Shown here piece after piece: positions 1 through 64,000 of a stretch of 64,000 nucleotides of DNA. The position numbers and the translations under genes were made by a program. Source of the stretch: Candidatus Eremiobacteria bacterium. Its GTDB lineage: Bacteria > Vulcanimicrobiota > Vulcanimicrobiia > Vulcanimicrobiales > Vulcanimicrobiaceae. Numbering within the stretch: position 1 is the stretch's first letter; every line of letters begins with the position of its first letter. The DNA is taken from assembly GCA_963758295.1 (NCBI GenBank), contig CAVWUU010000004.1, forward strand, positions 512,001-576,000, read 5' to 3'. Under the pieces are notes generated by a model. The model searched no databases. It was given only the letters and a program-made list of their open reading frames with translations, and was not told where the DNA came from.

Positions 1-1370
1 CCGCCGGCATCGGCTTGCCAAACGAGTTGTTCGTCGCGCGGATCGAACATCGTGAACGTGCCATCGCCCGAGCCGACACGCATCCACTGGCTCGAATTTA
101 CGCTGAACGCAAGCGGAACCGCAGCTCCGCACCAATTGCCGTTATCCTGTAAGCCGCCGCACACGCGATAGGCCAACCCGCGGGAGTAGCCGATATGGTA
201 CAGCTGCGAAATCGGCAGCACTTTCTGCCATTGCCACGTTTCGCCGCCGTCGAACGAGAAGTTCACGCCGCCGTCGTCGCCTTCGATCACGCGTTTGCCG
301 TCGGCCGAGATCCACATCGCATGGTGGTCGCCGTGCGTCCCGCGGCCGGTAATCTTGAAATGTCTGCCGCCGTCGGTGCTCACCGTCATGTGGACCGATT
401 CCGCGAAGACGCGGTCGGCGTTCGCCGGATCGGCGAAAATTTTGCTGTAGTAAAACGGCCGCTCGTCGATCAGCGGATCGCTTGTGACGAGCGCCCACTG
501 TGCGCCGCCGTCATCGGACCGCCACAAAAAGCCGTTCTTCGTTTCGATAAGGGCGTAAATGCGCTGCGGATTTGCCGGCGAGATGGCGATGGCAACGCGT
601 CCGCGTTCTTCGGCCGGGAGCCCGTGGCCGGTGAGTTGCGTCCACGTTGCCCCGCCGTCGGTGGAGCGATAGACGCCGTCTTTGCCGCCGCCGCTTTCCA
701 AGCTCCAGCCGGTGCGCCGGAACTGCCACATGCCTGCGTATAACAACGCGGGATTTCTCGGATCGGCTACGAGATCCGAAGCGCCGGTTTTATCGTCGAC
801 GTAAAGCGTCTTCTTCCACGTTGCGCCGCCGTCCGTCGTGCGATACACGCCGCGTTCGCTAGAATCGGCAAACGGGTCGCCGAGGACCGCAACCACGACG
901 TGTTTGGAATCGTGAGGATCGATAAAGATGCGACTTACGAGCGAGTTACGGACCGGCAAAACTTTCGTCCAATGCGCTCCGCCGTCGCTCGTACGATAAA
1001 TACCGTCGCCTTGCGTAACGTCGTTACGCGGATTCGATTCGCCGGTTCCCACCCAGACGGTTTGTTCGTTTTGCGGATCGATCGCGATGGCGCCGATCGA
1101 CGCTACGTCTTCATCGTCGAACACCGGCGTCCACGTCGTGCCGTTGTCCTTCGTCTTCCACAATCCACCGCCGGCTGCACCAACGTAGTACAACGACGAA
1201 TCGGAATCCGTTCCAGCGACTGCTCCGGCACGTCCGCCGGAAATCGCCGGACCGATGGATCGCCACTGCACGCCGGCAGCCGCGTCGTTTCCGGATGCGC
1301 GCGCGGGCAGTGAGCCGACCGTGGTGCCTGCAGCAAAGAATAAAGCTGCTGCTACAAAATGAAGACGCAT
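1..1370 (-). CDS. Secreted BNR/Asp-box (VPS10/sortilin-like) beta-propeller glycosyl hydrolase-like protein, 3' end runs off the window
   Basis: Manual translation from ATG 1370: signal peptide MRLHFVAAALFFAAG, then QWRSIGPAISGGR, GGLWKTKDNGTTW, GDGIYRTSDGGAHW (Asp-box repeats). The same frame still reads protein-like at the left edge. Confidence 0.8.
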   Translation of the reverse strand, partial: MRLHFVAAALFFAAGTTVGSLPARASGNDAAAGVQWRSIGPAISGGRAGAVAGTDSDSSLYYVGAAGGGLWKTKDNGTTWTPVFDDEDVASIGAIAIDPQNEQTVWVGTGESNPRNDVTQGDGIYRTSDGGAHWTKVLPVRNSLVSRIFIDPHDSKHVVVAVLGDPFADSSERGVYRTTDGGATWKKTLYVDDKTGASDLVADPRNPALLYAGMWQFRRTGWSLESGGGKDGVYRSTDGGATWTQLTGHGLPAEERGRVAIAISPANPQRIYALIETKNGFLWRSDDGGAQWALVTSDPLIDERPFYYSKIFADPANADRVFAESVHMTVSTDGGRHFKITGRGTHGDHHAMWISADGKRVIEGDDGGVNFSFDGGETWQWQKVLPISQLYHIGYSRGLAYRVCGGLQDNGNWCGAAVPLAFSVNSSQWMRVGSGDGTFTMFDPRDEQLVWQADAG

Positions 1371-1378
1371 AAGGGGGT

Positions 1379-1972
1379 TTACGGCGGCGCGGGAACCTGA
1401 CCTTTACCGGTGAGGCGGCTCAGGAAAAACGCAATTTCGTCTCCCGCCCATTTCAAGCGTGGCGCAAGCCAGCGCTTTTGCGCGTGACAGCTCACTTCGC
1501 CCAGCTCGAGAACGAGCGCACCTCTCCGAGCCCGTACCTGGCGAAATCCGTAGTAATCGCGCAAGCCCTTCGTGAAATTGTCCGGTTGGAACGCGAAGGG
1601 AAACGCCGCACCGTAGAGTGCATGCCATTCTTTAGCGGCGGCGGCGTCGGAAGCGTGATGGTAACCCACCGACGCACCGCTCGAGCACGGAACCGTCGAG
1701 CCGTCGAAGTGGATGAACACGGCAGCGTCCGTGTCGTACGTGCCCGGGAAGTCGGCGGGCAGGCGCGCGACGGTAACGCCGTGAGCACGCAGCATCCGCG
1801 TCGCTTCGTCCGCAACGACCGGCGTCCACTGACGCTCGCCCGCGGCTCCGAGATTGCACTTGCGCCCGGGGTAATGGGCGCACGAAGCCGGGCGGCCTTC
1901 GTGCCCGGCCGAGATTACCACATCGACGTGCGTAACGGCAGTTGTGGCCGCAAGAACCACTGCCGCGATCAC
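1379..1972 (-). CDS. N-acetylmuramoyl-L-alanine amidase (Amidase_3)-like secreted protein
   Basis: VVISAGHEG, GAAGE, VFIHFDG and VLELG motifs match the Zn-amidase H/E/H/E pattern; signal peptide present. Confidence 0.7.
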   Translation of the reverse strand: MIAAVVLAATTAVTHVDVVISAGHEGRPASCAHYPGRKCNLGAAGERQWTPVVADEATRMLRAHGVTVARLPADFPGTYDTDAAVFIHFDGSTVPCSSGASVGYHHASDAAAAKEWHALYGAAFPFAFQPDNFTKGLRDYYGFRQVRARRGALVLELGEVSCHAQKRWLAPRLKWAGDEIAFFLSRLTGKGQVPAPP

Positions 1973-4810
1973 TGCATCACTAGTTCGGTGAGCGCGCGCG
2001 ACGGTTCTACTTGCAACTCTGCCTGAAGCGTTTCTCGATACGCCCGATACTGCCGTATGGCAGCGGCGCGATCACCTTCTTGCAAATGCGCGCGAATCGC
2101 GATTTCTCGAGCCGTTTCGTCGCATGCGTCGAGCGTGATGAGATGGGTTGCAACCGCCAACGCAAACTCCGTTTCCCCTCGCTGCAACGCGTCGAGCGCG
2201 AGGCGGTGAGCAAGCTCGGTACGCAATTCGCGCAAACGACGTTCGACGGGCTCGAACCATTCCCAATTGTCCCTCGCCGACGGTCTTGCTTCACACAGCA
2301 TCGTCCAAACGCGCCGCAGGGCGCTTCGTTGCGCCTCGGTCAGAACGTCCCGCATGCGAACGCCGCCGGCAATTCGCTCGATTTCCCACAAATCGACCGA
2401 TGCGTCGGCATGCAACGCGTACCCGTCGTCCTGCTTGACAATGAGATCCCGGCGGCCCAAATGACCGCGTGCGCGGTGGAGACACACGCTAAGTGCATTG
2501 AGTGCAGCTGCCGTGTCCAAGTCGGGCCACAGCATCGAAGCCAAACGCGATCGCGAAGTTGCTTCGCGCCGAAGTCCCAGTGCGAGCACAAGTTCGAGTT
2601 CGCGGCCGCTGATTGGCGCGGGCTTCCCTTCCACTTCAACGGTCGCCGTTGTGAAGCGGACGCAAATCGACGGCGCAATATTCTGATGTTCGTCGCTCAG
2701 GTATCGGACGAACGCCGCCAGGATTCCAGCATCTCGATCCGCTGCAATCGCCGCGATGGATTCGTGCAGCTCGGGCGATTCACACCGAGCGGCCGCGTCC
2801 TGCGCAATGGCAAGAAATTCCTCACGCCGGTCGCCATCGATAAGCGCAACGGCAACGGCCGATATCGCGACCAAGAACGGTTTGTGCGTGCGTTGCGCCG
2901 TTCGCAAGGCCGCATGAGCGGCGTGCGCGCGACTCGCTTCATCGGGCGTACTGCCGAGCGAAATTAGAGCACCGAACGTCGCGTAGGTGGGAATATCGCG
3001 GTCCGAAGGCTGCGCGCGCCGCCCTTGAGAAACCGCCGCAAGATACGCGAAGCCATGGATGGCGTACTTCGTAACGACCTCGTCGAGCTTCGATGCATAC
3101 GAAGCCGCAAGCTCTGCTTCACCGGCGAACCATGCGCCCACAAAGGCTTCGGCGTAGTCGAATGCGATGAAATTTGGTAACCGGGTGCGGCGCGCGCGTT
3201 CGAGCGCCCGTTCGATGAAGTGCCGTTCCACCGCACGCTCGCCGCGTACGCGGGCTATGTCGGCGCCGAGCGATAGAAACGTTCCCGAAGCCATTACGTC
3301 GATTTCTTCAATGAACGGCAGCGCGGAATGCAACGCGCGTCTCTGCTTCGGCAAGACGCCCGATACGGGATTGGAGCAAGCCACGGATGTAGAGCAGATA
3401 CGCGCCGAAAAGTTCGTTTAGCGAATCCGTGGCCTGCATCTCTTGCATGAACTCATTGAGGATCGCGAGCGCTTGATCGAAGAGTCCGAGATAGCTCATC
3501 AGCAGCACGCGAAGCACGAAGATGAGATACGTTTCTGCCGGTTTCGTTGCCGAAAGCGTGCGCCACAACGACTCCGCTTCGTCCAGCAGCGTCTCCGTCT
3601 TCACGATAAAGAGGCGGCCGATGGCCGTCATCGCCCACAAGCGGGGGTACCGCTGCACGAGCACGGGATCCAAGGCTGCGAGAACGCGGCCGTACGCATC
3701 GGGTGCCGTTCGGTCTCGCAACACCTGGTGCTGTGCGAGCGTCCGCGCGGCGCTCGCCTGATCGCCGGCCGCGAGCATCAGCTCCGCTCCTCGACAGTAA
3801 TCCTTTTCACGTTCCCGCAACGCGGCTAAACTTCGCAGTAACGTTATACGGCGCGGTCCTTGATGTTCCAAGAGCAACGACGCGAGCAGCGGATTAACGG
3901 TAAATTCGCCGTCGGCGCTGCGCGAGATAAACGGTGATTGTTTCGCGCGTTCCGTGAGATCTTCGATCTGTTCTTCGCTGATTTGCGCAGCGCGCAGATC
4001 GAACTCGGACGCATGAGGCGTCGCAGCACAAACGAAGAGCGCGTCGCGCGTGCCTTCATCGATGCTCGATAGCACTTGATCTTGCAAGTAATCGTGCAAT
4101 TCGGCAAAGGCGATATCATCGAGACGGTCGAGCAATGACGCGACCCGTCCCTCGGTTGCGAAGCGCCGCAACAGCAAGACGGCAATTGGCCAGCCAAGCG
4201 AAACTTGTTTGATTCTTGCGAGCGACTCCGCTTCGTCGATGGCGCCCGCGAAAATCGAACGCATCTCATCATCGTCAAAGGCGAGATCCTCGGCGCGCAA
4301 TACCAGAATTTCATGCGGCGCCGCGTATCGCGTGAGCGAGATGCGGAACGGCTCACGGGTGCAGACGACTAGGCGCCGTTCCGGCGGCCGGTTCGCGAAA
4401 AGCCGCGCGAAGAATTCGCGCGCGATGGGGATATTGGCGAGATGCTCGGCGTTTTCGAAAATTACGGTTCCCGGCACCGGCTCGCGCCATTTCTCGAGCG
4501 CTAGATTAAGGCGCTCCGCCACCGAGAGCGCGCCGTCGTGGAGAATCGCTTCTCCGTCGGGCGAGGGACCGCTTGTACGCAGTTCGCGCAAGGCGTCGAT
4601 CAGCCGGCGGGCTACATCTAGATCGTCGCGGATGTCTCGGCAATTGCAAATCGCAACCGGCCCGGCATCGTCGGGAAGCTGGCGAACGAAGACGCTTTTT
4701 CCGTAGCCGGCCGGGGCCAAGAGCACAAGTACCTTCGGCCGGACCCGTAAGACACGGTCCAGCAGGCGGGTGCGAAGCAGATCCAACGGCTCGGCCGGAG
4801 AAACGGTCAT
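1969..4810 (-). CDS. Large MalT/SARP-like transcriptional regulator (P-loop NTPase, helical repeats, winged HTH, BTAD); one indel near 3335
   Basis: ORF 3308-4810 has Walker A APAGYGKS and GWP. ORF 1969-3384 has LASMLWPD...LHRAR (wHTH) and the BTAD end AIRQYRAYRETLQAELQVEPS. The two frames overlap at about 3308-3384. Confidence 0.75.
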
Positions 4811-4848
4811 GCTTAAGTCGTACCTTCACCGCATAGCGCCCCAGACCA

Positions 4849-4887
4849 TGTAATCCATTTGTAAGCAAGCTGTAAGTAGTCCGTAAG
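4849..4887. promoter_or_regulatory. Four direct repeats YGTAA(G/T) with exact 11-bp period; candidate winged-helix (SARP/OmpR-type) operator
   Basis: TGTAAT 4849, TGTAAG 4860, TGTAAG 4871, CGTAAG 4882, between the divergent BTAD regulator and LuxR genes. Confidence 0.55.
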
Positions 4888-4918
4888 GCTCAGGAAAGTC
4901 TTTTGTCCTACACTCAGC

Positions 4919-5425
4919 TTGCCAGCCGAGCCAACGGGAAGGCAATTGGACCAAATGGGTGCTCTTTATTTTCAACAGCCGGCCGCTGTCTATGTAGCCG
5001 GCGATGACGCTATTGTCCGAGATGCGATCGCACGGCTTTTAGCCCTCGATCCGCAGTTCTTTGTGACCGACGCCGGGTCGGGCAGCCGCATCGGCGACGG
5101 CGTGATCGTAGACTTGGGTCTTCTCGAAGACTTGCAAGACGTTTCCGTCCGGGACTTCATCAAAATGGTGAAGTCGATGGCCGGCTCGCCGCCTCTACGT
5201 CATCTGCGGGCGGTGCCGAACGACGACATGCGCCAACTGCTCTCCGAACGCGAGATGCAAGTCGTAAGACTCGTCGCCGAGGGTCTTTCAAATAAGGAAA
5301 TCAGCGCGCGTCTCGAGCTTTCGGACAAGACGGTGAAAAATCACATCTCGCACATCTTGGCCAAGCTGAACCTTTCAGCTCGCACGCAGGTGGCGGTCCA
5401 CGCTTTGCGAGCGGGAATCGCGTAA
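4919..5425 (+). CDS. LuxR/NarL-type HTH transcription factor with degenerate N-terminal domain
   Basis: LSEREMQVVRLVAEGLSNKEISARLELSDKTVKNHISHILAKL. Confidence 0.85.
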   Translation: MPAEPTGRQLDQMGALYFQQPAAVYVAGDDAIVRDAIARLLALDPQFFVTDAGSGSRIGDGVIVDLGLLEDLQDVSVRDFIKMVKSMAGSPPLRHLRAVPNDDMRQLLSEREMQVVRLVAEGLSNKEISARLELSDKTVKNHISHILAKLNLSARTQVAVHALRAGIA

Positions 5426-5938
5426 GAGCCTTACCGCACCGCTGGTGAAGTCATATACGAGGGCGCCCGTCAACGGCGTTCTCGTTGCTTTCTCGGCCGC
5501 CGCACGGATATGGCGTAGCGCTTCCAGTCGCCGGCCGTCTGCGGGTAACCGGCGAAAGACCAGGGCGTAGTTGTGCCCGCGACGATTCCTAACGATGCAA
5601 TCAAAAGGCGCCGCCTGTGTTCCGATGGCCATGACGTCGTGCAGCCGGAGCGCGGCCAGCCGCGACGAGAGCCTTCCATCGATAAAACGCCGCAATTCAC
5701 GAACGATGCGATCGCGTTCCGCAAAGAGCAACGATGGGCGGATGCCGTTCGGCGCTTCCGTTCCCACCGCGTGCTCGAATCGGACCAGCGCGTTATCCAC
5801 AAGTGCCCTCGGCGTTATGCGTCCGCGTTCGAGCGCAGAGAGCACGGCGTTACGCATGGAGCGTTCGGCTAAGCGAGGCAAGCGGTTTGCGGCGAGCAGT
5901 GGGTCCATCACCATCAGGGTAACGACTCGTCGTGCCAT
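5375..5938 (-). CDS. Hypothetical protein
   Basis: Open frame with protein-like composition, divergent from the TM0106 gene; start codon uncertain. Confidence 0.45.
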   Translation of the reverse strand: MARRVVTLMVMDPLLAANRLPRLAERSMRNAVLSALERGRITPRALVDNALVRFEHAVGTEAPNGIRPSLLFAERDRIVRELRRFIDGRLSSRLAALRLHDVMAIGTQAAPFDCIVRNRRGHNYALVFRRLPADGRRLEALRHIRAAAEKATRTPLTGALVYDFTSGAVRLLRDSRSQSVDRHLRAS

Positions 5939-5971
5939 GGGTATGGCACGGTGTTGAGCGAAGATTAGACC

Positions 5972-8900
5972 ATGCAGCGCATCGACGACCGCTTCATCTT
6001 CTCCGCAACCGATTTGAACAACGCGCTCGAGTGCGCGCATCTCATCGAGCTAGAACGCCTCGTCGCGCTCGGGCGCGCGAGAGCGGCCCGCTGCGACGCC
6101 GGCCACAGAGTTGCTCGCGCGCAAGGGACTCGATCACGAACTTCATCAGCTCGAGGCGTATCGCGCCCGTTTTGGAAGCGCGCTCGTAGAGTTCGACCCA
6201 AAACTGGAGTGGGGCACCGACGCGTTTCATGCCGCCGAAGGGCGCACCGTCGACGCCATGGCCGCCGGCGCGCCGCTCATCTATCAAGCGACGTTCTTCG
6301 ACGGCAAGTGGCTCGGCCGGACCGACTTCTTACGACGCGTCGATCGTCCGTCGGCGCGCTGGGGCTGGAGCTACGAGGTCATCGACACGAAGCTCGCGCT
6401 CAATCCGAAGCCGTACTATTTGATTCAGCTTGCGAATTACAGCGAACACGTCGCGCGCGTCCAAGGAACGATGCCGCGAGAGATGCACGTCGTGCTCGGA
6501 AGCGGCGCAGAGCGCTCGTTCCGCGTTGACGACTTCTCCGCGTACTACCGTTCGCTGAAAACGCGGTTCCTCGAACGCATGGCCGAAGCCAATGTCGCGA
6601 CATACCCGCTCGAAACGGGGCATTGCACGGTCTGCCGCTGGAACGCGCAGTGTTCGAAGAAACGCAGCGACGACGATCATCTCTCGCTCGTTGCCGGCAT
6701 GCGCAAAGACCAGATTCCAAAACTGGAAACTGGCGGCATCGCAACGATGGCGCAACTTGCCGGCGCGAACGACGGAATGCGGCCGTTCGGCATGGCGGAG
6801 CACTCTTTCGAGAAGCTGCGCGCCCAGGCGGCATTGCAACATCGCGCTCGCGTTGAGGGCGGCAACTTCTACGAACTCTTAGAGCAAGAGTCCGGCACGG
6901 GCTTCGAACTACTGCCGGCGCCCGACGAAGGCGACGTCTTCTTTGATATGGAGGGTGACCCGCTCTACGCGCCCGATCACGGCCTGGAATATCTTTTCGG
7001 CGCCTACTGCCCGTCCGAGGGCTCGTACGTTACCTTCTGGGCGCGCAGCGACCGGGACGAAAAAGCCGCCTTCGAAGCGTTCATGGATTTCATCGTCGAA
7101 CGGCGACGGCGCTTTCCGGCGATGCACGTGTACCATTATGCGAACTACGAACAAGCCGCGATGCGACGGCTTATGGGGCATTACGGAACCCGCGAGGCGG
7201 AACTCGATACGCTCTTGCGCGGCGAAGTCTTCGTCGATCTGTACACCGTCGCGCGGCAAAGCCTTCGCATTTCGCAGCCGAGCTACTCAATCAAGAAGTT
7301 CGAGGCGTTTTACGGCATGAAACGCAATACCGACGTAAAACGCGGCGACGATTCCATCGTCATGTTCGAGACGTGGCTCTTCACGAAAGACGATTCCATT
7401 CTCGAAGACATCGAGCGCTACAACGAAGACGACTGCCGTTCGACGTACCTGCTTCGTGAGTGGATTTTGGCCCGGCGCGCCGAGTACGCCGAGGCCCACG
7501 AAGTCTCGTGGTTCGAACAGCAGCGGGAGCCAGTCGAAGAGACGTCGTCTTCCGAAGAGCTCGTCGCGACACTGCTTGCGGGTTTCGAACCGCCCCTCTC
7601 GTTACGTTCGTTGCGTGCGCAGCCGCCGGCCATCCGTTCGCGCTGGCTTCTCGCACATTTGCTCGACTATGACCGGCGCGAAGCCAAACCGGCATGGTGG
7701 CAGCTTTTCGATCGCTGCAAGAACGTCGATCGCCTTCTCGAGTTCGATCACGAGTCGATCGGCGGCATGGAGTTGCGCGTGGAAGTCGCGCCGGAAAGAG
7801 CGAAGAAGTCGTTCATTTACACCTACAGCTATCCGGAGCAGACGCATCATTTAGACGGCGAAGTCTGGTGCCCGTACGTGGAGAAGCGCGCCGGCACCAT
7901 CGTTTCGATCGATGACGAAGCGCGGCGGGTGCGAATCAAGTTGAGCGGCTCTATCGTGCCTGAAGATCTCCGCGCCGTTATTCCCGGCGGCCCCATTTTG
8001 AATAAAGAACAGAGCAAAACGCTCCGGCGAATCGCGCAAGCGTTCTTAGACGAAACCCTTCAGACTCGGTGGCCGGCGACGCAGGCGCTGCTCTTGGCGG
8101 AGCCGCAGCGCGTTCGCACGCAATCAACTGCGGAAGCGGTCGCAAATCTGGACGGAAGCTATCTCTTCGTCCAGGGTCCGCCCGGTTCCGGAAAAAGCAC
8201 GACCGGGGCGTCGGTCATCGTCGATGCGCTTGCTGCCGGTAAGCGTGTCGGCATCGTCGCGAAGGGTCACAAAGCCATCAACCATCTTCTGCACAAAGTC
8301 GAAGAGGCAGCGGCCGAACGCGGCGTCACGTTTAGCGGACTGAAGAAAGCGACATCTACTAACGAAGATTCCTTTTACCAATCGGCTTTGCAACAGCCGT
8401 TTGTTACGAGCGTTACCGACAACGAGCCCTTCGTAGACGAACCGCATCAACTCGCCGCCGGGACCCCGTGGCTCTTCGCGCGCGAGCAACTCGCCGGCGC
8501 TTACGACTTGCTCTTCGTAGATGAAGCCGGCCAAATCGCGCTGGCCGACGCCCTGGCGTGTTCGGTCGCCGCGCGCAACATCGTCTTGCTCGGCGATCCG
8601 TTGCAACTGGCGCAAGTTTCCCAAGGCTCCCACCCGGTCGGCACGGATCTTTCAATTCTGGAACACGTCCTCGGCGATCGAGAAACGGTGCCCCCCGAGC
8701 GCGGAATTTTTCTTGAATGTTCCTACCGCATGCATCCCGAGATTTGCGCCTTCATCTCCGAGCACGTTTACGAAGGACGCTTACAAGCCGCTTCTAATAC
8801 GGTTCATAATGCCGTTACGATCCACGATCGCCGCTTTACCGGGCTGGAATGGATTCCGGTCACGCACGAGGGCAACAGGCGGGCTTCCGAAGAGGAAGCA

Positions 8901-9377
8901 CGCGCGATCGGCAATGCGATAGGCACGTTACTCGAGGGTTCGGTTACCGTTCGCAACAGCGAACGAACCTTGACATTGGAAGACATCATCGTGGTGTCAC
9001 CCTATAACGCACAGCGCGTCCTGTTGCGCAAAACCCTTGCGTCGATGGGCTATCAAGACGTCCGCATCGGAACGGTCGACAAATTCCAGGGTCAAGAAGC
9101 GCCGGTAGTCTTTTATTCGATGGCAACGTCGAGCGGCGATCATATCCCGCGCGACGTCGCATTTCTCTTCGAAAAGAACCGTTTTAACGTAGCATTATCG
9201 CGTGCGCAGTGCGTAAGCATTCTCGTGTGTTCGCCGGAGCTGCTGGCCGTGCGCTGTTCGTCGCCGGAACAAATGGCCATGGTGAACCTGCTCTGCGCAT
9301 TTACTGAAACGGCGTCGGTCGCACTGTCGCACGTCGCTGCGTCTACTCAAACAATCGAGCGAAGTGCCGCTTCGTAG
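5972..9377 (+). CDS. TM0106 family RecB-like nuclease / RNase H-like / SF1 (Dna2/Nam7-like) helicase fusion; one indel near 6080
   Basis: N-terminus FSATDLNNALEC, GRTDFL..YEVIDTKLA nuclease motif, CxxC..C, FFDMEGDP, YNEDDC, QGPPGSGKS, VDEAGQ, GTVDKFQGQE, NVALSRA. Confidence 0.85.
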
Positions 9378-9479
9378 GACGATTAGGTGAAGTAGCGCAA
9401 CGTCGCCTGCATTCACTATTGAGCGACCTCCGCTTAAGCGTTCGCCCGTAACGCCGAAACGGTGCTTTGAAAAACGGGT

Positions 9480-9869
9480 ATGCCTACGGACATCATGGAC
9501 AACAACTATAACGCCACCACTTACGACAAAGCTCGCCAAGCAACTGACTCGATTTCCGGATCGATCGAGCGCGGCACGGATACGCCGATCGGACGAATGG
9601 CGCAAGGCATCAGCGAGTCCAACGAACAGCACGATGCGCGCGAACCGATGAACTCGACGATGCGCACGGTCTTGTTGTCCGGGGCCGGCATGGCCATCGC
9701 GGCGTCGCTCGCCATGCAGCTCATGGGACGTAAGCATGAAGCACTGTTCTTTGGACAGTGGGCGCCTACGATGCTGACGATCGCGCTATGGTATCAGTTG
9801 GTCAAAGGCCAGCAGGGCCACGTTCACGGACGGTCACAACCTACGCTGGACCCATCTTTATACCGATAG
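9480..9869 (+). CDS. Small membrane protein of unknown function
   Basis: Hydrophobic segments around GRKHEALFFGQWAPT; followed by a terminator. Confidence 0.65.
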   Translation: MPTDIMDNNYNATTYDKARQATDSISGSIERGTDTPIGRMAQGISESNEQHDAREPMNSTMRTVLLSGAGMAIAASLAMQLMGRKHEALFFGQWAPTMLTIALWYQLVKGQQGHVHGRSQPTLDPSLYR

Positions 9870-9889
9870 GTGCGAACGCTTCACAATCG

Positions 9890-9923
9890 AGGGCCGGGCT
9901 TGCAACCCGGCCCTTCTCTTTTT
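9890..9923 (+). terminator. Intrinsic terminator
   Basis: AGGGCCGGG-cttgcaa-CCCGGCCCT followed by TCTCTTTTT. Confidence 0.75.
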
Positions 9924-9953
9924 CGGTCCATCGCAATAGCAAGGAGCTTCACC

Positions 9954-10655
9954 GTGTCCGTTTCGCCGATCGTCGAGCTGCGCCAATATACTTTGCATGC
10001 CGGCCGCCGCGATGAGTTGATCGAATTATTCGAGCGCGAGTTCATTGAACCGCAAGAAGCGGTGGGCGTAACGCTGATCGGGCAGTTTCGCGATCTCGAC
10101 AAGCCGGACCGATTCGTTTGGATACGCGGTTTTAAAAACATGACGGCTCGCGAAGCAGCGCTACGATCGTTTTACGGCGGACCGGTGTGGAAAGCACATC
10201 GAGAGGCGGCGAACGCCACAATGGTCGACTCGGACAACGTTCTCCTTCTCCGTCCGGCGAACGCGGAACAAGCGCTTACGCCATCCGCGAATGGTGCGTT
10301 GGGCGGCCTCATTGTCGCGAGCATCTACTACATCGATGCGACGCATGAGCGAGACGTCGTTGCAACCTTCGACCGCTTGATCCGACCGGCATTGGAAGAA
10401 ACCGGCGCAACGGTTCTGCCGTCGCTCGTGACCGAAGGGAGCGAAAATACGTTTCCGGCGCTTCCCGTACGAGAGAACGAGCACGTCTTTGTGACGATGT
10501 CGCGCTTTGATAGCGAAGGCGCATACGAACAGCATGTGGCATTGCGTGCCGCCTCTGCCGCATGTCACGAAGCGTCGCAGCACCTTGCCGGGTTCTTACT
10601 CCGGCCAATCGAAACAGTGCGCCTAGCGCCGACCGCGCATTCCCGCCTACGATAA
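9954..10655 (+). CDS. NIPSNAP family protein (two domains)
   Basis: IVELRQYTLHAGRRDELIELFE, GQFRDLDKPDRFVW, FYGGPVW; AAGGAG SD before GTG 9954. Confidence 0.85.
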   Translation: MSVSPIVELRQYTLHAGRRDELIELFEREFIEPQEAVGVTLIGQFRDLDKPDRFVWIRGFKNMTAREAALRSFYGGPVWKAHREAANATMVDSDNVLLLRPANAEQALTPSANGALGGLIVASIYYIDATHERDVVATFDRLIRPALEETGATVLPSLVTEGSENTFPALPVRENEHVFVTMSRFDSEGAYEQHVALRAASAACHEASQHLAGFLLRPIETVRLAPTAHSRLR

Positions 10656-10666
10656 GGAGAACGATC

Positions 10667-11158
10667 GTGTCAAAACACGTTGCCGAAATTTACTGGGAAC
10701 GCGGCGAAAGCGTGTTCTCCGACAATCGATACAGCCGCGGACACCACTGGAGTTTCGATGGGGGCGCCGTCGTCAGAGCGTCAAGCTCACCGGACGTCGT
10801 TCGCCTTCCGTTTTCCGATCCGGCCGGCGTGGATCCCGAAGAAGCACTCGTGGCCTCGATTTCGAGTTGCCATATGCTCGTGTTCTTGAGCCTTGCTGCT
10901 AGAGCCGGTTTCGTCGTCGATTCGTACAAAGATTCAGCGGTCGGCGAAATCGACAAGAACGTGGCCGGGAAGCCGTGGGTCGCCCGCGTCGTTCTCCATC
11001 CGCACATCACGTTCTCCGGCGCCAGGGTCCCGACGGACGAAGCCATCGAGCAGCTCCATCATGCGTCGCATGAAGATTGCTTCATCGCGCACTCCGTGCT
11101 AACGGCGATTTTCGTTGAGGGAACCTGGACGCACGCGGCGGCGGCCGCATCTCACTGA
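10667..11158 (+). CDS. OsmC/Ohr family protein
   Basis: YSRGH, VDPEEALVASISSCHML, HEDCFIAHS (two Cys); AAGGAG SD. Confidence 0.85.
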   Translation: MSKHVAEIYWERGESVFSDNRYSRGHHWSFDGGAVVRASSSPDVVRLPFSDPAGVDPEEALVASISSCHMLVFLSLAARAGFVVDSYKDSAVGEIDKNVAGKPWVARVVLHPHITFSGARVPTDEAIEQLHHASHEDCFIAHSVLTAIFVEGTWTHAAAAASH

Positions 11159-11176
11159 CGAACGCTGCAAAACCCT

Positions 11177-11949
11177 TGTCGCCCTGAGCTTGTCGAAGGG
11201 CAGACGAATCCGGGGTGTCGCTGGTATCCGCCTGTCCTTCGACAAGCTCAGGATGACGGGGGGACAACGTCATGTCGAGTATACGCTCGTCCTTCGACAC
11301 GCTCACGATGACGAAACACAACGTCATGGTGAGCTTGTCGAACCAGAGGCGCATCCGGGGCAATGCGGATATGCGCTCGTCCTTCGACAAGCTCAGGATG
11401 ACGGGGGACAACCGTCATGGTGAGCTTGTCGAACCAGAGGCGCATCCGGGGCGATGCGAAGATGCGCGCGTCCTTCGACAAGCTCAGGATGACGGGGGGA
11501 CAACGTCATGGTGGGCGTGTCGAACCGGAGGCGCATCCGGGGCGATGCGAAGATGCGCTCGTCCTTCGACGAGCTGAGGATGACAAAGGGACAACGTCAT
11601 GGTGAGCTTGTCGAACCAGAGGCGCATCCGGGGCAATGCGAAGATGCCGTCGTCCTTCGACAAGCTCAGGATGACGAAACACAACGTCATGGTGAGCTTG
11701 TCGAACCAGAGGCGCATCCGGGGCGATGCGAAGATACGCGCGTCCTTCGACAAGCTCAGGATGACGGGGGGACAACGTCATGGTGGGCGTGTCGAACCAG
11801 AGGCGCATCCGGGGCGATGCTGATATGCGCTCGTCCTTCGACAAGCTCAGGATGACAGGGGGACAACGTCATGGTGAGCTTGTCGAACCAGAGGCGCATC
11901 CGGGGCGATGCTGATATGCGCTCGTCCTTCGACAAGCGCGTGACGGGGG
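11177..11949. repeat. Tandem array of about 91-bp BIME-like units, each an inverted pair of CGTC-tagged REP palindromes
   Basis: Units CGTCATGGTG(A/G)GC(T/G)TGTCGAACC...TCCTTCGACAAGCTCAGGATGAC start at 11322, 11413, 11504, 11595, 11685, 11776 and 11867; degenerate units start near 11177 and 11268. Lies between convergent genes. Confidence 0.9.
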
Positions 11950-12510
11950 TCAGGTTTTAGAGCAAGTTTCGGCGGCGTGAACGACGCGCCCGGAAGTCTC
12001 CGTGAACGTCGTGGTCATGGTTTTTTTCGTATCGCTGACCTTTGACATGACTTCGGGCGCATAAGACGCAACGTTGGGTGACCTGCTTTGAATGGCGAAC
12101 GTGTACGTCTTCTTTCCGGACATCGGCTCGGGCGCGGTTGCGACGGAATAACCCCCCAATTCGCCCATGACGATTCGCACCCACCGTTTCGAATACGGGT
12201 CGAACGTATACTTCGTTTGTGACTTGATTTCGCGCGGAATCCATGAGGCCGTATGAACGGTTAGGTCGCGAACGAGCCAATATCCCGAGGGGTCCATTGA
12301 ATACACTTCAGTCGTTTTGAACGGACCAGGACGGCGCGAACTCACATCGGTGCAAGTCCACGTTCCGATGAGAAATTGCATGGAAGAGAAGTCCGGCTTT
12401 GGAGGCACGGGCGGCGGCGTACCCTCGATGTTCGTAGCGGCGATCGCACTCGCGCAGGCGACGAACACCAACCCACCCAGGGCACAGAAGAAACGGCGAG
12501 AAGCTCGCAT
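11950..12510 (-). CDS. Secreted hypothetical protein (beta-barrel-like)
   Basis: Signal peptide, PKPDFSSMQFLIGTWTC; AGGAG upstream. Confidence 0.7.
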   Translation of the reverse strand: MRASRRFFCALGGLVFVACASAIAATNIEGTPPPVPPKPDFSSMQFLIGTWTCTDVSSRRPGPFKTTEVYSMDPSGYWLVRDLTVHTASWIPREIKSQTKYTFDPYSKRWVRIVMGELGGYSVATAPEPMSGKKTYTFAIQSRSPNVASYAPEVMSKVSDTKKTMTTTFTETSGRVVHAAETCSKT

Positions 12511-12584
12511 TGGCTAAGCCCTCCTTACAAGATACCCCTTTTCGAACGCAACGCCGCCAATGCCTAGGAGTACGTTGGTACGGA

Positions 12585-13118
12585 CTACGGCGTCCGCGCT
12601 TTATGAATCTCCGCGAGGGCCTCCAGGCGTAGTTCCATTGCGTCGATCACGATGTCTGCAAGACGCTGAAGAATGTCGGCTTGTTGCGGCGAGAACATGC
12701 GTGGCTCTTTATCGATCACGCACAGCGTCCCCAACCGATGTCCACCCGACGTGCGCAGTGAGGCGGCAGCGTAAAACTGCAGTCCGAAAGAACCGCGAAC
12801 CAGCGGATTGGCGAGCGTGCGGGGATCCTGCCGCGCTTCCTCCACGATATAGGGCGTGTCCTGAAGGACGGCCGAAGCGCAAAGTCCAGGATCGCGGCCG
12901 ATCTCTTCGACGCCGTCAATGCCGTAGCGGGACTTGAACCAAATCCGATCTTCGTCGACGAGCGTCACGAGGGCGATGGGTACGTCGAAGAGTTTCGCCG
13001 CGAGTTCCGTAATGCGGTCGAACGCTCCGTCGCGCGGCGTGTCGAGAAGATTAAAACGGCGAAGCTCCGCGAGGCGTGCTGCTTCTTGTGTCGGATCGAT
13101 AAGAAGATCAGTTGACAA
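12585..13118 (-). CDS. Stand-alone GAF domain protein
   Basis: RLAELRRFNLLDTP, FDRITELAAKLFDVPIALVTLVD, FYAAASL, LGTLCVID. Confidence 0.85.
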   Translation of the reverse strand: MSTDLLIDPTQEAARLAELRRFNLLDTPRDGAFDRITELAAKLFDVPIALVTLVDEDRIWFKSRYGIDGVEEIGRDPGLCASAVLQDTPYIVEEARQDPRTLANPLVRGSFGLQFYAAASLRTSGGHRLGTLCVIDKEPRMFSPQQADILQRLADIVIDAMELRLEALAEIHKARTP

Positions 13119-14631
13119 ATCGTTTCTCCATGCTCTTGAGTTTCAACGTTACTCGAGTGTGACTTCCGCCTCCGGCTCTCGGCTCTACGCTGAAGCGTTC
13201 GGCAAAATTTGAAATCAAAAAGAGCCCGCGGCCGCCTTCTGCAAAGAGATCGTTAGGAAGTTGGGGAGCGCAGTAAAATCCCTGCCCTTTGTCTAGCACG
13301 TGCAGCACCGGTAATTGCGCGCATTGTAGGATAAACGTTACCGTGCCGGGCGCATGACGTTTGATATTTGCAATAAGCTCGGCAAAAATCATTCGAAAGT
13401 TAAAGAGAGCGCCTTCCTCAATACCGGCCTCAGTTATCAGATGCGATTCTATCTCCGCTCGAGCTCGAAGCGCCACGTCGCTCCATTGTGGATTGAAGCG
13501 CCAACGAAGTATCGGCGCATGTTCGTCTACCGCCACTGAAAGCATTGCAACGTCGTCTCGGGCGTGCAGGGGCAACAGCGTATTGTAGAGATACGTGGCA
13601 ATGCTTCCACCGGTCGGATCGACGGTTGCGAAGGCTTCGTATAGAGCGCGCTCGCCGGCAATGACGTCTTGTGAGTGCTCGATGAGGCCGTCGGTGTAGG
13701 CTAAGAGTACGGAGCCCGAAGGTAGCGACGTGGCCTGGGCCTCAAAGTCGGTATCGAAGTCGAACGGTAAGCCGATCGGCGGTACGCAGGCGCGCAAGGC
13801 TCGTATTTGCCCGTCCTCTTCACGAATGAGCGGAGACGGATGGCCGCAGTTCACGTACGTAAGAATCTGCGTTGCCGGATCCACGACGCCCACGACGAGC
13901 GTGGCGAAGCGTTCGGGATGCTGCGTTCGCATGATGCGGTCGGCAGCTCTAACCATCAACACCGGATTTGCGTACACCTCGGCAACGCCGCGGATGGCTT
14001 GACGCACGGCGAGCATCGCTACGGCGGCATGCAATCCCGAGCCGAGCACGTCACCGACCGATATGACGATCCGGCCGTCGGCCGTCGTAAAGACATCGTA
14101 CCAGTCACCGCCGACTTGCGCCTCGGCCCGGCCTGCTTGATATACCGCATCAAGCCGGTAACCTTGAATCGCAGGTAATTCGGTCGATAAGGCCGCGTGT
14201 TGAAACGCCCAAGAGACATTACGCTCCCGTTCGAAACCTGCAACAATGCCCATGATCGTTGCAGCTCTTTCGCACAACACCACAGCGAAGGCGCGTGCGG
14301 ATTGTTGAGCGGGACTAAGAAACAGCGAGCCGATCGTGAAGCCGTCGTCGATCACCGTGTAGGCTATCGGGGCATGCGCCAACTCACCGGCTACTTCGAC
14401 ACTCCTGCCCGCCAAGGCGTCTGACGGCACAAAGCCCGCACCGGTTGCGTGCGCCGGAACGCAGAAAGAGCACCAGGATCGCACGCAGTCTGCCAGGGAC
14501 TTACAGCGGCTCAGGCGATCGAGCATCGCGTCCAAAACGGCAAACTCGGCGCGCGTCAGAGATTGAACCTCTGCGCGATCGTGCGCCCCGGCGGGCTGAT
14601 ACATCGAGACGGATTTTTCCCATGCACGCAC
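13108..14631 (-). CDS. SpoIIE/RsbU-type PP2C phosphatase fused to a C-terminal HATPase (anti-sigma factor-like) domain
   Basis: VGGDWYD, VGDVLGSG, YTDGL, DDVAML; then ELIANIKRHA, DKGQGF, EGGRGLFLI. The start may be ATG 14604. Confidence 0.85.
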   Translation of the reverse strand: MRAWEKSVSMYQPAGAHDRAEVQSLTRAEFAVLDAMLDRLSRCKSLADCVRSWCSFCVPAHATGAGFVPSDALAGRSVEVAGELAHAPIAYTVIDDGFTIGSLFLSPAQQSARAFAVVLCERAATIMGIVAGFERERNVSWAFQHAALSTELPAIQGYRLDAVYQAGRAEAQVGGDWYDVFTTADGRIVISVGDVLGSGLHAAVAMLAVRQAIRGVAEVYANPVLMVRAADRIMRTQHPERFATLVVGVVDPATQILTYVNCGHPSPLIREEDGQIRALRACVPPIGLPFDFDTDFEAQATSLPSGSVLLAYTDGLIEHSQDVIAGERALYEAFATVDPTGGSIATYLYNTLLPLHARDDVAMLSVAVDEHAPILRWRFNPQWSDVALRARAEIESHLITEAGIEEGALFNFRMIFAELIANIKRHAPGTVTFILQCAQLPVLHVLDKGQGFYCAPQLPNDLFAEGGRGLFLISNFAERFSVEPRAGGGSHTRVTLKLKSMEKRFVN

Positions 14632-14668
14632 TGCCTGAAACTCGCTTGCTCCGGGCGGGACTGATTCG

Positions 14669-14702
14669 AAAAAAAAGCCCGGCGATATTTCGCCGGGCTT
14701 TT
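14669..14702 (-). terminator. Intrinsic terminator after rpoC (potentially bidirectional)
   Basis: AAAAAAAAGCCCGGCGA-tat-TTCGCCGGGCTTTT-type hairpin with a long U tract on the minus strand. Confidence 0.85.
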
Positions 14703-14717
14703 CTGTTGTAGTGAGGA

Positions 14718-18503
<3,786 letters not shown>

Positions 18504-18620
18504 GGTTACTCCGTATGAGTACGGTGCCGAAGTCTCCAGCCTACGCAGGGCGCATGTCTCACGTTGTCTCGTAAGCAGTCCCACCGTCGCCGGTCACTTT
18601 TGACCCCGGGAAAGCACAAA

Positions 18621-18674
18621 CGCACACAAAAGGACATGGCTCGTCAGCCTTCCTTAGTATGCAAAGTTCTTCTA
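18621..18674 (-). promoter_or_regulatory. rpoC 5' leader element (hairpin with GACG loop followed by UUUUGUGUGCG), similar to the rpoB leader
   Basis: mRNA UAGAAGAA...AAGGAAGGCU-GACG-AGCCAUGUCCUUUUGUGUGCG. Confidence 0.5.
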
Positions 18675-18694
18675 GGGTCGGGGCACAGACCGGA

Positions 18695-18723
18695 ATTATA
18701 CCACGACCGCCCCTCCATGTCAC
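18695..18723 (-). promoter_or_regulatory. sigma70-type promoter of rpoC
   Basis: Minus strand GTGACA (18723-18718), 17-nt spacer, TGg-TATAAT (18700-18695; extended -10). Confidence 0.75.
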
Positions 18724-18850
18724 CACGCGCACCGTCATCCAGAGCCTGTCGAGCGGCCGGCGCGCATCGCGGAGCGTTCGCTCGTGCAGCAGAGCTACCA
18801 AGGCGCCAACCGGCTAGCTCCCCAGCTGGCTGGCCTGACGTATAATGCGG

Positions 18851-19102
18851 TTACAAATGCTGCAGCTTTGAAAGATCCGAGGCGACGTCTCGGTACAACG
18901 TGCGGGTAGCCTGTGCCAATATCTCAAGCACCCGAAAGAGGGCGTCACCCGAAATCGTTATGGCTTGCCAGTCGACCGCCGCGTGACGATGTACGAGCGC
19001 GTAGGTGTCATTGCCTATGTCGAAAATCGCAAATTCGCCTGATTCTGCGATCAACGTTGCGCGATCGAGTACCGTGGCATCGATGCCGGTCACCAGTTTC
19101 AT
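18851..19102 (-). CDS. Small hypothetical protein
   Basis: AGGAGG SD before ATG 19102 (MKLVTGIDATVLDRA...), directly downstream of the Mo-oxidoreductase gene. Confidence 0.6.
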   Translation of the reverse strand: MKLVTGIDATVLDRATLIAESGEFAIFDIGNDTYALVHRHAAVDWQAITISGDALFRVLEILAQATRTLYRDVASDLSKLQHL

Positions 19103-19115
19103 ACGTGCCTTCCTC

Positions 19116-20861
19116 CTAGATGTACGGCAAGAGGTCGAAGTATTCTTGATCTTCGTTGGATCCGCCGTAGCCTTCGCCGATGTTCTTCTCGGTCTCAACG
19201 AAGCGAATCTCGCGAATCCATTTAACCATTTTGAAACCGAGCTGGTTTTCGACCCGTAAGCGTATCGGCGCGCCGTGCCCGCGCGAAAGCGGCGCGTCGT
19301 TCATCTCGTAGGCAAGAAGGCACTCTGGCTTCGCAACATCCTGCATCCGTTGGGTGTCGTAGTAAGTCCCTCCAAATGTGCCTTCGCCGAACGAGATAAA
19401 CTGGACGACCCGGGCGCTCGGCAGCGGTTTCACTAGCTCGATAAGGCGCACCATGGAAATGCCTCCCCACTGCGCGATTCCGCTCCAACCTTGAATGCAG
19501 TGATGCAACGACACGTGTTCATCGTGTCCGATTGCGCGGATCTCGGCGATGCTCAACTCGACTGGATTTTCAACACACCCGGTGACGCGCAGGCGATAGC
19601 CGCGAAACTCGTCGGCCGCGAGATGGCTCCATTCATCGCTATCAGGCAGCCGGCCGTTCAGCCAGAAATATGGCGAGACGTCGCTGCGAGTATAGCGTTC
19701 GGCGGGGTTAAAGCGGGGGCAGGCCGCCATGGCGCGCTCGAGCGGGAAGATGAGCGCTTTGTGCGCGCGCTGGATCAAACGCGGGTACTTCCACGCGACC
19801 ACGTGTGCGACAAACCACGAGACGACCACTACACCCAAGCCAACGCAGCCAAGGATGAGTCCGAGCGGGTGCGTGTCGTCGGTGCCCAAAACGATGTGGT
19901 TAAAATTTCGCTGCGCTCCGGTTGAAAAAACAAGGCTTACGTGCACGACCGTAAAGACGGCGTATCCACACAGAAGCAAGAAATGGACCGAGCGGGCACC
20001 TTGACGGCCTCCGAATATCCGTGGATACCAAGGAAAAGCGTTGTCGATTGCGGGCGACATCGCAATACCCGTCAGGATGGAAAGCGGCGCCAATATGAAG
20101 ACGACGCCGAAGTACGAAAGCTGCTGGAGCGCGTTGTACGCGTAGAAGCCGTTCGGCTCGACGGGTAAGTGAACTGTCGCATACTGCGCAAACGTCTGCC
20201 ATGCGTACGGAAGAATGGCCCACGACGTAGGGATCAAGCGCGGCCACCGTCCGCTTAGGAAGAGCATGGCGATATAGACCACACCCGTGAAGACAAAGCC
20301 GTAGTCCGTAACAAAATGCCATGATCTTCCCATTCCGGGCGTGTGCTTGTAGCCGGGCAACGCGATGAGCGGCGAAATGTAGCGAGCGTCGTCTCTCGCG
20401 GTCCACACACGGTCTGTCGGAATATCATTCGGCGTAAAGCGCAACCAATCTGTTCCGGGCGTGCAATGGTCGTTCCAGTACAGTCGTGGATGGTCCATAA
20501 GGATCGATAAGCCACTGCGTATCAGCAGAGCAAGGAAGAACAAAGTCGCAAAGTGTGTCCAGCGAACCCATATCGGAAAGCCGCTCTGCGCCCCGCTTGC
20601 CGTGACCGCGGGGACGTTGTCCAGCGGTGCTAATTTGGAGTGGATCCCAAAGATCAGTACTTGCAACCAAGCCAGCACGATTGGCACCGCGATCATCACT
20701 GCGAGCCAAATGATGCATCGCAGCGACGTAATGGCGACCATGCGACGATCGTCGGGCACATGAAGTTTTCGATGCGCTTGGTCAAAAACGAACATTTGCG
20801 TCGTACTCGAAGAGCAAATCATAGCGCACGGGGACGGCACGTACCCCAAAAGCGCCGTCAT
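19116..20861 (-). CDS. Cytochrome b-like membrane domain fused to a sulfite-oxidase-family molybdopterin oxidoreductase (MsrPQ-like)
   Basis: RWTH, HPRLYWN, RSWHF, YNALQQLSY, RSVHF; HHCIQGWS (Mo-ligating Cys), LAYEMN, HGAPIRL, GFKMVKW. Start uncertain. Confidence 0.85.
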   Translation of the reverse strand: MTALLGYVPSPCAMICSSSTTQMFVFDQAHRKLHVPDDRRMVAITSLRCIIWLAVMIAVPIVLAWLQVLIFGIHSKLAPLDNVPAVTASGAQSGFPIWVRWTHFATLFFLALLIRSGLSILMDHPRLYWNDHCTPGTDWLRFTPNDIPTDRVWTARDDARYISPLIALPGYKHTPGMGRSWHFVTDYGFVFTGVVYIAMLFLSGRWPRLIPTSWAILPYAWQTFAQYATVHLPVEPNGFYAYNALQQLSYFGVVFILAPLSILTGIAMSPAIDNAFPWYPRIFGGRQGARSVHFLLLCGYAVFTVVHVSLVFSTGAQRNFNHIVLGTDDTHPLGLILGCVGLGVVVVSWFVAHVVAWKYPRLIQRAHKALIFPLERAMAACPRFNPAERYTRSDVSPYFWLNGRLPDSDEWSHLAADEFRGYRLRVTGCVENPVELSIAEIRAIGHDEHVSLHHCIQGWSGIAQWGGISMVRLIELVKPLPSARVVQFISFGEGTFGGTYYDTQRMQDVAKPECLLAYEMNDAPLSRGHGAPIRLRVENQLGFKMVKWIREIRFVETEKNIGEGYGGSNEDQEYFDLLPYI

Positions 20862-21110
20862 AATTACGTCGGACGTCTCGTCCCAGACTGTAGTACCTCA
20901 CAGTCATTCGCGTTAGCAATAGCAGGTCAACTCTACCGAGTGGTCGCTGATGAAGGACGCACGAGCGGCGAAAGCACGGAGATTTGATCGAGCTTTGAAC
21001 ATGATGGTATTTGCGGTAGGCTTTTCGCCGGGCGATACGGTCAGATCGGTCCACACCATCGAATTCGGCCCCCCGCATAGTCGGCTGATGCCCTATCTGT
21101 CTTACGGTTT

Positions 21111-21245
21111 TCAGAACTCGGGTTCATCAAGGCCGTCACCAGGCGCTTTCGATCGGACTTTCGTGACGAAGTCGCGCGCGAGCCCACCCTCATTTTCCAA
21201 GCCGGCAAGAGCGTCTTCCAACGCTTCGGCTTCTTCGCGTTCCAT
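21111..21245 (-). CDS. Possible 44-aa acidic peptide
   Basis: MEREEAEALEDALAGLENEGGLARDFVTKVRSKAPGDGLDEPEF; below the ORF-track length cutoff. Confidence 0.35.
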   Translation of the reverse strand: MEREEAEALEDALAGLENEGGLARDFVTKVRSKAPGDGLDEPEF

Positions 21246-21379
21246 GGAACCTAAACCGATCTGGGCCTATCGACGCGTCCCGAGTGCCGACAGTCCCACA
21301 ACCATTATACATACCAGGCATTCCCAGAAATAAGAAAGAGAGCGCGTAGCGCTCCCTTTCGTTTTCGGCATGCCTGTTT

Positions 21380-21826
21380 CTACGCGCTGACGGTCGCGGA
21401 CATGCGATGCGGGATCGAGCGGCCTTCCTCGAGGTCGAGAAGGTCCGGCCATGTCCTCACGTCTTTACGATCGGGAGCGATCTTGTCCCGCAATTGGTTG
21501 AAATGCTCCAAGGACTCACCCGACGGTGTTTGCGTTAGACAGAGCTTATTAAACTCACCGATCTGCTGCGGCGTCTTTTTCGCAAGGAACCCCTTGACGT
21601 AATTCTCGATCTCGGAATCCTGCTTCGCATTGGTAACGACTTTGAGATACTCAACGTCATTCATCCCGAGGAAATCGAACAGGCCTTTATCCATCGAGGA
21701 ATTATATTCGTATTCGCCGATGGTGCCGTGCGCTGCGGCTTGCGCTTTATCGGTCGTGCGGCCGAGTTGCACAATCCCGAGGAATTTGTCGCGAACGCTG
21801 CGCGGCGTGCCTTTGGTCAGATCCAT
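21380..21826 (-). CDS. DUF5069 family protein
   Basis: MDLTKGTPRS...LGRTTDKAQA..HGTIGEYEY..MDKGLFDFLG...DLLDLEEGR, recalled family pattern; AAGGA SD. Confidence 0.7.
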   Translation of the reverse strand: MDLTKGTPRSVRDKFLGIVQLGRTTDKAQAAAHGTIGEYEYNSSMDKGLFDFLGMNDVEYLKVVTNAKQDSEIENYVKGFLAKKTPQQIGEFNKLCLTQTPSGESLEHFNQLRDKIAPDRKDVRTWPDLLDLEEGRSIPHRMSATVSA

Positions 21827-21956
21827 ATGGTTTTCTTTTCTGTAAATCACGAGTGCGTTTAAATGAGCACTTGTGCATTCGTAGTGACGTCCGCCACACC
21901 ACGATAAGTTGCACTCGCATCGAGAAAAGAAAAAGTCAATAAATACCAGGTGTTTT

Positions 21957-22337
21957 TCAATGATTGGACGACGTCAAGCGCTCGCCGTGCGACGGAGCCG
22001 GCCCAATCGCCGCGCGCTCGTAACACATACTATCTACGATCTTTACAGCTGAATGGAACGACTCGGCCAGAACCTGTCCGATCTTCTGATTCCATTGCGA
22101 CTGGGCCCACGCGTGCCGCGTCTGCCAGCGCGTAACGATAATAACGCTCGTCTCGTCATCCGCCTCTAATATCTGCGCATCGAGAAAGCCCGGTAGACCC
22201 GCTACGTCGTCCCGGAGGTGTTGCGCCGCGCGCTCTGAGAATTCGCCGCTCTCGTTTGGATTCAAGGTCGCCGCCAACAGATAAACGACGGTTCCGTCTT
22301 TGCCGCTGCTGCGATCGCTCGGAAATTGCTCGGCCAT
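21957..22337 (-). CDS. Antibiotic biosynthesis monooxygenase (ABM)-like dimeric alpha-beta barrel protein
   Basis: GLPGFLDAQIL...IIVTRWQT..AW pattern; GGAG SD. Confidence 0.65.
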   Translation of the reverse strand: MAEQFPSDRSSGKDGTVVYLLAATLNPNESGEFSERAAQHLRDDVAGLPGFLDAQILEADDETSVIIVTRWQTRHAWAQSQWNQKIGQVLAESFHSAVKIVDSMCYERAAIGPAPSHGERLTSSNH

Positions 22338-22371
22338 CAATTACTCCTTGTTCTGCGGAATCCGGATAGAC

Positions 22372-23241
22372 TCAGGCCGGTACCTTTGCGCCGTTTGACG
22401 ACGCCTCGCTCGCATTGCTTTGCATGATCTGCAGGAACGGCTTGATGAGGTCGATCGGCATCGGGAAAACGATGGTGGAGTTCTGCTCGCCACCGACTTC
22501 GGTAAGCGTTTGCAAGTAGCGCAGCTGCATTGCCGACGGGTCTCTTGAAAGAATTTGCGCTGCATTGAGCAGGGTCTGCGCGGCTTGAAATTCCGCTTCC
22601 GCGTGAATAACCTTTGCGCGCCGGTCACGCTCCGCTTCGGCTTGCTTTGCGATCGAACGGATCATGTTTTCGGTGAGGGTTACTTCGCGAATCTCGACGC
22701 TGATAACTTTGATACCCCAAGATTCGGTTTGCACGTCCAGCGTTTTCTGGACGTCGGCATTGAGCTCGTCGCGTTTGGCGAGCATCTCATCGAGTTCATG
22801 CTGTCCAAGGACCGAGCGAAGCGTCGTTTGCGCGAGCATATTCGTAGCACCCAGGAAGTTTTCGACTTGGATGATCGCCCTTTCTGCATCTACCACACGG
22901 AAATACAGTATGGCATCGACCTTCAGCGAAACATTATCTCGCGAGATTACATCTTGAGCGGGCACTTCCATGACCACAGTGCGCAAATCAACTCGCACGA
23001 TTTGCTGAACAAGCGGAATGATAAGAATGAGCCCCGGACCCCTGACGGCTTCAAAGCGTCCGAGACGAAAAACGACGGCGCGTTCATACTCGCGGAGAAT
23101 CTTTACGCTCGAAAAGAGCAATATCAACGCGATTACGTAGAGCGGCACGAACAATAGCGATAGAAACATCGGAGCCCCCTTCGCATGCTTAGACGCTGGC
23201 GGCTCAACGAAATGCGGCGCGGGCGCAAACTGCGGTATCAC
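22372..23241 (-). CDS. SPFH/stomatin (slipin) family protein
   Basis: EYERAVVFRLGR, GPGL, QDVISRDNV, QTTLRSVLG, QAEAERDRRAKVI, QLRYLQTL. Confidence 0.9.
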   Translation of the reverse strand: MIPQFAPAPHFVEPPASKHAKGAPMFLSLLFVPLYVIALILLFSSVKILREYERAVVFRLGRFEAVRGPGLILIIPLVQQIVRVDLRTVVMEVPAQDVISRDNVSLKVDAILYFRVVDAERAIIQVENFLGATNMLAQTTLRSVLGQHELDEMLAKRDELNADVQKTLDVQTESWGIKVISVEIREVTLTENMIRSIAKQAEAERDRRAKVIHAEAEFQAAQTLLNAAQILSRDPSAMQLRYLQTLTEVGGEQNSTIVFPMPIDLIKPFLQIMQSNASEASSNGAKVPA

Positions 23242-23295
23242 AATCGTAGCCCTGACGCGTCTTAAGTGGTATCCTGGAATACCCGGAACGTCGAG

Positions 23296-24264
23296 TTAAA
23301 GACCGCTTCGGTGATGGCCCAACACCTTTGCAATTAGCTCGGATCTGTTGCGGGACTCCGTCTTTTCCAGCATGCTCTTAATATGGTCTTGGACTGTTGA
23401 CGATGCGATGTGCATCATCTCCGCAACCTCGTCGAGGGTGGCCCCCCTCAAAAGGTGCGCGAGAGTCTCCAGTTCGCGCGGAGACAGATTGAATGCACGT
23501 GCCGCTCTGTTGAAGACCTGACCGCCCGGCGGACGCTCCAGCAAAACGCCAACGAAAAGTCCTGTGACCCCCGAGAGCGGCTGGACGCGAACGGTGAGAA
23601 ACGGGACGGGCTGTACCACCGCAATGGCCTGCTGGTCGGCGGTCCATGTCTTGATAACGTCGCGTACAGCGTCCTCGATTGCCGGCGGTAAGCGTTGCGC
23701 AAGGCACGCATGAAGCGCAGTAATCGCTGCAGTCCGCCCCTCCTCAGCATCCCAGGAAAGGATGACCGCTAGGTCGCGATCGAGGACGTACATTGCCGTC
23801 TGATCGAGCTTGTGCGCAGGTGCTGTGGCAGGCGACGCTTCCGCGATTGGAAGGCCTGAAAGTCGATCCGTCGACGAGTCTAGGGCCAGGGCGAGCGCCT
23901 GGATTTCTGCGGACGTGAAAGAGCCGAGCTCCTCCGTGCGCAGGAGGCTCAGCAATCCGAATTCCCGTCGCATGCCCGCGAACACGAGCGTGATTCCGCT
24001 GAGATAGGGCTTTTGGAGGGTACGGAGCGTGGCTGCCAGTCGGGGACCCTTAGTCGTCTGTTCCCGCTGCAATCGGAGTTCTGCTCTTAAGTATTCGAAC
24101 TCATCGCGGCGATTCTCGCTCTCGTGGGACGAGATCAACTGATCGTTGGGTCCGGCATCCTTAAAACGCGCGAAGCTCCAATGCGACACGTGGACGACGC
24201 TCAATATCTCGGCAATGAGCACGCGCGCGGGATCATCGTTGGCGAGCGTTTCAATCGCTGCCAC
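23296..24264 (-). CDS. LuxR-type HTH transcriptional regulator with N-terminal sensor (GAF-like) region
   Basis: C-terminal LSPRELETLAHLLRGATLDEVAEMMHIASSTVQDHIKSML. Confidence 0.8.
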   Translation of the reverse strand: MAAIETLANDDPARVLIAEILSVVHVSHWSFARFKDAGPNDQLISSHESENRRDEFEYLRAELRLQREQTTKGPRLAATLRTLQKPYLSGITLVFAGMRREFGLLSLLRTEELGSFTSAEIQALALALDSSTDRLSGLPIAEASPATAPAHKLDQTAMYVLDRDLAVILSWDAEEGRTAAITALHACLAQRLPPAIEDAVRDVIKTWTADQQAIAVVQPVPFLTVRVQPLSGVTGLFVGVLLERPPGGQVFNRAARAFNLSPRELETLAHLLRGATLDEVAEMMHIASSTVQDHIKSMLEKTESRNRSELIAKVLGHHRSGL

Positions 24265-24355
24265 ATCCGCCTCCTCAAGGCGGATGCGCTTGTCGATGCT
24301 CAGAGTGACGAAGCCTCGAAGCCACGTCTCGTCAAGGCAAGCGCTGCTAAGCTGT

Positions 24356-24393
24356 CCATGATTTCCACGATTACCACGATTACCAGCATACCA
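24356..24393. repeat. Short 9-bp tandem repeats, possible operator
   Basis: CCATGATTT CCACGATTA CCACGATTA CCAGCATA CCA, between two divergent regulators. Confidence 0.4.
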
Positions 24394-24474
24394 GAACCAT
24401 GAGAAACTACGTGCAGGGCCTCTCTAAGCGCCCTTCCAGTCGCTCTTCGGCGGAGCCGAGAAGTCAAGGAACTC

Positions 24475-24882
24475 ATGGAGCACCTCAGATGTGCCGTTCT
24501 GAGCAGCGACCAAGATGCCACTAACAGATTTAGTTGTGTACTTGTCGAGGCCGGCTACGATCGTCCACGATGCTTGGAAGCTCTTGGCGTTGCAAAACTC
24601 GGGACGTATGAACCATCGGTCTTGATGGTCGACTTCGATCACTTTCGAAGCGATCAGCTGGAGTCGATTAGGCAGCTTCGTTTCGTCTTACCAGATTGCG
24701 CGATCGTGGTTGTGTCGTCGAATCTCCAGAGAACGTGGGCCAGAAGGTGCCATATGGCCGGTGCCAACGCGGTGCTTTCCAGTGGAAGCGGCGCGAAACA
24801 CATGCTCGCCGGCCTTCAGCGCGCAGTCCGTACAGGTTGTTACACCGACCCGGACTTTGCCACTAACGCAGCGGAGCAATAG
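24475..24882 (+). CDS. Stand-alone receiver-like domain protein
   Basis: EPSVLMVDFD, LESIRQLRFVLPDCAIVVVS, AGANAVL. Confidence 0.65.
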   Translation: MEHLRCAVLSSDQDATNRFSCVLVEAGYDRPRCLEALGVAKLGTYEPSVLMVDFDHFRSDQLESIRQLRFVLPDCAIVVVSSNLQRTWARRCHMAGANAVLSSGSGAKHMLAGLQRAVRTGCYTDPDFATNAAEQ

Positions 24883-25047
24883 CGGGCCGAGTAGTTCCGA
24901 CGTCACAGATTGCAAATATTTTTGCCCGACTCGGCGCGTCATCGCATGCTATGATCGTTGCCAGTTGCCCTATTTCGCTTTGCGGCATTTGCCTTTCCCG
25001 GGCGCGCATAGCACGTAACGAACTCGCACACCGACAAGGAGCGCGCG

Positions 25048-25353
25048 ATGCTCGAGCACCTGACTCAGATTCAGCCGCTGCTGGCAATCGGCGTGATGGT
25101 TAGCACGGCGGCAACCGATGCGGTGTACGTGCTCTTCACGTCAGCGGTTGCGGGACGGCATCGAATTGCCGCCTCAAGCTGGAGCAGCGTGTGGTATTTG
25201 CTTTCGTCGTTCGCTGTAATCACGTACACGCGTGATTGGACCTACGTGGTCTTCGCGGCGATCGGTTCGTGGATCGGTGCATACATCTCGATGACGTTCT
25301 TGCATGCGTCGTCGCAAGCACCGAAGCCCCCGCTCGCCCGGACGCCGCCGTAA
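25048..25353 (+). CDS. Small membrane protein
   Basis: Hydrophobic segments; AAGGAG SD. Confidence 0.65.
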   Translation: MLEHLTQIQPLLAIGVMVSTAATDAVYVLFTSAVAGRHRIAASSWSSVWYLLSSFAVITYTRDWTYVVFAAIGSWIGAYISMTFLHASSQAPKPPLARTPP

Positions 25354-25476
25354 ACGCGTAGATATTTATACGGGAGAAACACGGCAACATCGAGCTTCGG
25401 AGATTTAAGCGGGACGTCTAACGCCAGCTTGGCGGTTGGCGTAAAGCCGGGCTCCCGGTGGTAAAATCGTTACGTT

Positions 25477-26022
25477 ATGGTAATCGGAATTGTCGGTGCG
25501 GACGATCGCGCGGTGACGATCGCCCGCCAGCTTCGGACCTGCGGGCACACCGTGAGCTTTAGCGACCCTAACGGCGTGGACCACGCCGACAAAGCGGTCG
25601 CGGCGCTAGCCGACCCGGCGGTTACCGCTACGACGACCTACAATCAAGCCGCCACGTGCGAGACCTTGATCCTCGCGATCCATTGGGAAGACATGGACAA
25701 GACGCTAACGCAGCTGGGGGACTATAAGGACGGCGTGGTCATTGACGCCATGCGTCCACCGCACATTGACGGCGCCGAAAATAGTGCGCTCGTGCTCGAG
25801 AAGAAACTCGATAACCGCCATGTGGTGAAAGCCTTCGTCGAAGAGCCGCTGCCTCGCGGTGAAATTCGCGTCGCGTCCGACGACCCCGAAGCGCGCATGA
25901 TGGTATGCGAGTTGATAGACTCTTGCGGCGGCAAAGCGGTTGATGCGGGGGCCCTCGCCGAAGCTCTGCAAATCGAACGCCGTTTTTCGGACGAAACGAA
26001 AGCGATCAGAGGAACCATATAA
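25477..26022 (+). CDS. NAD(P)-binding Rossmann-fold protein (F420-dependent NADP oxidoreductase-like, degenerate glycine motif)
   Basis: IGIVGA, LILAIHW, VVIDAM, HVVKAF, ASDDPEA, AVDAGAL...IE. Confidence 0.7.
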   Translation: MVIGIVGADDRAVTIARQLRTCGHTVSFSDPNGVDHADKAVAALADPAVTATTTYNQAATCETLILAIHWEDMDKTLTQLGDYKDGVVIDAMRPPHIDGAENSALVLEKKLDNRHVVKAFVEEPLPRGEIRVASDDPEARMMVCELIDSCGGKAVDAGALAEALQIERRFSDETKAIRGTI

Positions 26023-26639
26023 GCAGATATACCGGGCTCGCCTGCGTATGCGTTACGCTCAGCGGCGCGCTCCTTGGCAACGTTGCCACCGAGAAACTTG
26101 TCGACGCCGGCCTTTTCGCAGGAAGCGCTTACGACGCTCACCATGAATCGGTCGGTATCGTCATGTTTCTCACTGCGTGCGCGCTCTTTGTGCTCGCGGG
26201 ATCGCTCCTGGGCGCCGATCTTCCATCGTTGCGACGATTGCTCACCGAACAACGATCGGGAGCCGCGGTCGTCGTCGAGTTTTTTCTCGGCGTCGCGGGC
26301 GCCATGTCGGTTATTCTGCTGATGGAAGGCTACGAGACCCATTTCGGCGGGCTCTCACCCTTCGATCCGCATGCGGTGCTCATGCACGATGCGCCGGCTA
26401 CGATCGTCGTCTACATTGCCGTCTTCGCGATCGCGCGATGGCTCATCGATCGCTTCGCTCAAGTAGTCGGCGCAGCCGGCCTTATTCTCGGCGCGGCGTT
26501 CTCGCTTATTCGCCGCAATCGCTCCGGCGGTGCGCCGCTACGGCGCGAGCGTAGCAAACCGGTTCTTTCGCCGGCTCGCAATGTTTGCAGCCGGCAAGGT
26601 GAACTTCGAGCGCCTCCGCGCGCAACCGTGGCCCTTTAA
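26019..26639 (+). CDS. Multi-pass membrane leader protein with C-terminal RAPP ribosome-arrest motif (206 aa if the ATA start is used)
   Basis: The frame is open upstream of ATG 26163 to an ATA at 26019 with AGAGGA SD. About 5 hydrophobic segments, His-containing loops, ends ELRAPPRATVAL 24 nt before a TonB receptor. Confidence 0.65.
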   Translation: MSRYTGLACVCVTLSGALLGNVATEKLVDAGLFAGSAYDAHHESVGIVMFLTACALFVLAGSLLGADLPSLRRLLTEQRSGAAVVVEFFLGVAGAMSVILLMEGYETHFGGLSPFDPHAVLMHDAPATIVVYIAVFAIARWLIDRFAQVVGAAGLILGAAFSLIRRNRSGGAPLRRERSKPVLSPARNVCSRQGELRAPPRATVAL

Positions 26640-26667
26640 CACCACGCTGCTCCGGGGTTCGCCATGT
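26594..26667 (+). promoter_or_regulatory. Predicted mRNA stem sequestering the TonB receptor SD and AUG
   Basis: GGTGAACTTCG (26598-26608) pairs with CGGGGTTCGCC (26653-26663), 11 bp with 3 G-U. AGC/GCT extends the stem inward and GCA/TGT extends it over the AUG. Confidence 0.55.
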
Positions 26668-29408
26668 CAGGATTCTTCAGACGCGCCTTCGCCGCGTCTT
26701 CGCTCGCATTACTCCTTCCATTTCTTTCGATAGCTTCGATTCGCGCCGCGGAAGCTACGACCGGGACGATCGCGGGAACCATTTCCGACAGCGATCACCA
26801 TCCCGTGGTCAACGCCGACGTAACGGCTACTTCGCCGTCGGCTCGCTTCGAGACGAAAAGCGACGCCGCGGGCCACTTCGCCATCTACGGCGTCGCGCCG
26901 GACACGTACGCCGTCTCCGTGCATGCCGGCGGCTACGACTCCCTTTCACAAGCCGGCATCACCGTTCTCGCAGGAACACGCCAAATGGTGGTCTTTCAAC
27001 TGGTGAAGCAACTCAAGACCATCGCTACGGTCCGGGCGACGGTGCGTGCCTTCACCGCAGGATCGACGAGCGACACATTCACGGTATCCGGGTCCGCCGC
27101 TCGCGCGCAGATGCCGGCCGCCGGAAGCGCCGGTCTTGCAACCTACACCCGAGGCACCGTGCAAGGCGCCATCTCCGGCGTGCCGGGCATCGAACAAGAT
27201 CCGTTCGCCAACGCAATCGTTCGCGGGGGGAAGATTGATGATGCGGTGTTTACCTACGACTCCGTTCCAATTCCCCAAGGACTCGTGGCGGAGCCGGGAG
27301 GCAACGTTGTCGGCGCGCAGCTCGCAACCACCGGCATCGGTGAAACCACGGTTACGCTCGCTGGATTTACGACCCAATCCGATAACGCGCTAGGCGGCGT
27401 GATCAATGAAATCCCGCTTACCGGCGTGTATCCCGGAACGACGGAGGTGCAAACGGCTACGGGCATCGGCTCCGGCAACCGCGAGGTGCAGCTTCGGTCA
27501 CAATGGGCGACGCCGGATCTCAAATGGCGCTACGCATTCGCCGGAACTGCCGGCAGCGAAGATTTTTTATATGGCGACGGACATTCGTTCTATCCCGCGG
27601 AGATCGGAACGTTCGGTCTGGCGCTGTCGACGCGCGCTCAGTGGTCGATGGCCGGAAACGTGCATTACCAAGTGCGTCAGCACGACGATCTTGCGCTGAT
27701 CGGACTCGTAGGCGAAGCGACGTACAATCAATACGGAACGCCCTTTACCGGCGAGACGTACGGGTTTCTCAACGGATCTTCGACGGCATTTCCCGGTGGC
27801 CAACCGGCGGACCGGCAAGTCGACACGCCTTCGATGATTCGCGGAACCTACGATGTTGTGAAAGCGCAGTGGTCGCACGCCCGGCCGAAATCGTTCTTTC
27901 GCGCGCAACTCTACCAATCGCAGTTTGGCGCCGGTGCGAACGGGCCGTTCTGGGATGACAACGGATTTCCGGACGGAGCCATTTCGATCTATCAACGCCA
28001 GGGCGGGCGTCTCACCGGCATTGGCGTCGACGTTCAAGCTGACGCGGGCGAGCGGCACAACGTCTACTACGGCGTCGATTATCGTTCGTCGGCCTCGTGG
28101 CTCGATCAAATCGTTCCGACGGCGGACGAACTGATCACTTCGAACCCAAGCATAATTACGACGCTCGCGTATCTAGGTGATACGTGGAGCATGTCGCCGC
28201 GTTTTGATCTCGGGATGACTTTACGCGCGGTCCATGCGGGCATCGCTCGTAGCGATGGTCCCGGCTACGCCATTGGCGCGCTCGATCCGCATCTATCGCT
28301 CGCGTACCGGTTCGGTGATGCCTTTGCGTTCCGCACGACCTACGATCGCACGACGGTAGTTCCAAAGGGTCTCGAAGTCGACCGCACCGACTCTACAAAC
28401 GTCGATCAACACGGCAACCCGGCGCCGACAACGCAGCTTGCGCCGGAAGCCGGCGACTTCTTCACGTATTCGCTCGAACATAGCGGCGCGACGCGCGCAC
28501 GTTTGACCTACTTCGCGCAACGTGAAACAAATCGCATAGATGTCCTGCCTTATAACTTCCGTCAGGCGATCGCCAACGGGCAGGTGCCGAACGGGCTGGG
28601 CATTCCGAGCAACGCCGGAACGCTGCGCGCTCACGGTCTGGAGTTCTGGATGCAACGCAGCGGCTTTACGTTCGACGCAGACTACATTCGTGCGCTCTCC
28701 TCCAGCGCTTCGCAATTCGCGTATAACGAGCTCAACGCGCCCGCGACCGCTGCCGGACATCTCTTTCCCGCGTCGTACGTTCCGGATCTTGAGGCGTCAG
28801 TATCGTACGAGATTCGTTTAACTCGCAACTTGCGCATCATCCCGTCGCTTTCGTACGAAACCGGATTTCCTTATGGAGTCGGGCGTAAGGTTTGGATTTT
28901 CGACGCTGGCGGGCATCCGATGCAAGTCAACAACGACAATAACGTCAATCCGGGTTACAACTATTACTTCCTGCGCGATCCCTCGCAATCGTTCAACGCT
29001 TTGTCGAACCCTTATATCGGTTCTCTCGGCACTCCCGAGGGCAACGACCCGAATACGCTTCGCACGCCACCGCAAACGCTCGTCTCACTCGAGGCGCGTC
29101 TCGACGTTCATCCGCGCACTTCAATCGTGCTCGATGTCTCTAACTTCTTTGGAACTTCAGCTCCCACCGAACTGACGAGCAATCCATATCTCATTGGACC
29201 ACCGGGCTACACGGGCGGCAAGCCGTCTTATGCCTCCTGGTATCAGCAACAACTCGGCAGCAATAAACCGTACACACTGGGAAACGGCATTCCGACTAGC
29301 AACGGCTACTCGCAAATTCTGCCGTGGACATATGGAACCGCCGGCTACGTCCCATCTTCTTATCCCCTCGCACGCAGCGTTCGATTACGCATCATTTGGC
29401 AACTCTAA
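26664..29408 (+). CDS. TonB-dependent receptor with N-terminal carboxypeptidase-regulatory-like domain
   Basis: Signal peptide, TGTIAGTISD..PVVNADV..GHFAIYGV.PDTY, plug VRGG..D, ALGGVINEI, alternating barrel strands, C-terminal RLRIIWQL. Confidence 0.85.
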   Translation: MSGFFRRAFAASSLALLLPFLSIASIRAAEATTGTIAGTISDSDHHPVVNADVTATSPSARFETKSDAAGHFAIYGVAPDTYAVSVHAGGYDSLSQAGITVLAGTRQMVVFQLVKQLKTIATVRATVRAFTAGSTSDTFTVSGSAARAQMPAAGSAGLATYTRGTVQGAISGVPGIEQDPFANAIVRGGKIDDAVFTYDSVPIPQGLVAEPGGNVVGAQLATTGIGETTVTLAGFTTQSDNALGGVINEIPLTGVYPGTTEVQTATGIGSGNREVQLRSQWATPDLKWRYAFAGTAGSEDFLYGDGHSFYPAEIGTFGLALSTRAQWSMAGNVHYQVRQHDDLALIGLVGEATYNQYGTPFTGETYGFLNGSSTAFPGGQPADRQVDTPSMIRGTYDVVKAQWSHARPKSFFRAQLYQSQFGAGANGPFWDDNGFPDGAISIYQRQGGRLTGIGVDVQADAGERHNVYYGVDYRSSASWLDQIVPTADELITSNPSIITTLAYLGDTWSMSPRFDLGMTLRAVHAGIARSDGPGYAIGALDPHLSLAYRFGDAFAFRTTYDRTTVVPKGLEVDRTDSTNVDQHGNPAPTTQLAPEAGDFFTYSLEHSGATRARLTYFAQRETNRIDVLPYNFRQAIANGQVPNGLGIPSNAGTLRAHGLEFWMQRSGFTFDADYIRALSSSASQFAYNELNAPATAAGHLFPASYVPDLEASVSYEIRLTRNLRIIPSLSYETGFPYGVGRKVWIFDAGGHPMQVNNDNNVNPGYNYYFLRDPSQSFNALSNPYIGSLGTPEGNDPNTLRTPPQTLVSLEARLDVHPRTSIVLDVSNFFGTSAPTELTSNPYLIGPPGYTGGKPSYASWYQQQLGSNKPYTLGNGIPTSNGYSQILPWTYGTAGYVPSSYPLARSVRLRIIWQL

Positions 29409-30280
29409 CCCCCGTCATCGTGAGCTTGTCGAACGAGAGGCGCATATCAACACAGGCCATCTCGATCAGCGAAAAACGTAAGGCGATCGCGCAAGCTCAA
29501 GGTGAGATGCGCTTGTCCTTCGACGGGCTCAGGATGACGGGGGTACGTTCATCCAGACGGTGCACTATCGAAAATCGACCTCCGAACACTCTACCCCGTC
29601 ATCGTGAGCTTGTCGAACGAGAGGCGCATATCAATACAGGCCACCTCGACCACCGAGAAACGTAAGGCGATCGCGCAGCTCAAGGTGAGATGCGCTTGTC
29701 CTTCGACGGGCTCAGGATGACGGGGGTACGTTCATCCAGACGGTGCACTATCGAAAATCGACCTCCGAACACTCTAACCCCCGTCATCGTGAGCTTGTCG
29801 AACGAGAGGCGCATATCAACACAGGCCATCTCGATCAGCGAAAAACGTAAGGCGATCGCGCAAGCTCAAGGTGAGATGCGCTTGTCCTTCGACGGGCTCA
29901 GGATGACGGGGGTACGTTCATCCAGACGGTGCACTATCGAAAATCGACCTCCGAACACTCTAACCCCCGTCATCGTGAGCTTGTCGAACGAGAGGCGCAT
30001 ATCAACACAAGCCATCTCGGTCAGCGAAAAACGTAAGGCGATCGCGCAAGCTCAAGGTGAGATGCGCTTGTCCTTCGACGGGCTCAGGATGACGGGGGTA
30101 CGTTGATCCGGACGGTGCACTATCGAAAATCGACCTCCGAACACTCTAACCCCCGTCATCGTGAGCTTGTCGAACGAGAGGCGCATATCAACACAGCCCC
30201 TCTCGGACACCGCAAACCGGAGCGATCGCGCAAGCTCAAGGTGAGATGCGCTCGTCCTTCGACAAGCTCAGGATGACGGG
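29403..30280. repeat. Tandem array of about 186-bp units, each containing an inverted REP pair
   Basis: Units start at 29403, 29589, 29772, 29958 and 30144 (partial); each has CGTCATCGTGAGCTTGTCGAACGA...TCCTTCGACGGGCTCAGGATGACG. Confidence 0.9.
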
Positions 30281-30410
30281 TCGGAACAAGCCGTCGGCGT
30301 GAGCGGGGGAACGCCTTTTTTGCGTTGGCTGCGTGAAGATCGATACAGTACAGACACTCCGCATCGCGTTGATCGTGATAGTGATGGCGAAGCCGGCCGT
30401 CTTCGCTCAC
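30156..30410 (-). CDS. Possible small His/Cys protein at the end of the xox operon (C-terminus runs into the REP array)
   Basis: GTG 4 nt after the cytochrome stop; HHYHDQRDAECLYCIDLH. Confidence 0.3.
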   Translation of the reverse strand: MSEDGRLRHHYHDQRDAECLYCIDLHAANAKKAFPRSRRRLVPTRHPELVEGRAHLTLSLRDRSGLRCPRGAVLICASRSTSSR

Positions 30411-30414
30411 ACGA

Positions 30415-30837
30415 TTAGTCCTTAACGATCGGTGCCTTTGACTTCGTAGCGCTGCTAAAGCTCAGCGGCGATCCGCCGGCCTTGTAACCGTTCTTGCTTA
30501 GGATGAACGCCATGACATTTACGTATTGGTCATGCGAAAGCGACGCAGGCGCGTTCATCGGCATGTTGGTCGTCATGTACGTAAAAATATCGGAAACGCT
30601 CGCGTGCACTTTGGTGCTCAAAGTCTTGAAATTCGGACCGGTAAGCGCCGGCCCGGCACCGCCTTCGAGTGACGCGCCGTGACACATCGCGCAACTCGTG
30701 GCGAACTGCTTCGAGCCCGCCGTGGCTTGTGCTGCCGAAAAGGTTACCGGCGCACCAGCCGCCCGCGGATGCCCCGCTGAAACGGCCGCGACCGCGACGA
30801 GCGCGGCACTCGCGAGAACTGCTGGAATGGCTTTCAC
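30415..30837 (-). CDS. Periplasmic monoheme cytochrome c, probable XoxF electron acceptor
   Basis: Signal peptide, CAMCH, distal MP (TNMPMNAP); GGAGG upstream. Confidence 0.85.
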   Translation of the reverse strand: MKAIPAVLASAALVAVAAVSAGHPRAAGAPVTFSAAQATAGSKQFATSCAMCHGASLEGGAGPALTGPNFKTLSTKVHASVSDIFTYMTTNMPMNAPASLSHDQYVNVMAFILSKNGYKAGGSPLSFSSATKSKAPIVKD

Positions 30838-30844
30838 CTACGCG

Positions 30845-31300
30845 TTATCCTCCGTGCACCTGGCGGTGAACTTCATCGAGGTCTTCAAGCGTATTCAACG
30901 TTACCGCGTCGGAAATCGTCGCGTCTTGAATGCCCGAGGAGCCGCGCATCTTCGTCGCCAGGTCGTCGGCATGGTTGTAGCCATGCACCGCGTCGTTGTG
31001 CTTGCGGATCGTTTCCGGTGAAATCGAGCCGCCGTTCTGCTGGATCACCCATTGCTCGAACTGCATATACGTCGGCTTGTTTTGCCGGACGAAGGCCATC
31101 GTTTTATCGCGGTCGAGATTGAGACCGCTAAGGGTCATCGCATCGAAGCCGTGCCCGCACTCGTCGTAATCGTCGGGCAGTAATCCCTTGCTCGCGAGCG
31201 TCAGCTTCAACCAGAGACGCGGAAGGTGGATCGCTCCGAGCGGACCCGCAGTGTCGGAGCTCATCAATGGAACGATTTTTTGCGACGTTGCGCTTTGCAT
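30845..31300 (-). CDS. DUF5069-like protein
   Basis: VPLMSS..AGPLG..HLPRLWLK, GFDAMTL, KPTY.QFE.WV, LN.LED; AAGGAG SD. Family assignment from recall. Confidence 0.65.
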   Translation of the reverse strand: MQSATSQKIVPLMSSDTAGPLGAIHLPRLWLKLTLASKGLLPDDYDECGHGFDAMTLSGLNLDRDKTMAFVRQNKPTYMQFEQWVIQQNGGSISPETIRKHNDAVHGYNHADDLATKMRGSSGIQDATISDAVTLNTLEDLDEVHRQVHGG

Positions 31301-31322
31301 GTAGAGTCTTCTCCTTACTTGA

Positions 31323-32246
31323 CTAGGCGGGAGTAGAAGCGGCGTCGCGCGATCGCGCGCCGTGGCGGGATAGGAACGTTAGCTCCGATACGCCCGATTT
31401 GTCGAGGTTCCCAAGACCCTCGGCTTTCATCGTTTCGTATTGGTCGAACGTCGCTTGCGCAAGCGGAAGCTTCAAGTCGACGTCCTGGGCAAGCCCTAAG
31501 GCGATGCCCGAGTCCTTGGCGGCATGCTCCGCGGAGAAGTACACGTCGTGTTCGCGATTCTGCATGTCTTCGCCGTCGGTCTGGAGCACGCGCGAGTTTG
31601 CGCCGGTTTCCGAAAACACTTCTCGCAGCATCGTCAAATCCAGGCCAAGCGCGTCGGCTAAACCTAAACCTTCGGCGAGACCGGCGGTATTGATGTTCAT
31701 CACCATATTGACCAGCGCTTTGACTTGCGCGGCGCGACCCGCTTCGCCGATGTATTTCAGCGATGAGCTAAGCTCTTTGAGCATTGGCTCCATTTGCTCG
31801 AAAATCTCTTTACGGCCGCCGATCATCAGGTACAGCGTCCCGTTGCGCGCCTGAGGGATCGAGCTCGCCATACACGCTTCGATGGAATGTGCGCCTACGG
31901 CTTCCGCGCGCCGCTGGACCTCTACGTGAATGCCCGGCGTCACGGTGGCCGTATTGATAAAGATCTTGCCCTTGGCGTCTTTCAGTAGTGAATCGCCCGA
32001 CTCGGCAAAGATTTTGTTCATCGCCGCGTCGTCGGTGACGACGGTAATGATCACGTCGGCGTTTTGCGTGACTTCCCCAAGCGTGCGTACCGCGTTGCCG
32101 CCGACCTGCTTTGCCGTTTCCTCTGCGGATTCTGGCCGAATGTCGTACAGCACCGTTACGGGATAGCCGACGTCTTTCAAACGCAGCGCCATATTGGCGC
32201 CCATGCGTCCCGTTCCCACAACGCCGATGCGCGGTTGCGCGCTCAT
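31323..32246 (-). CDS. NAD(P)-dependent beta-hydroxyacid dehydrogenase family oxidoreductase
   Basis: GVVGTGRMGANMA, catalytic KALVNM, AKDSGIA; the usual DAPVSGG motif is replaced by EACMASS; ATGA overlap with xoxJ. Confidence 0.85.
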   Translation of the reverse strand: MSAQPRIGVVGTGRMGANMALRLKDVGYPVTVLYDIRPESAEETAKQVGGNAVRTLGEVTQNADVIITVVTDDAAMNKIFAESGDSLLKDAKGKIFINTATVTPGIHVEVQRRAEAVGAHSIEACMASSIPQARNGTLYLMIGGRKEIFEQMEPMLKELSSSLKYIGEAGRAAQVKALVNMVMNINTAGLAEGLGLADALGLDLTMLREVFSETGANSRVLQTDGEDMQNREHDVYFSAEHAAKDSGIALGLAQDVDLKLPLAQATFDQYETMKAEGLGNLDKSGVSELTFLSRHGARSRDAASTPA

Positions 32247-33046
32247 GTAGAACCTCCGGGTTCGAAGAAGCTGATGTGATAGGCACGAAGCACGTTCGTC
32301 AGATCCGCTTCATGGCTGCTGATGACTCGGTTAACCTGATCGATAAGTCCTGTATTGTCGCTTCGCGCCGCCATCGCCATAGGGAAGCTGTACTGCTCCG
32401 GCGAGCCTTGGGTACGCGAGTTCGGAATCGTAACCGCGTGGAGATCGGGATACTTTGGAAGGTAGTAGCCGACCGCCGGCGCCCACGTGAGCCCCACGTT
32501 GATTTGGTTGCTTTCCAAAGCCGCTAAAATGTCAGCCGGCGACCCCGACTCGCTATCGGCCGTATCGAAGTGTTTGGCATTGACGGTCAAGGCTCGAAGT
32601 TTCAGTCCATTTTCCGCGGGGGTGTCGCCTTCGTACCCGATCTTCATTCGCTGGAGCGCCGGTGAATCGAGCGACGTTACGTCGTACGGAGAGTTCTTCT
32701 TCAACACGAAGACGTACGAAGAAATGTAATACGGCTTCGACGTTTTGACGGTCGTCATAGCATACGGCACGTCGACGATCAGATCGCACTTCCCAGCGTT
32801 GAGCTGGTTGTGAATCATTTCGTCGAAGCCGTCGCCGCGCGTTGACGCCCACACGAATTTGACCGGCCGGTTCAAGCCACGTGCGACGATCGCCGCGATC
32901 TTATTTTCGAACCCTTGACCGGCGCGATTGGAATACGGCATATAGTCCGGATCGGCGCAGACCCGTAGCGGCGTCTGCGCTTGCGCCGTGCCTAAAGTGA
33001 GCGCGGCCAGTGCCGCGCTCACAATCATGACCCGTATCATTCTCAT
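32243..33046 (-). CDS. xoxJ: XoxJ/MxaJ-like periplasmic substrate-binding protein
   Basis: LRVCADPDYMPYSNRAGQGFENKIA, GKCDL, PYY.SSYVFV, WAPAVGY; ATGA overlap with xoxF. Confidence 0.85.
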   Translation of the reverse strand: MRMIRVMIVSAALAALTLGTAQAQTPLRVCADPDYMPYSNRAGQGFENKIAAIVARGLNRPVKFVWASTRGDGFDEMIHNQLNAGKCDLIVDVPYAMTTVKTSKPYYISSYVFVLKKNSPYDVTSLDSPALQRMKIGYEGDTPAENGLKLRALTVNAKHFDTADSESGSPADILAALESNQINVGLTWAPAVGYYLPKYPDLHAVTIPNSRTQGSPEQYSFPMAMAARSDNTGLIDQVNRVISSHEADLTNVLRAYHISFFEPGGST

Positions 33047-34833
33047 TGCAGTGAGAATACCACCAAGTCACCGCCGAGATTCGTATAGCTCCCAAGATCC
33101 ATCGCGGCGTTTACCGCACCCAGGCCCGCGGTCGGATTCGTCAATCCGGCAGCAAGACCAAGGGCGGCCCATCCGCCGACGCCCGAAAGAATCGCCACGT
33201 ACTGCTTGCCTTTGTACGAGTAGGTGATCGGATTCCCGATAATTCCGGAAGGCATCTTTTGGGACCACAGTTCGGAACCGGTCTTCGTGTCAACCGCCTT
33301 GAAATAGCCGTCCAACGTGCCGTAGAAAGCTACGCCGCCGTCGGTCGTAAGGACGCCGCCCCACGCGGGGAAGCGCTCGTGATCGCTCCACACGATCTTG
33401 CCGTTATTCGGATCCCATGCGATTACCGCACCGCGATAGCCGCCGGGTCCTGGATACATCTTCACGATTGCGCCGACATACGGAAATCCCGCCTTATATT
33501 TCACGGCGAAAGCTTGGTAGTCCATGCAATTGTGATTGGTCGGAACGATGAAGTAGCCGGTTTGCGGATCGAACGATGCGGGCTGCTGATCTTTGTTGCC
33601 CATAGCCGCGGGACAAATGTTCTTGACGTTTGATCCCTGTTTCGTGCTATAGGCCGGATCGAGCACCGGACGTCCCGTCGTCATGTCGATATGCGTGGCC
33701 CAGTTCACGGACGGATCGAACTTCTCGGCAAGCAACAGTTTGCCGTTGCGCCGGTCGAGTTCGTACGCAAAGCCGTTACGATCGAAGTGAACGAGCGCAG
33801 GCACTTGCTGATCGTGAACTTTGATATCGGCGAGAATCATCTCGTTGACGCCATCGTAGTCCCATGCATCGTGCGGCGTCATCTGATACGCCCACACGGC
33901 CGTGCCGTCGGAGGGATGACGCGCGAAGATCGTCATGGACCACTTGTTATCGCCGGGACGCTGCGATGGATTCCACGTTCCGGGATTGCCGGTGCCGTAG
34001 TACAGCAGATCGAGCTGCGGATCGTAAGAATACCAGCCCCACGTCGTGCCGCCGCCAACTTTCCATTGGTCGCCGTGCCAGGTGCTGATGCCCGCATTCT
34101 TCGGGCCGTTGAATCCGGCCGGAATAAGTACATCGGCATCCGACCCTTCACTGTACGCGCGCCAGACTTTCTTTCCGCTGTGCAGATCGAAGGCCGTAAG
34201 GTATCCGCGCACGCCAAACTCACCGCCGGATACGCCCACCATGACACGGCTTTTATCTTCAATAACGAAGGGCGCCGACGTGACGGTTTGTCCCAGTTCG
34301 GGATCGGCGTTCTTCGCCGACCACACCACTTTACCGTCAGTGGCATTAAGCGCATAAATCGTGCCGTCGAGCGCATTGGCGATGATCATATTATCGCCAT
34401 AGGCAACGCCGCGATTGACAAGATCGCAGCATGCGACGGAGGTTGCGAACGAATCTTGTTTCGGCGTAAATTGCCACTTGATGTGATAGTCATCAAGCGA
34501 CACCGCATAAACGTGATTCGGATACGCGCTTTCGAAATACAGCGTATCTCCGATGACGAGCGGTTGGCCTTCGTGGCCGCGCGTCGCGCCGGTCGACATC
34601 ATCCACGCGACCTTTAAGCCTTTGGCATTGTCGGTGGTGATTTCTTTGAGTGCGCTATGACGGAGATTCGCGAAGTTTTGCGTCGGCATTGTCCACGTCG
34701 ATGCGTCCTGGCTCGTGTCGGTCATTGTCCCTTGCTGTTGGGCGCCTGCCCGGTTTTGACAGGCGAATAACCCTACGATCAAGCCCGTAGCGCAAATGGC
34801 GGCGGATGCCGAAGCAAGTACACGTTTGTTCAT
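33043..34833 (-). CDS. xoxF: Lanthanide-dependent PQQ methanol dehydrogenase
   Basis: RGHEGQP, vicinal CCDLVNRG, GGEFGVRG, GNPGTWN, PHDAWDYDGVNE (extra Asp of Ln-type enzymes), KDQQP. Confidence 0.9.
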   Translation of the reverse strand: MNKRVLASASAAICATGLIVGLFACQNRAGAQQQGTMTDTSQDASTWTMPTQNFANLRHSALKEITTDNAKGLKVAWMMSTGATRGHEGQPLVIGDTLYFESAYPNHVYAVSLDDYHIKWQFTPKQDSFATSVACCDLVNRGVAYGDNMIIANALDGTIYALNATDGKVVWSAKNADPELGQTVTSAPFVIEDKSRVMVGVSGGEFGVRGYLTAFDLHSGKKVWRAYSEGSDADVLIPAGFNGPKNAGISTWHGDQWKVGGGTTWGWYSYDPQLDLLYYGTGNPGTWNPSQRPGDNKWSMTIFARHPSDGTAVWAYQMTPHDAWDYDGVNEMILADIKVHDQQVPALVHFDRNGFAYELDRRNGKLLLAEKFDPSVNWATHIDMTTGRPVLDPAYSTKQGSNVKNICPAAMGNKDQQPASFDPQTGYFIVPTNHNCMDYQAFAVKYKAGFPYVGAIVKMYPGPGGYRGAVIAWDPNNGKIVWSDHERFPAWGGVLTTDGGVAFYGTLDGYFKAVDTKTGSELWSQKMPSGIIGNPITYSYKGKQYVAILSGVGGWAALGLAAGLTNPTAGLGAVNAAMDLGSYTNLGGDLVVFSLQ

Positions 34834-34902
34834 GTGTTACTCCTGGCTTCATGCAGCTTCTCAAAGCGTAGTCCCAGGGTACTGCTTGTAACAATCGTGC
34901 GC

Positions 34903-34943
34903 CCTGATGATCGTCAAACCTGACGATCGTCAGGTTCGATGAT
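34903..34943. promoter_or_regulatory. Palindromic operator between xoxF and the divergent response regulator
   Basis: Perfect 20-bp palindrome AACCTGACGATCGTCAGGTT (34917-34936), plus a second CCTGATGATCGTCA copy 16 bp upstream. Confidence 0.65.
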
Positions 34944-35011
34944 GGCGGCAGCTCTAATACAGGTGCCGTGCAGACGACTTTGAATTGCATCATCATCGGG
35001 AGGACGAACGT

Positions 35012-35683
35012 ATGCTCCATCGTTCGGTCAAAGGGCCCGGTGTTGCCATGCCGGTCGGGGTGGCCATCGTGGCGGATCGCCGTACCACTGCGGCAGCTTT
35101 AGCCGAAGTGCTCGGCGCGGATCGCGAGCTATTACTGTTGGGCACGGCCGATGCCGAGGGCGGCAAAGAACTGCTCCAAAATCGCGCGTTGCGCGTGCTC
35201 ATCGTCAACCTCAGCTTAGCCGGTGGTGAAGGCGTGCGGTTCATACGCACCGCCAAGCAAATTCGTCCCGACGTGGGTGTCCTTTCCTTAAAGCGCATGG
35301 TGGATGAACATCAACTACGCGCCGCCTTGGACGCCGGCGCCGACGCATGCTGCATGGCTGCTACCCCGGCAACGCGCATTCGCAAGGCTATCAAAGTCGT
35401 CGCCGACGGCGCAACTTGGCTCGACCCCGAGGTTGCACACGCGCTCTTCCATCATGAAACCCGCGAGGAACACGATGCCGGCGTTGCGCTGCCTCGTCTC
35501 TCGCCGCGCGAACAGCAGATTCTGCGGTTGCTCGTGGAAGGCTATTCTAATGAAGAGATCGCGCGTCAGCTGGAGTGCGCGTATCCAACCGTGCGCACGC
35601 ATCTAGCGCATTTATACAATAAGCTCGACGTCGGCGATCGGGTTTCTGCAGCGGTGTTCGCATTGCGCCATGGGCTGACGTGA
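35012..35683 (+). CDS. NarL/LuxR-family response regulator with atypical receiver
   Basis: GGGAGG SD; VLIVNLSL (Asn at the phosphoacceptor position); HTH LSPREQQILRLLVEGYSNEEIA. Confidence 0.85.
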   Translation: MLHRSVKGPGVAMPVGVAIVADRRTTAAALAEVLGADRELLLLGTADAEGGKELLQNRALRVLIVNLSLAGGEGVRFIRTAKQIRPDVGVLSLKRMVDEHQLRAALDAGADACCMAATPATRIRKAIKVVADGATWLDPEVAHALFHHETREEHDAGVALPRLSPREQQILRLLVEGYSNEEIARQLECAYPTVRTHLAHLYNKLDVGDRVSAAVFALRHGLT

Positions 35684-37653
35684 TCGCGGCGATTGTAGCC
35701 GCCGTCGCAGCCGTCACGACTTCACCGTCGCCATCACCCACGCCATCAGCGTCTCCCCTGCCCGTGATTACGACCGTGCGCGTCGCCACCGGGTCCCCGC
35801 AGACGCTTCACAAGCTGCCGGTCGCAGCGTCGGTGATGGATTCCGTTCAGCTAGCGAATACGGCGGCAGCTACGGGCGACGCTGTGCTGAGAAACCTTCC
35901 GGGCTTCGATCGCACGCGCAGCAATAGCAACTTTACCAATTACGGCCAGCTGCGCGTGTCCTTTACGGGGGCCGGGAACGATCGCGGGCTGGTGCTTGCA
36001 AACGGAATTCCGGCGCAGGACGCGTTCGGCGGGCAAGTTGACTGGGCAGAGTATCCGGCCAACGACATCGTTCGCGCAGAGTTGTTGCGCGGCGCCGGTT
36101 CGGCATTGTACGGCGCGGGCGCAATCGGCGGCGTGCTTCAGCTCGACACATTCGGTCCGGCGCGCACGCGGGAAGAGGCGCAGGGCGCCTTCACGTTTGG
36201 CACCGGTACGAACAACTCGCTGCTGAACTACGGCAACGTCCAGATCCCGATTTCGACGAAGCTCCAGGCGTCGATCTCGGCACAGCAGTCGCAACTTTCG
36301 TATCTGGCCCTTACGCCGGGCTACCAGAGCCCGATCGACAAGCCCTCGCAGTCGCAAACGAGCATGGCGTCGTTACGCCTTCGCTATTCGCCCACTGCGC
36401 ACGATTCGGTTGAATACGGCTATCGCGGCGCATGGGATTATCAGTTCGAAGGGCGTCCGAATTACGATTTCTGGCGGCGCCTCCATGAAAATTCGTTACG
36501 GTTCGCTCACTCCACGTCAACGCAGAACATCGGCGTGGACGTATATACACGCGACACTTTGATAACGAACCGCGCCGACGTCTATCCGCAAAGTCCCGGA
36601 ACGCTGCGCTACACGCAGTCGGTACCTACCGCGGAGAGCGGCGTTGCTTTTCATTGGAGCGCGGCATCGCAACATGCGGAGTTCGCCGTGCGTGCCGACG
36701 AACGGGCCGTGAACGGATTGAGCACGCAGCTCGGCCGTAACAACGTCTTTCAAAGCTCCGGCAGCGGCGCCCAACAACTGGCGGGTCTCGCGTTGCAAGA
36801 GACTTACACGTTTACGCACGGCGAAATCGTCGCAGGCGTGCGCGGCGACGAAGTGAACTTGACTCGCGGAAACGTGGTCAATGCATCGGGGACCACGACG
36901 GTCGCGCCGCGCGCGGATCGCGCCGTCTCGCCACGGCTCGCGCTGCGTTACGACGTAACGCCGCAGTTGGCGATTCGTATCTCGGATGGCGCCGGCTTCC
37001 GCGCGCCGTTTCTGAACGAACTCGTGCGCGGTTATCAGATCGGGCCGATCGCGTATCGCCCAAATTCGTCCCTCGTGCCCGAACGCAGCTCGTCGCTTTC
37101 GGGAGGGTTTGACTGGACCTCGGCACGCACGCACGTAGCACTTGACGGCTTTCATACGTTCGTGAACGATGCGATCTCGTTCCGGACGATCGATCCCACG
37201 ACGCAGATTCGCAGTAATTTCGCGCACACGCAGACCGATGGAGAAACCTTGACGATCACGCGTGCGCTTTCGCCGGCAACGCGGCTTCAGGTCTTTGGAA
37301 CGGCGCAGTACGCGCGTGTCACGTCGGGTGGCCCGACCGGCGGCAAGTATTTGCCGTACGTTCCGAATGCTTCGGCGGGGATCGATTTCGATACGACGGT
37401 GTCGAAGATTGGCGCTGGAATCAGCCTGAGCTATTTAGGACAAACGTACGCCGACGACTTGAATACGCAGCCCTTGGGAACTTCCGTGCTGCTTGGCGTG
37501 CACGTTTCGGTGCCGATTCGCGACGGGGTAAAAGTAACGGTCGATCTCGAGAATGCGACTAGCGCCCACTACCTCTCGAGCATCGACCGTTATGGACCGC
37601 CGGCGACGGTGACCGTTGGGGTCACCGTCCCGACTGCGCCGTTAGTGCCTTAG
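35680..37653 (+). CDS. TonB-dependent receptor
   Basis: Plug LRNLPG, LVLANGIP, RAELLRGAGSALYGAGAIGGV; SPRLALRY, GFRAPFLNEL, LVPERS, DLEN; GTGA overlap with the regulator. Confidence 0.9.
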   Translation: MIAAIVAAVAAVTTSPSPSPTPSASPLPVITTVRVATGSPQTLHKLPVAASVMDSVQLANTAAATGDAVLRNLPGFDRTRSNSNFTNYGQLRVSFTGAGNDRGLVLANGIPAQDAFGGQVDWAEYPANDIVRAELLRGAGSALYGAGAIGGVLQLDTFGPARTREEAQGAFTFGTGTNNSLLNYGNVQIPISTKLQASISAQQSQLSYLALTPGYQSPIDKPSQSQTSMASLRLRYSPTAHDSVEYGYRGAWDYQFEGRPNYDFWRRLHENSLRFAHSTSTQNIGVDVYTRDTLITNRADVYPQSPGTLRYTQSVPTAESGVAFHWSAASQHAEFAVRADERAVNGLSTQLGRNNVFQSSGSGAQQLAGLALQETYTFTHGEIVAGVRGDEVNLTRGNVVNASGTTTVAPRADRAVSPRLALRYDVTPQLAIRISDGAGFRAPFLNELVRGYQIGPIAYRPNSSLVPERSSSLSGGFDWTSARTHVALDGFHTFVNDAISFRTIDPTTQIRSNFAHTQTDGETLTITRALSPATRLQVFGTAQYARVTSGGPTGGKYLPYVPNASAGIDFDTTVSKIGAGISLSYLGQTYADDLNTQPLGTSVLLGVHVSVPIRDGVKVTVDLENATSAHYLSSIDRYGPPATVTVGVTVPTAPLVP

Positions 37654-39377
37654 TTACAACCGTTGGTTGTCAGCAGCACGTAGGCGTCGTGGTTTGCAAC
37701 TGTGAGCGCATTGGAAACCTGACGTCCTTCCAGATCGCGGTACGTATGACCGGCCGGAAGATTTGCGACTTCGCTTGAGCGCGAGGTCGAGCCGCTGTTG
37801 ACGACGACGAACGCATTGCTGTAGCGGCGATACCACAGATCCGGGCTGCCGGCGTTGGTTGCGGAGCCGCCGTAGTACGCCGCGCACGGCGTGCCGTAGT
37901 CGACGTTGTACTCGCTGTGGAACTGTTCGACGCCGTAACCGGGGTTATTGCTGATGAAGAGACCCGAGCCGCCTTCATTGCTCATCAAATACGTAGCGAT
38001 ACCGTATTCGACTTGCACCGGCGTAACGGCGGCCGACTGATAGAACTTGTCGATCGTGATCGGAGCCGCGCCATGGGCTTGCGCATAACGCGTCCAGTCG
38101 GTGGTGGTTTTGAAGAGGCTGGTGCTCTTGGTGTAGTTGCTGTAGTCGGCGTAGCCCGTTTCGTTGAGGTCGACGTCGACGTTTGCAAGCAGCGCGGCTT
38201 CGTTAGCGTTCGTGTACGAGCCGGCCGGGTGATTGACGACCAGCTTCAGGTTGTTGGCGGCGGCAATTGCGTGCGCGGCCTTCACCCAAGCGACCGTGTC
38301 GTCGGCCCACGCCACGTCGTTCTTGCTGCTGTAGCGACGGACGAACGTGCCGTTCTGATAGATGCCGCATGCATAGGCGCCGGCGCCGGCCGTAACGCCG
38401 CCGATGTTCTGGAAGAGCACTTCATCGTACGCGAGGCCGTTATAGCCGTTCTTGAGCGCGTAGCTCGCCGCGAGCTTCACTTGATACTGCACGACGGCCG
38501 GATTGTGAATGTCGAGCGGAATGTTCTGCGGGAGGCTTCCAACGTACGCCGGGATTTTGGTCGGCGTGCCGCTTGCCGTGCACGAGTACAGGACCCAATC
38601 CGGATGATTCGCTTCCCACCACGCGAGGTTGTGACCGATGCCGCCCCACGAGACCCAGCTCGCATCGGTTTCTTGCGGCATGTAGTAGCTCGCGATCAGC
38701 GACGAGTTGTTCTTGCGCCACGCCGAGGCCATGCCCGGGCGCGCGCCCCAAACGAGACTGTAACGCGGACCGTCCGCTTCAGCCGCTGCAGCCGACACAC
38801 GCGGCGAGCCCCAGGCATCAAAGACTTGGAATGGGGCGATTTTGGCTTTTGCCATCTGCAGCAGCGGCGTCGTCGAGTTGCCATTCGGCGGCGCGACGGC
38901 CGGTGCGCTGGTCTTCGACGGTACCGGAGTCGGCGTGGCAACTTCGCCGGTAGCGCCGACTTGCGTGACGCTTGTCGCGGTAACGCTTGCAAACGAGCCG
39001 GTTCCTACAGCGGTAACCTGCTGCCCGACAGCGAGCTTAGCGCCCGTGAATCGGGTCGACGAGTTCGTGTAAATGTGGACAAAGCCGTGCGGCGACGCCG
39101 TTTGCATCGTGAAGCCGCCCTTGAAGATGCCGGCTACGCTACCGCTGGCGGTGATCGTGCCGTTCGACGCAGTCATCGACATCGTCGACATCGCCGCGGG
39201 TGTCGCCGTCGCCGTTGCTCCTAACGGTGACGTCGTCGCTCCAGTTGCCGAGGGGTCGCCGGGGATCGTGGCGGGCATGGGTCCGCCGGTCGGAGAACCG
39301 CCGCCGCCGCCGCAAGCGGCCAGCGAGGCGGAGAGAAACGCGAAAAGCGCAAGACGGGAAACGAAAAGTTTGCTCAC
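37650..39377 (-). CDS. Lipoprotein with putative glycoside hydrolase (TIM-barrel) domain
   Basis: Lipobox LAAC-GGGG, Pro/Thr linker, HPDWVLY, LDIHNP, GYNGLAYD, WYRRYSNAFVVVN. Confidence 0.65.
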   Translation of the reverse strand: MSKLFVSRLALFAFLSASLAACGGGGGSPTGGPMPATIPGDPSATGATTSPLGATATATPAAMSTMSMTASNGTITASGSVAGIFKGGFTMQTASPHGFVHIYTNSSTRFTGAKLAVGQQVTAVGTGSFASVTATSVTQVGATGEVATPTPVPSKTSAPAVAPPNGNSTTPLLQMAKAKIAPFQVFDAWGSPRVSAAAAEADGPRYSLVWGARPGMASAWRKNNSSLIASYYMPQETDASWVSWGGIGHNLAWWEANHPDWVLYSCTASGTPTKIPAYVGSLPQNIPLDIHNPAVVQYQVKLAASYALKNGYNGLAYDEVLFQNIGGVTAGAGAYACGIYQNGTFVRRYSSKNDVAWADDTVAWVKAAHAIAAANNLKLVVNHPAGSYTNANEAALLANVDVDLNETGYADYSNYTKSTSLFKTTTDWTRYAQAHGAAPITIDKFYQSAAVTPVQVEYGIATYLMSNEGGSGLFISNNPGYGVEQFHSEYNVDYGTPCAAYYGGSATNAGSPDLWYRRYSNAFVVVNSGSTSRSSEVANLPAGHTYRDLEGRQVSNALTVANHDAYVLLTTNGCN

Positions 39378-39552
39378 GATAAAATTTCTCGTCTCGTTTT
39401 GCGGCTTACATTAAGCTTTTTACCGTAGCTTTACAAAAGTAGCTCAATCGCTAGAGGAATAAGCAAGCGTGCGCAAGACGGGCTCCCGTAATTCGTTTGC
39501 TTGCTGGAACAATCGGGAATCTGCTTTGCGTTACTTCACCCAGGAGGGGACT

Positions 39553-40032
39553 ATGAACCTGAAGCAAGCACTCGCGGCGCTGGCGCTCACCGGCGCAATC
39601 GCAACCACCGTTCCGGCCGCGCCCGCGATGGCCGACGGTGCCGCAAGTACGCGAAACATCATTTTTGGGGCGGCGGCCGCCGGCGCGACCCTGCTCATCA
39701 TCAATCACAATCGAAAGGTGCACGAGCGCTACGCGGAAGACGCGCGACGCCAGGCCGCCCTGCAGTCCGAGAACAACGACGCCTGGGCCGCCTATCATCA
39801 AGAGCAGCGCGCCTACCAGCAGCAAGTCGCGGTCAACGGCGACCTAAAGCGCGAAGTTGCCTACCAGCACAAGATCGTTGAAGATCAGCGCCGCCAGCTC
39901 GCTTCGCTGAACATGCACAACGGTTTCGTGGCTGCACGTCAGGCGCAACCGCAACGGGTCGCGTCGCGAAACTCGCACCAGCGGAATAACCAGCAGGTCG
40001 CGATGGTCTCCTACGGATGGGGCGACCTCTAA
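39553..40032 (+). CDS. Secreted coiled-coil hypothetical protein
   Basis: AGGAGG SD, signal peptide, Gln-rich helix. Confidence 0.7.
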   Translation: MNLKQALAALALTGAIATTVPAAPAMADGAASTRNIIFGAAAAGATLLIINHNRKVHERYAEDARRQAALQSENNDAWAAYHQEQRAYQQQVAVNGDLKREVAYQHKIVEDQRRQLASLNMHNGFVAARQAQPQRVASRNSHQRNNQQVAMVSYGWGDL

Positions 40033-40412
40033 TGGTCGTACGCCAAGGCTTTGCGCTCGTGTTGCTTGCGGCTCTGGCGGCATGCAACTCGGGCGCGAGC
40101 AACGGTGCAAGCGGCAGCGCCGCAACCACCGCGGACAGCGTCACGAAGTCGGTCTATAACAACGACGTCGACGGCGTCACTTCAAACTTCGACGACCAAC
40201 TGAAGTCGACGGTTTCACGCGGTGAAGTGGGAACGTTATCCGACAAGATGCACGCCCTCGGAGACTACAAGGGTCTCACGTTCATCAACGCCGACAACTC
40301 AAAAAACGAGTACACGTATCGCGCGAACTTCGATAAAGGCGCCATGAACGTCGTCATCAAGGTCGACCCCGACGGCAAACTCTCCGCTTACCGCCTCTTC
40401 TCCCAAACGTAA
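40032..40412 (+). CDS. Small lipoprotein
   Basis: LAAC lipobox; TAATG coupling to the upstream gene. Confidence 0.7.
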   Translation: MVVRQGFALVLLAALAACNSGASNGASGSAATTADSVTKSVYNNDVDGVTSNFDDQLKSTVSRGEVGTLSDKMHALGDYKGLTFINADNSKNEYTYRANFDKGAMNVVIKVDPDGKLSAYRLFSQT

Positions 40413-40421
40413 GCCCCCGCG

Positions 40422-42569
40422 TTAAAAACCGGAAGCTGACTCGAGGCTTAAAAAAGTGCGAGCGAAGAGATCGGCGGGCAGCGGGTGGCCTAACGCGTAG
40501 CCCTGTGCGTACTCGCAGCCGATCTCGGTCATCACTTGGAGCTGCATCATGTTTTCGCAGCCTTCGGCGACGCAGGTCATGCCGAGTTCGGATGCCAAAC
40601 GGACGACGGTTGCAGCCACGGCCTTGGCTTTGGCGTCGACTTCGCTGCGCGTCACGAACGAACGGTCGATCTTCAACACGCCGGCCGGAACGTCGCGCAC
40701 GCGGCCGAGCGATGAACCGCCCGTGCCGAAGTCGTCGATCGCGGTATGCACGCCCATTTCGCGCAGGCGCTGCACGAGCGCGGAGACGTCGCGTTCGTCG
40801 CTCGCGATGATGTTTTCGTTGATTTCAACGAGGAGCGCATCGGCGGGAACGGCTGTGCGCTCGAGCAGCTCGGCAATGCGCTGCGCGCAATGGCGCGAGA
40901 GCGTTTGACGGCCGAAAAGGTTCACCCACACTCGGAAGTTGGGAATTTCGCGGCGCCATTCACCGGCTTGCAGCAGCGCTTGTTCCATGACGTCCCAGCC
41001 GACGTGTTCGCCGATGGACAAGCGTTCGAGCATATCGATGAAGCTTGCCGGCGAGACGATACCGCGATCCGGATGGATCCATCGGAGCAGCGCTTCGGCA
41101 CCAACGACTTGCCAGTCGCCGTGTTCCTGATCGTAGCGGAAAATCGGTTGGAAGAACGGCACGAGTTCGCGCTTTACAACCGCTTTATGAAGCTCGCCGA
41201 CGAGCGACGGACCGGTACCCGATTGCAGTTCCGGCGCGTACACCATCGAGCGCATCGGAGAAACCTTCGCTTTATCGAGCGCGAGATCGGCCTTGCGCAA
41301 CATGTCGTCGGCGGAGCCGGCGCGCACCATGCGTACCGCGCCCATCGAAACGGAAATGTAGATGCGGGACCCGTCGATTTCGAAGGGGACTTCGAAGAAC
41401 GCGCGCAGTTCCGACATGAGCGCGTGCGGACTGCGATCGTCCACGACGGAAATAGAGAATTCGTCGGCGCTTACGCGCGCGATAAAATGCGACGTTGGAA
41501 AACTGGCGCGCAACCGCACGGCCATGTCCTGCAGCACGCGGTCGACAGCGCTGCGGCCAACGCCCTGATTGAGCACGCGCATATCGTCGACATCGAGAAT
41601 CACGAGGACGACGGCGGAGTCACGATGCCGCTCGATCCATTCAACCAGACGATCGCGGTTCGGCAAGCCGGTGAGTTCGTCTACATACGCACGGCGCGAC
41701 AGACGGGCGAGCAGTTCCCACCGTTCGGTGGTGAGGCCGCCCAGCAGCAGCGCCATGAGTGACGATGCAATGAGGAATCCTTCGTACTCGGCGAGCGAGT
41801 TTGCGGGCATGCGGGCGCCGCTTTCGATAATGCCGTGCATGCCGGTCGCGGCGACGAATGCGGTGCTGATGCCGAGCACCGCTCCGCGCAAGCCGTACCG
41901 GATCGCTAGCCACGAAATCGTCACGAACGAAAAATCCAGCAGCGGTTGGTTCGTATAGAGCGAGATCACGATGCCGGCAATAACCAAAACGGCGGTCGCG
42001 ACCATGAATCCCGTCAGCTCGGCACGCGTTGGATCGGTATGTTCGGCGGGCGATTCGAGTTGACGCCATCCGGCGAACGTGACGATCGAGGGGACGATCG
42101 CAACGATCGGTGCCGGATACGAAAGCATAGCTTGCACGAACATCCGCAACGTGTCGCTCGACGAGAACAGGCCGAAGGCGCCGTAGATCGCCATCGTCAC
42201 GAAACCAGCGAGCAGCGGCGAAAGGATGCACACCACGCCGCAGAATATCGCGATCTCGCGTATTGTGCGTAGCGGCAACGCAATGCGCAGCTTCTGCCTC
42301 ACATACCACACGGCCGTCGCGAAAATCGCTGCAGTCGCGCTTTGCGCGAGAAGCACGGCCCAAACCGGCTGCACGCCATGGAATAGGAACCAGTGTGCCA
42401 GCGCCGCGAGCGGGATCAACGGAGCAAAGCGCCAGCCTAAGAACAGAAGCAGCAAGACGTCCAGTGCGGCGGGCGGCACCCACGGCGCCGCCTGCCACAA
42501 TAGCAAAAACCCGGCGCTCATAAGCGCCACGCGTCGCCATGACATGGCGGCTGGACCTAGACTACCCAC
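40422..42569 (-). CDS. MASE1-like membrane sensor with degenerate GGDEF and EAL domains (likely c-di-GMP phosphodiesterase)
   Basis: Multi-TM N-terminus, DELTGLPNR, SADEF in place of GGDEF, AEALLRW, IDDFGTG, LKIDRSF, AEG.E, QGY. Confidence 0.9.
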   Translation of the reverse strand: MGSLGPAAMSWRRVALMSAGFLLLWQAAPWVPPAALDVLLLLFLGWRFAPLIPLAALAHWFLFHGVQPVWAVLLAQSATAAIFATAVWYVRQKLRIALPLRTIREIAIFCGVVCILSPLLAGFVTMAIYGAFGLFSSSDTLRMFVQAMLSYPAPIVAIVPSIVTFAGWRQLESPAEHTDPTRAELTGFMVATAVLVIAGIVISLYTNQPLLDFSFVTISWLAIRYGLRGAVLGISTAFVAATGMHGIIESGARMPANSLAEYEGFLIASSLMALLLGGLTTERWELLARLSRRAYVDELTGLPNRDRLVEWIERHRDSAVVLVILDVDDMRVLNQGVGRSAVDRVLQDMAVRLRASFPTSHFIARVSADEFSISVVDDRSPHALMSELRAFFEVPFEIDGSRIYISVSMGAVRMVRAGSADDMLRKADLALDKAKVSPMRSMVYAPELQSGTGPSLVGELHKAVVKRELVPFFQPIFRYDQEHGDWQVVGAEALLRWIHPDRGIVSPASFIDMLERLSIGEHVGWDVMEQALLQAGEWRREIPNFRVWVNLFGRQTLSRHCAQRIAELLERTAVPADALLVEINENIIASDERDVSALVQRLREMGVHTAIDDFGTGGSSLGRVRDVPAGVLKIDRSFVTRSEVDAKAKAVAATVVRLASELGMTCVAEGCENMMQLQVMTEIGCEYAQGYALGHPLPADLFARTFLSLESASGF

Positions 42570-42629
42570 GCGCCGCTACTTCCTCAGCCGTTCAATGAGC
42601 TCCCTTATTTGTACAGGAAGCTACACTGA

Positions 42630-43385
42630 TTACGGCTTCGCGAAGGAATCCTTCATGAGGGTCAGGTCGATCTTCGTACGCATGTAGCCCTCACCACGCG
42701 AGGCTTCTGCTGCTTCGTTCGTAATCGAGTCGGGAACCGACAGGTCGATGTCGTAGGAGATCCGTGAATCTTCGGTCATATCATCTTGCGTGCCGTCGAG
42801 CGACTTGATGTCGCGGTGTTCGTAAATCGTCGCCGGCTTGCCGTCGGCGTGCGCCGGCATCGAGAACGAGGTGACGACCTTCATCGTTTTGTCGTCCAGG
42901 CGGCGTTCCCAGTGGCCTTTGTCGTCGACGATCGACGGATCGTAGAAGTTGCGTCCGAGATGGGAAAGCAGCACGGCCATCGCATCCGTCGGCGCGTTCA
43001 CGGTGTCTGCGCACAGCACGCGGCTGTCGCCGTAAACGGCACAAGTCACCGGCGGACGTTGTCCGACGCGGCCTTCGGCGTTTTCTTGCGCGCGAATCAC
43101 CAAACCGCCGTCTTTCGCCACACCAACCACATCGATAACGACCGAGCCTTGCCGTCCGGCACTGCCTTGATACGAGATCACGCCGCTGCCGGTGGTGCCG
43201 ATGCCGCTGTCGTGGCCTTCGCCCGTCGTCGTGTAGGTGACGGCGAAGTGATACTCGAGATGGCGCAGCGACTGCACGAGCGCCGGCGAGGGAGACGAAG
43301 CGGTCGCAGGCGCAATCGCCGGCGTTTCCGCGGTAAATGCAAAAATCGCAGCGCTTGAAAGCGCCAATAGGACACCCTTATTCAT
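42630..43385 (-). CDS. Secreted hypothetical protein
   Basis: Signal peptide MNKGVLLAL...; long open frame. Confidence 0.65.
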   Translation of the reverse strand: MNKGVLLALSSAAIFAFTAETPAIAPATASSPSPALVQSLRHLEYHFAVTYTTTGEGHDSGIGTTGSGVISYQGSAGRQGSVVIDVVGVAKDGGLVIRAQENAEGRVGQRPPVTCAVYGDSRVLCADTVNAPTDAMAVLLSHLGRNFYDPSIVDDKGHWERRLDDKTMKVVTSFSMPAHADGKPATIYEHRDIKSLDGTQDDMTEDSRISYDIDLSVPDSITNEAAEASRGEGYMRTKIDLTLMKDSFAKP

Positions 43386-43481
43386 GGCGCGGATGTTCTG
43401 AGCGGCCGGGTGGGCGTTCCTATCGACTGGGCCTTTATAACTACGCGCGGCCGCCACGACCTTTGCTTGCGCTCGCGCGCT

Positions 43482-43946
43482 TCAATCTTGAGCGCGCAGA
43501 TCTTTGGTCATGAGCGTGTGCTCGTCGTGAAAGCCGAAGCGCTCGTAAAGACGGCGTGCGCGCTGGTTCTTCTGTAACACGTTGAGCACGAGTAAATCGC
43601 AATCGCGCTCGCGCGACCATGCTTCTACCGCGGACATCAACGCGGCGCCGGCGCCAACGCCTTCCTGTGCGACCGCGATCTCTTCGAGTTTGGCGATGTC
43701 GCGCATCGTATACCAATCGCGAATCAAGGTCACCCACGCGAAGCCCGCCTGCGTACCGTCGTCTTGTACGGCGATAAGGAACGACGACCGGGCGCTGAGA
43801 TTGTCGAGCGCTTCCTCGAGTCTAAAGCGCGTGCCCGCAGCCACTTCGTCCGGCGTCCTCCACGAAGGAAGTTCTTCGATCGCGAAGCGCTTCGCGAGAC
43901 TCAAGACAAAGTGCCGGTCATCTTCCGTGGCGGGGCGGATCTGCAT
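43482..43946 (-). CDS. GNAT family acetyltransferase
   Basis: MQIRPAT, EGVGAGAALM, LNV...N.RARRLYERFGF. Confidence 0.85.
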   Translation of the reverse strand: MQIRPATEDDRHFVLSLAKRFAIEELPSWRTPDEVAAGTRFRLEEALDNLSARSSFLIAVQDDGTQAGFAWVTLIRDWYTMRDIAKLEEIAVAQEGVGAGAALMSAVEAWSRERDCDLLVLNVLQKNQRARRLYERFGFHDEHTLMTKDLRAQD

Positions 43947-44036
43947 GGTGGTTCCCTTTCAATCGAGCTTGGCAGCTTATTAGGCATGCGTCCGTCTGCC
44001 CTTAAAAAGCGCGCAGCTTAACACGATACTAACAAT

Positions 44037-45093
44037 ATGAGTACCCGCGGGCTCGTCGCTTCTTCTGCGAGTGATTTTTCATTTCTCGCAGCCGCGCTCG
44101 CAAGCGCGCAAGATGCCGTTTCGGTGCACGAATTTTGCGAGGGCGAAGCTTGGCCGTCGCGCTATGTGTATTTCAACGAGTACTTCTTGCATCACAGCGG
44201 GTTTTCGCGCGAAGAAATCGAGTCGGGTTCGACCCCGACGTTGCTTGGGCCGAGCCATGCACCGCGAGATGCTTCTAGGCGTTTTAGAAGACATGCGCGC
44301 CGGCATCGCGCGGCAATTCGAGGCACAGTTCTTCAAGAAAGACGGCACGCCGTATTGGGCGGAAGTTCGCTGCACTCCCCTTCGTGAAGCCGACGGCTTC
44401 GTCAAGCGCTACATCACCATTTGCCGCGATATCACCGAACGGCGCCAAGCCGAGGCCGAACGTCGCACGCTTTACCACGCGATCGATGAAACGGCCGATT
44501 TCGTCGTAATGTTCGATGGAACGCCACCGTCGCAAGGCGGTCCTTTCGTCACGTATGTAAACGGTGCATTTTTGTACGCGTGCGGATACGTTATGCACGA
44601 GGTTTTGGGGCGTCCATATACCGATCTCTTAGCCGGCACGAACGATGCAGCGACGCTCGGCAATATCCGCTGGAATACGGAGAACCTCCAGCGCAACGAC
44701 AAAGAGATTCAACTGCGACGTAAGGACGGTTCCACGTTCTGGGTCGAATTCACGAGTTCACCGGTTCGGGATTCCAACGGCGAAGCCGCGCATTGGATTG
44801 CCGTCGGCCGCGACATCACCGAGCGCCGGCGCACGTTAAAGCAGGGCGCGCTCCTTGCGCAAGCGTTCGATGCGCTCGGCGACGCCGTTACTCTGTACCG
44901 GATCGAAGACGGCGAACCCGTCGCATTCTTTCGAAACGAGGCCGCTGAAACGTCGGGCTACGAGGCCTCGGCGGAGCATCTGTTGCAGGCGATGGTCTCG
45001 CAAGAACGCCTCGATCTTTCCGACGGCGCCCGCATCACGCCGCTTCTAAGTATCAACGGCGTCGTCTCCGGGCTTTTGGTCGTTTCGCTTTAG
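44037..45093 (+). CDS. PAS/PAC domain protein; indel near 44255
   Basis: YFNEYF..HSGFSREE, KKDGTPYW..DITER, YVNGAF, RKDGSTFW..DITER. Confidence 0.75.
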
Positions 45094-46415
45094 TCGTTCG
45101 CGCGTGCGTCGCTGCCCGGCGTTGAGCCGCGTAACGCGTCGCGTATGCGGCGCAATTCCGTTGCGACGTGCCGGCGGTCGAACGCTGGAGTCCGTACCGT
45201 GACAAGCAGCGTGTGCGTATCGTCGATCCACGTAGCGGGATGAACGTTTTGATCCTTGCGCGTGAAGAGCGAGCGATGAAGGCGCACCGGCGGTGCGACG
45301 CGTTCTAGCTGCGCCGTGTGATGATCTAAGGTCGACTGAATTTCCGCCTCAGGCACGTCGCCGCTAAGGATTGCCGACATCGCGATGAGCGCGTCACCGA
45401 CTCGCCGCTTTACGACGTGCTCGGTTCGAATCGGAAAGACGAACCAAACGGCCGCGATCGCACACAGTGCGCCGACGACAATTGCGGCTAAGCGGATTGC
45501 GAAGAGCAGCATCGGTGCATCGGTATGCGTACCCTGAAGCAAGGCGAAGACTACGGTAACGCTTCCCGCCCAATAGCCGTAGTTGCGATCGCGCAGCACA
45601 AAGCCAACAAACAAGAACGCGAAAATTGCGCCGGCGTAGACGATGCCGTTCGGAAAGTGCACGCCGCCGACCAGGAGCGCCAGGAACGTGCCGCCTAAGG
45701 CACCCAGCAGGCGCAGAAGGCCTTTATAGATCGCGTCGCCGCGGCCGATGGCGCCGCTGCACACGATGAACGCCGTAAGCACGACCCATGGCCAGTGTTG
45801 GTGGAATACGAGCAGACCAAAGATAAACGCCAGTGCGAGGGCCGTTAGCATTTGCAGCGCCATGCGCGCGGGAACGCTGAGCCCGCTGCGCTCGCGCGTT
45901 CGCGATGGTAAATGTGGCTTGTGCGTTACTTCGTCGCGACCGATCGCGAACGATAAGAGCGCCGTAAACGAGTATGCGCAGACGCCGGCCAAAAGCGCGA
46001 GAAGCAGCGTTGCCGGCCAGCCACCTTCATTATCGATGCGGACCGGAACGATGAGGATTGCAAGGAACGGCAGCGCGATTGTGGCGCCGATCCGACGCCC
46101 GGCCTGACCGAAGTTGCGGAGCCAGACCGAGAGGGCGATGCAGCCGGTGAACAGCACGGCGCCGGCGACCGTCCACTTCAACAAGACGAAGCCGACGAGC
46201 GCCGCGCCAAGCGTGATAAACGGAAGCAGCGCCAATTTCGATCCGAACGACGGCCACGATAGCGGCTCGGGCCTGCGCATCAGCCCAAGTGACAGCGCCG
46301 CCGCTAGAATCGCCGGCGACGGCCCAACGTGCAGCGCGCTGCAAACGCCGTACATGGTGACGAAGCTTAGGATCACCGCGGCCATGGCCGCGACTCCACG
46401 TTTCATCGTGTGCAT
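45090..46415 (-). CDS. FUSC family membrane protein
   Basis: RMALQM, HWPWVVLTAFIV, RGDAIYKGLLR..GA..GT, many TM segments. Confidence 0.8.
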   Translation of the reverse strand: MHTMKRGVAAMAAVILSFVTMYGVCSALHVGPSPAILAAALSLGLMRRPEPLSWPSFGSKLALLPFITLGAALVGFVLLKWTVAGAVLFTGCIALSVWLRNFGQAGRRIGATIALPFLAILIVPVRIDNEGGWPATLLLALLAGVCAYSFTALLSFAIGRDEVTHKPHLPSRTRERSGLSVPARMALQMLTALALAFIFGLLVFHQHWPWVVLTAFIVCSGAIGRGDAIYKGLLRLLGALGGTFLALLVGGVHFPNGIVYAGAIFAFLFVGFVLRDRNYGYWAGSVTVVFALLQGTHTDAPMLLFAIRLAAIVVGALCAIAAVWFVFPIRTEHVVKRRVGDALIAMSAILSGDVPEAEIQSTLDHHTAQLERVAPPVRLHRSLFTRKDQNVHPATWIDDTHTLLVTVRTPAFDRRHVATELRRIRDALRGSTPGSDARAND

Positions 46416-46474
46416 CTCGCTACGGGGTTCTCCGCCGCACCTATTTTGCTTTCGCTGCGGGCCGCACTACATAA

Positions 46475-46508
46475 GAAAAAGGCCCGGCGGTAAAGCCGAG
46501 CCTTTTTC
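46475..46508 (-). terminator. Intrinsic terminator after rpoB
   Basis: Minus-strand RNA GGCUCGGC-uuuacc-GCCGGGCC-UUUUUC; the U-G pair is valid only on the rpoB strand. Confidence 0.85.
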
Positions 46509-46524
46509 GTTGCGCGAGAGACTT

Positions 46525-50434
<3,910 letters not shown>

Positions 50435-50488
50435 TATTCTTTCTCTTGGACCTTTTAAAGAGGATTGCGCGCATATGTCCGTCGTCCG

Positions 50489-50548
50489 CGCACGCAAAAG
50501 AGGCCGAGCTCGTCTGACCCCCGGCCAAACAACCTCGCCCTTCTTCTA
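50489..50548 (-). promoter_or_regulatory. rpoB 5' leader element, similar to the rpoC leader
   Basis: mRNA UAGAAGAA...GGCCGGG-ggucaGACGag-CUCGGCC-UCUUUUGCGUGCG. Confidence 0.5.
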
Positions 50549-50585
50549 TATACAGCGGCTTACGCGCCAACGGGCATAGGTGAAG

Positions 50586-50615
50586 AGTCTAACAGAGGCC
50601 CACCCAGGCCGTCAA
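50586..50615 (-). promoter_or_regulatory. sigma70-type promoter of rpoB
   Basis: Minus strand TTGACG, 18-nt spacer ending TGt, TAGACT. Confidence 0.65.
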
Positions 50616-50817
50616 TGGGGCGCGGCGAACTGGCCCCGGGCGCGGGCTTCCGTGGGGTTGCGGATCATTCGGGGTAGGGACTTTCGGGGGCCCATCGCGT
50701 GAAATAGTACAAAATAAGGACTTAAGTAGTCTAAGAATCAAAACGGATTCGCAAAAAAAATGAGCAGACTTTCCCGCACGTCATCCGAACAAGAGACCGC
50801 TTATCCAGCATGCCGAC

Positions 50818-51341
50818 CTACATTTCAAGATCAGGCAGTCGTCCGACCTTGCTTGCTAACGTAATCGCTGTGGCCAGGTCCGACAAAGAAATCTTCCGAG
50901 GCGTGCTACGCACTGCGTGCCCCCAATGGCGCTTATTGGTGATGAAATCAAAGCATTGCGATACCGGAGCCAAGGCGATTGGGGACTCGAAATTATCCTA
51001 TCCGATAATTCCAGCTTCCGTTTGAATCGAGCCCGATCAAAATCTCGCAACAGCGGGTCATCACCATGCGCCACCGCTGTGTTTGACTGCACTGTTGCCG
51101 TGCCGCGAAGACCTAAGCCGTTTTGGTAAAACAACAGATAATCACCACTGCGTACCTTCATGTTCTCTCTTCGCAAATACCAGGTGCCCGCGCTCCAAAG
51201 CCTATCAAAGACCTCGCTGGCAGCAATCGCCCTGTCCGGTCCACTGCGTATATCGCCGAATGCGATCAGGTACGCGGCGCGACCTTCTTGTGCGTCAGAC
51301 TCGCAAAATGCCATATCGCTGTCAAGGCTGCTATTGATCAT
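50818..51341 (-). CDS. EVE (PUA-like) domain protein; one missing T near 50991
   Basis: KVRSGDYLLFYQ..G..GTATV. Restoring one T gives FESPIAL...FDFITNKRHWG..VR..PRKISLSD, the typical EVE C-terminus. ATGA overlap with the MTase stop. Confidence 0.65.
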
Positions 51342-53820
51342 TCCTCGTCATTGTCTTCCTCGTCGCCGCTCAGCGTTCCCATCCGCCAAGCCACATCGTA
51401 GGAACTTATGAATTCAGCGTGCTGCACCGACAAACCGTAAGCATCGACAAGTAGCTGGTCTACCTGGTCCAGCAGCGGCTTTGACGCCTTTATTCTAAAG
51501 CTTTGAACCTCGGTTTCTCCCGTCGTACGCTGGCGACGCGTCATGGTGACCGAATTATCGGCTAGATCCTTCATCAACTCTTCACCAAGGCGCTGAAGTC
51601 TCTCATCTTTAAGCGCACGCTGCGGCACCCGGAAACCATTTATATCGGAAGGGTTTAGGTCGCGCAGATTCGAGGTTATCGTGTACCACCACCAAAAAAC
51701 GTTTGACGCAAGCGCCGCAACGATTGCCGGCTTTTCGGAAAACTCCCGGCAATATAATACTTTCTGACGAGACGATACTGCTTTCTTGCCATTGATCCTG
51801 AATCTCGGCGGAAAGTCGGTGAACACTTTCCAGTACAGACCGCCGGTAGACTTATAGTATATCGGATTTATCCGGCCGCCAAGATGCCGTTCGAGTTCTG
51901 TGCCATTGCGGAACATCGCTTCAAGGATTTCCACTTCCACTTTCGACCGGAGCTTCGGAACCCAAAATGACGGCCTGCGAGTCTCCGTTTCGAAATAATG
52001 CATCGTTTGCAGCAACGTTTCGCGGCCCGTCGAAAGCCATCTCATGTAGCTGGTGGTAAATGTCCGGGAATTCGTAACGCCGTGACGGGCAACAATCAGT
52101 GTTATGGCCCTATTGACATTAGAAAATAAGGTTGCCGGGCGCCATGCGAAATTTGCATAGAGCGACATGCTACCTCGTTCGATTTCATTTTGGACAGTCG
52201 TCATGCGCTGAGTAGACACAACCGACATCGGCATAACAACTCCAATACTGCCGCCTGGACGCCTTAATTGCGTGAACCTCTCAACAAAGCAACCATGGAC
52301 CGTGCGGCTCGCACTTGCGCGGAAACCACCGAGCGGATAATCCACCTGACTAGCCTCTAAAAACGGTGGGTTTCCCAGCACAACGTCGAAGCCGCCGGCG
52401 TCTAAAACGGAAAAGAACTCCGTATACCAGTGGAATGGTTTTACACGAGCCACCCAACGATCAACGGCACCTCCGCCTTTCCCTCCAACACCGTGTGCTT
52501 CTGCTAGCCAGGCGTTCGCTTTATATGCAACGTCCTTCAACTTCACGGAAAGGGCTTGTTTTGATTCGGTAACTACCAGCGGTGATACGGTGATATCGAC
52601 TTGTACGTTACGGAACTTCTTAAACGCGGCAGCAGCTTCAACGGCTGCACTATCAATCTGTTTCCCCATCTCCTCAAAGTCGAGCCTCAGAGTTGCCGCT
52701 GCTTCTAACTCGCTGTGGCTTACAAAGCCCACCAAGCTGTTCCCGCATCTGATATTAAAGTCTAGATCAGGGAGCGGCTCGACGTGGCTCACGTCTTCCA
52801 ATTCGGAAACGAGTTTCAGGAATAGACGCAATTTGCATATTTCGACCGCCTCTTCCATTATGTCTACACCGAATAAATTGTTCAGGGCGATCGCTTTTAA
52901 GACGAAATACGATCGGATGGGATGCTGTTCAGCGTATTCCAGTGCCGACCTGAAGGCATTGTATCGCCCGTCGTCATTCGCTCCGCCGCTTTTTGAGCTC
53001 ACAATCGCAGCATCGTCGATTATCGCCTGCATAGCGTCGAGAGCGCTTTCGTACAATGGTTCTAAGATATTCATCGGCAGTCGAATAGGAAGGCTCCTGA
53101 TCCGCAAGCCGGATCTAGCACGGTAACGCGGTTAAGAGCATCCCACCATGCCTTCAGCTGGGTCTCATCGGACTGCTGGAGGACATCCTGTGCGAATTGA
53201 TTGATGTTTAAATTGGATTGAATAAGTGGCTCTATCGATTGAATGTCTCCGGAACTCAGCAACTGCTCTATCGCACTTGCACGCGCTCTTCGTTCCAGGA
53301 CATCGGACCACGTTTCGCCGCTGAGACCATACGCAAGATCAGCTTCATCATCGAGCCACCTCGGGCGAATAGTATTTCGCGAAGGGTCGTGGTCACGCGG
53401 CAGTGGCTTATCAATTCCATGCAACATTGCACCCGGCATGTATCTCCGCGGATCCGCTCTAAGCAGCCGCCATACCGAGCCGTCCCCCTCAAAAGCGCTC
53501 CTAGCCTTATCAGCAACCATATCGGAATGGTAGGCAAAAGCGAGCTTGCTGAGAGATATCCTGTTACGTCTTCTTTCGTATAGTAAGCGCCCATTTGCCG
53601 TTGATTGATGTAACGTTCAAAAATGTAACCTAGTACATCGGGATTAATTTCGTTTCCAGCCGTAATCGGGCGCTCATCGAGATGCCAATTCCATGCCTCG
53701 AAGAATTTAAATAGATTCTCAAATGCGACATCGGGTATAGCTATGTCGCCGTGCGCTAACTCGATTTGATGTCGTTGAAATAATCCGCCATTGAAGTATG
53801 GAATGTCGCCAATTTTTTTT
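51338..53820 (-). pseudogene. Eco57I/type IIG-like N6-adenine DNA methyltransferase, 5'-truncated, with indels near 53525 and 53085
   Basis: PYFNGGLF, LGYIFE, GAYYTKEDV, VLDPACGSGAFL, NLFGVDIMEEAVEICKLRL, PLPDLDFNI..GNSL, GGFDVVLGNPPF; visibly more AT-rich than the flanks. Confidence 0.8.
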
Positions 53821-54177
53821 GCGACACCCGCCGCCGATACCAACGGTCATCTCTTCGTTACATCCAATTCCGGCACGATCTATAAATTTTCGACGAGCGG
53901 TTCGCTGTTGTCGTCGGTTAAACCCAATGCGTTTGAAACGGGAGCGCCGGCGATTGCGAGCGACGGGGCGATGTGGGTTTCGCTCGGCGTGGATATCCTT
54001 GGCAGCACCCAGCTTGCACGCTGGCGCACGGATGGGACGTTGGAACTGTACTACCTGCCGATTTACGATCCAACGGAGAGTATCACCGCTCCGGCAATTT
54101 CGGCAATCACCCGCGGGCCGGACGGAAACCTTTGGTATACGCGCGGCGCGTTCGTCGGAAAGATCACGGGGTACTAA
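53821..54177 (+). pseudogene. 3' fragment of a Vgb-lyase-like beta-propeller gene
   Basis: ASDGAMW and ITRGPDGNLWY repeats; no plausible start, begins at the junction with the MTase. Confidence 0.6.
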
Positions 54178-54179
54178 GC

Positions 54180-55913
54180 GTGAGCAAACGAACCACGGCG
54201 CGCGCAGCGGTTGTTGCGTCGCTCAGCTTCTTGATGACGGCGTGTTCGGGGGGCGGCGGAGGGCAACTGCCGCCGAGTGGCAGCGGATCGGGCGGTCAAA
54301 CGGCCACGGTTCATTTCCATATTGCCGTCGCCGATCAAACCTCAAGCAGCGTTGCGGCCGCGCGAAAAAAGCCGCTCTACGTTTCGACGGCGACAAAATC
54401 GGCGGCGATCGCGGTGCGGCAAAGCGGCGCGCAGACGGTGACCGAGGCGGTATTGGAATGCACAAGCACCTGCGACGGCGACGTCCAAGCGCCGGTAGGC
54501 ACCGACGCCTTCACGATCACGCTGTTCGATCAAAGTAACGGCGCGGGAAATGCGCTTTCGACAGGTTCAACTACGGCGACCGTCGCGGCGAATCAAACTA
54601 ACACGGTGAGCGTCACGTTCAACGGCATTGTGTATAGCGTGGCTCTTTCGGCCGATCCGCTGGCGGCGGGAACCGCTGCTTCGGAACCGCTCACCGTTTT
54701 GGTTAAAGATCGCGACGGCAAGGCGATCGTCGGTGCGGGCACGTACGTGGACGCCGGTGGAAATCCGTTGACGCTTCGATTAAGCAGCACCGACACGACA
54801 AGCGGTGGCAGTGGAGCGATCACGCTCTCGACGGCCACGCTCCATTCGCCGGCCGACATTGTGACGCTGCACTATAACGGCGGCTCTATGTACAGCAGCA
54901 GCATCTCGGTAACCGCAACAGGCGCGGTTGCCGGTGGATTGCAAGGGACGACGTTGCCGGTAAATCCGGCGGTGGTGCAAACGACGCCGGTTGGCGCAAT
55001 CGCTACGAAATTGACGGTTGCCCGCGACGGCAGCATTTGGTATGCCGAGCACTACGGTGACCAAATTGGACACGTTACACTCGGCGGGTCATTTTCCGAG
55101 TACGTATTGCCGCTATTCCCCGACATGACGGCCGGTTCGACGCTCGATCCGGGCGAAATCGTAACGGGTTCGGACGGAAACGTCTGGTTCAATTTTGAGG
55201 CGTACTCGATCGGCACGCCAAACGATTCCGGTATTGGGAAGATTACCTCGGACGGAACGCTGACGCTCTATCGGGATCCCAACGCCGGCATGGTGTTTCC
55301 GATCGGCCTGACCCTCGGGAGCGACGGAAACGTGTGGTTCAGCGAAGCCAATCGCAACGCGGTCGGCTCGATGACGACGTCGGGCGTAACGACGGATTAC
55401 CCATTGCCGTCGTGCAACGGCTACGGATCGCCGACGCAGCTCACCACCGGACCCGACGGCAACGTTTGGATTTCGGACAACCGTTGCATCGTTAAGGTAA
55501 CGCCGAGCGGCGTCGCGACCGCGTATTCCATTCCGAGCGCTAGTTCCGGCTACTATGCCGATGCGATTACGACCGGGCCCGACGGCAACATCTGGTTCAC
55601 CGAAACGACGCAGAACGGTGGGCCCCCGTCGTCGAAAATCGCCGAAATAACGCCGAGCGGCACGATAACCGAGTACCCCGTTCCGGCGAACCATTGGGCG
55701 GTTGGGCTCTACCGCGGCGGTGACGGCAACCTTTGGTTTATCGATGGATACAGCGCGAGCCGCCTTGGAACGATGTCGAAAAACGGCACGGTAACGTTCT
55801 ACGTAATCGCGAGTGCACCGAACGGCATCAACGCAATGCTTCCTACCGCCGGCGGCGATTTCTACGTAACGATGCCCGGCTCTCCGGCCAGCGTCGGGCG
55901 GCTGGTGTACTGA
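54180..55913 (+). CDS. Lipoprotein with Vgb (virginiamycin B lyase)-like beta-propeller
   Basis: GTG 54180, MTAC-SGGGG lipobox-like motif, repeated G(P/S)DGN(V/I/L)WF. Confidence 0.8.
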   Translation: MSKRTTARAAVVASLSFLMTACSGGGGGQLPPSGSGSGGQTATVHFHIAVADQTSSSVAAARKKPLYVSTATKSAAIAVRQSGAQTVTEAVLECTSTCDGDVQAPVGTDAFTITLFDQSNGAGNALSTGSTTATVAANQTNTVSVTFNGIVYSVALSADPLAAGTAASEPLTVLVKDRDGKAIVGAGTYVDAGGNPLTLRLSSTDTTSGGSGAITLSTATLHSPADIVTLHYNGGSMYSSSISVTATGAVAGGLQGTTLPVNPAVVQTTPVGAIATKLTVARDGSIWYAEHYGDQIGHVTLGGSFSEYVLPLFPDMTAGSTLDPGEIVTGSDGNVWFNFEAYSIGTPNDSGIGKITSDGTLTLYRDPNAGMVFPIGLTLGSDGNVWFSEANRNAVGSMTTSGVTTDYPLPSCNGYGSPTQLTTGPDGNVWISDNRCIVKVTPSGVATAYSIPSASSGYYADAITTGPDGNIWFTETTQNGGPPSSKIAEITPSGTITEYPVPANHWAVGLYRGGDGNLWFIDGYSASRLGTMSKNGTVTFYVIASAPNGINAMLPTAGGDFYVTMPGSPASVGRLVY

Positions 55914-56154
55914 ACGCCGGCCGCGTGATTCTTGAATCGACTCGCGGTGCCGCGCGCCAGCCGAGCCGTGAACTAGCGCGCGACGGTATTATTGTGCGTC
56001 GCGCTTGTGCCATGCGTCTGACGTTGCAATCGAGGTGTTGCTGCCGGACGGCTGGCAAGACAACTCGGTACGATGGCGGCGTGATAACCAAAACGCCCGC
56101 GGAAGAGCCGCGGCCTCTGCGACAACAGGGAGATGCCTGTCAACAGGACGATAC

Positions 56155-56424
56155 ATGGCTACGCCTCGACATCCGGTAGTCCATCACCCTCTAACGCTCA
56201 AAATTGAGTTCGATGCGATTTCCGCCTACGTGCGGTATTCGCATGCGGATGTAACGTATTCGCGCGACGCGTGGGATGACGGGCGCGTGTCTGCGGATTT
56301 CGATTCAAACGGAGCGATCGTCGGTATCGAAGTCGTGGGGTTGGACGCCGAGGTCATTCGAGAAGCGGCGGCCTTCGCGGCCCAGCACTGTCTTGGGTTT
56401 CCGGCGCAACTCCATGGTTCCTAA
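56155..56424 (+). CDS. DUF2283 family protein (putative antitoxin-like)
   Basis: SAYVRY...VSADFDSNGAIVGIEV; AGGA SD. Confidence 0.65.
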   Translation: MATPRHPVVHHPLTLKIEFDAISAYVRYSHADVTYSRDAWDDGRVSADFDSNGAIVGIEVVGLDAEVIREAAAFAAQHCLGFPAQLHGS

Positions 56425-56521
56425 GAACCAGCGCAGCCCGAGCCCGCATCGGGTACCATAGTCATACCGCGACGGCGCTTTAGCCGGCGCGGACGTTCTT
56501 ATACTCCAAGGAACTTTACGC

Positions 56522-57065
56522 ATGACGCGAGTGATCTTTTCTGCGGCCGCGCTGTTGGCATTTGTCTCGACGCCAATGTTGGGATTCGCCGGGCGGCACG
56601 GCGCTGAAAGTCGCGCTCGTCGATAAGGTTTCATCGGCGACCGCCAACGCCGGCGATACCTTTGCGGTGAAGGCGACAGACGATGTCTCGGTCGACGGCT
56701 GGGTCGTTATTCCGAAAGGCGCCGGCGGACAGGGAGAAGTCGTTTCAGTGGACCGCGCCGGATCCCACGGGCATCCGGGGTCGCTCGGCGTGCAGATGGA
56801 TTGGATCTTTGCCGCCGACGGCGAGAAAATTCACCTCACGAGCCAACGCAAAACGCAGGAAGGCGAAAGTAAAGCCGGCGCGTCTTCGACGATGACGATT
56901 ATCTCGTGGGCGTTCCTCGGTTTGCCCGGGTTGTTCGCGCACAACTTCGTTCACGGGCGCGATATCGAAATCGACAGCACGCATCCGCTCGATGCGTATA
57001 CGGCCGATACGGTGCACGTCGTTGCTTCAACGAAGAGCGGCGTCAACGACGGCTTCGCGCACTAG
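56522..57065 (+). CDS. Secreted hypothetical protein; indel near 56590
   Basis: Signal peptide in one frame joins GTALKVALVDKVSSATANAGD...VIPKGA in the next. Confidence 0.6.
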
Positions 57066-57071
57066 CGCGGG

Positions 57072-57126
57072 GGCGCATCTTCGCGGCGGTAAGATGCGCC
57101 TGTGGTTCGACAAGCTCACCATGACG
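57072..57126. repeat. Single REP copy with adjacent hairpin
   Basis: GCGCATCTT...AAGATGCGC then TGGTTCGACAAGCTCACCATGACG. Confidence 0.8.
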
Positions 57127-57158
57127 AGCATAGGAGGCGGCGCAGAGCGCTGCCTCTT

Positions 57159-58130
57159 CTATTTTGGAGAATAAGCCGAAGCAATTTGCGCGATCGTTTC
57201 GCGCGCACGGTCGACGGCTTCGTGCGGTGCGACGATCTTTGCGTCGCCCGCGAAGCCGAGGCTCCAGCGGACGACTTCATTGATGTCGCTGACTTGAAGC
57301 GTAATGGAGGCCGACCCGTCGGCGTGTTGAACGACGCGCTGGCCCTTCTGCCACACGCGCGACGTAGCGGATGACGCGATCTGTGGTGAGAGCCATACGT
57401 CGACGTCGATGCGTTTGCCCGAGCTGATCCAGCCGATGGCGTCTTCGGTTTCGTATTGCGACGGGATTTCGCGCGGCGCGAAGGTACCGACGCGAGAGAT
57501 CGTGCCGGTGATTTCGTCGAGGGCGAAGTAGCGCCAGCCTTCGTCTTTCGCATCGAGATCGCGGCCCAAGAGATAGTAGCGGCCCGAGCGTTGGATAACG
57601 GCATACGGTTCCACGCGGCGCTCGCCGCGCTTCTTGTATTTGAAGCGAACGCGAGCATTGGCGTCCCAGGCGGTTTCCAATGTCTTGCAGACGTCGGCGA
57701 CGCGCGTACCCTCGCGCAGCGTCGGCATGAGGAAACGCAAGAACCGGCGATCGGTGCGCCGCTCTTCTTCCTCCGGCGGCGCGAGTTGTTCTTCGACCGG
57801 TTTGCCGAGCGCGCGCGCGGCGGCGCGCATCAGGCCTTGCAAGGCGCGGGCGCTCTGATCAATCGATGCGGGGCGTGATTCGAAGTTCGTGAGTTTGATA
57901 ACATCGTGTTCGGCTTTCTCGCTCAGCCGAAAGCCGGCGCGCGCGCCGATCTTCCGCAACTCCTGGAAGTCGCGCAGCATGCTGCGTTCGGATGCGTCGT
58001 ATTCGGCACAAAGCGTGCTCAGGCGCACCGACCGGTGACGGATGAGCTCGAGGAGAATGCGGATTTTCCGTTCGGTCGCGGTGCTCGGTTCGCCGGATGG
58101 GCGCGGGTGGCCGTAACGCTTCGATGCCAT
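57159..58130 (-). CDS. HTH-WYL-WCX (PafB/C-like) transcriptional regulator
   Basis: SERSMLRDFQEL HTH, RRVEPY, RYYLLG.D, WRYFALDEI, VRWSLGF...VAP. Confidence 0.9.
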   Translation of the reverse strand: MASKRYGHPRPSGEPSTATERKIRILLELIRHRSVRLSTLCAEYDASERSMLRDFQELRKIGARAGFRLSEKAEHDVIKLTNFESRPASIDQSARALQGLMRAAARALGKPVEEQLAPPEEEERRTDRRFLRFLMPTLREGTRVADVCKTLETAWDANARVRFKYKKRGERRVEPYAVIQRSGRYYLLGRDLDAKDEGWRYFALDEITGTISRVGTFAPREIPSQYETEDAIGWISSGKRIDVDVWLSPQIASSATSRVWQKGQRVVQHADGSASITLQVSDINEVVRWSLGFAGDAKIVAPHEAVDRARETIAQIASAYSPK

Positions 58131-58206
58131 TGCGCGAGTATTTCGTCGCGTTTCCAGCTTTTTCCATCGCCACACGTCCGACGCAACACAATGCTAGTAT
58201 TGATGC

Positions 58207-58404
58207 ATGTTTGCGGTAATCGTGATTTTTCTTGCGCTGGGCTTTGTAGTTCTTTCGGCTCAGTCGGGCGGCGGAGGTACGAAATCAGCGCTGCGCCGGC
58301 GTCGATCTTCCGACGACGCGGTGGTTGGCTTCATCATCGGACAGCAGGTGGCGAACCATCGGCACCATCATCACCATGGCGGGCATCATCACGGGCATCA
58401 TTAG
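58207..58404 (+). CDS. Small membrane protein with poly-His tail
   Basis: One TM segment, ends HRHHHHHGGHHHGHH. Confidence 0.55.
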   Translation: MFAVIVIFLALGFVVLSAQSGGGGTKSALRRRRSSDDAVVGFIIGQQVANHRHHHHHGGHHHGHH

Positions 58405-58435
58405 TTCTCGCCGGCGAGGTCTCCAACGATAATGG

Positions 58436-58460
58436 GTCCTTCAACAAGCTCAGGATGACG
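58436..58460. repeat. Single REP copy overlapping the selenoprotein stop codon
   Basis: GTCCTTCAACAAGCTCAGGATGACG. Confidence 0.75.
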
Positions 58461-59046
58461 GGTCGGGGAGGTCCTTAAAAGACTGCTTGACGCGGTATTC
58501 GCTGGAAGGATAGCGCGAGCGAAGATTGGCCCACTGGGTCAAGAGTTCGTCGCTATCGGGATCCCGGCGATAGCGTGTTACGCCCAGATAGTACTGCGCT
58601 TCCGGTGCCGCGTAGCTCGTGGAGAAGCGGCGCAGTACATCCAGATAGCACGCCTCCGCCTTCTCGAACCGCTTCAGGCGCAGATATCCCAGGCCGAACG
58701 CGGTGAGCAAACGCGCGACGTATTCCGCCGGCGGTAAAAATCCATCCCAACGATACAATTCATATCCATCGCTGCTCAAAATCCTAACGTCCGGCGTCCA
58801 GATGTGATGGATGCTATGCAAAAAATGATTGTTCTTTGCGTCGGAGTTGTCGATCTGTACGGGGATAGCGTGCGAGGCGATCGCTTCTTGCACGAATTTT
58901 TGTGGATACGTCACGGCATCCAGCGCTTGGCATCCCCCTCAACCAGGGTTGAACACATCCAATAAAACGAATTTGTGTTCGTCCCGCGCATGTTCGAGCG
59001 CCGGCTCGTAGTCGAGCTGCCAAAACGGCAATACTTCGGTGGCCAT
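58450..59046 (-). CDS. Thioredoxin-fold/TPR selenoprotein (UxxC), 198 aa
   Basis: ATG 59046; LLDVFNPG-TGA(58941-58939)-GGCQALDAVTYP in frame with ORF 58450-58914; WTP cis-Pro motif, GFLPP, TPR-like APEAQYYLG. Confidence 0.85.
58903..58922 (-). promoter_or_regulatory. Candidate bacterial SECIS hairpin
   Basis: UGGAUGC-CGUGAC-GUAUCCA beginning 16 nt 3' of the UGA. Confidence 0.55.
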
Positions 59047-59052
59047 TCGTAC

Positions 59053-59436
59053 CTACTTCTTCTTATGCTTGGCGCGCGTTGCGGCGGCTTTTTTTGCTGC
59101 CTTCTTCGCGACGCCGGTGCGTTTGCGGGTCGCTGCGCCTTTGCGCGCGCTTTCCTTGCGATGCTTTTGAGGGTGTACGCCGAGATCGGACGCCGACTTC
59201 TCCGAGAGATCGACGTCGTAGTACTCGGCGGCTTTCTTTATGTTTGCGAACGCCATTTGACGCTCGGCACTCGAAACATCGATGACCTGATCGAATCGCG
59301 CGACGGCGTTGCGCACGTGCTTCGCGTCGGTCAGCGGCTCCTTGCGCTCTTTGGGGAACGCGAAGACGCTATCGGGCAAATCGCTCTGGCGCGTGAGCCG
59401 GCCGTGTTTTTCGTGCGGTTTCCACGTTGCTCTCAT
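59053..59436 (-). CDS. DUF6582-like basic protein
   Basis: LPDSVFAFPKERKEPLTDAKHVRNAVARFDQV; Lys/Ala-rich tail. Confidence 0.7.
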   Translation of the reverse strand: MRATWKPHEKHGRLTRQSDLPDSVFAFPKERKEPLTDAKHVRNAVARFDQVIDVSSAERQMAFANIKKAAEYYDVDLSEKSASDLGVHPQKHRKESARKGAATRKRTGVAKKAAKKAAATRAKHKKK

Positions 59437-59471
59437 GCAGTATTCATACCCATGTCAGGAGTCAGGCTCGT

Positions 59472-59735
59472 TTAGCTGCGCTTGTTCACGGTGGCGTACG
59501 CGATGCGCTTCGCTTCCGCTTCCGATTTGCCGCGGTCTTCTTCCGACTCCATGATGTGTTCGGCTTGGCGCTTTTCTTTGGCGGTGTAGCGGTGTGCGTC
59601 CGGATTTTGCTTGTTGACGGTGGCGTAACCGATACCTTCGGCCTCATCCGGTGAGATGCCGCGCGCTTCCTCGCTTTCGGCGATGTGCTCGACCTGCCGG
59701 TGTTCTTTTGCGGTGTATCGATGTTTTTTCGGCAT
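59472..59735 (-). CDS. Small protein made of two 43-aa repeats
   Basis: HRYTAKE.RQ.EHI.ESEE.RG.S..EA..I.YATVNK occurs twice. Confidence 0.75.
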   Translation of the reverse strand: MPKKHRYTAKEHRQVEHIAESEEARGISPDEAEGIGYATVNKQNPDAHRYTAKEKRQAEHIMESEEDRGKSEAEAKRIAYATVNKRS

Positions 59736-59763
59736 GGTGCTGTTTTTCCCAAAGTTATGGTGT

Positions 59764-59796
59764 GATGCGCCTGCCCTTCGACAAGCTCAGGGTGAC
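59764..59796. repeat. Single REP copy
   Basis: GATGCGCCTGCCCTTCGACAAGCTCAGGGTGAC. Confidence 0.8.
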
Positions 59797-59976
59797 GAAT
59801 GAATGGCGCGATGCGCGAATTAAGGGAAACAATAAGAGCCGGAAGACGCGGCCAATGCCCGACGGAGGCGGCAATTGCGAAGGCGTCTGCTCGAACGTCT
59901 CCGTCGCCTATCACATGCGCTGGAAGAACGCTTCTCTTTGGCAAGGTCGCGAAATGCGCTTCTTGAACGGCTTCCC

Positions 59977-60910
59977 ATGCGTTTGACGCTGCGGCTCTTC
60001 GCGATCCGAGTGCTTCCGGCTGTTTTGTGCGTTCTGCTAGCACAATCGACCGCAACGGCGGCGCAGCCAGCGAGCGCAGTTTCGTTTCCGTTTAAGTATC
60101 TGAACCATGAGGTCGTCGTTGACGTCCGCGTCGGCAGCTCGGGGCCGTACCACTTTTTGCTCGACACCGACACATCGCCGTCGGGAATCGATCTGGCGCT
60201 GGCGCGCAGGTTGCGGCTGCCATTGAGCCGGCCCGCGGGGAACGGCTCCGGCATTGGCAGCGGGACGCTGACGGCGATTCCGCTGGTAATTCCACGCATG
60301 AGCGTCGGCGGGTTGCCGGTGACGAACCTTGACGCACTCGCGTTCGATCTCTCCAAACTAAGCGCGCAGTTTGGCGGCCGCATCGCCGGCGTGCTGGGTA
60401 CGAGCTTTTTCAATCATCGCGTCGTGCAGATCGACTACCCGTGCCGGCGGGTTTCCATTTTGCCGGATGCGTTGCTTCAACCGTACACTGCGCGCTTTTT
60501 CAGTGATGAGAACGGGATCGGCACCGGGGAAGACCTCTCGAGCGACGTTTGCGTAAACGGGCGCCGAATCGTTGCGACGTTCGATACCGGTGATTCGGGC
60601 GAGTCGTTCGTGACGGCCTAAGGGCATTGGGGATTTGCATCTAGAGGCGCAGGTGCGAGCCGGAAAAGTTTCGCTTGCGCACGGCTTCTCGGGCGCGGCA
60701 ATGGAACGGCACGGCAGATTGGACCACGTAAGCATTGGGCCGTATTCGTTTGCGAGGATTGGCACGCGGTTCATTCCCTCAGCAGACGATCCGTTCGACG
60801 TGAACTTCGGAAACAAGACGCTTCAGCATTTCGTCGCAACCTTCGACTACCAGCGCGGCCTGCTCACTCTTGAGAAGCCGCGCGCCTGTACTTCTCCACC
60901 GCCGCCATAG
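59977..60910 (+). CDS. Secreted double retropepsin-like aspartyl protease; indel near 60618
   Basis: YHFLLDTDTS, GVLG..FF....VQIDY, second ATFDTGDS, continues in frame 60635 to TFDY..G.L.L. Confidence 0.7.
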
Positions 60911-60937
60911 CGGACCGCGGCGGGAATAAGCCGCAGC

Positions 60938-61549
60938 ATGAGGCTGGATGCAGGTACCGAGCCGATGCTTCTTACCGACGGAGCACCGAGCGCGATTCCG
61001 GTAAGCGATGAGTGGATCTATGAAGTGAAGTTCGACGGCTTTCGCGTGTTGATGTGCCGCAGTGACGGCGACTCGCGCTTAGTGAGCCGTAAAGGCTTTA
61101 ACTTTACTCGGCACTTTCCGTCGCTGGCCCAGGCCGCGCGAACGTTGGCCGATTGGGATACGATTCTCGACGGTGAAGTGATCGCGCACGACGGCACGAT
61201 CGCGTCATTCAACGAACTGCGGCGTTGGCATGGATATAAGCACGCGCAAGATGCCCACGTGACCTTCATCGCCTTCGACATCTTACGCGCCGGAGGAGCG
61301 ATGCTTGTCGATTTGCCGCTGCGCGAACGTCGCGCTGAACTCGAACGCGTTGCGAGCGGCGTTCCGGAGATCGTCATCAGCCATTGGTTCTCCGATGGGC
61401 GCACGCTGTATGAAGAGGCCGTGGACCGCGGCTACGAGGGCGTGATTGGCAAGAGGCTCGACTCGAAATACGAACCCGGGCGGCGATCGCGGAACTGGGT
61501 GAAGTACAAGAGTGCCGATGCGAAGGCGATGGTTCGCGAGCGGTTTTAG
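60938..61549 (+). CDS. ATP-dependent DNA ligase adenylation domain only (LigD-like, no OB fold)
   Basis: EVKFDGFR, LDGEV, AFDIL, EGVIGK, YEPGRRSRNWVKYK, then a stop 12 aa later. Confidence 0.8.
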   Translation: MRLDAGTEPMLLTDGAPSAIPVSDEWIYEVKFDGFRVLMCRSDGDSRLVSRKGFNFTRHFPSLAQAARTLADWDTILDGEVIAHDGTIASFNELRRWHGYKHAQDAHVTFIAFDILRAGGAMLVDLPLRERRAELERVASGVPEIVISHWFSDGRTLYEEAVDRGYEGVIGKRLDSKYEPGRRSRNWVKYKSADAKAMVRERF

Positions 61550-61575
61550 TTCTACACCGGCTCTGGCGGCGGTGA

Positions 61576-61675
61576 GATGCGCATGTCCTTCGACGGGCTC
61601 AGGATGACGAGGGTTCGGTGACGCTGTGGGCGGTGGTGAGATGCGCGCGTCGTTCGACACGCTCAGGATGACGAG
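61576..61675. repeat. Two direct REP copies
   Basis: GATGCGC..GTC(C/G)TTCGAC..GCTCAGGATGACG twice, between convergent genes. Confidence 0.8.
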
Positions 61676-61680
61676 CAGAC

Positions 61681-63093
61681 TTACCGAACCGGAATCGCGT
61701 GCATCGTTCGGCCGTTTTGCATAACGGTTAGGCCGATGGCGTTACCTGCTCCGTCAAGATGGAAGGTCAGCTGCACGTTCAACTGATCCAAAGAGTAACG
61801 GTTACGGCTAAGGGGCTTTAGCTTTGCGGGTGTTGCCGTCGAGACCCAAATGTACAAATCACCCCGGTATTTGAAGATATCGATGGTTGGCCGACCCTTC
61901 GTTATCACGTAGGTACCGCTTAGCGGAGACGGATCTTTTTTCACGAGCGCCCACAGAATCGGCATTCTTGCCGTGGAAGGCGATACGGCGTGTGAAATGA
62001 CTTGCTGAAAGTCGTCGTCGTTCACGTTCGTCATCGCAACGATGCCCCAACCTCCGTTGCGATCCATTGCGATGAACGATGAGTAGCCGTCGGTATTTCC
62101 ACCCTTTTCAACAGAACCCGACGGGAGATCTCCAAGGTCATCCGGCACGCGGTGTGTCGGCGCCAGTACCGTTTGCCATGCCAGTCCCATCGTCATGTTC
62201 CATTCCGGAACCGGCGTACGCGGCTGCTGAGCGAAAGCGAAAGCACGGCCCAACGCGCCGTAAGGCGCATCAAGGTTCGCCTTCAGGAAGACCAGCATAT
62301 CTTTCAGGTCGCTTTCCATCGAACCGGCTGGGGCGCCGCCGGGCCCTATTGACTCCGCGTGGGCCGGAGCGCCACCGTATTGGAAAGAGGGCGGCATCCG
62401 TTTTTTCGTTGTGGCGGAGCCGGTTACCACGGTGTCGTCCATCTGAAGCGGGCGAAGTATCCGCCCCTCAATGAGATCGTCAAACAAAGCGCCGGCCTTC
62501 CGCTCAAGTATCTCACCTAATACCGCATAGCCGAAATTCGAGTAGTCCCATTTCGAGCCGGGCAACCGGTTCAGCGTCGTGTTAGACAAGGCGTAATTGA
62601 GTAACGCGATCGAGTAGGTGCTCTCGTTAGCGTCAGACATATTTGGTGGATTGCCGGGCAACGCAGACGTATGATTCGCAAGATCCAGCACTGTGATGGG
62701 ATGTCCGCGGTACACCGGTGCTCTTACGCTGGGTGAAAGATATTGCTGGATCGGATCGTTCAGCCGTACTTCTCCCGCGTTCACCATTTGAGCCAGCACC
62801 GTCGCCGTGAACAGTTTGGTAATGGAGCCGATTTGAAACGGGGTTCGGTCGTCCAATGCCTCATGTGCCCCAGAACCTCGCACCATATACGTTGTCTCGC
62901 GGCCATCCCTGACCAATCCGAAGGCGACCACTGCGTAGGGATGAGCGCGCACGTAGGTTTCAAGCGTCTTGCGAATGACGAGTCCTGAGGGTCCGTCAGT
63001 GCTAGAAGCACGGCTCATGACCGGAACGATAAGCGCCTCAGCGGCACCTGCAATAAACAACAGCGCCAGAGCGATTTTCGATGGTTTCCACAT
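61681..63093 (-). CDS. Serine hydrolase, beta-lactamase class C-like family
   Basis: FQIGSITK (SxxK), LANHTS, YSNFGY, KGGNTDGY. Confidence 0.85.
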   Translation of the reverse strand: MWKPSKIALALLFIAGAAEALIVPVMSRASSTDGPSGLVIRKTLETYVRAHPYAVVAFGLVRDGRETTYMVRGSGAHEALDDRTPFQIGSITKLFTATVLAQMVNAGEVRLNDPIQQYLSPSVRAPVYRGHPITVLDLANHTSALPGNPPNMSDANESTYSIALLNYALSNTTLNRLPGSKWDYSNFGYAVLGEILERKAGALFDDLIEGRILRPLQMDDTVVTGSATTKKRMPPSFQYGGAPAHAESIGPGGAPAGSMESDLKDMLVFLKANLDAPYGALGRAFAFAQQPRTPVPEWNMTMGLAWQTVLAPTHRVPDDLGDLPSGSVEKGGNTDGYSSFIAMDRNGGWGIVAMTNVNDDDFQQVISHAVSPSTARMPILWALVKKDPSPLSGTYVITKGRPTIDIFKYRGDLYIWVSTATPAKLKPLSRNRYSLDQLNVQLTFHLDGAGNAIGLTVMQNGRTMHAIPVR

Positions 63094-63127
63094 GGAGCGA
63101 TCGTACTTTAAAGCGCAAGCAAAAGAA

Positions 63128-63157
63128 CCTGAACAAGGTCATATGACGTTGTTCAGG
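63128..63157. promoter_or_regulatory. 30-bp palindrome, candidate response-regulator operator
   Basis: CCTGAACAAG-GTCATATGAC-GTTGTTCAGG (one mismatch), between the divergent hydrolase and kinase genes. Confidence 0.6.
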
Positions 63158-63204
63158 AGGTTCAAAGCAAACGTCTACCGGATGAAACCGTTGTGTTAGA
63201 ACGT

Positions 63205-64000
63205 ATGAGATCGGAGCCTCTGCGCGCCCTCATCGCCCTCGAATGGATTGCGATGATCTCGGCGTTCATGCTCGATATCATCTTTGTGCTTGCGCATGTC
63301 AACAGCAACCCCAAAGATCCGCGCTCGCTCGCAATCTTCATTGCGGTTTTTTGTGTCGCCGCGGCGGCGATCTTCAGTTGTCCGCATACGCCCCACCGTC
63401 GCTATTTCGCCGTGGTAATCGCATTATTGGCCAGCGGCGCCCTAATGGACGTTCCAACACAGACGTCGTCATCGCTCTTCTTGCTCCTCATCCTTGCGGC
63501 ACGCCTCACGTTTGCTTTTGGGTCCCGGGGCGCCGCCCTCGCGTGGGCAGTCGGTGTGATAAGCGAAGTTGCGGGAATAGCCTGGGACTATGCGATGAAA
63601 CCGACGGAGAGCAATCTCACACAGGCTTCGGCAAGTGCTTTTCTTTGGGGCCTCTTGTTTACGTTCTTCTTCGGACTCATCGGCATCATGTCGCTGTACG
63701 CCAGAAAAAGCATCGAAACGGCGACCGAGGCTGAGCGCACGCGGATTGCTCTGGACCTTCACGATTCGCTTGGTCATACGCTTACCACGCTGAACGTTCA
63801 CCTGCAGAATGCCATCGCTCTTAACGAGGTCGATAAACAAAAGACGCGGCTGTATTTAGAGCGAGCCGGCAATCTCGCGATTAGCGCCCTCGACGATGTG
63901 CGCGAGACCGTGACGATTCTCCACGACGATGATGCGGAACAATTTCCTGTTACGCAATTGCTTGAGCAACTACGCACGGATTTTACTGCGGCGCTTTCGA
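63205..64000 (+). CDS. Membrane sensor histidine kinase (HisKA_3, NarX/DesK-like), runs off the window
   Basis: Manual translation: multi-TM N-terminus, then ERTRIALDLHDSLGHTLT. Confidence 0.85.
   Translation, partial: MRSEPLRALIALEWIAMISAFMLDIIFVLAHVNSNPKDPRSLAIFIAVFCVAAAAIFSCPHTPHRRYFAVVIALLASGALMDVPTQTSSSLFLLLILAARLTFAFGSRGAALAWAVGVISEVAGIAWDYAMKPTESNLTQASASAFLWGLLFTFFFGLIGIMSLYARKSIETATEAERTRIALDLHDSLGHTLTTLNVHLQNAIALNEVDKQKTRLYLERAGNLAISALDDVRETVTILHDDDAEQFPVTQLLEQLRTDFTAALS

Follow-up and report, generated by a model that had tools for sequence, protein, structure and literature searches.

A RAPP-tailed four-helix membrane protein encoded ahead of a TonB-dependent-transporter-like gene in Eremiobacterota, a candidate ribosome-stalling leader

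RESULTS

A leader and receptor gene pair

The window, the whole 64,000-nucleotide stretch of DNA analysed here, contains a short membrane-protein gene followed on the same strand by a gene for an outer-membrane receptor. The features of the locus are:

26019..26639, plus strand: leader gene, a frame of 206 codons encoding a membrane protein of four helices, with RAPP and six further residues at its C-terminal end (ORF and translation)
26022..26105, plus strand: helix 1, residues 2-29 (AlphaFold2 and conservation)
26130..26150, plus strand: loop 1, YDAHHES (conservation in 100 superfamily sequences)
26145..26210, plus strand: helix 2, residues 43-64 (AlphaFold2)
26259..26342, plus strand: helix 3, residues 81-108, its C-terminal end forming the signature M-E-G-Y-E-T-H-F (AlphaFold2 and alignments)
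26391..26522, plus strand: helix 4, residues 125-168, a single long helix with a membrane part and then an Arg/Lys-rich cytoplasmic extension (AlphaFold2)
26523..26606, plus strand: linker, residues 169-196, predicted disordered (pLDDT ~57) and poorly conserved in sequence
26598..26608, plus strand: anti-RBS strand GGUGAACUUCG, the three codons before RAPP and the first two bases of its Arg codon (minimum-energy fold)
26607-26618, plus strand: RAPP codons CGA GCG CCT CCG, the proposed arrest site
26653..26666, plus strand: receptor ribosome-binding region CGGGGUUCGCC (26653-26663) and ATG
26664..29408, plus strand: outer-membrane receptor of 914 aa with a signal peptide, a CarboxypepD_reg domain (residues 35-113) and a TonB-dependent-transporter-like barrel
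30415..34833, minus strand: convergent cluster (context only) of a cytochrome c, a hypothetical gene, an NAD_binding_2 dehydrogenase, an SBP_bac_3 protein and a PQQ alcohol dehydrogenase

The leader ends in ...QGELRAPPRATVAL, with the tail RATVAL after RAPP and a TAA stop at 26637-26639, and the receptor ATG at 26664 lies 24 nt further on, as originally predicted. The predicted leader start at 26019 is not a canonical one: the codon there is ATA and shares bases with the stop codon (TAA) of the gene before it. An open frame extends from 25941 but contains no ATG, GTG or TTG until 26163, where the first canonical start (ATG) would give a protein of 158 aa. Homologs of 210-230 aa align with the stretch 5' of this ATG, and their Met lies ~102 residues ahead of the ME.YE motif. 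The window and the closest relative, L001, share this ATA as well as a GAGG lying 6 nt ahead of it, and L001 has a stop codon 4 codons before the ATA. Between these two sequences the ratio of nonsynonymous to synonymous changes is higher in the N-terminal 48 codons (9:8) than in the remainder of the gene (36:61). From the sequence, ATA at 26019 is probably the start codon of the window leader.

RAPP, its spacing and the downstream receptor are conserved

Sequence comparison identifies the leader as a real gene belonging to an unnamed family, found in Eremiobacterota only among the sequences searched. The expectation that homologs would keep both RAPP and the downstream receptor was borne out, with RAPP present in 36 of 37 genome loci and a same-strand receptor ortholog (48-87% identity) downstream in 35 of 37. 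At one locus (L034) a leader with RAPP has no receptor within 2.7 kb downstream, and at another (L025) the receptor gene, after a 30-nt spacer, is broken. RAPP lies 93-101 residues after the ME.YE motif in the genome loci and is followed by 3-22 residues before the stop (42 in one locus). We also aligned 100 superfamily sequences; 98 of the 99 other rows are 12-31% identical to the window protein, and L001 is 78% identical. R197, P199 and P200 are invariant in this alignment and A198 is present in 96 of 100. The distance from E106 to R197 is 87-96 residues in all 100 sequences, so that the linker is conserved in length and not in sequence.

Up to 6 matches occur per genome. All eight distant paralog places (5 genomes) have RAPP or RGPP. 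At four of them the tail is short and, 5-82 nt beyond it, the next gene encodes a protein that carries a signal peptide and whose N-terminus is CarboxypepD_reg-like. The window leader is itself a protein of <300 aa with membrane segments and R-A/G-P-P near its C-terminus, and one family member is already present in the bulk RAPP-uORF table of the 2025 RAPP survey.

Pfam, NCBIfam and PDB sequence searches with the window receptor matched the CarboxypepD_reg domain only, and PF00593 gave no Pfam match at E <= 0.1. PF00593 is matched by 12 of 30 receptor orthologs (best E = 9.2e-21), several of which are labelled TonB-dependent receptor by NCBI, while the plug domain PF07715 is matched by 0 of 30 at E <= 0.01. 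The receptor model is of low confidence (mean pLDDT 58.7, under 50 for residues 136-254). A Foldseek search with this low-confidence model returned 211 matches with E <= 0.001; the top 50 listed are all TonB-dependent transporters (best E = 2e-21), and the matches include Fiu, FpvA, FhuE, PhuR, PfeA, FoxA and FecA. The downstream protein, as modelled, has a TonB-transporter fold. Its original assignment as a TonB-dependent receptor is thus upheld by orthologs and predicted fold, and finds no TonB-type match in its own sequence.

The genes flanking the pair vary between loci. The PQQ alcohol dehydrogenase of the convergent cluster carries the sequence WDYDG and is of the lanthanide (XoxF) type; in L023, L029 and L036 these five genes occur immediately upstream of the leader and in its orientation, so that such a cluster adjoins the pair in four loci. 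Where the leader stop precedes the receptor start the spacer is 14-60 nt, and the two overlap in L029 (-25 nt) and L037. No intrinsic terminator was found at the leader-receptor junction. The sequence around RAPP is C-rich.

The leader is predicted to be a polytopic membrane protein

AlphaFold2 modelled the leader with four helices (pLDDT 84, pTM 0.75), rather than the roughly five hydrophobic segments first described; the "fifth" is the second half of helix 4. By their counts of Lys and Arg, loops 1 and 3 are assigned to the outside, loop 2 and the tail to the inside, and this distribution together with the four long helices fits a polytopic N-in, C-in protein. Loop 1 is predicted to be periplasmic because its mean K+R is 0.7, and the H4b segment averages 3.7 K+R family-wide. 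The last hydrophobic segment of the window protein (...GLILGAAFSLI) does end 36 residues ahead of the last Pro, as noted originally; in the family, the membrane part of helix 4 ends ~53 residues ahead of the stall.

In the 100 sequences D39, E103 and E106 are invariant, E25 of helix 1 is kept in 99, position 21 is Asp in 89 (Asn in the window protein) and H42 is present in 62. In a 9-row alignment H108 alternates with Arg and H118 is variable (R, T, G, A). The two His/acidic loops proposed earlier therefore hold for the Asp of YDAHHES and the acids of ME.YE but not for the histidines, which vary; both loops do lie on the same, K/R-poor side of the membrane. The window protein deviates at three strongly conserved positions (D21 to N, G34 to A, P47 to I). 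It has no CxxC, in agreement with the original description, and Cys is absent from the columns conserved in at least 60 of the 100 sequences.

The receptor ribosome-binding site is predicted to pair with the proposed stall site

The original prediction paired GGTGAACTTCGAGC at 26598-26611 with GCTCCGGGGTTCGCC at 26649-26663. The GGUGAACUUCG/CGGGGUUCGCC stem is indeed within the minimum-energy fold of 26560-26700 (-59.2 kcal/mol, z = -2.66, with 2 of 200 shuffles equally stable), but the exact stem is lost in L001, where the Shine-Dalgarno sequence pairs with the Pro-Pro codons. In the window alone, pairing of the RBS to the stall footprint is 0.65, compared with a mean of 0.22 in footprint shuffles; because the shuffles reach 0.75, the window's own stem is not beyond chance.

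Across 34 loci, mean pairing to the 30-nt stall footprint is 0.34 versus 0.065 with the segment shuffled. Observed pairing exceeds its own shuffle mean in 26 of the 34 and all 8 shuffles in 17, and 49% of the predicted receptor-RBS pairing (201.7/411.8 summed pair probabilities) falls on +10 to +29 nt from the Arg codon. The receptor RBS is predicted to pair by preference with RAPP codons or those immediately following them. Eight loci have almost no RBS-footprint pairing when 120 nt of upstream context is allowed. The pairing differs by subgroup, CGCUCCCAG with UUGGGAGCG in 15 loci and CGUUCGA with UCGAACG in 12, and in L001 and L035 the RAPP codons themselves pair with the RBS. Several subgroups of distinct sequence share a predicted RBS-masking pairing centred on the stall site. 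Inside the subgroups covariation is weak, with one compensatory pair of 23 in group A and, in group B, one among the 7 long-range pairs (CG in 2 sequences versus GC in 6, broken in 4). In a crude constrained fold, mean RBS accessibility rose from 0.29 to 0.35 only.

DISCUSSION

The conserved gene pair, the invariant R/P/P and carboxylates, the conserved spacing and the RBS pairing centred on the stall site are most likely the marks of a polytopic inner-membrane sensor with a RAPP arrest tail, which would act as a stalling switch for receptor synthesis through RBS exposure. We infer the stall, the direction of control and the ligand as follows. The four helices would leave both termini in the cytoplasm, with the carboxylates E25, D39, E103 and E106 and the His/Gln at position 42 clustered on the periplasmic face. 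With a ribosome at RAPP, ~35 linker residues would fill the exit tunnel and the four-helix domain would already be in the membrane. The ribosome would then occupy the mRNA segment otherwise paired with the receptor Shine-Dalgarno and start region, and therefore the receptor would be translated while the stall lasts; the family-wide pairing, but not that of the window alone, speaks for this part of the original prediction. How long the stall lasts may depend, through nascent-chain tension, on whether the membrane domain has bound a ligand or has folded; on the model of CruR, a sufficiency of substrate would most likely end the stall and turn the importer off. Against this model count the window stem being no better than shuffles, the loci with almost no footprint pairing, the small rise in accessibility, the weak covariation, the N-terminal substitution ratio, the three departures of the window protein and the leader without a receptor at L034, together with two further points: the first helix of the window leader is without a canonical start, and a well-folded, conserved membrane domain could have its own job unrelated to sensing.

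RAPP arrests ribosomes and controls downstream genes (PMC12992588; PMC9426467; 10.1101/2025.02.05.636593). CruR of Bordetella pertussis (Bp2923, DUF2946/PF11162) is described as an exported protein of 145 residues that has a signal peptide and, 45 residues from RAPP, a CxxC copper site; its ligand is proposed to relieve the stall, and Rho-dependent termination acts across the 162-nt cruR-bfrG spacer (PMC9426467). The leader here resembles CruR in its C-terminal RAPP a few residues from the stop, its place directly 5' of a TonB-dependent transporter and the conserved spacing from a putative ligand site to RAPP. It differs in having four membrane helices, a carboxylate cluster with no Cys motif, a spacing of ~90 residues and a 24-nt spacer with a predicted RBS mask. 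PF11162 (Pfam) gave no match at E <= 0.1 for the window protein, nor at E <= 0.01 among 29 family members; the leader is not CruR, as originally held, because it lacks both a CxxC and a match to DUF2946. CutF of Rhodobacter capsulatus (DUF2946) is a secreted single-signal copper sensor in which the ligand induces the stall and a detoxifying oxidase is switched on (10.1101/2025.02.05.636593). The leader proposed here would likewise have its nascent chain report a periplasmic condition through the membrane, but unlike CruR and CutF, with their single N-terminal signal peptide, it is predicted to be polytopic, and unlike that of CutF its target is an importer. The principle is already known from CruR, CutF and the 2025 RAPP survey. 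The term "undescribed" in the original prediction accordingly fits the family and not the principle, because RAPP uORFs before TonB receptors are already in print.

A stall at RAPP might instead shield the transcript from Rho, so that read-through into the receptor is controlled in place of, or besides, RBS exposure. CruR acts in this way ahead of a TonB-dependent transporter (PMC9426467), and both the C-rich sequence around RAPP and the lack of an intrinsic terminator at the junction would suit it. We nevertheless find this account unlikely, since the spacers here are 14-60 nt, or overlaps, as against 162 nt in cruR-bfrG, and since it leaves the RBS-masking pairing centred on the stall site unexplained.

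Improbable to about the same degree is that the four-helix protein senses no ligand and serves mainly as a functional partner of the receptor in the inner membrane (for example in binding, transfer or import), RAPP slowing the ribosome for coupling or membrane-proximal synthesis. The domain folds confidently and has invariant carboxylates, as functional sites typically do; leader stops lie near the receptor starts or overlap them (-25 nt in L029), and only the pair itself is constant among variable flanking genes. Set against this, ordinary proteins are reported to avoid RAPP-like motifs strongly (PMC12992588), and the 87-96-residue spacer from site to RAPP is conserved in length only, which suggests that, as in CruR, it acts as a ruler from the domain to the peptidyl-transferase centre.

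SecM, MifM, VemP, ApdA, ApdP and ApcA regulate Sec/YidC components, and it is the monitored machinery that releases them (PMC10987492; PMC12992588). They share with our leader a RAPP- or RAGP-type motif and an N-terminal localisation signal, and their stall exposes a downstream RBS, as is proposed for the leader. A membrane-insertion monitor of the SecM/MifM type, reporting Sec or YidC capacity with an incidental receptor downstream, would agree with a multi-pass protein ending in an arrest motif and with the 36 residues between the window's hydrophobic stretch and the last Pro. It is nonetheless very improbable: the gene that follows codes for a receptor in 35 of 37 loci and in none for a Sec or YidC component, that stretch is family-wide the Arg/Lys-rich extension of helix 4, and genomes have up to 6 matches, the identified downstream genes of the paralog places (4 of 8) all being receptors.

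A fortuitous RAPP and pairing in a GC-rich genome, where Arg, Ala and Pro codons are common and C-rich Pro codons pair with a G-rich Shine-Dalgarno sequence by composition alone (as the window shuffles illustrate), is already contradicted by conservation, given R, P and P invariant in 100 such divergent sequences and family-wide pairing five times that of composition-matched shuffles, and can be set aside as hardly credible.

Returning to the stalling switch, RAPP-leader control of TonB-dependent importers is known for small, exported, Cys-based copper sensors. The present family would extend it to a folded polytopic membrane domain with a putative oxygen-ligand site, to an uncultured soil phylum (Eremiobacterota/Vulcanimicrobiota) and to several paralogous leader-receptor pairs per genome. 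More speculatively, and with rather low probability, the domain could be a co-translational transmembrane sensor of a hard cation or its carrier, in the window's branch a lanthanide (or PQQ) for the neighbouring XoxF-type dehydrogenase; the adjacency of the PQQ dehydrogenase cluster in four loci makes lanthanide a candidate ligand. Binding at E25/D39/E103/E106 on the periplasmic face would then alter nascent-chain tension and hence the dwell time at RAPP across the membrane, tuning synthesis of the dedicated outer-membrane importer, and the paralogous pairs would be private, protein-free feedback loops, one per substrate. The family also offers a handle on two questions of the 2025 survey, namely how the force to release RAPP arrests arises outside the Sec/YidC field and which ligands RAPP leaders sense, and it flags as regulatory genes a set of ~200-residue "hypothetical proteins" often miscalled as truncated ORFs.

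The nearest parallel in architecture is in Streptomyces lividans, where SLIV_18480, SLIV_27375, SLIV_33595 as well as SLIV_33605 have four predicted membrane helices and then a C-terminal RAPP/RGPP, with arrest shown in vitro and in vivo (PMC12992588); the likeness is one of described architecture. The authors propose conserved His/Met or Cys pairs as metal or redox sites, and downstream of the peptides lie copper-related or thioredoxin-like genes or ones for ECF sigma factors (PMC12992588). Unlike the leader here, these peptides are described without a receptor downstream, in an organism without an outer membrane. The nearest ESM Atlas neighbours include two Actinomycetota clusters, a possible lead towards the S. 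lividans peptides.

A conserved leader and its receptor

The reading frame directly upstream of the receptor is a real gene, and the two together form a real, strongly conserved and unannotated module, laid out in the window as follows.

26019..26639, forward strand: leader frame, a membrane protein ending in RAPP (residues numbered from 26019)
26607-26618, forward strand: RAPP codons
26664..29408, forward strand: receptor gene, 914 aa

The leader frame has no stop between 25941 and the TAA at 26637-26639, and its translation ends in SRQGELRAPPRATVAL; the receptor ATG at 26664 lies 24 nt past this stop. A word-indexed search found eight relatives besides the window protein, all of them with LRAPP near the C-terminus and with the motif M-E-G/A-Y-E-T-H/R-F-G-G. 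Scanning one genome per species gave 37 leader loci, nearly all labelled Eremiobacterota/Vulcanimicrobiota (including Candidatus Cybelea), with other labels on three (Acidiferrales, Acidoferrum and Babeliales). The original prediction that homologs would keep both RAPP and the downstream receptor was borne out: RAPP is found in 36 of 37 loci, 93-101 residues past the ME.YE-type motif, and a receptor ortholog (48-87% identity) lies 3' on the same strand in 35. The exceptions are a shortened leader copy without RAPP or receptor (L033:4965-5387) and a full leader with RAPP whose 2.7 kb of downstream sequence contain no ortholog of the receptor (L034:1459-2088). Flanking genes vary, with none of 46 flanking ORFs from nine loci common to all beyond the pair itself.

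A profile search of 1.84 billion representatives identified 98 proteins at E <= 0.001. Most of the full-length ones (~200-225 aa), including very distant members, carry G/E-R-A-P-P or R-G-P-P 2-12 residues from the end. Neither Pfam nor NCBIfam has a family for the leader, no Pfam family covers the profile-search relatives, and the ten clusters that were looked up are named 'hypothetical protein' throughout. Across the phylum at least 218 of 401 genomes have a leader match, with up to six matches per genome and 446 matches overall; this tally takes in four unpublished genomes (G233, G276, G329 and G344) with one match each, and is 214 of 397 without them. These four genomes enter into none of the other results. 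The matches fall in three families (f1, 189/296 genomes; f2, 3/5; f3, 25/30) and in none of the remaining families. No leader match was found in the three other genomes of the window's genus.

On the basis of its orthologs and a low-confidence structural model, we accept the downstream gene as the TonB-dependent-type receptor originally proposed, its plug being putative. CarboxypepD_reg is the only Pfam domain in the window protein, NCBIfam gives a single weak match, far below cutoff, over the same N-terminal stretch, and sequence and profile searches of the PDB returned nothing beyond this part. Orthologs at 54-58% identity carry PF00593 and several are named TonB-dependent receptor by NCBI; among 30 aligned orthologs, PF00593 is present in 12 and Plug in none. 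The AlphaFold2 model of the receptor is a large barrel of poor confidence (pLDDT 58.7), for which the best 50 Foldseek rows are all TonB-dependent transporters (best E = 2e-21).

Architecture of the leader

To describe the leader we used a superfamily alignment of 100 sequences. Of the 99 rows besides the window protein, L001, its closest relative, shares 78% identity with it and the remaining 98 share 12-31%. D39, E103, E106, R197, P199 and P200 are invariant. E25 (99 of 100), P47 (97), A198 (96), G34 (90) and an Asp at position 21 (89) are strongly conserved, and the window leader departs at three of these positions (N21, A34 and I47). The AlphaFold2 model built with this alignment (pLDDT 84, pTM 0.75) contains the following helices.

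Residues 2-29: helix 1
Residues 43-64: helix 2
Residues 81-108: helix 3
Residues 125-168: helix 4, long

Residues 169-206 are disordered. The roughly five hydrophobic segments of the original prediction are thus reduced to four helices, since the model shows 125-168 as one long helix whose second half is the supposed fifth segment. This second half is rich in Arg and Lys across the family (mean K+R 3.7). Because K+R is also high in loop 2 (mean 3.2) and the tail (4.0) and low in loops 1 and 3 (0.7), both termini are predicted to be inside, with E25, D39, H42, E103 and E106 on the outer face. The original prediction had stressed the histidines of the loops; H42 is found in just 62 of 100 sequences while D39, E103 and E106 are invariant, and the conserved site is therefore one of carboxylates rather than histidines. 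The gap from E106 to R197 is 87-96 residues in all 100 sequences (mode 94), though the sequence of this stretch is not conserved, and the tail past Pro-Pro is 2-12 residues long in 94.

A Foldseek search of the leader model against the PDB found nothing at E <= 0.001. The best Z in a wide VIA-align search, 7.8 to membrane domains of the BceAB, YbbAP and FtsX type, is too low to be informative for helical bundles and speaks neither for nor against a known fold. Judging from the model, no solved structure is convincingly like the leader fold.

Start of the leader

The start assumed for the leader, at 26019, is not a canonical codon but an ATA. In the sequence ATATAA (26017-26022) it overlaps the TAA (26020-26022) that ends the preceding F420_oxidored-like gene, and the first ATG, GTG or TTG of the frame is at 26163. 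From the position of Met in homologs, the conservation of this site in L001 and the pattern of codon differences, translation probably still includes the N-terminal helix, either starting at the AUA or re-initiating once the upstream gene has terminated. In homologs the start Met lies ~102 residues before the ME.YE-type motif, and the window ATA is at most 2 residues from that point. The L001 leader is 78-79% identical to that of the window and keeps both the ATA and the GAGG found 6 nt upstream of it; there, a stop lies just four codons before the ATA and the first canonical start comes only at codon 34. Over the 48 codons preceding ATG 26163, 17 codons differ between the window and L001, eight synonymously and nine nonsynonymously, with 5, 4 and 11 changes at the first, second and third codon positions. 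In the remainder of the gene 61 differences are synonymous and 36 nonsynonymous. At the sequence level the N-terminal helix is less tightly constrained than what follows it, and the ATA at 26019 is the only plausible start for helix 1. Gene callers begin both the window and L001 leaders at the internal ATG, giving 158 aa.

In loci of leader subgroup A, a conserved GTCGTAGGTCA-like element is located shortly before the leader start, ~18 nt upstream of the ATG (for example L003:4956-4973); its counterpart in subgroup B, CGTGCTA(A/G)AA, resembles a -10 box. These elements may reflect very short or absent 5' leaders on the transcripts.

Predicted RNA pairing at the proposed stall site

The original prediction paired the codons leading into RAPP with the SD region of the receptor. 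Both strands were found where it had placed them, and the minimum-energy fold of 26560-26700 (-59.2 kcal/mol, z = -2.66, with 2 of 200 shuffles as stable) joins GGUGAACUUCG (26598-26608) to CGGGGUUCGCC (26653-26663). The window stem alone is not better than its own shuffles. We computed pair probabilities in 34 loci, over a stretch that begins 120 nt before RAPP and takes in the first 18 nt of the receptor. The RBS of the receptor (-14 to +2) spends 71% of its time paired, and 49% of this pairing is to nt +10 to +29 from the Arg codon, the codons just past RAPP. Pairing of the RBS to a presumed 30-nt footprint of a stalled ribosome (-8 to +21), drawn with the P site on the first Pro codon as in the ApdA/ApdP structures, averages 0.34 compared with 0.065 for the shuffled segment. 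It is above the locus's own shuffle mean in 26 of 34 loci and above all eight shuffles in 17, and is nearly absent in eight.

Pairing partners of the receptor RBS
15 loci: CGCUCCCAG with UUGGGAGCG
12 loci: CGUUCGA with UCGAACG; a local hairpin also covers the SD, whose sequence occurs once more upstream
Loci L007 and L031: GUUCGA.UCCCU with AGGGAGUC..AC
L001 and locus L035: the SD with the very codons for Pro-Pro
Window: the three codons before RAPP

From its sequence, the upstream SD copy in the 12-locus subgroup could be a competitor. The partner sequences differ between subgroups, and covariation within subgroups is weak. A metagenome scan for close relatives of the window subgroup gave seven loci with no close relative among them, six at 26-36% identity and one a 24-residue piece at 54%. 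When the footprint was forced open in a constrained fold, mean RBS accessibility rose from 0.29 to 0.35, and that of the window from 0.25 to 0.50; the effect is small because other upstream segments re-pair in silico. This small effect, the eight loci nearly devoid of such pairing, the weak covariation and the window's score relative to its shuffles all count against the proposed uncovering of the RBS.

A promoter and terminator scan of 24300-30400 found none at the junction, with counts at or below shuffle expectation. Rfam has no family at the junction; it gave a weak narK match at 25544 and, within the tandem array at 29402-30280, one sub-threshold and surely spurious match to a miRNA model. 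Among the sequencing runs listed for this DNA none is of RNA, and four, from soil or elsewhere, contain small shares of it.

A proposed stalling leader and its relation to known systems

Our best reading is that the leader is a RAPP arrest peptide and that a ribosome stalled at RAPP would uncover the receptor RBS. How long the stall lasts would depend on the state of the four-helix domain, by then inserted in the membrane. A ribosome stalled at RAPP would have ~35 residues in its tunnel; the cytoplasmic extension of helix 4 would only now be outside, and the membrane portion of that helix would end ~53 residues short of the peptidyl-transferase centre. Such a geometry would suit a late step of folding, or of packing around a ligand, better than insertion into the membrane. 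By analogy with CruR, from which the direction of control is borrowed, the ligand would release the stall and turn the importer off. CruR, a DUF2946 protein with CxxC and RAPP, controls the transporter BfrG by a stall that blocks Rho and is relieved by copper (PMC9426467). Control of the receptor might likewise run through Rho, an alternative that would not exclude uncovering of the RBS. For RBS uncovering the parallel is CutF, which senses periplasmic copper and whose stall opens the stem-loop that covers the RBS of cutO (bioRxiv 10.1101/2025.02.05.636593).

The principle of a stalling leader is already known. According to a 2025 survey (PMC12992588), RAPP/RGPP uORFs of <300 aa are enriched before TonB-dependent receptors, and nearly all of these encode a signal peptide. 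The survey also shows translation arrest by RAPP/RGPP proteins of Streptomyces lividans that have four helices and so resemble the leader by description. Eremiobacterota and carboxypeptidase-regulatory receptors go unmentioned in the text of the survey that was accessible. Its tables hold at least one member of the leader family, in row 3930 of uORF_List_RAPP.csv, which comes from the contig of locus L017 and is followed by a 'TonB-dependent receptor'. Among the matches listed in literature searches on RAPP arrest with TonB and on Eremiobacterota TonB-dependent proteins, the leader family is not described. What is new here are the sensor architecture (polytopic, with a carboxylate site and a long ruler), the phylum and the paralogous expansion.

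Genomic context and candidate ligand

A XoxF-like cluster lies 3' of the receptor.

30415-34833, reverse strand, convergent with the receptor: five genes, encoding a cytochrome c, a 150-aa hypothetical protein, an NAD_binding_2 dehydrogenase, an SBP_bac_3 (XoxJ-like) protein and a PQQ alcohol dehydrogenase with WDYDG

We take the extra Asp in WDYDG to be the mark of lanthanide-dependent XoxF-type enzymes. The cluster adjoins the pair in three of the 37 loci and in the window, with three leader subgroups represented; in the three loci (L023, L029 and L036) the same five genes immediately precede the leader and share its strand. As a lead, a site made only of carboxylates would suit a hard cation. 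Uptake of PQQ is an alternative lead for the receptor, since pqqC was not found in the window genome; this genome is 82% complete, and pqqC had no match in the control genomes either. For pqqE, the window genome gave sub-threshold radical-SAM matches only, and neither search speaks for or against the presence of these genes. An F420_oxidored-type gene adjoins the pair in the window, L001, L023 and L036.

The tandem array at 29402-30280 (186-bp unit, 4.8 copies, 95% matches) starts 6 nt before the stop of the receptor and occupies the interval up to the gene for cytochrome c. Further on, 34985-37653 (forward strand) encodes a LuxR-type response regulator followed directly by a second, canonical TonB-dependent receptor (Plug and barrel, 657 aa) without a RAPP leader.

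Distant paralogs of the leader

Distant paralogs were found at eight places in five genomes, all eight with RAPP or RGPP ~50 residues past helix 4. At four of these the tail is short, and the protein encoded 5-82 nt further on has a signal peptide and begins with a CarboxypepD_reg-like region; at the other four the leader frame extends ~40-60 or more codons beyond the motif. The window genome itself has a second copy (L070; contig 2, 178864-179329, reverse strand), split over two frames and ending in QGRAPPLPAV, which is either a frameshifted gene or an assembly error. A 386-aa ORF starting 210 nt downstream does not look receptor-like. In another genome two paralog leaders (L075 and L078; G069:C2:7688-8299 and 10926-11528) are on the same strand 2.6 kb apart, a spacing that fits tandem leader-receptor modules.
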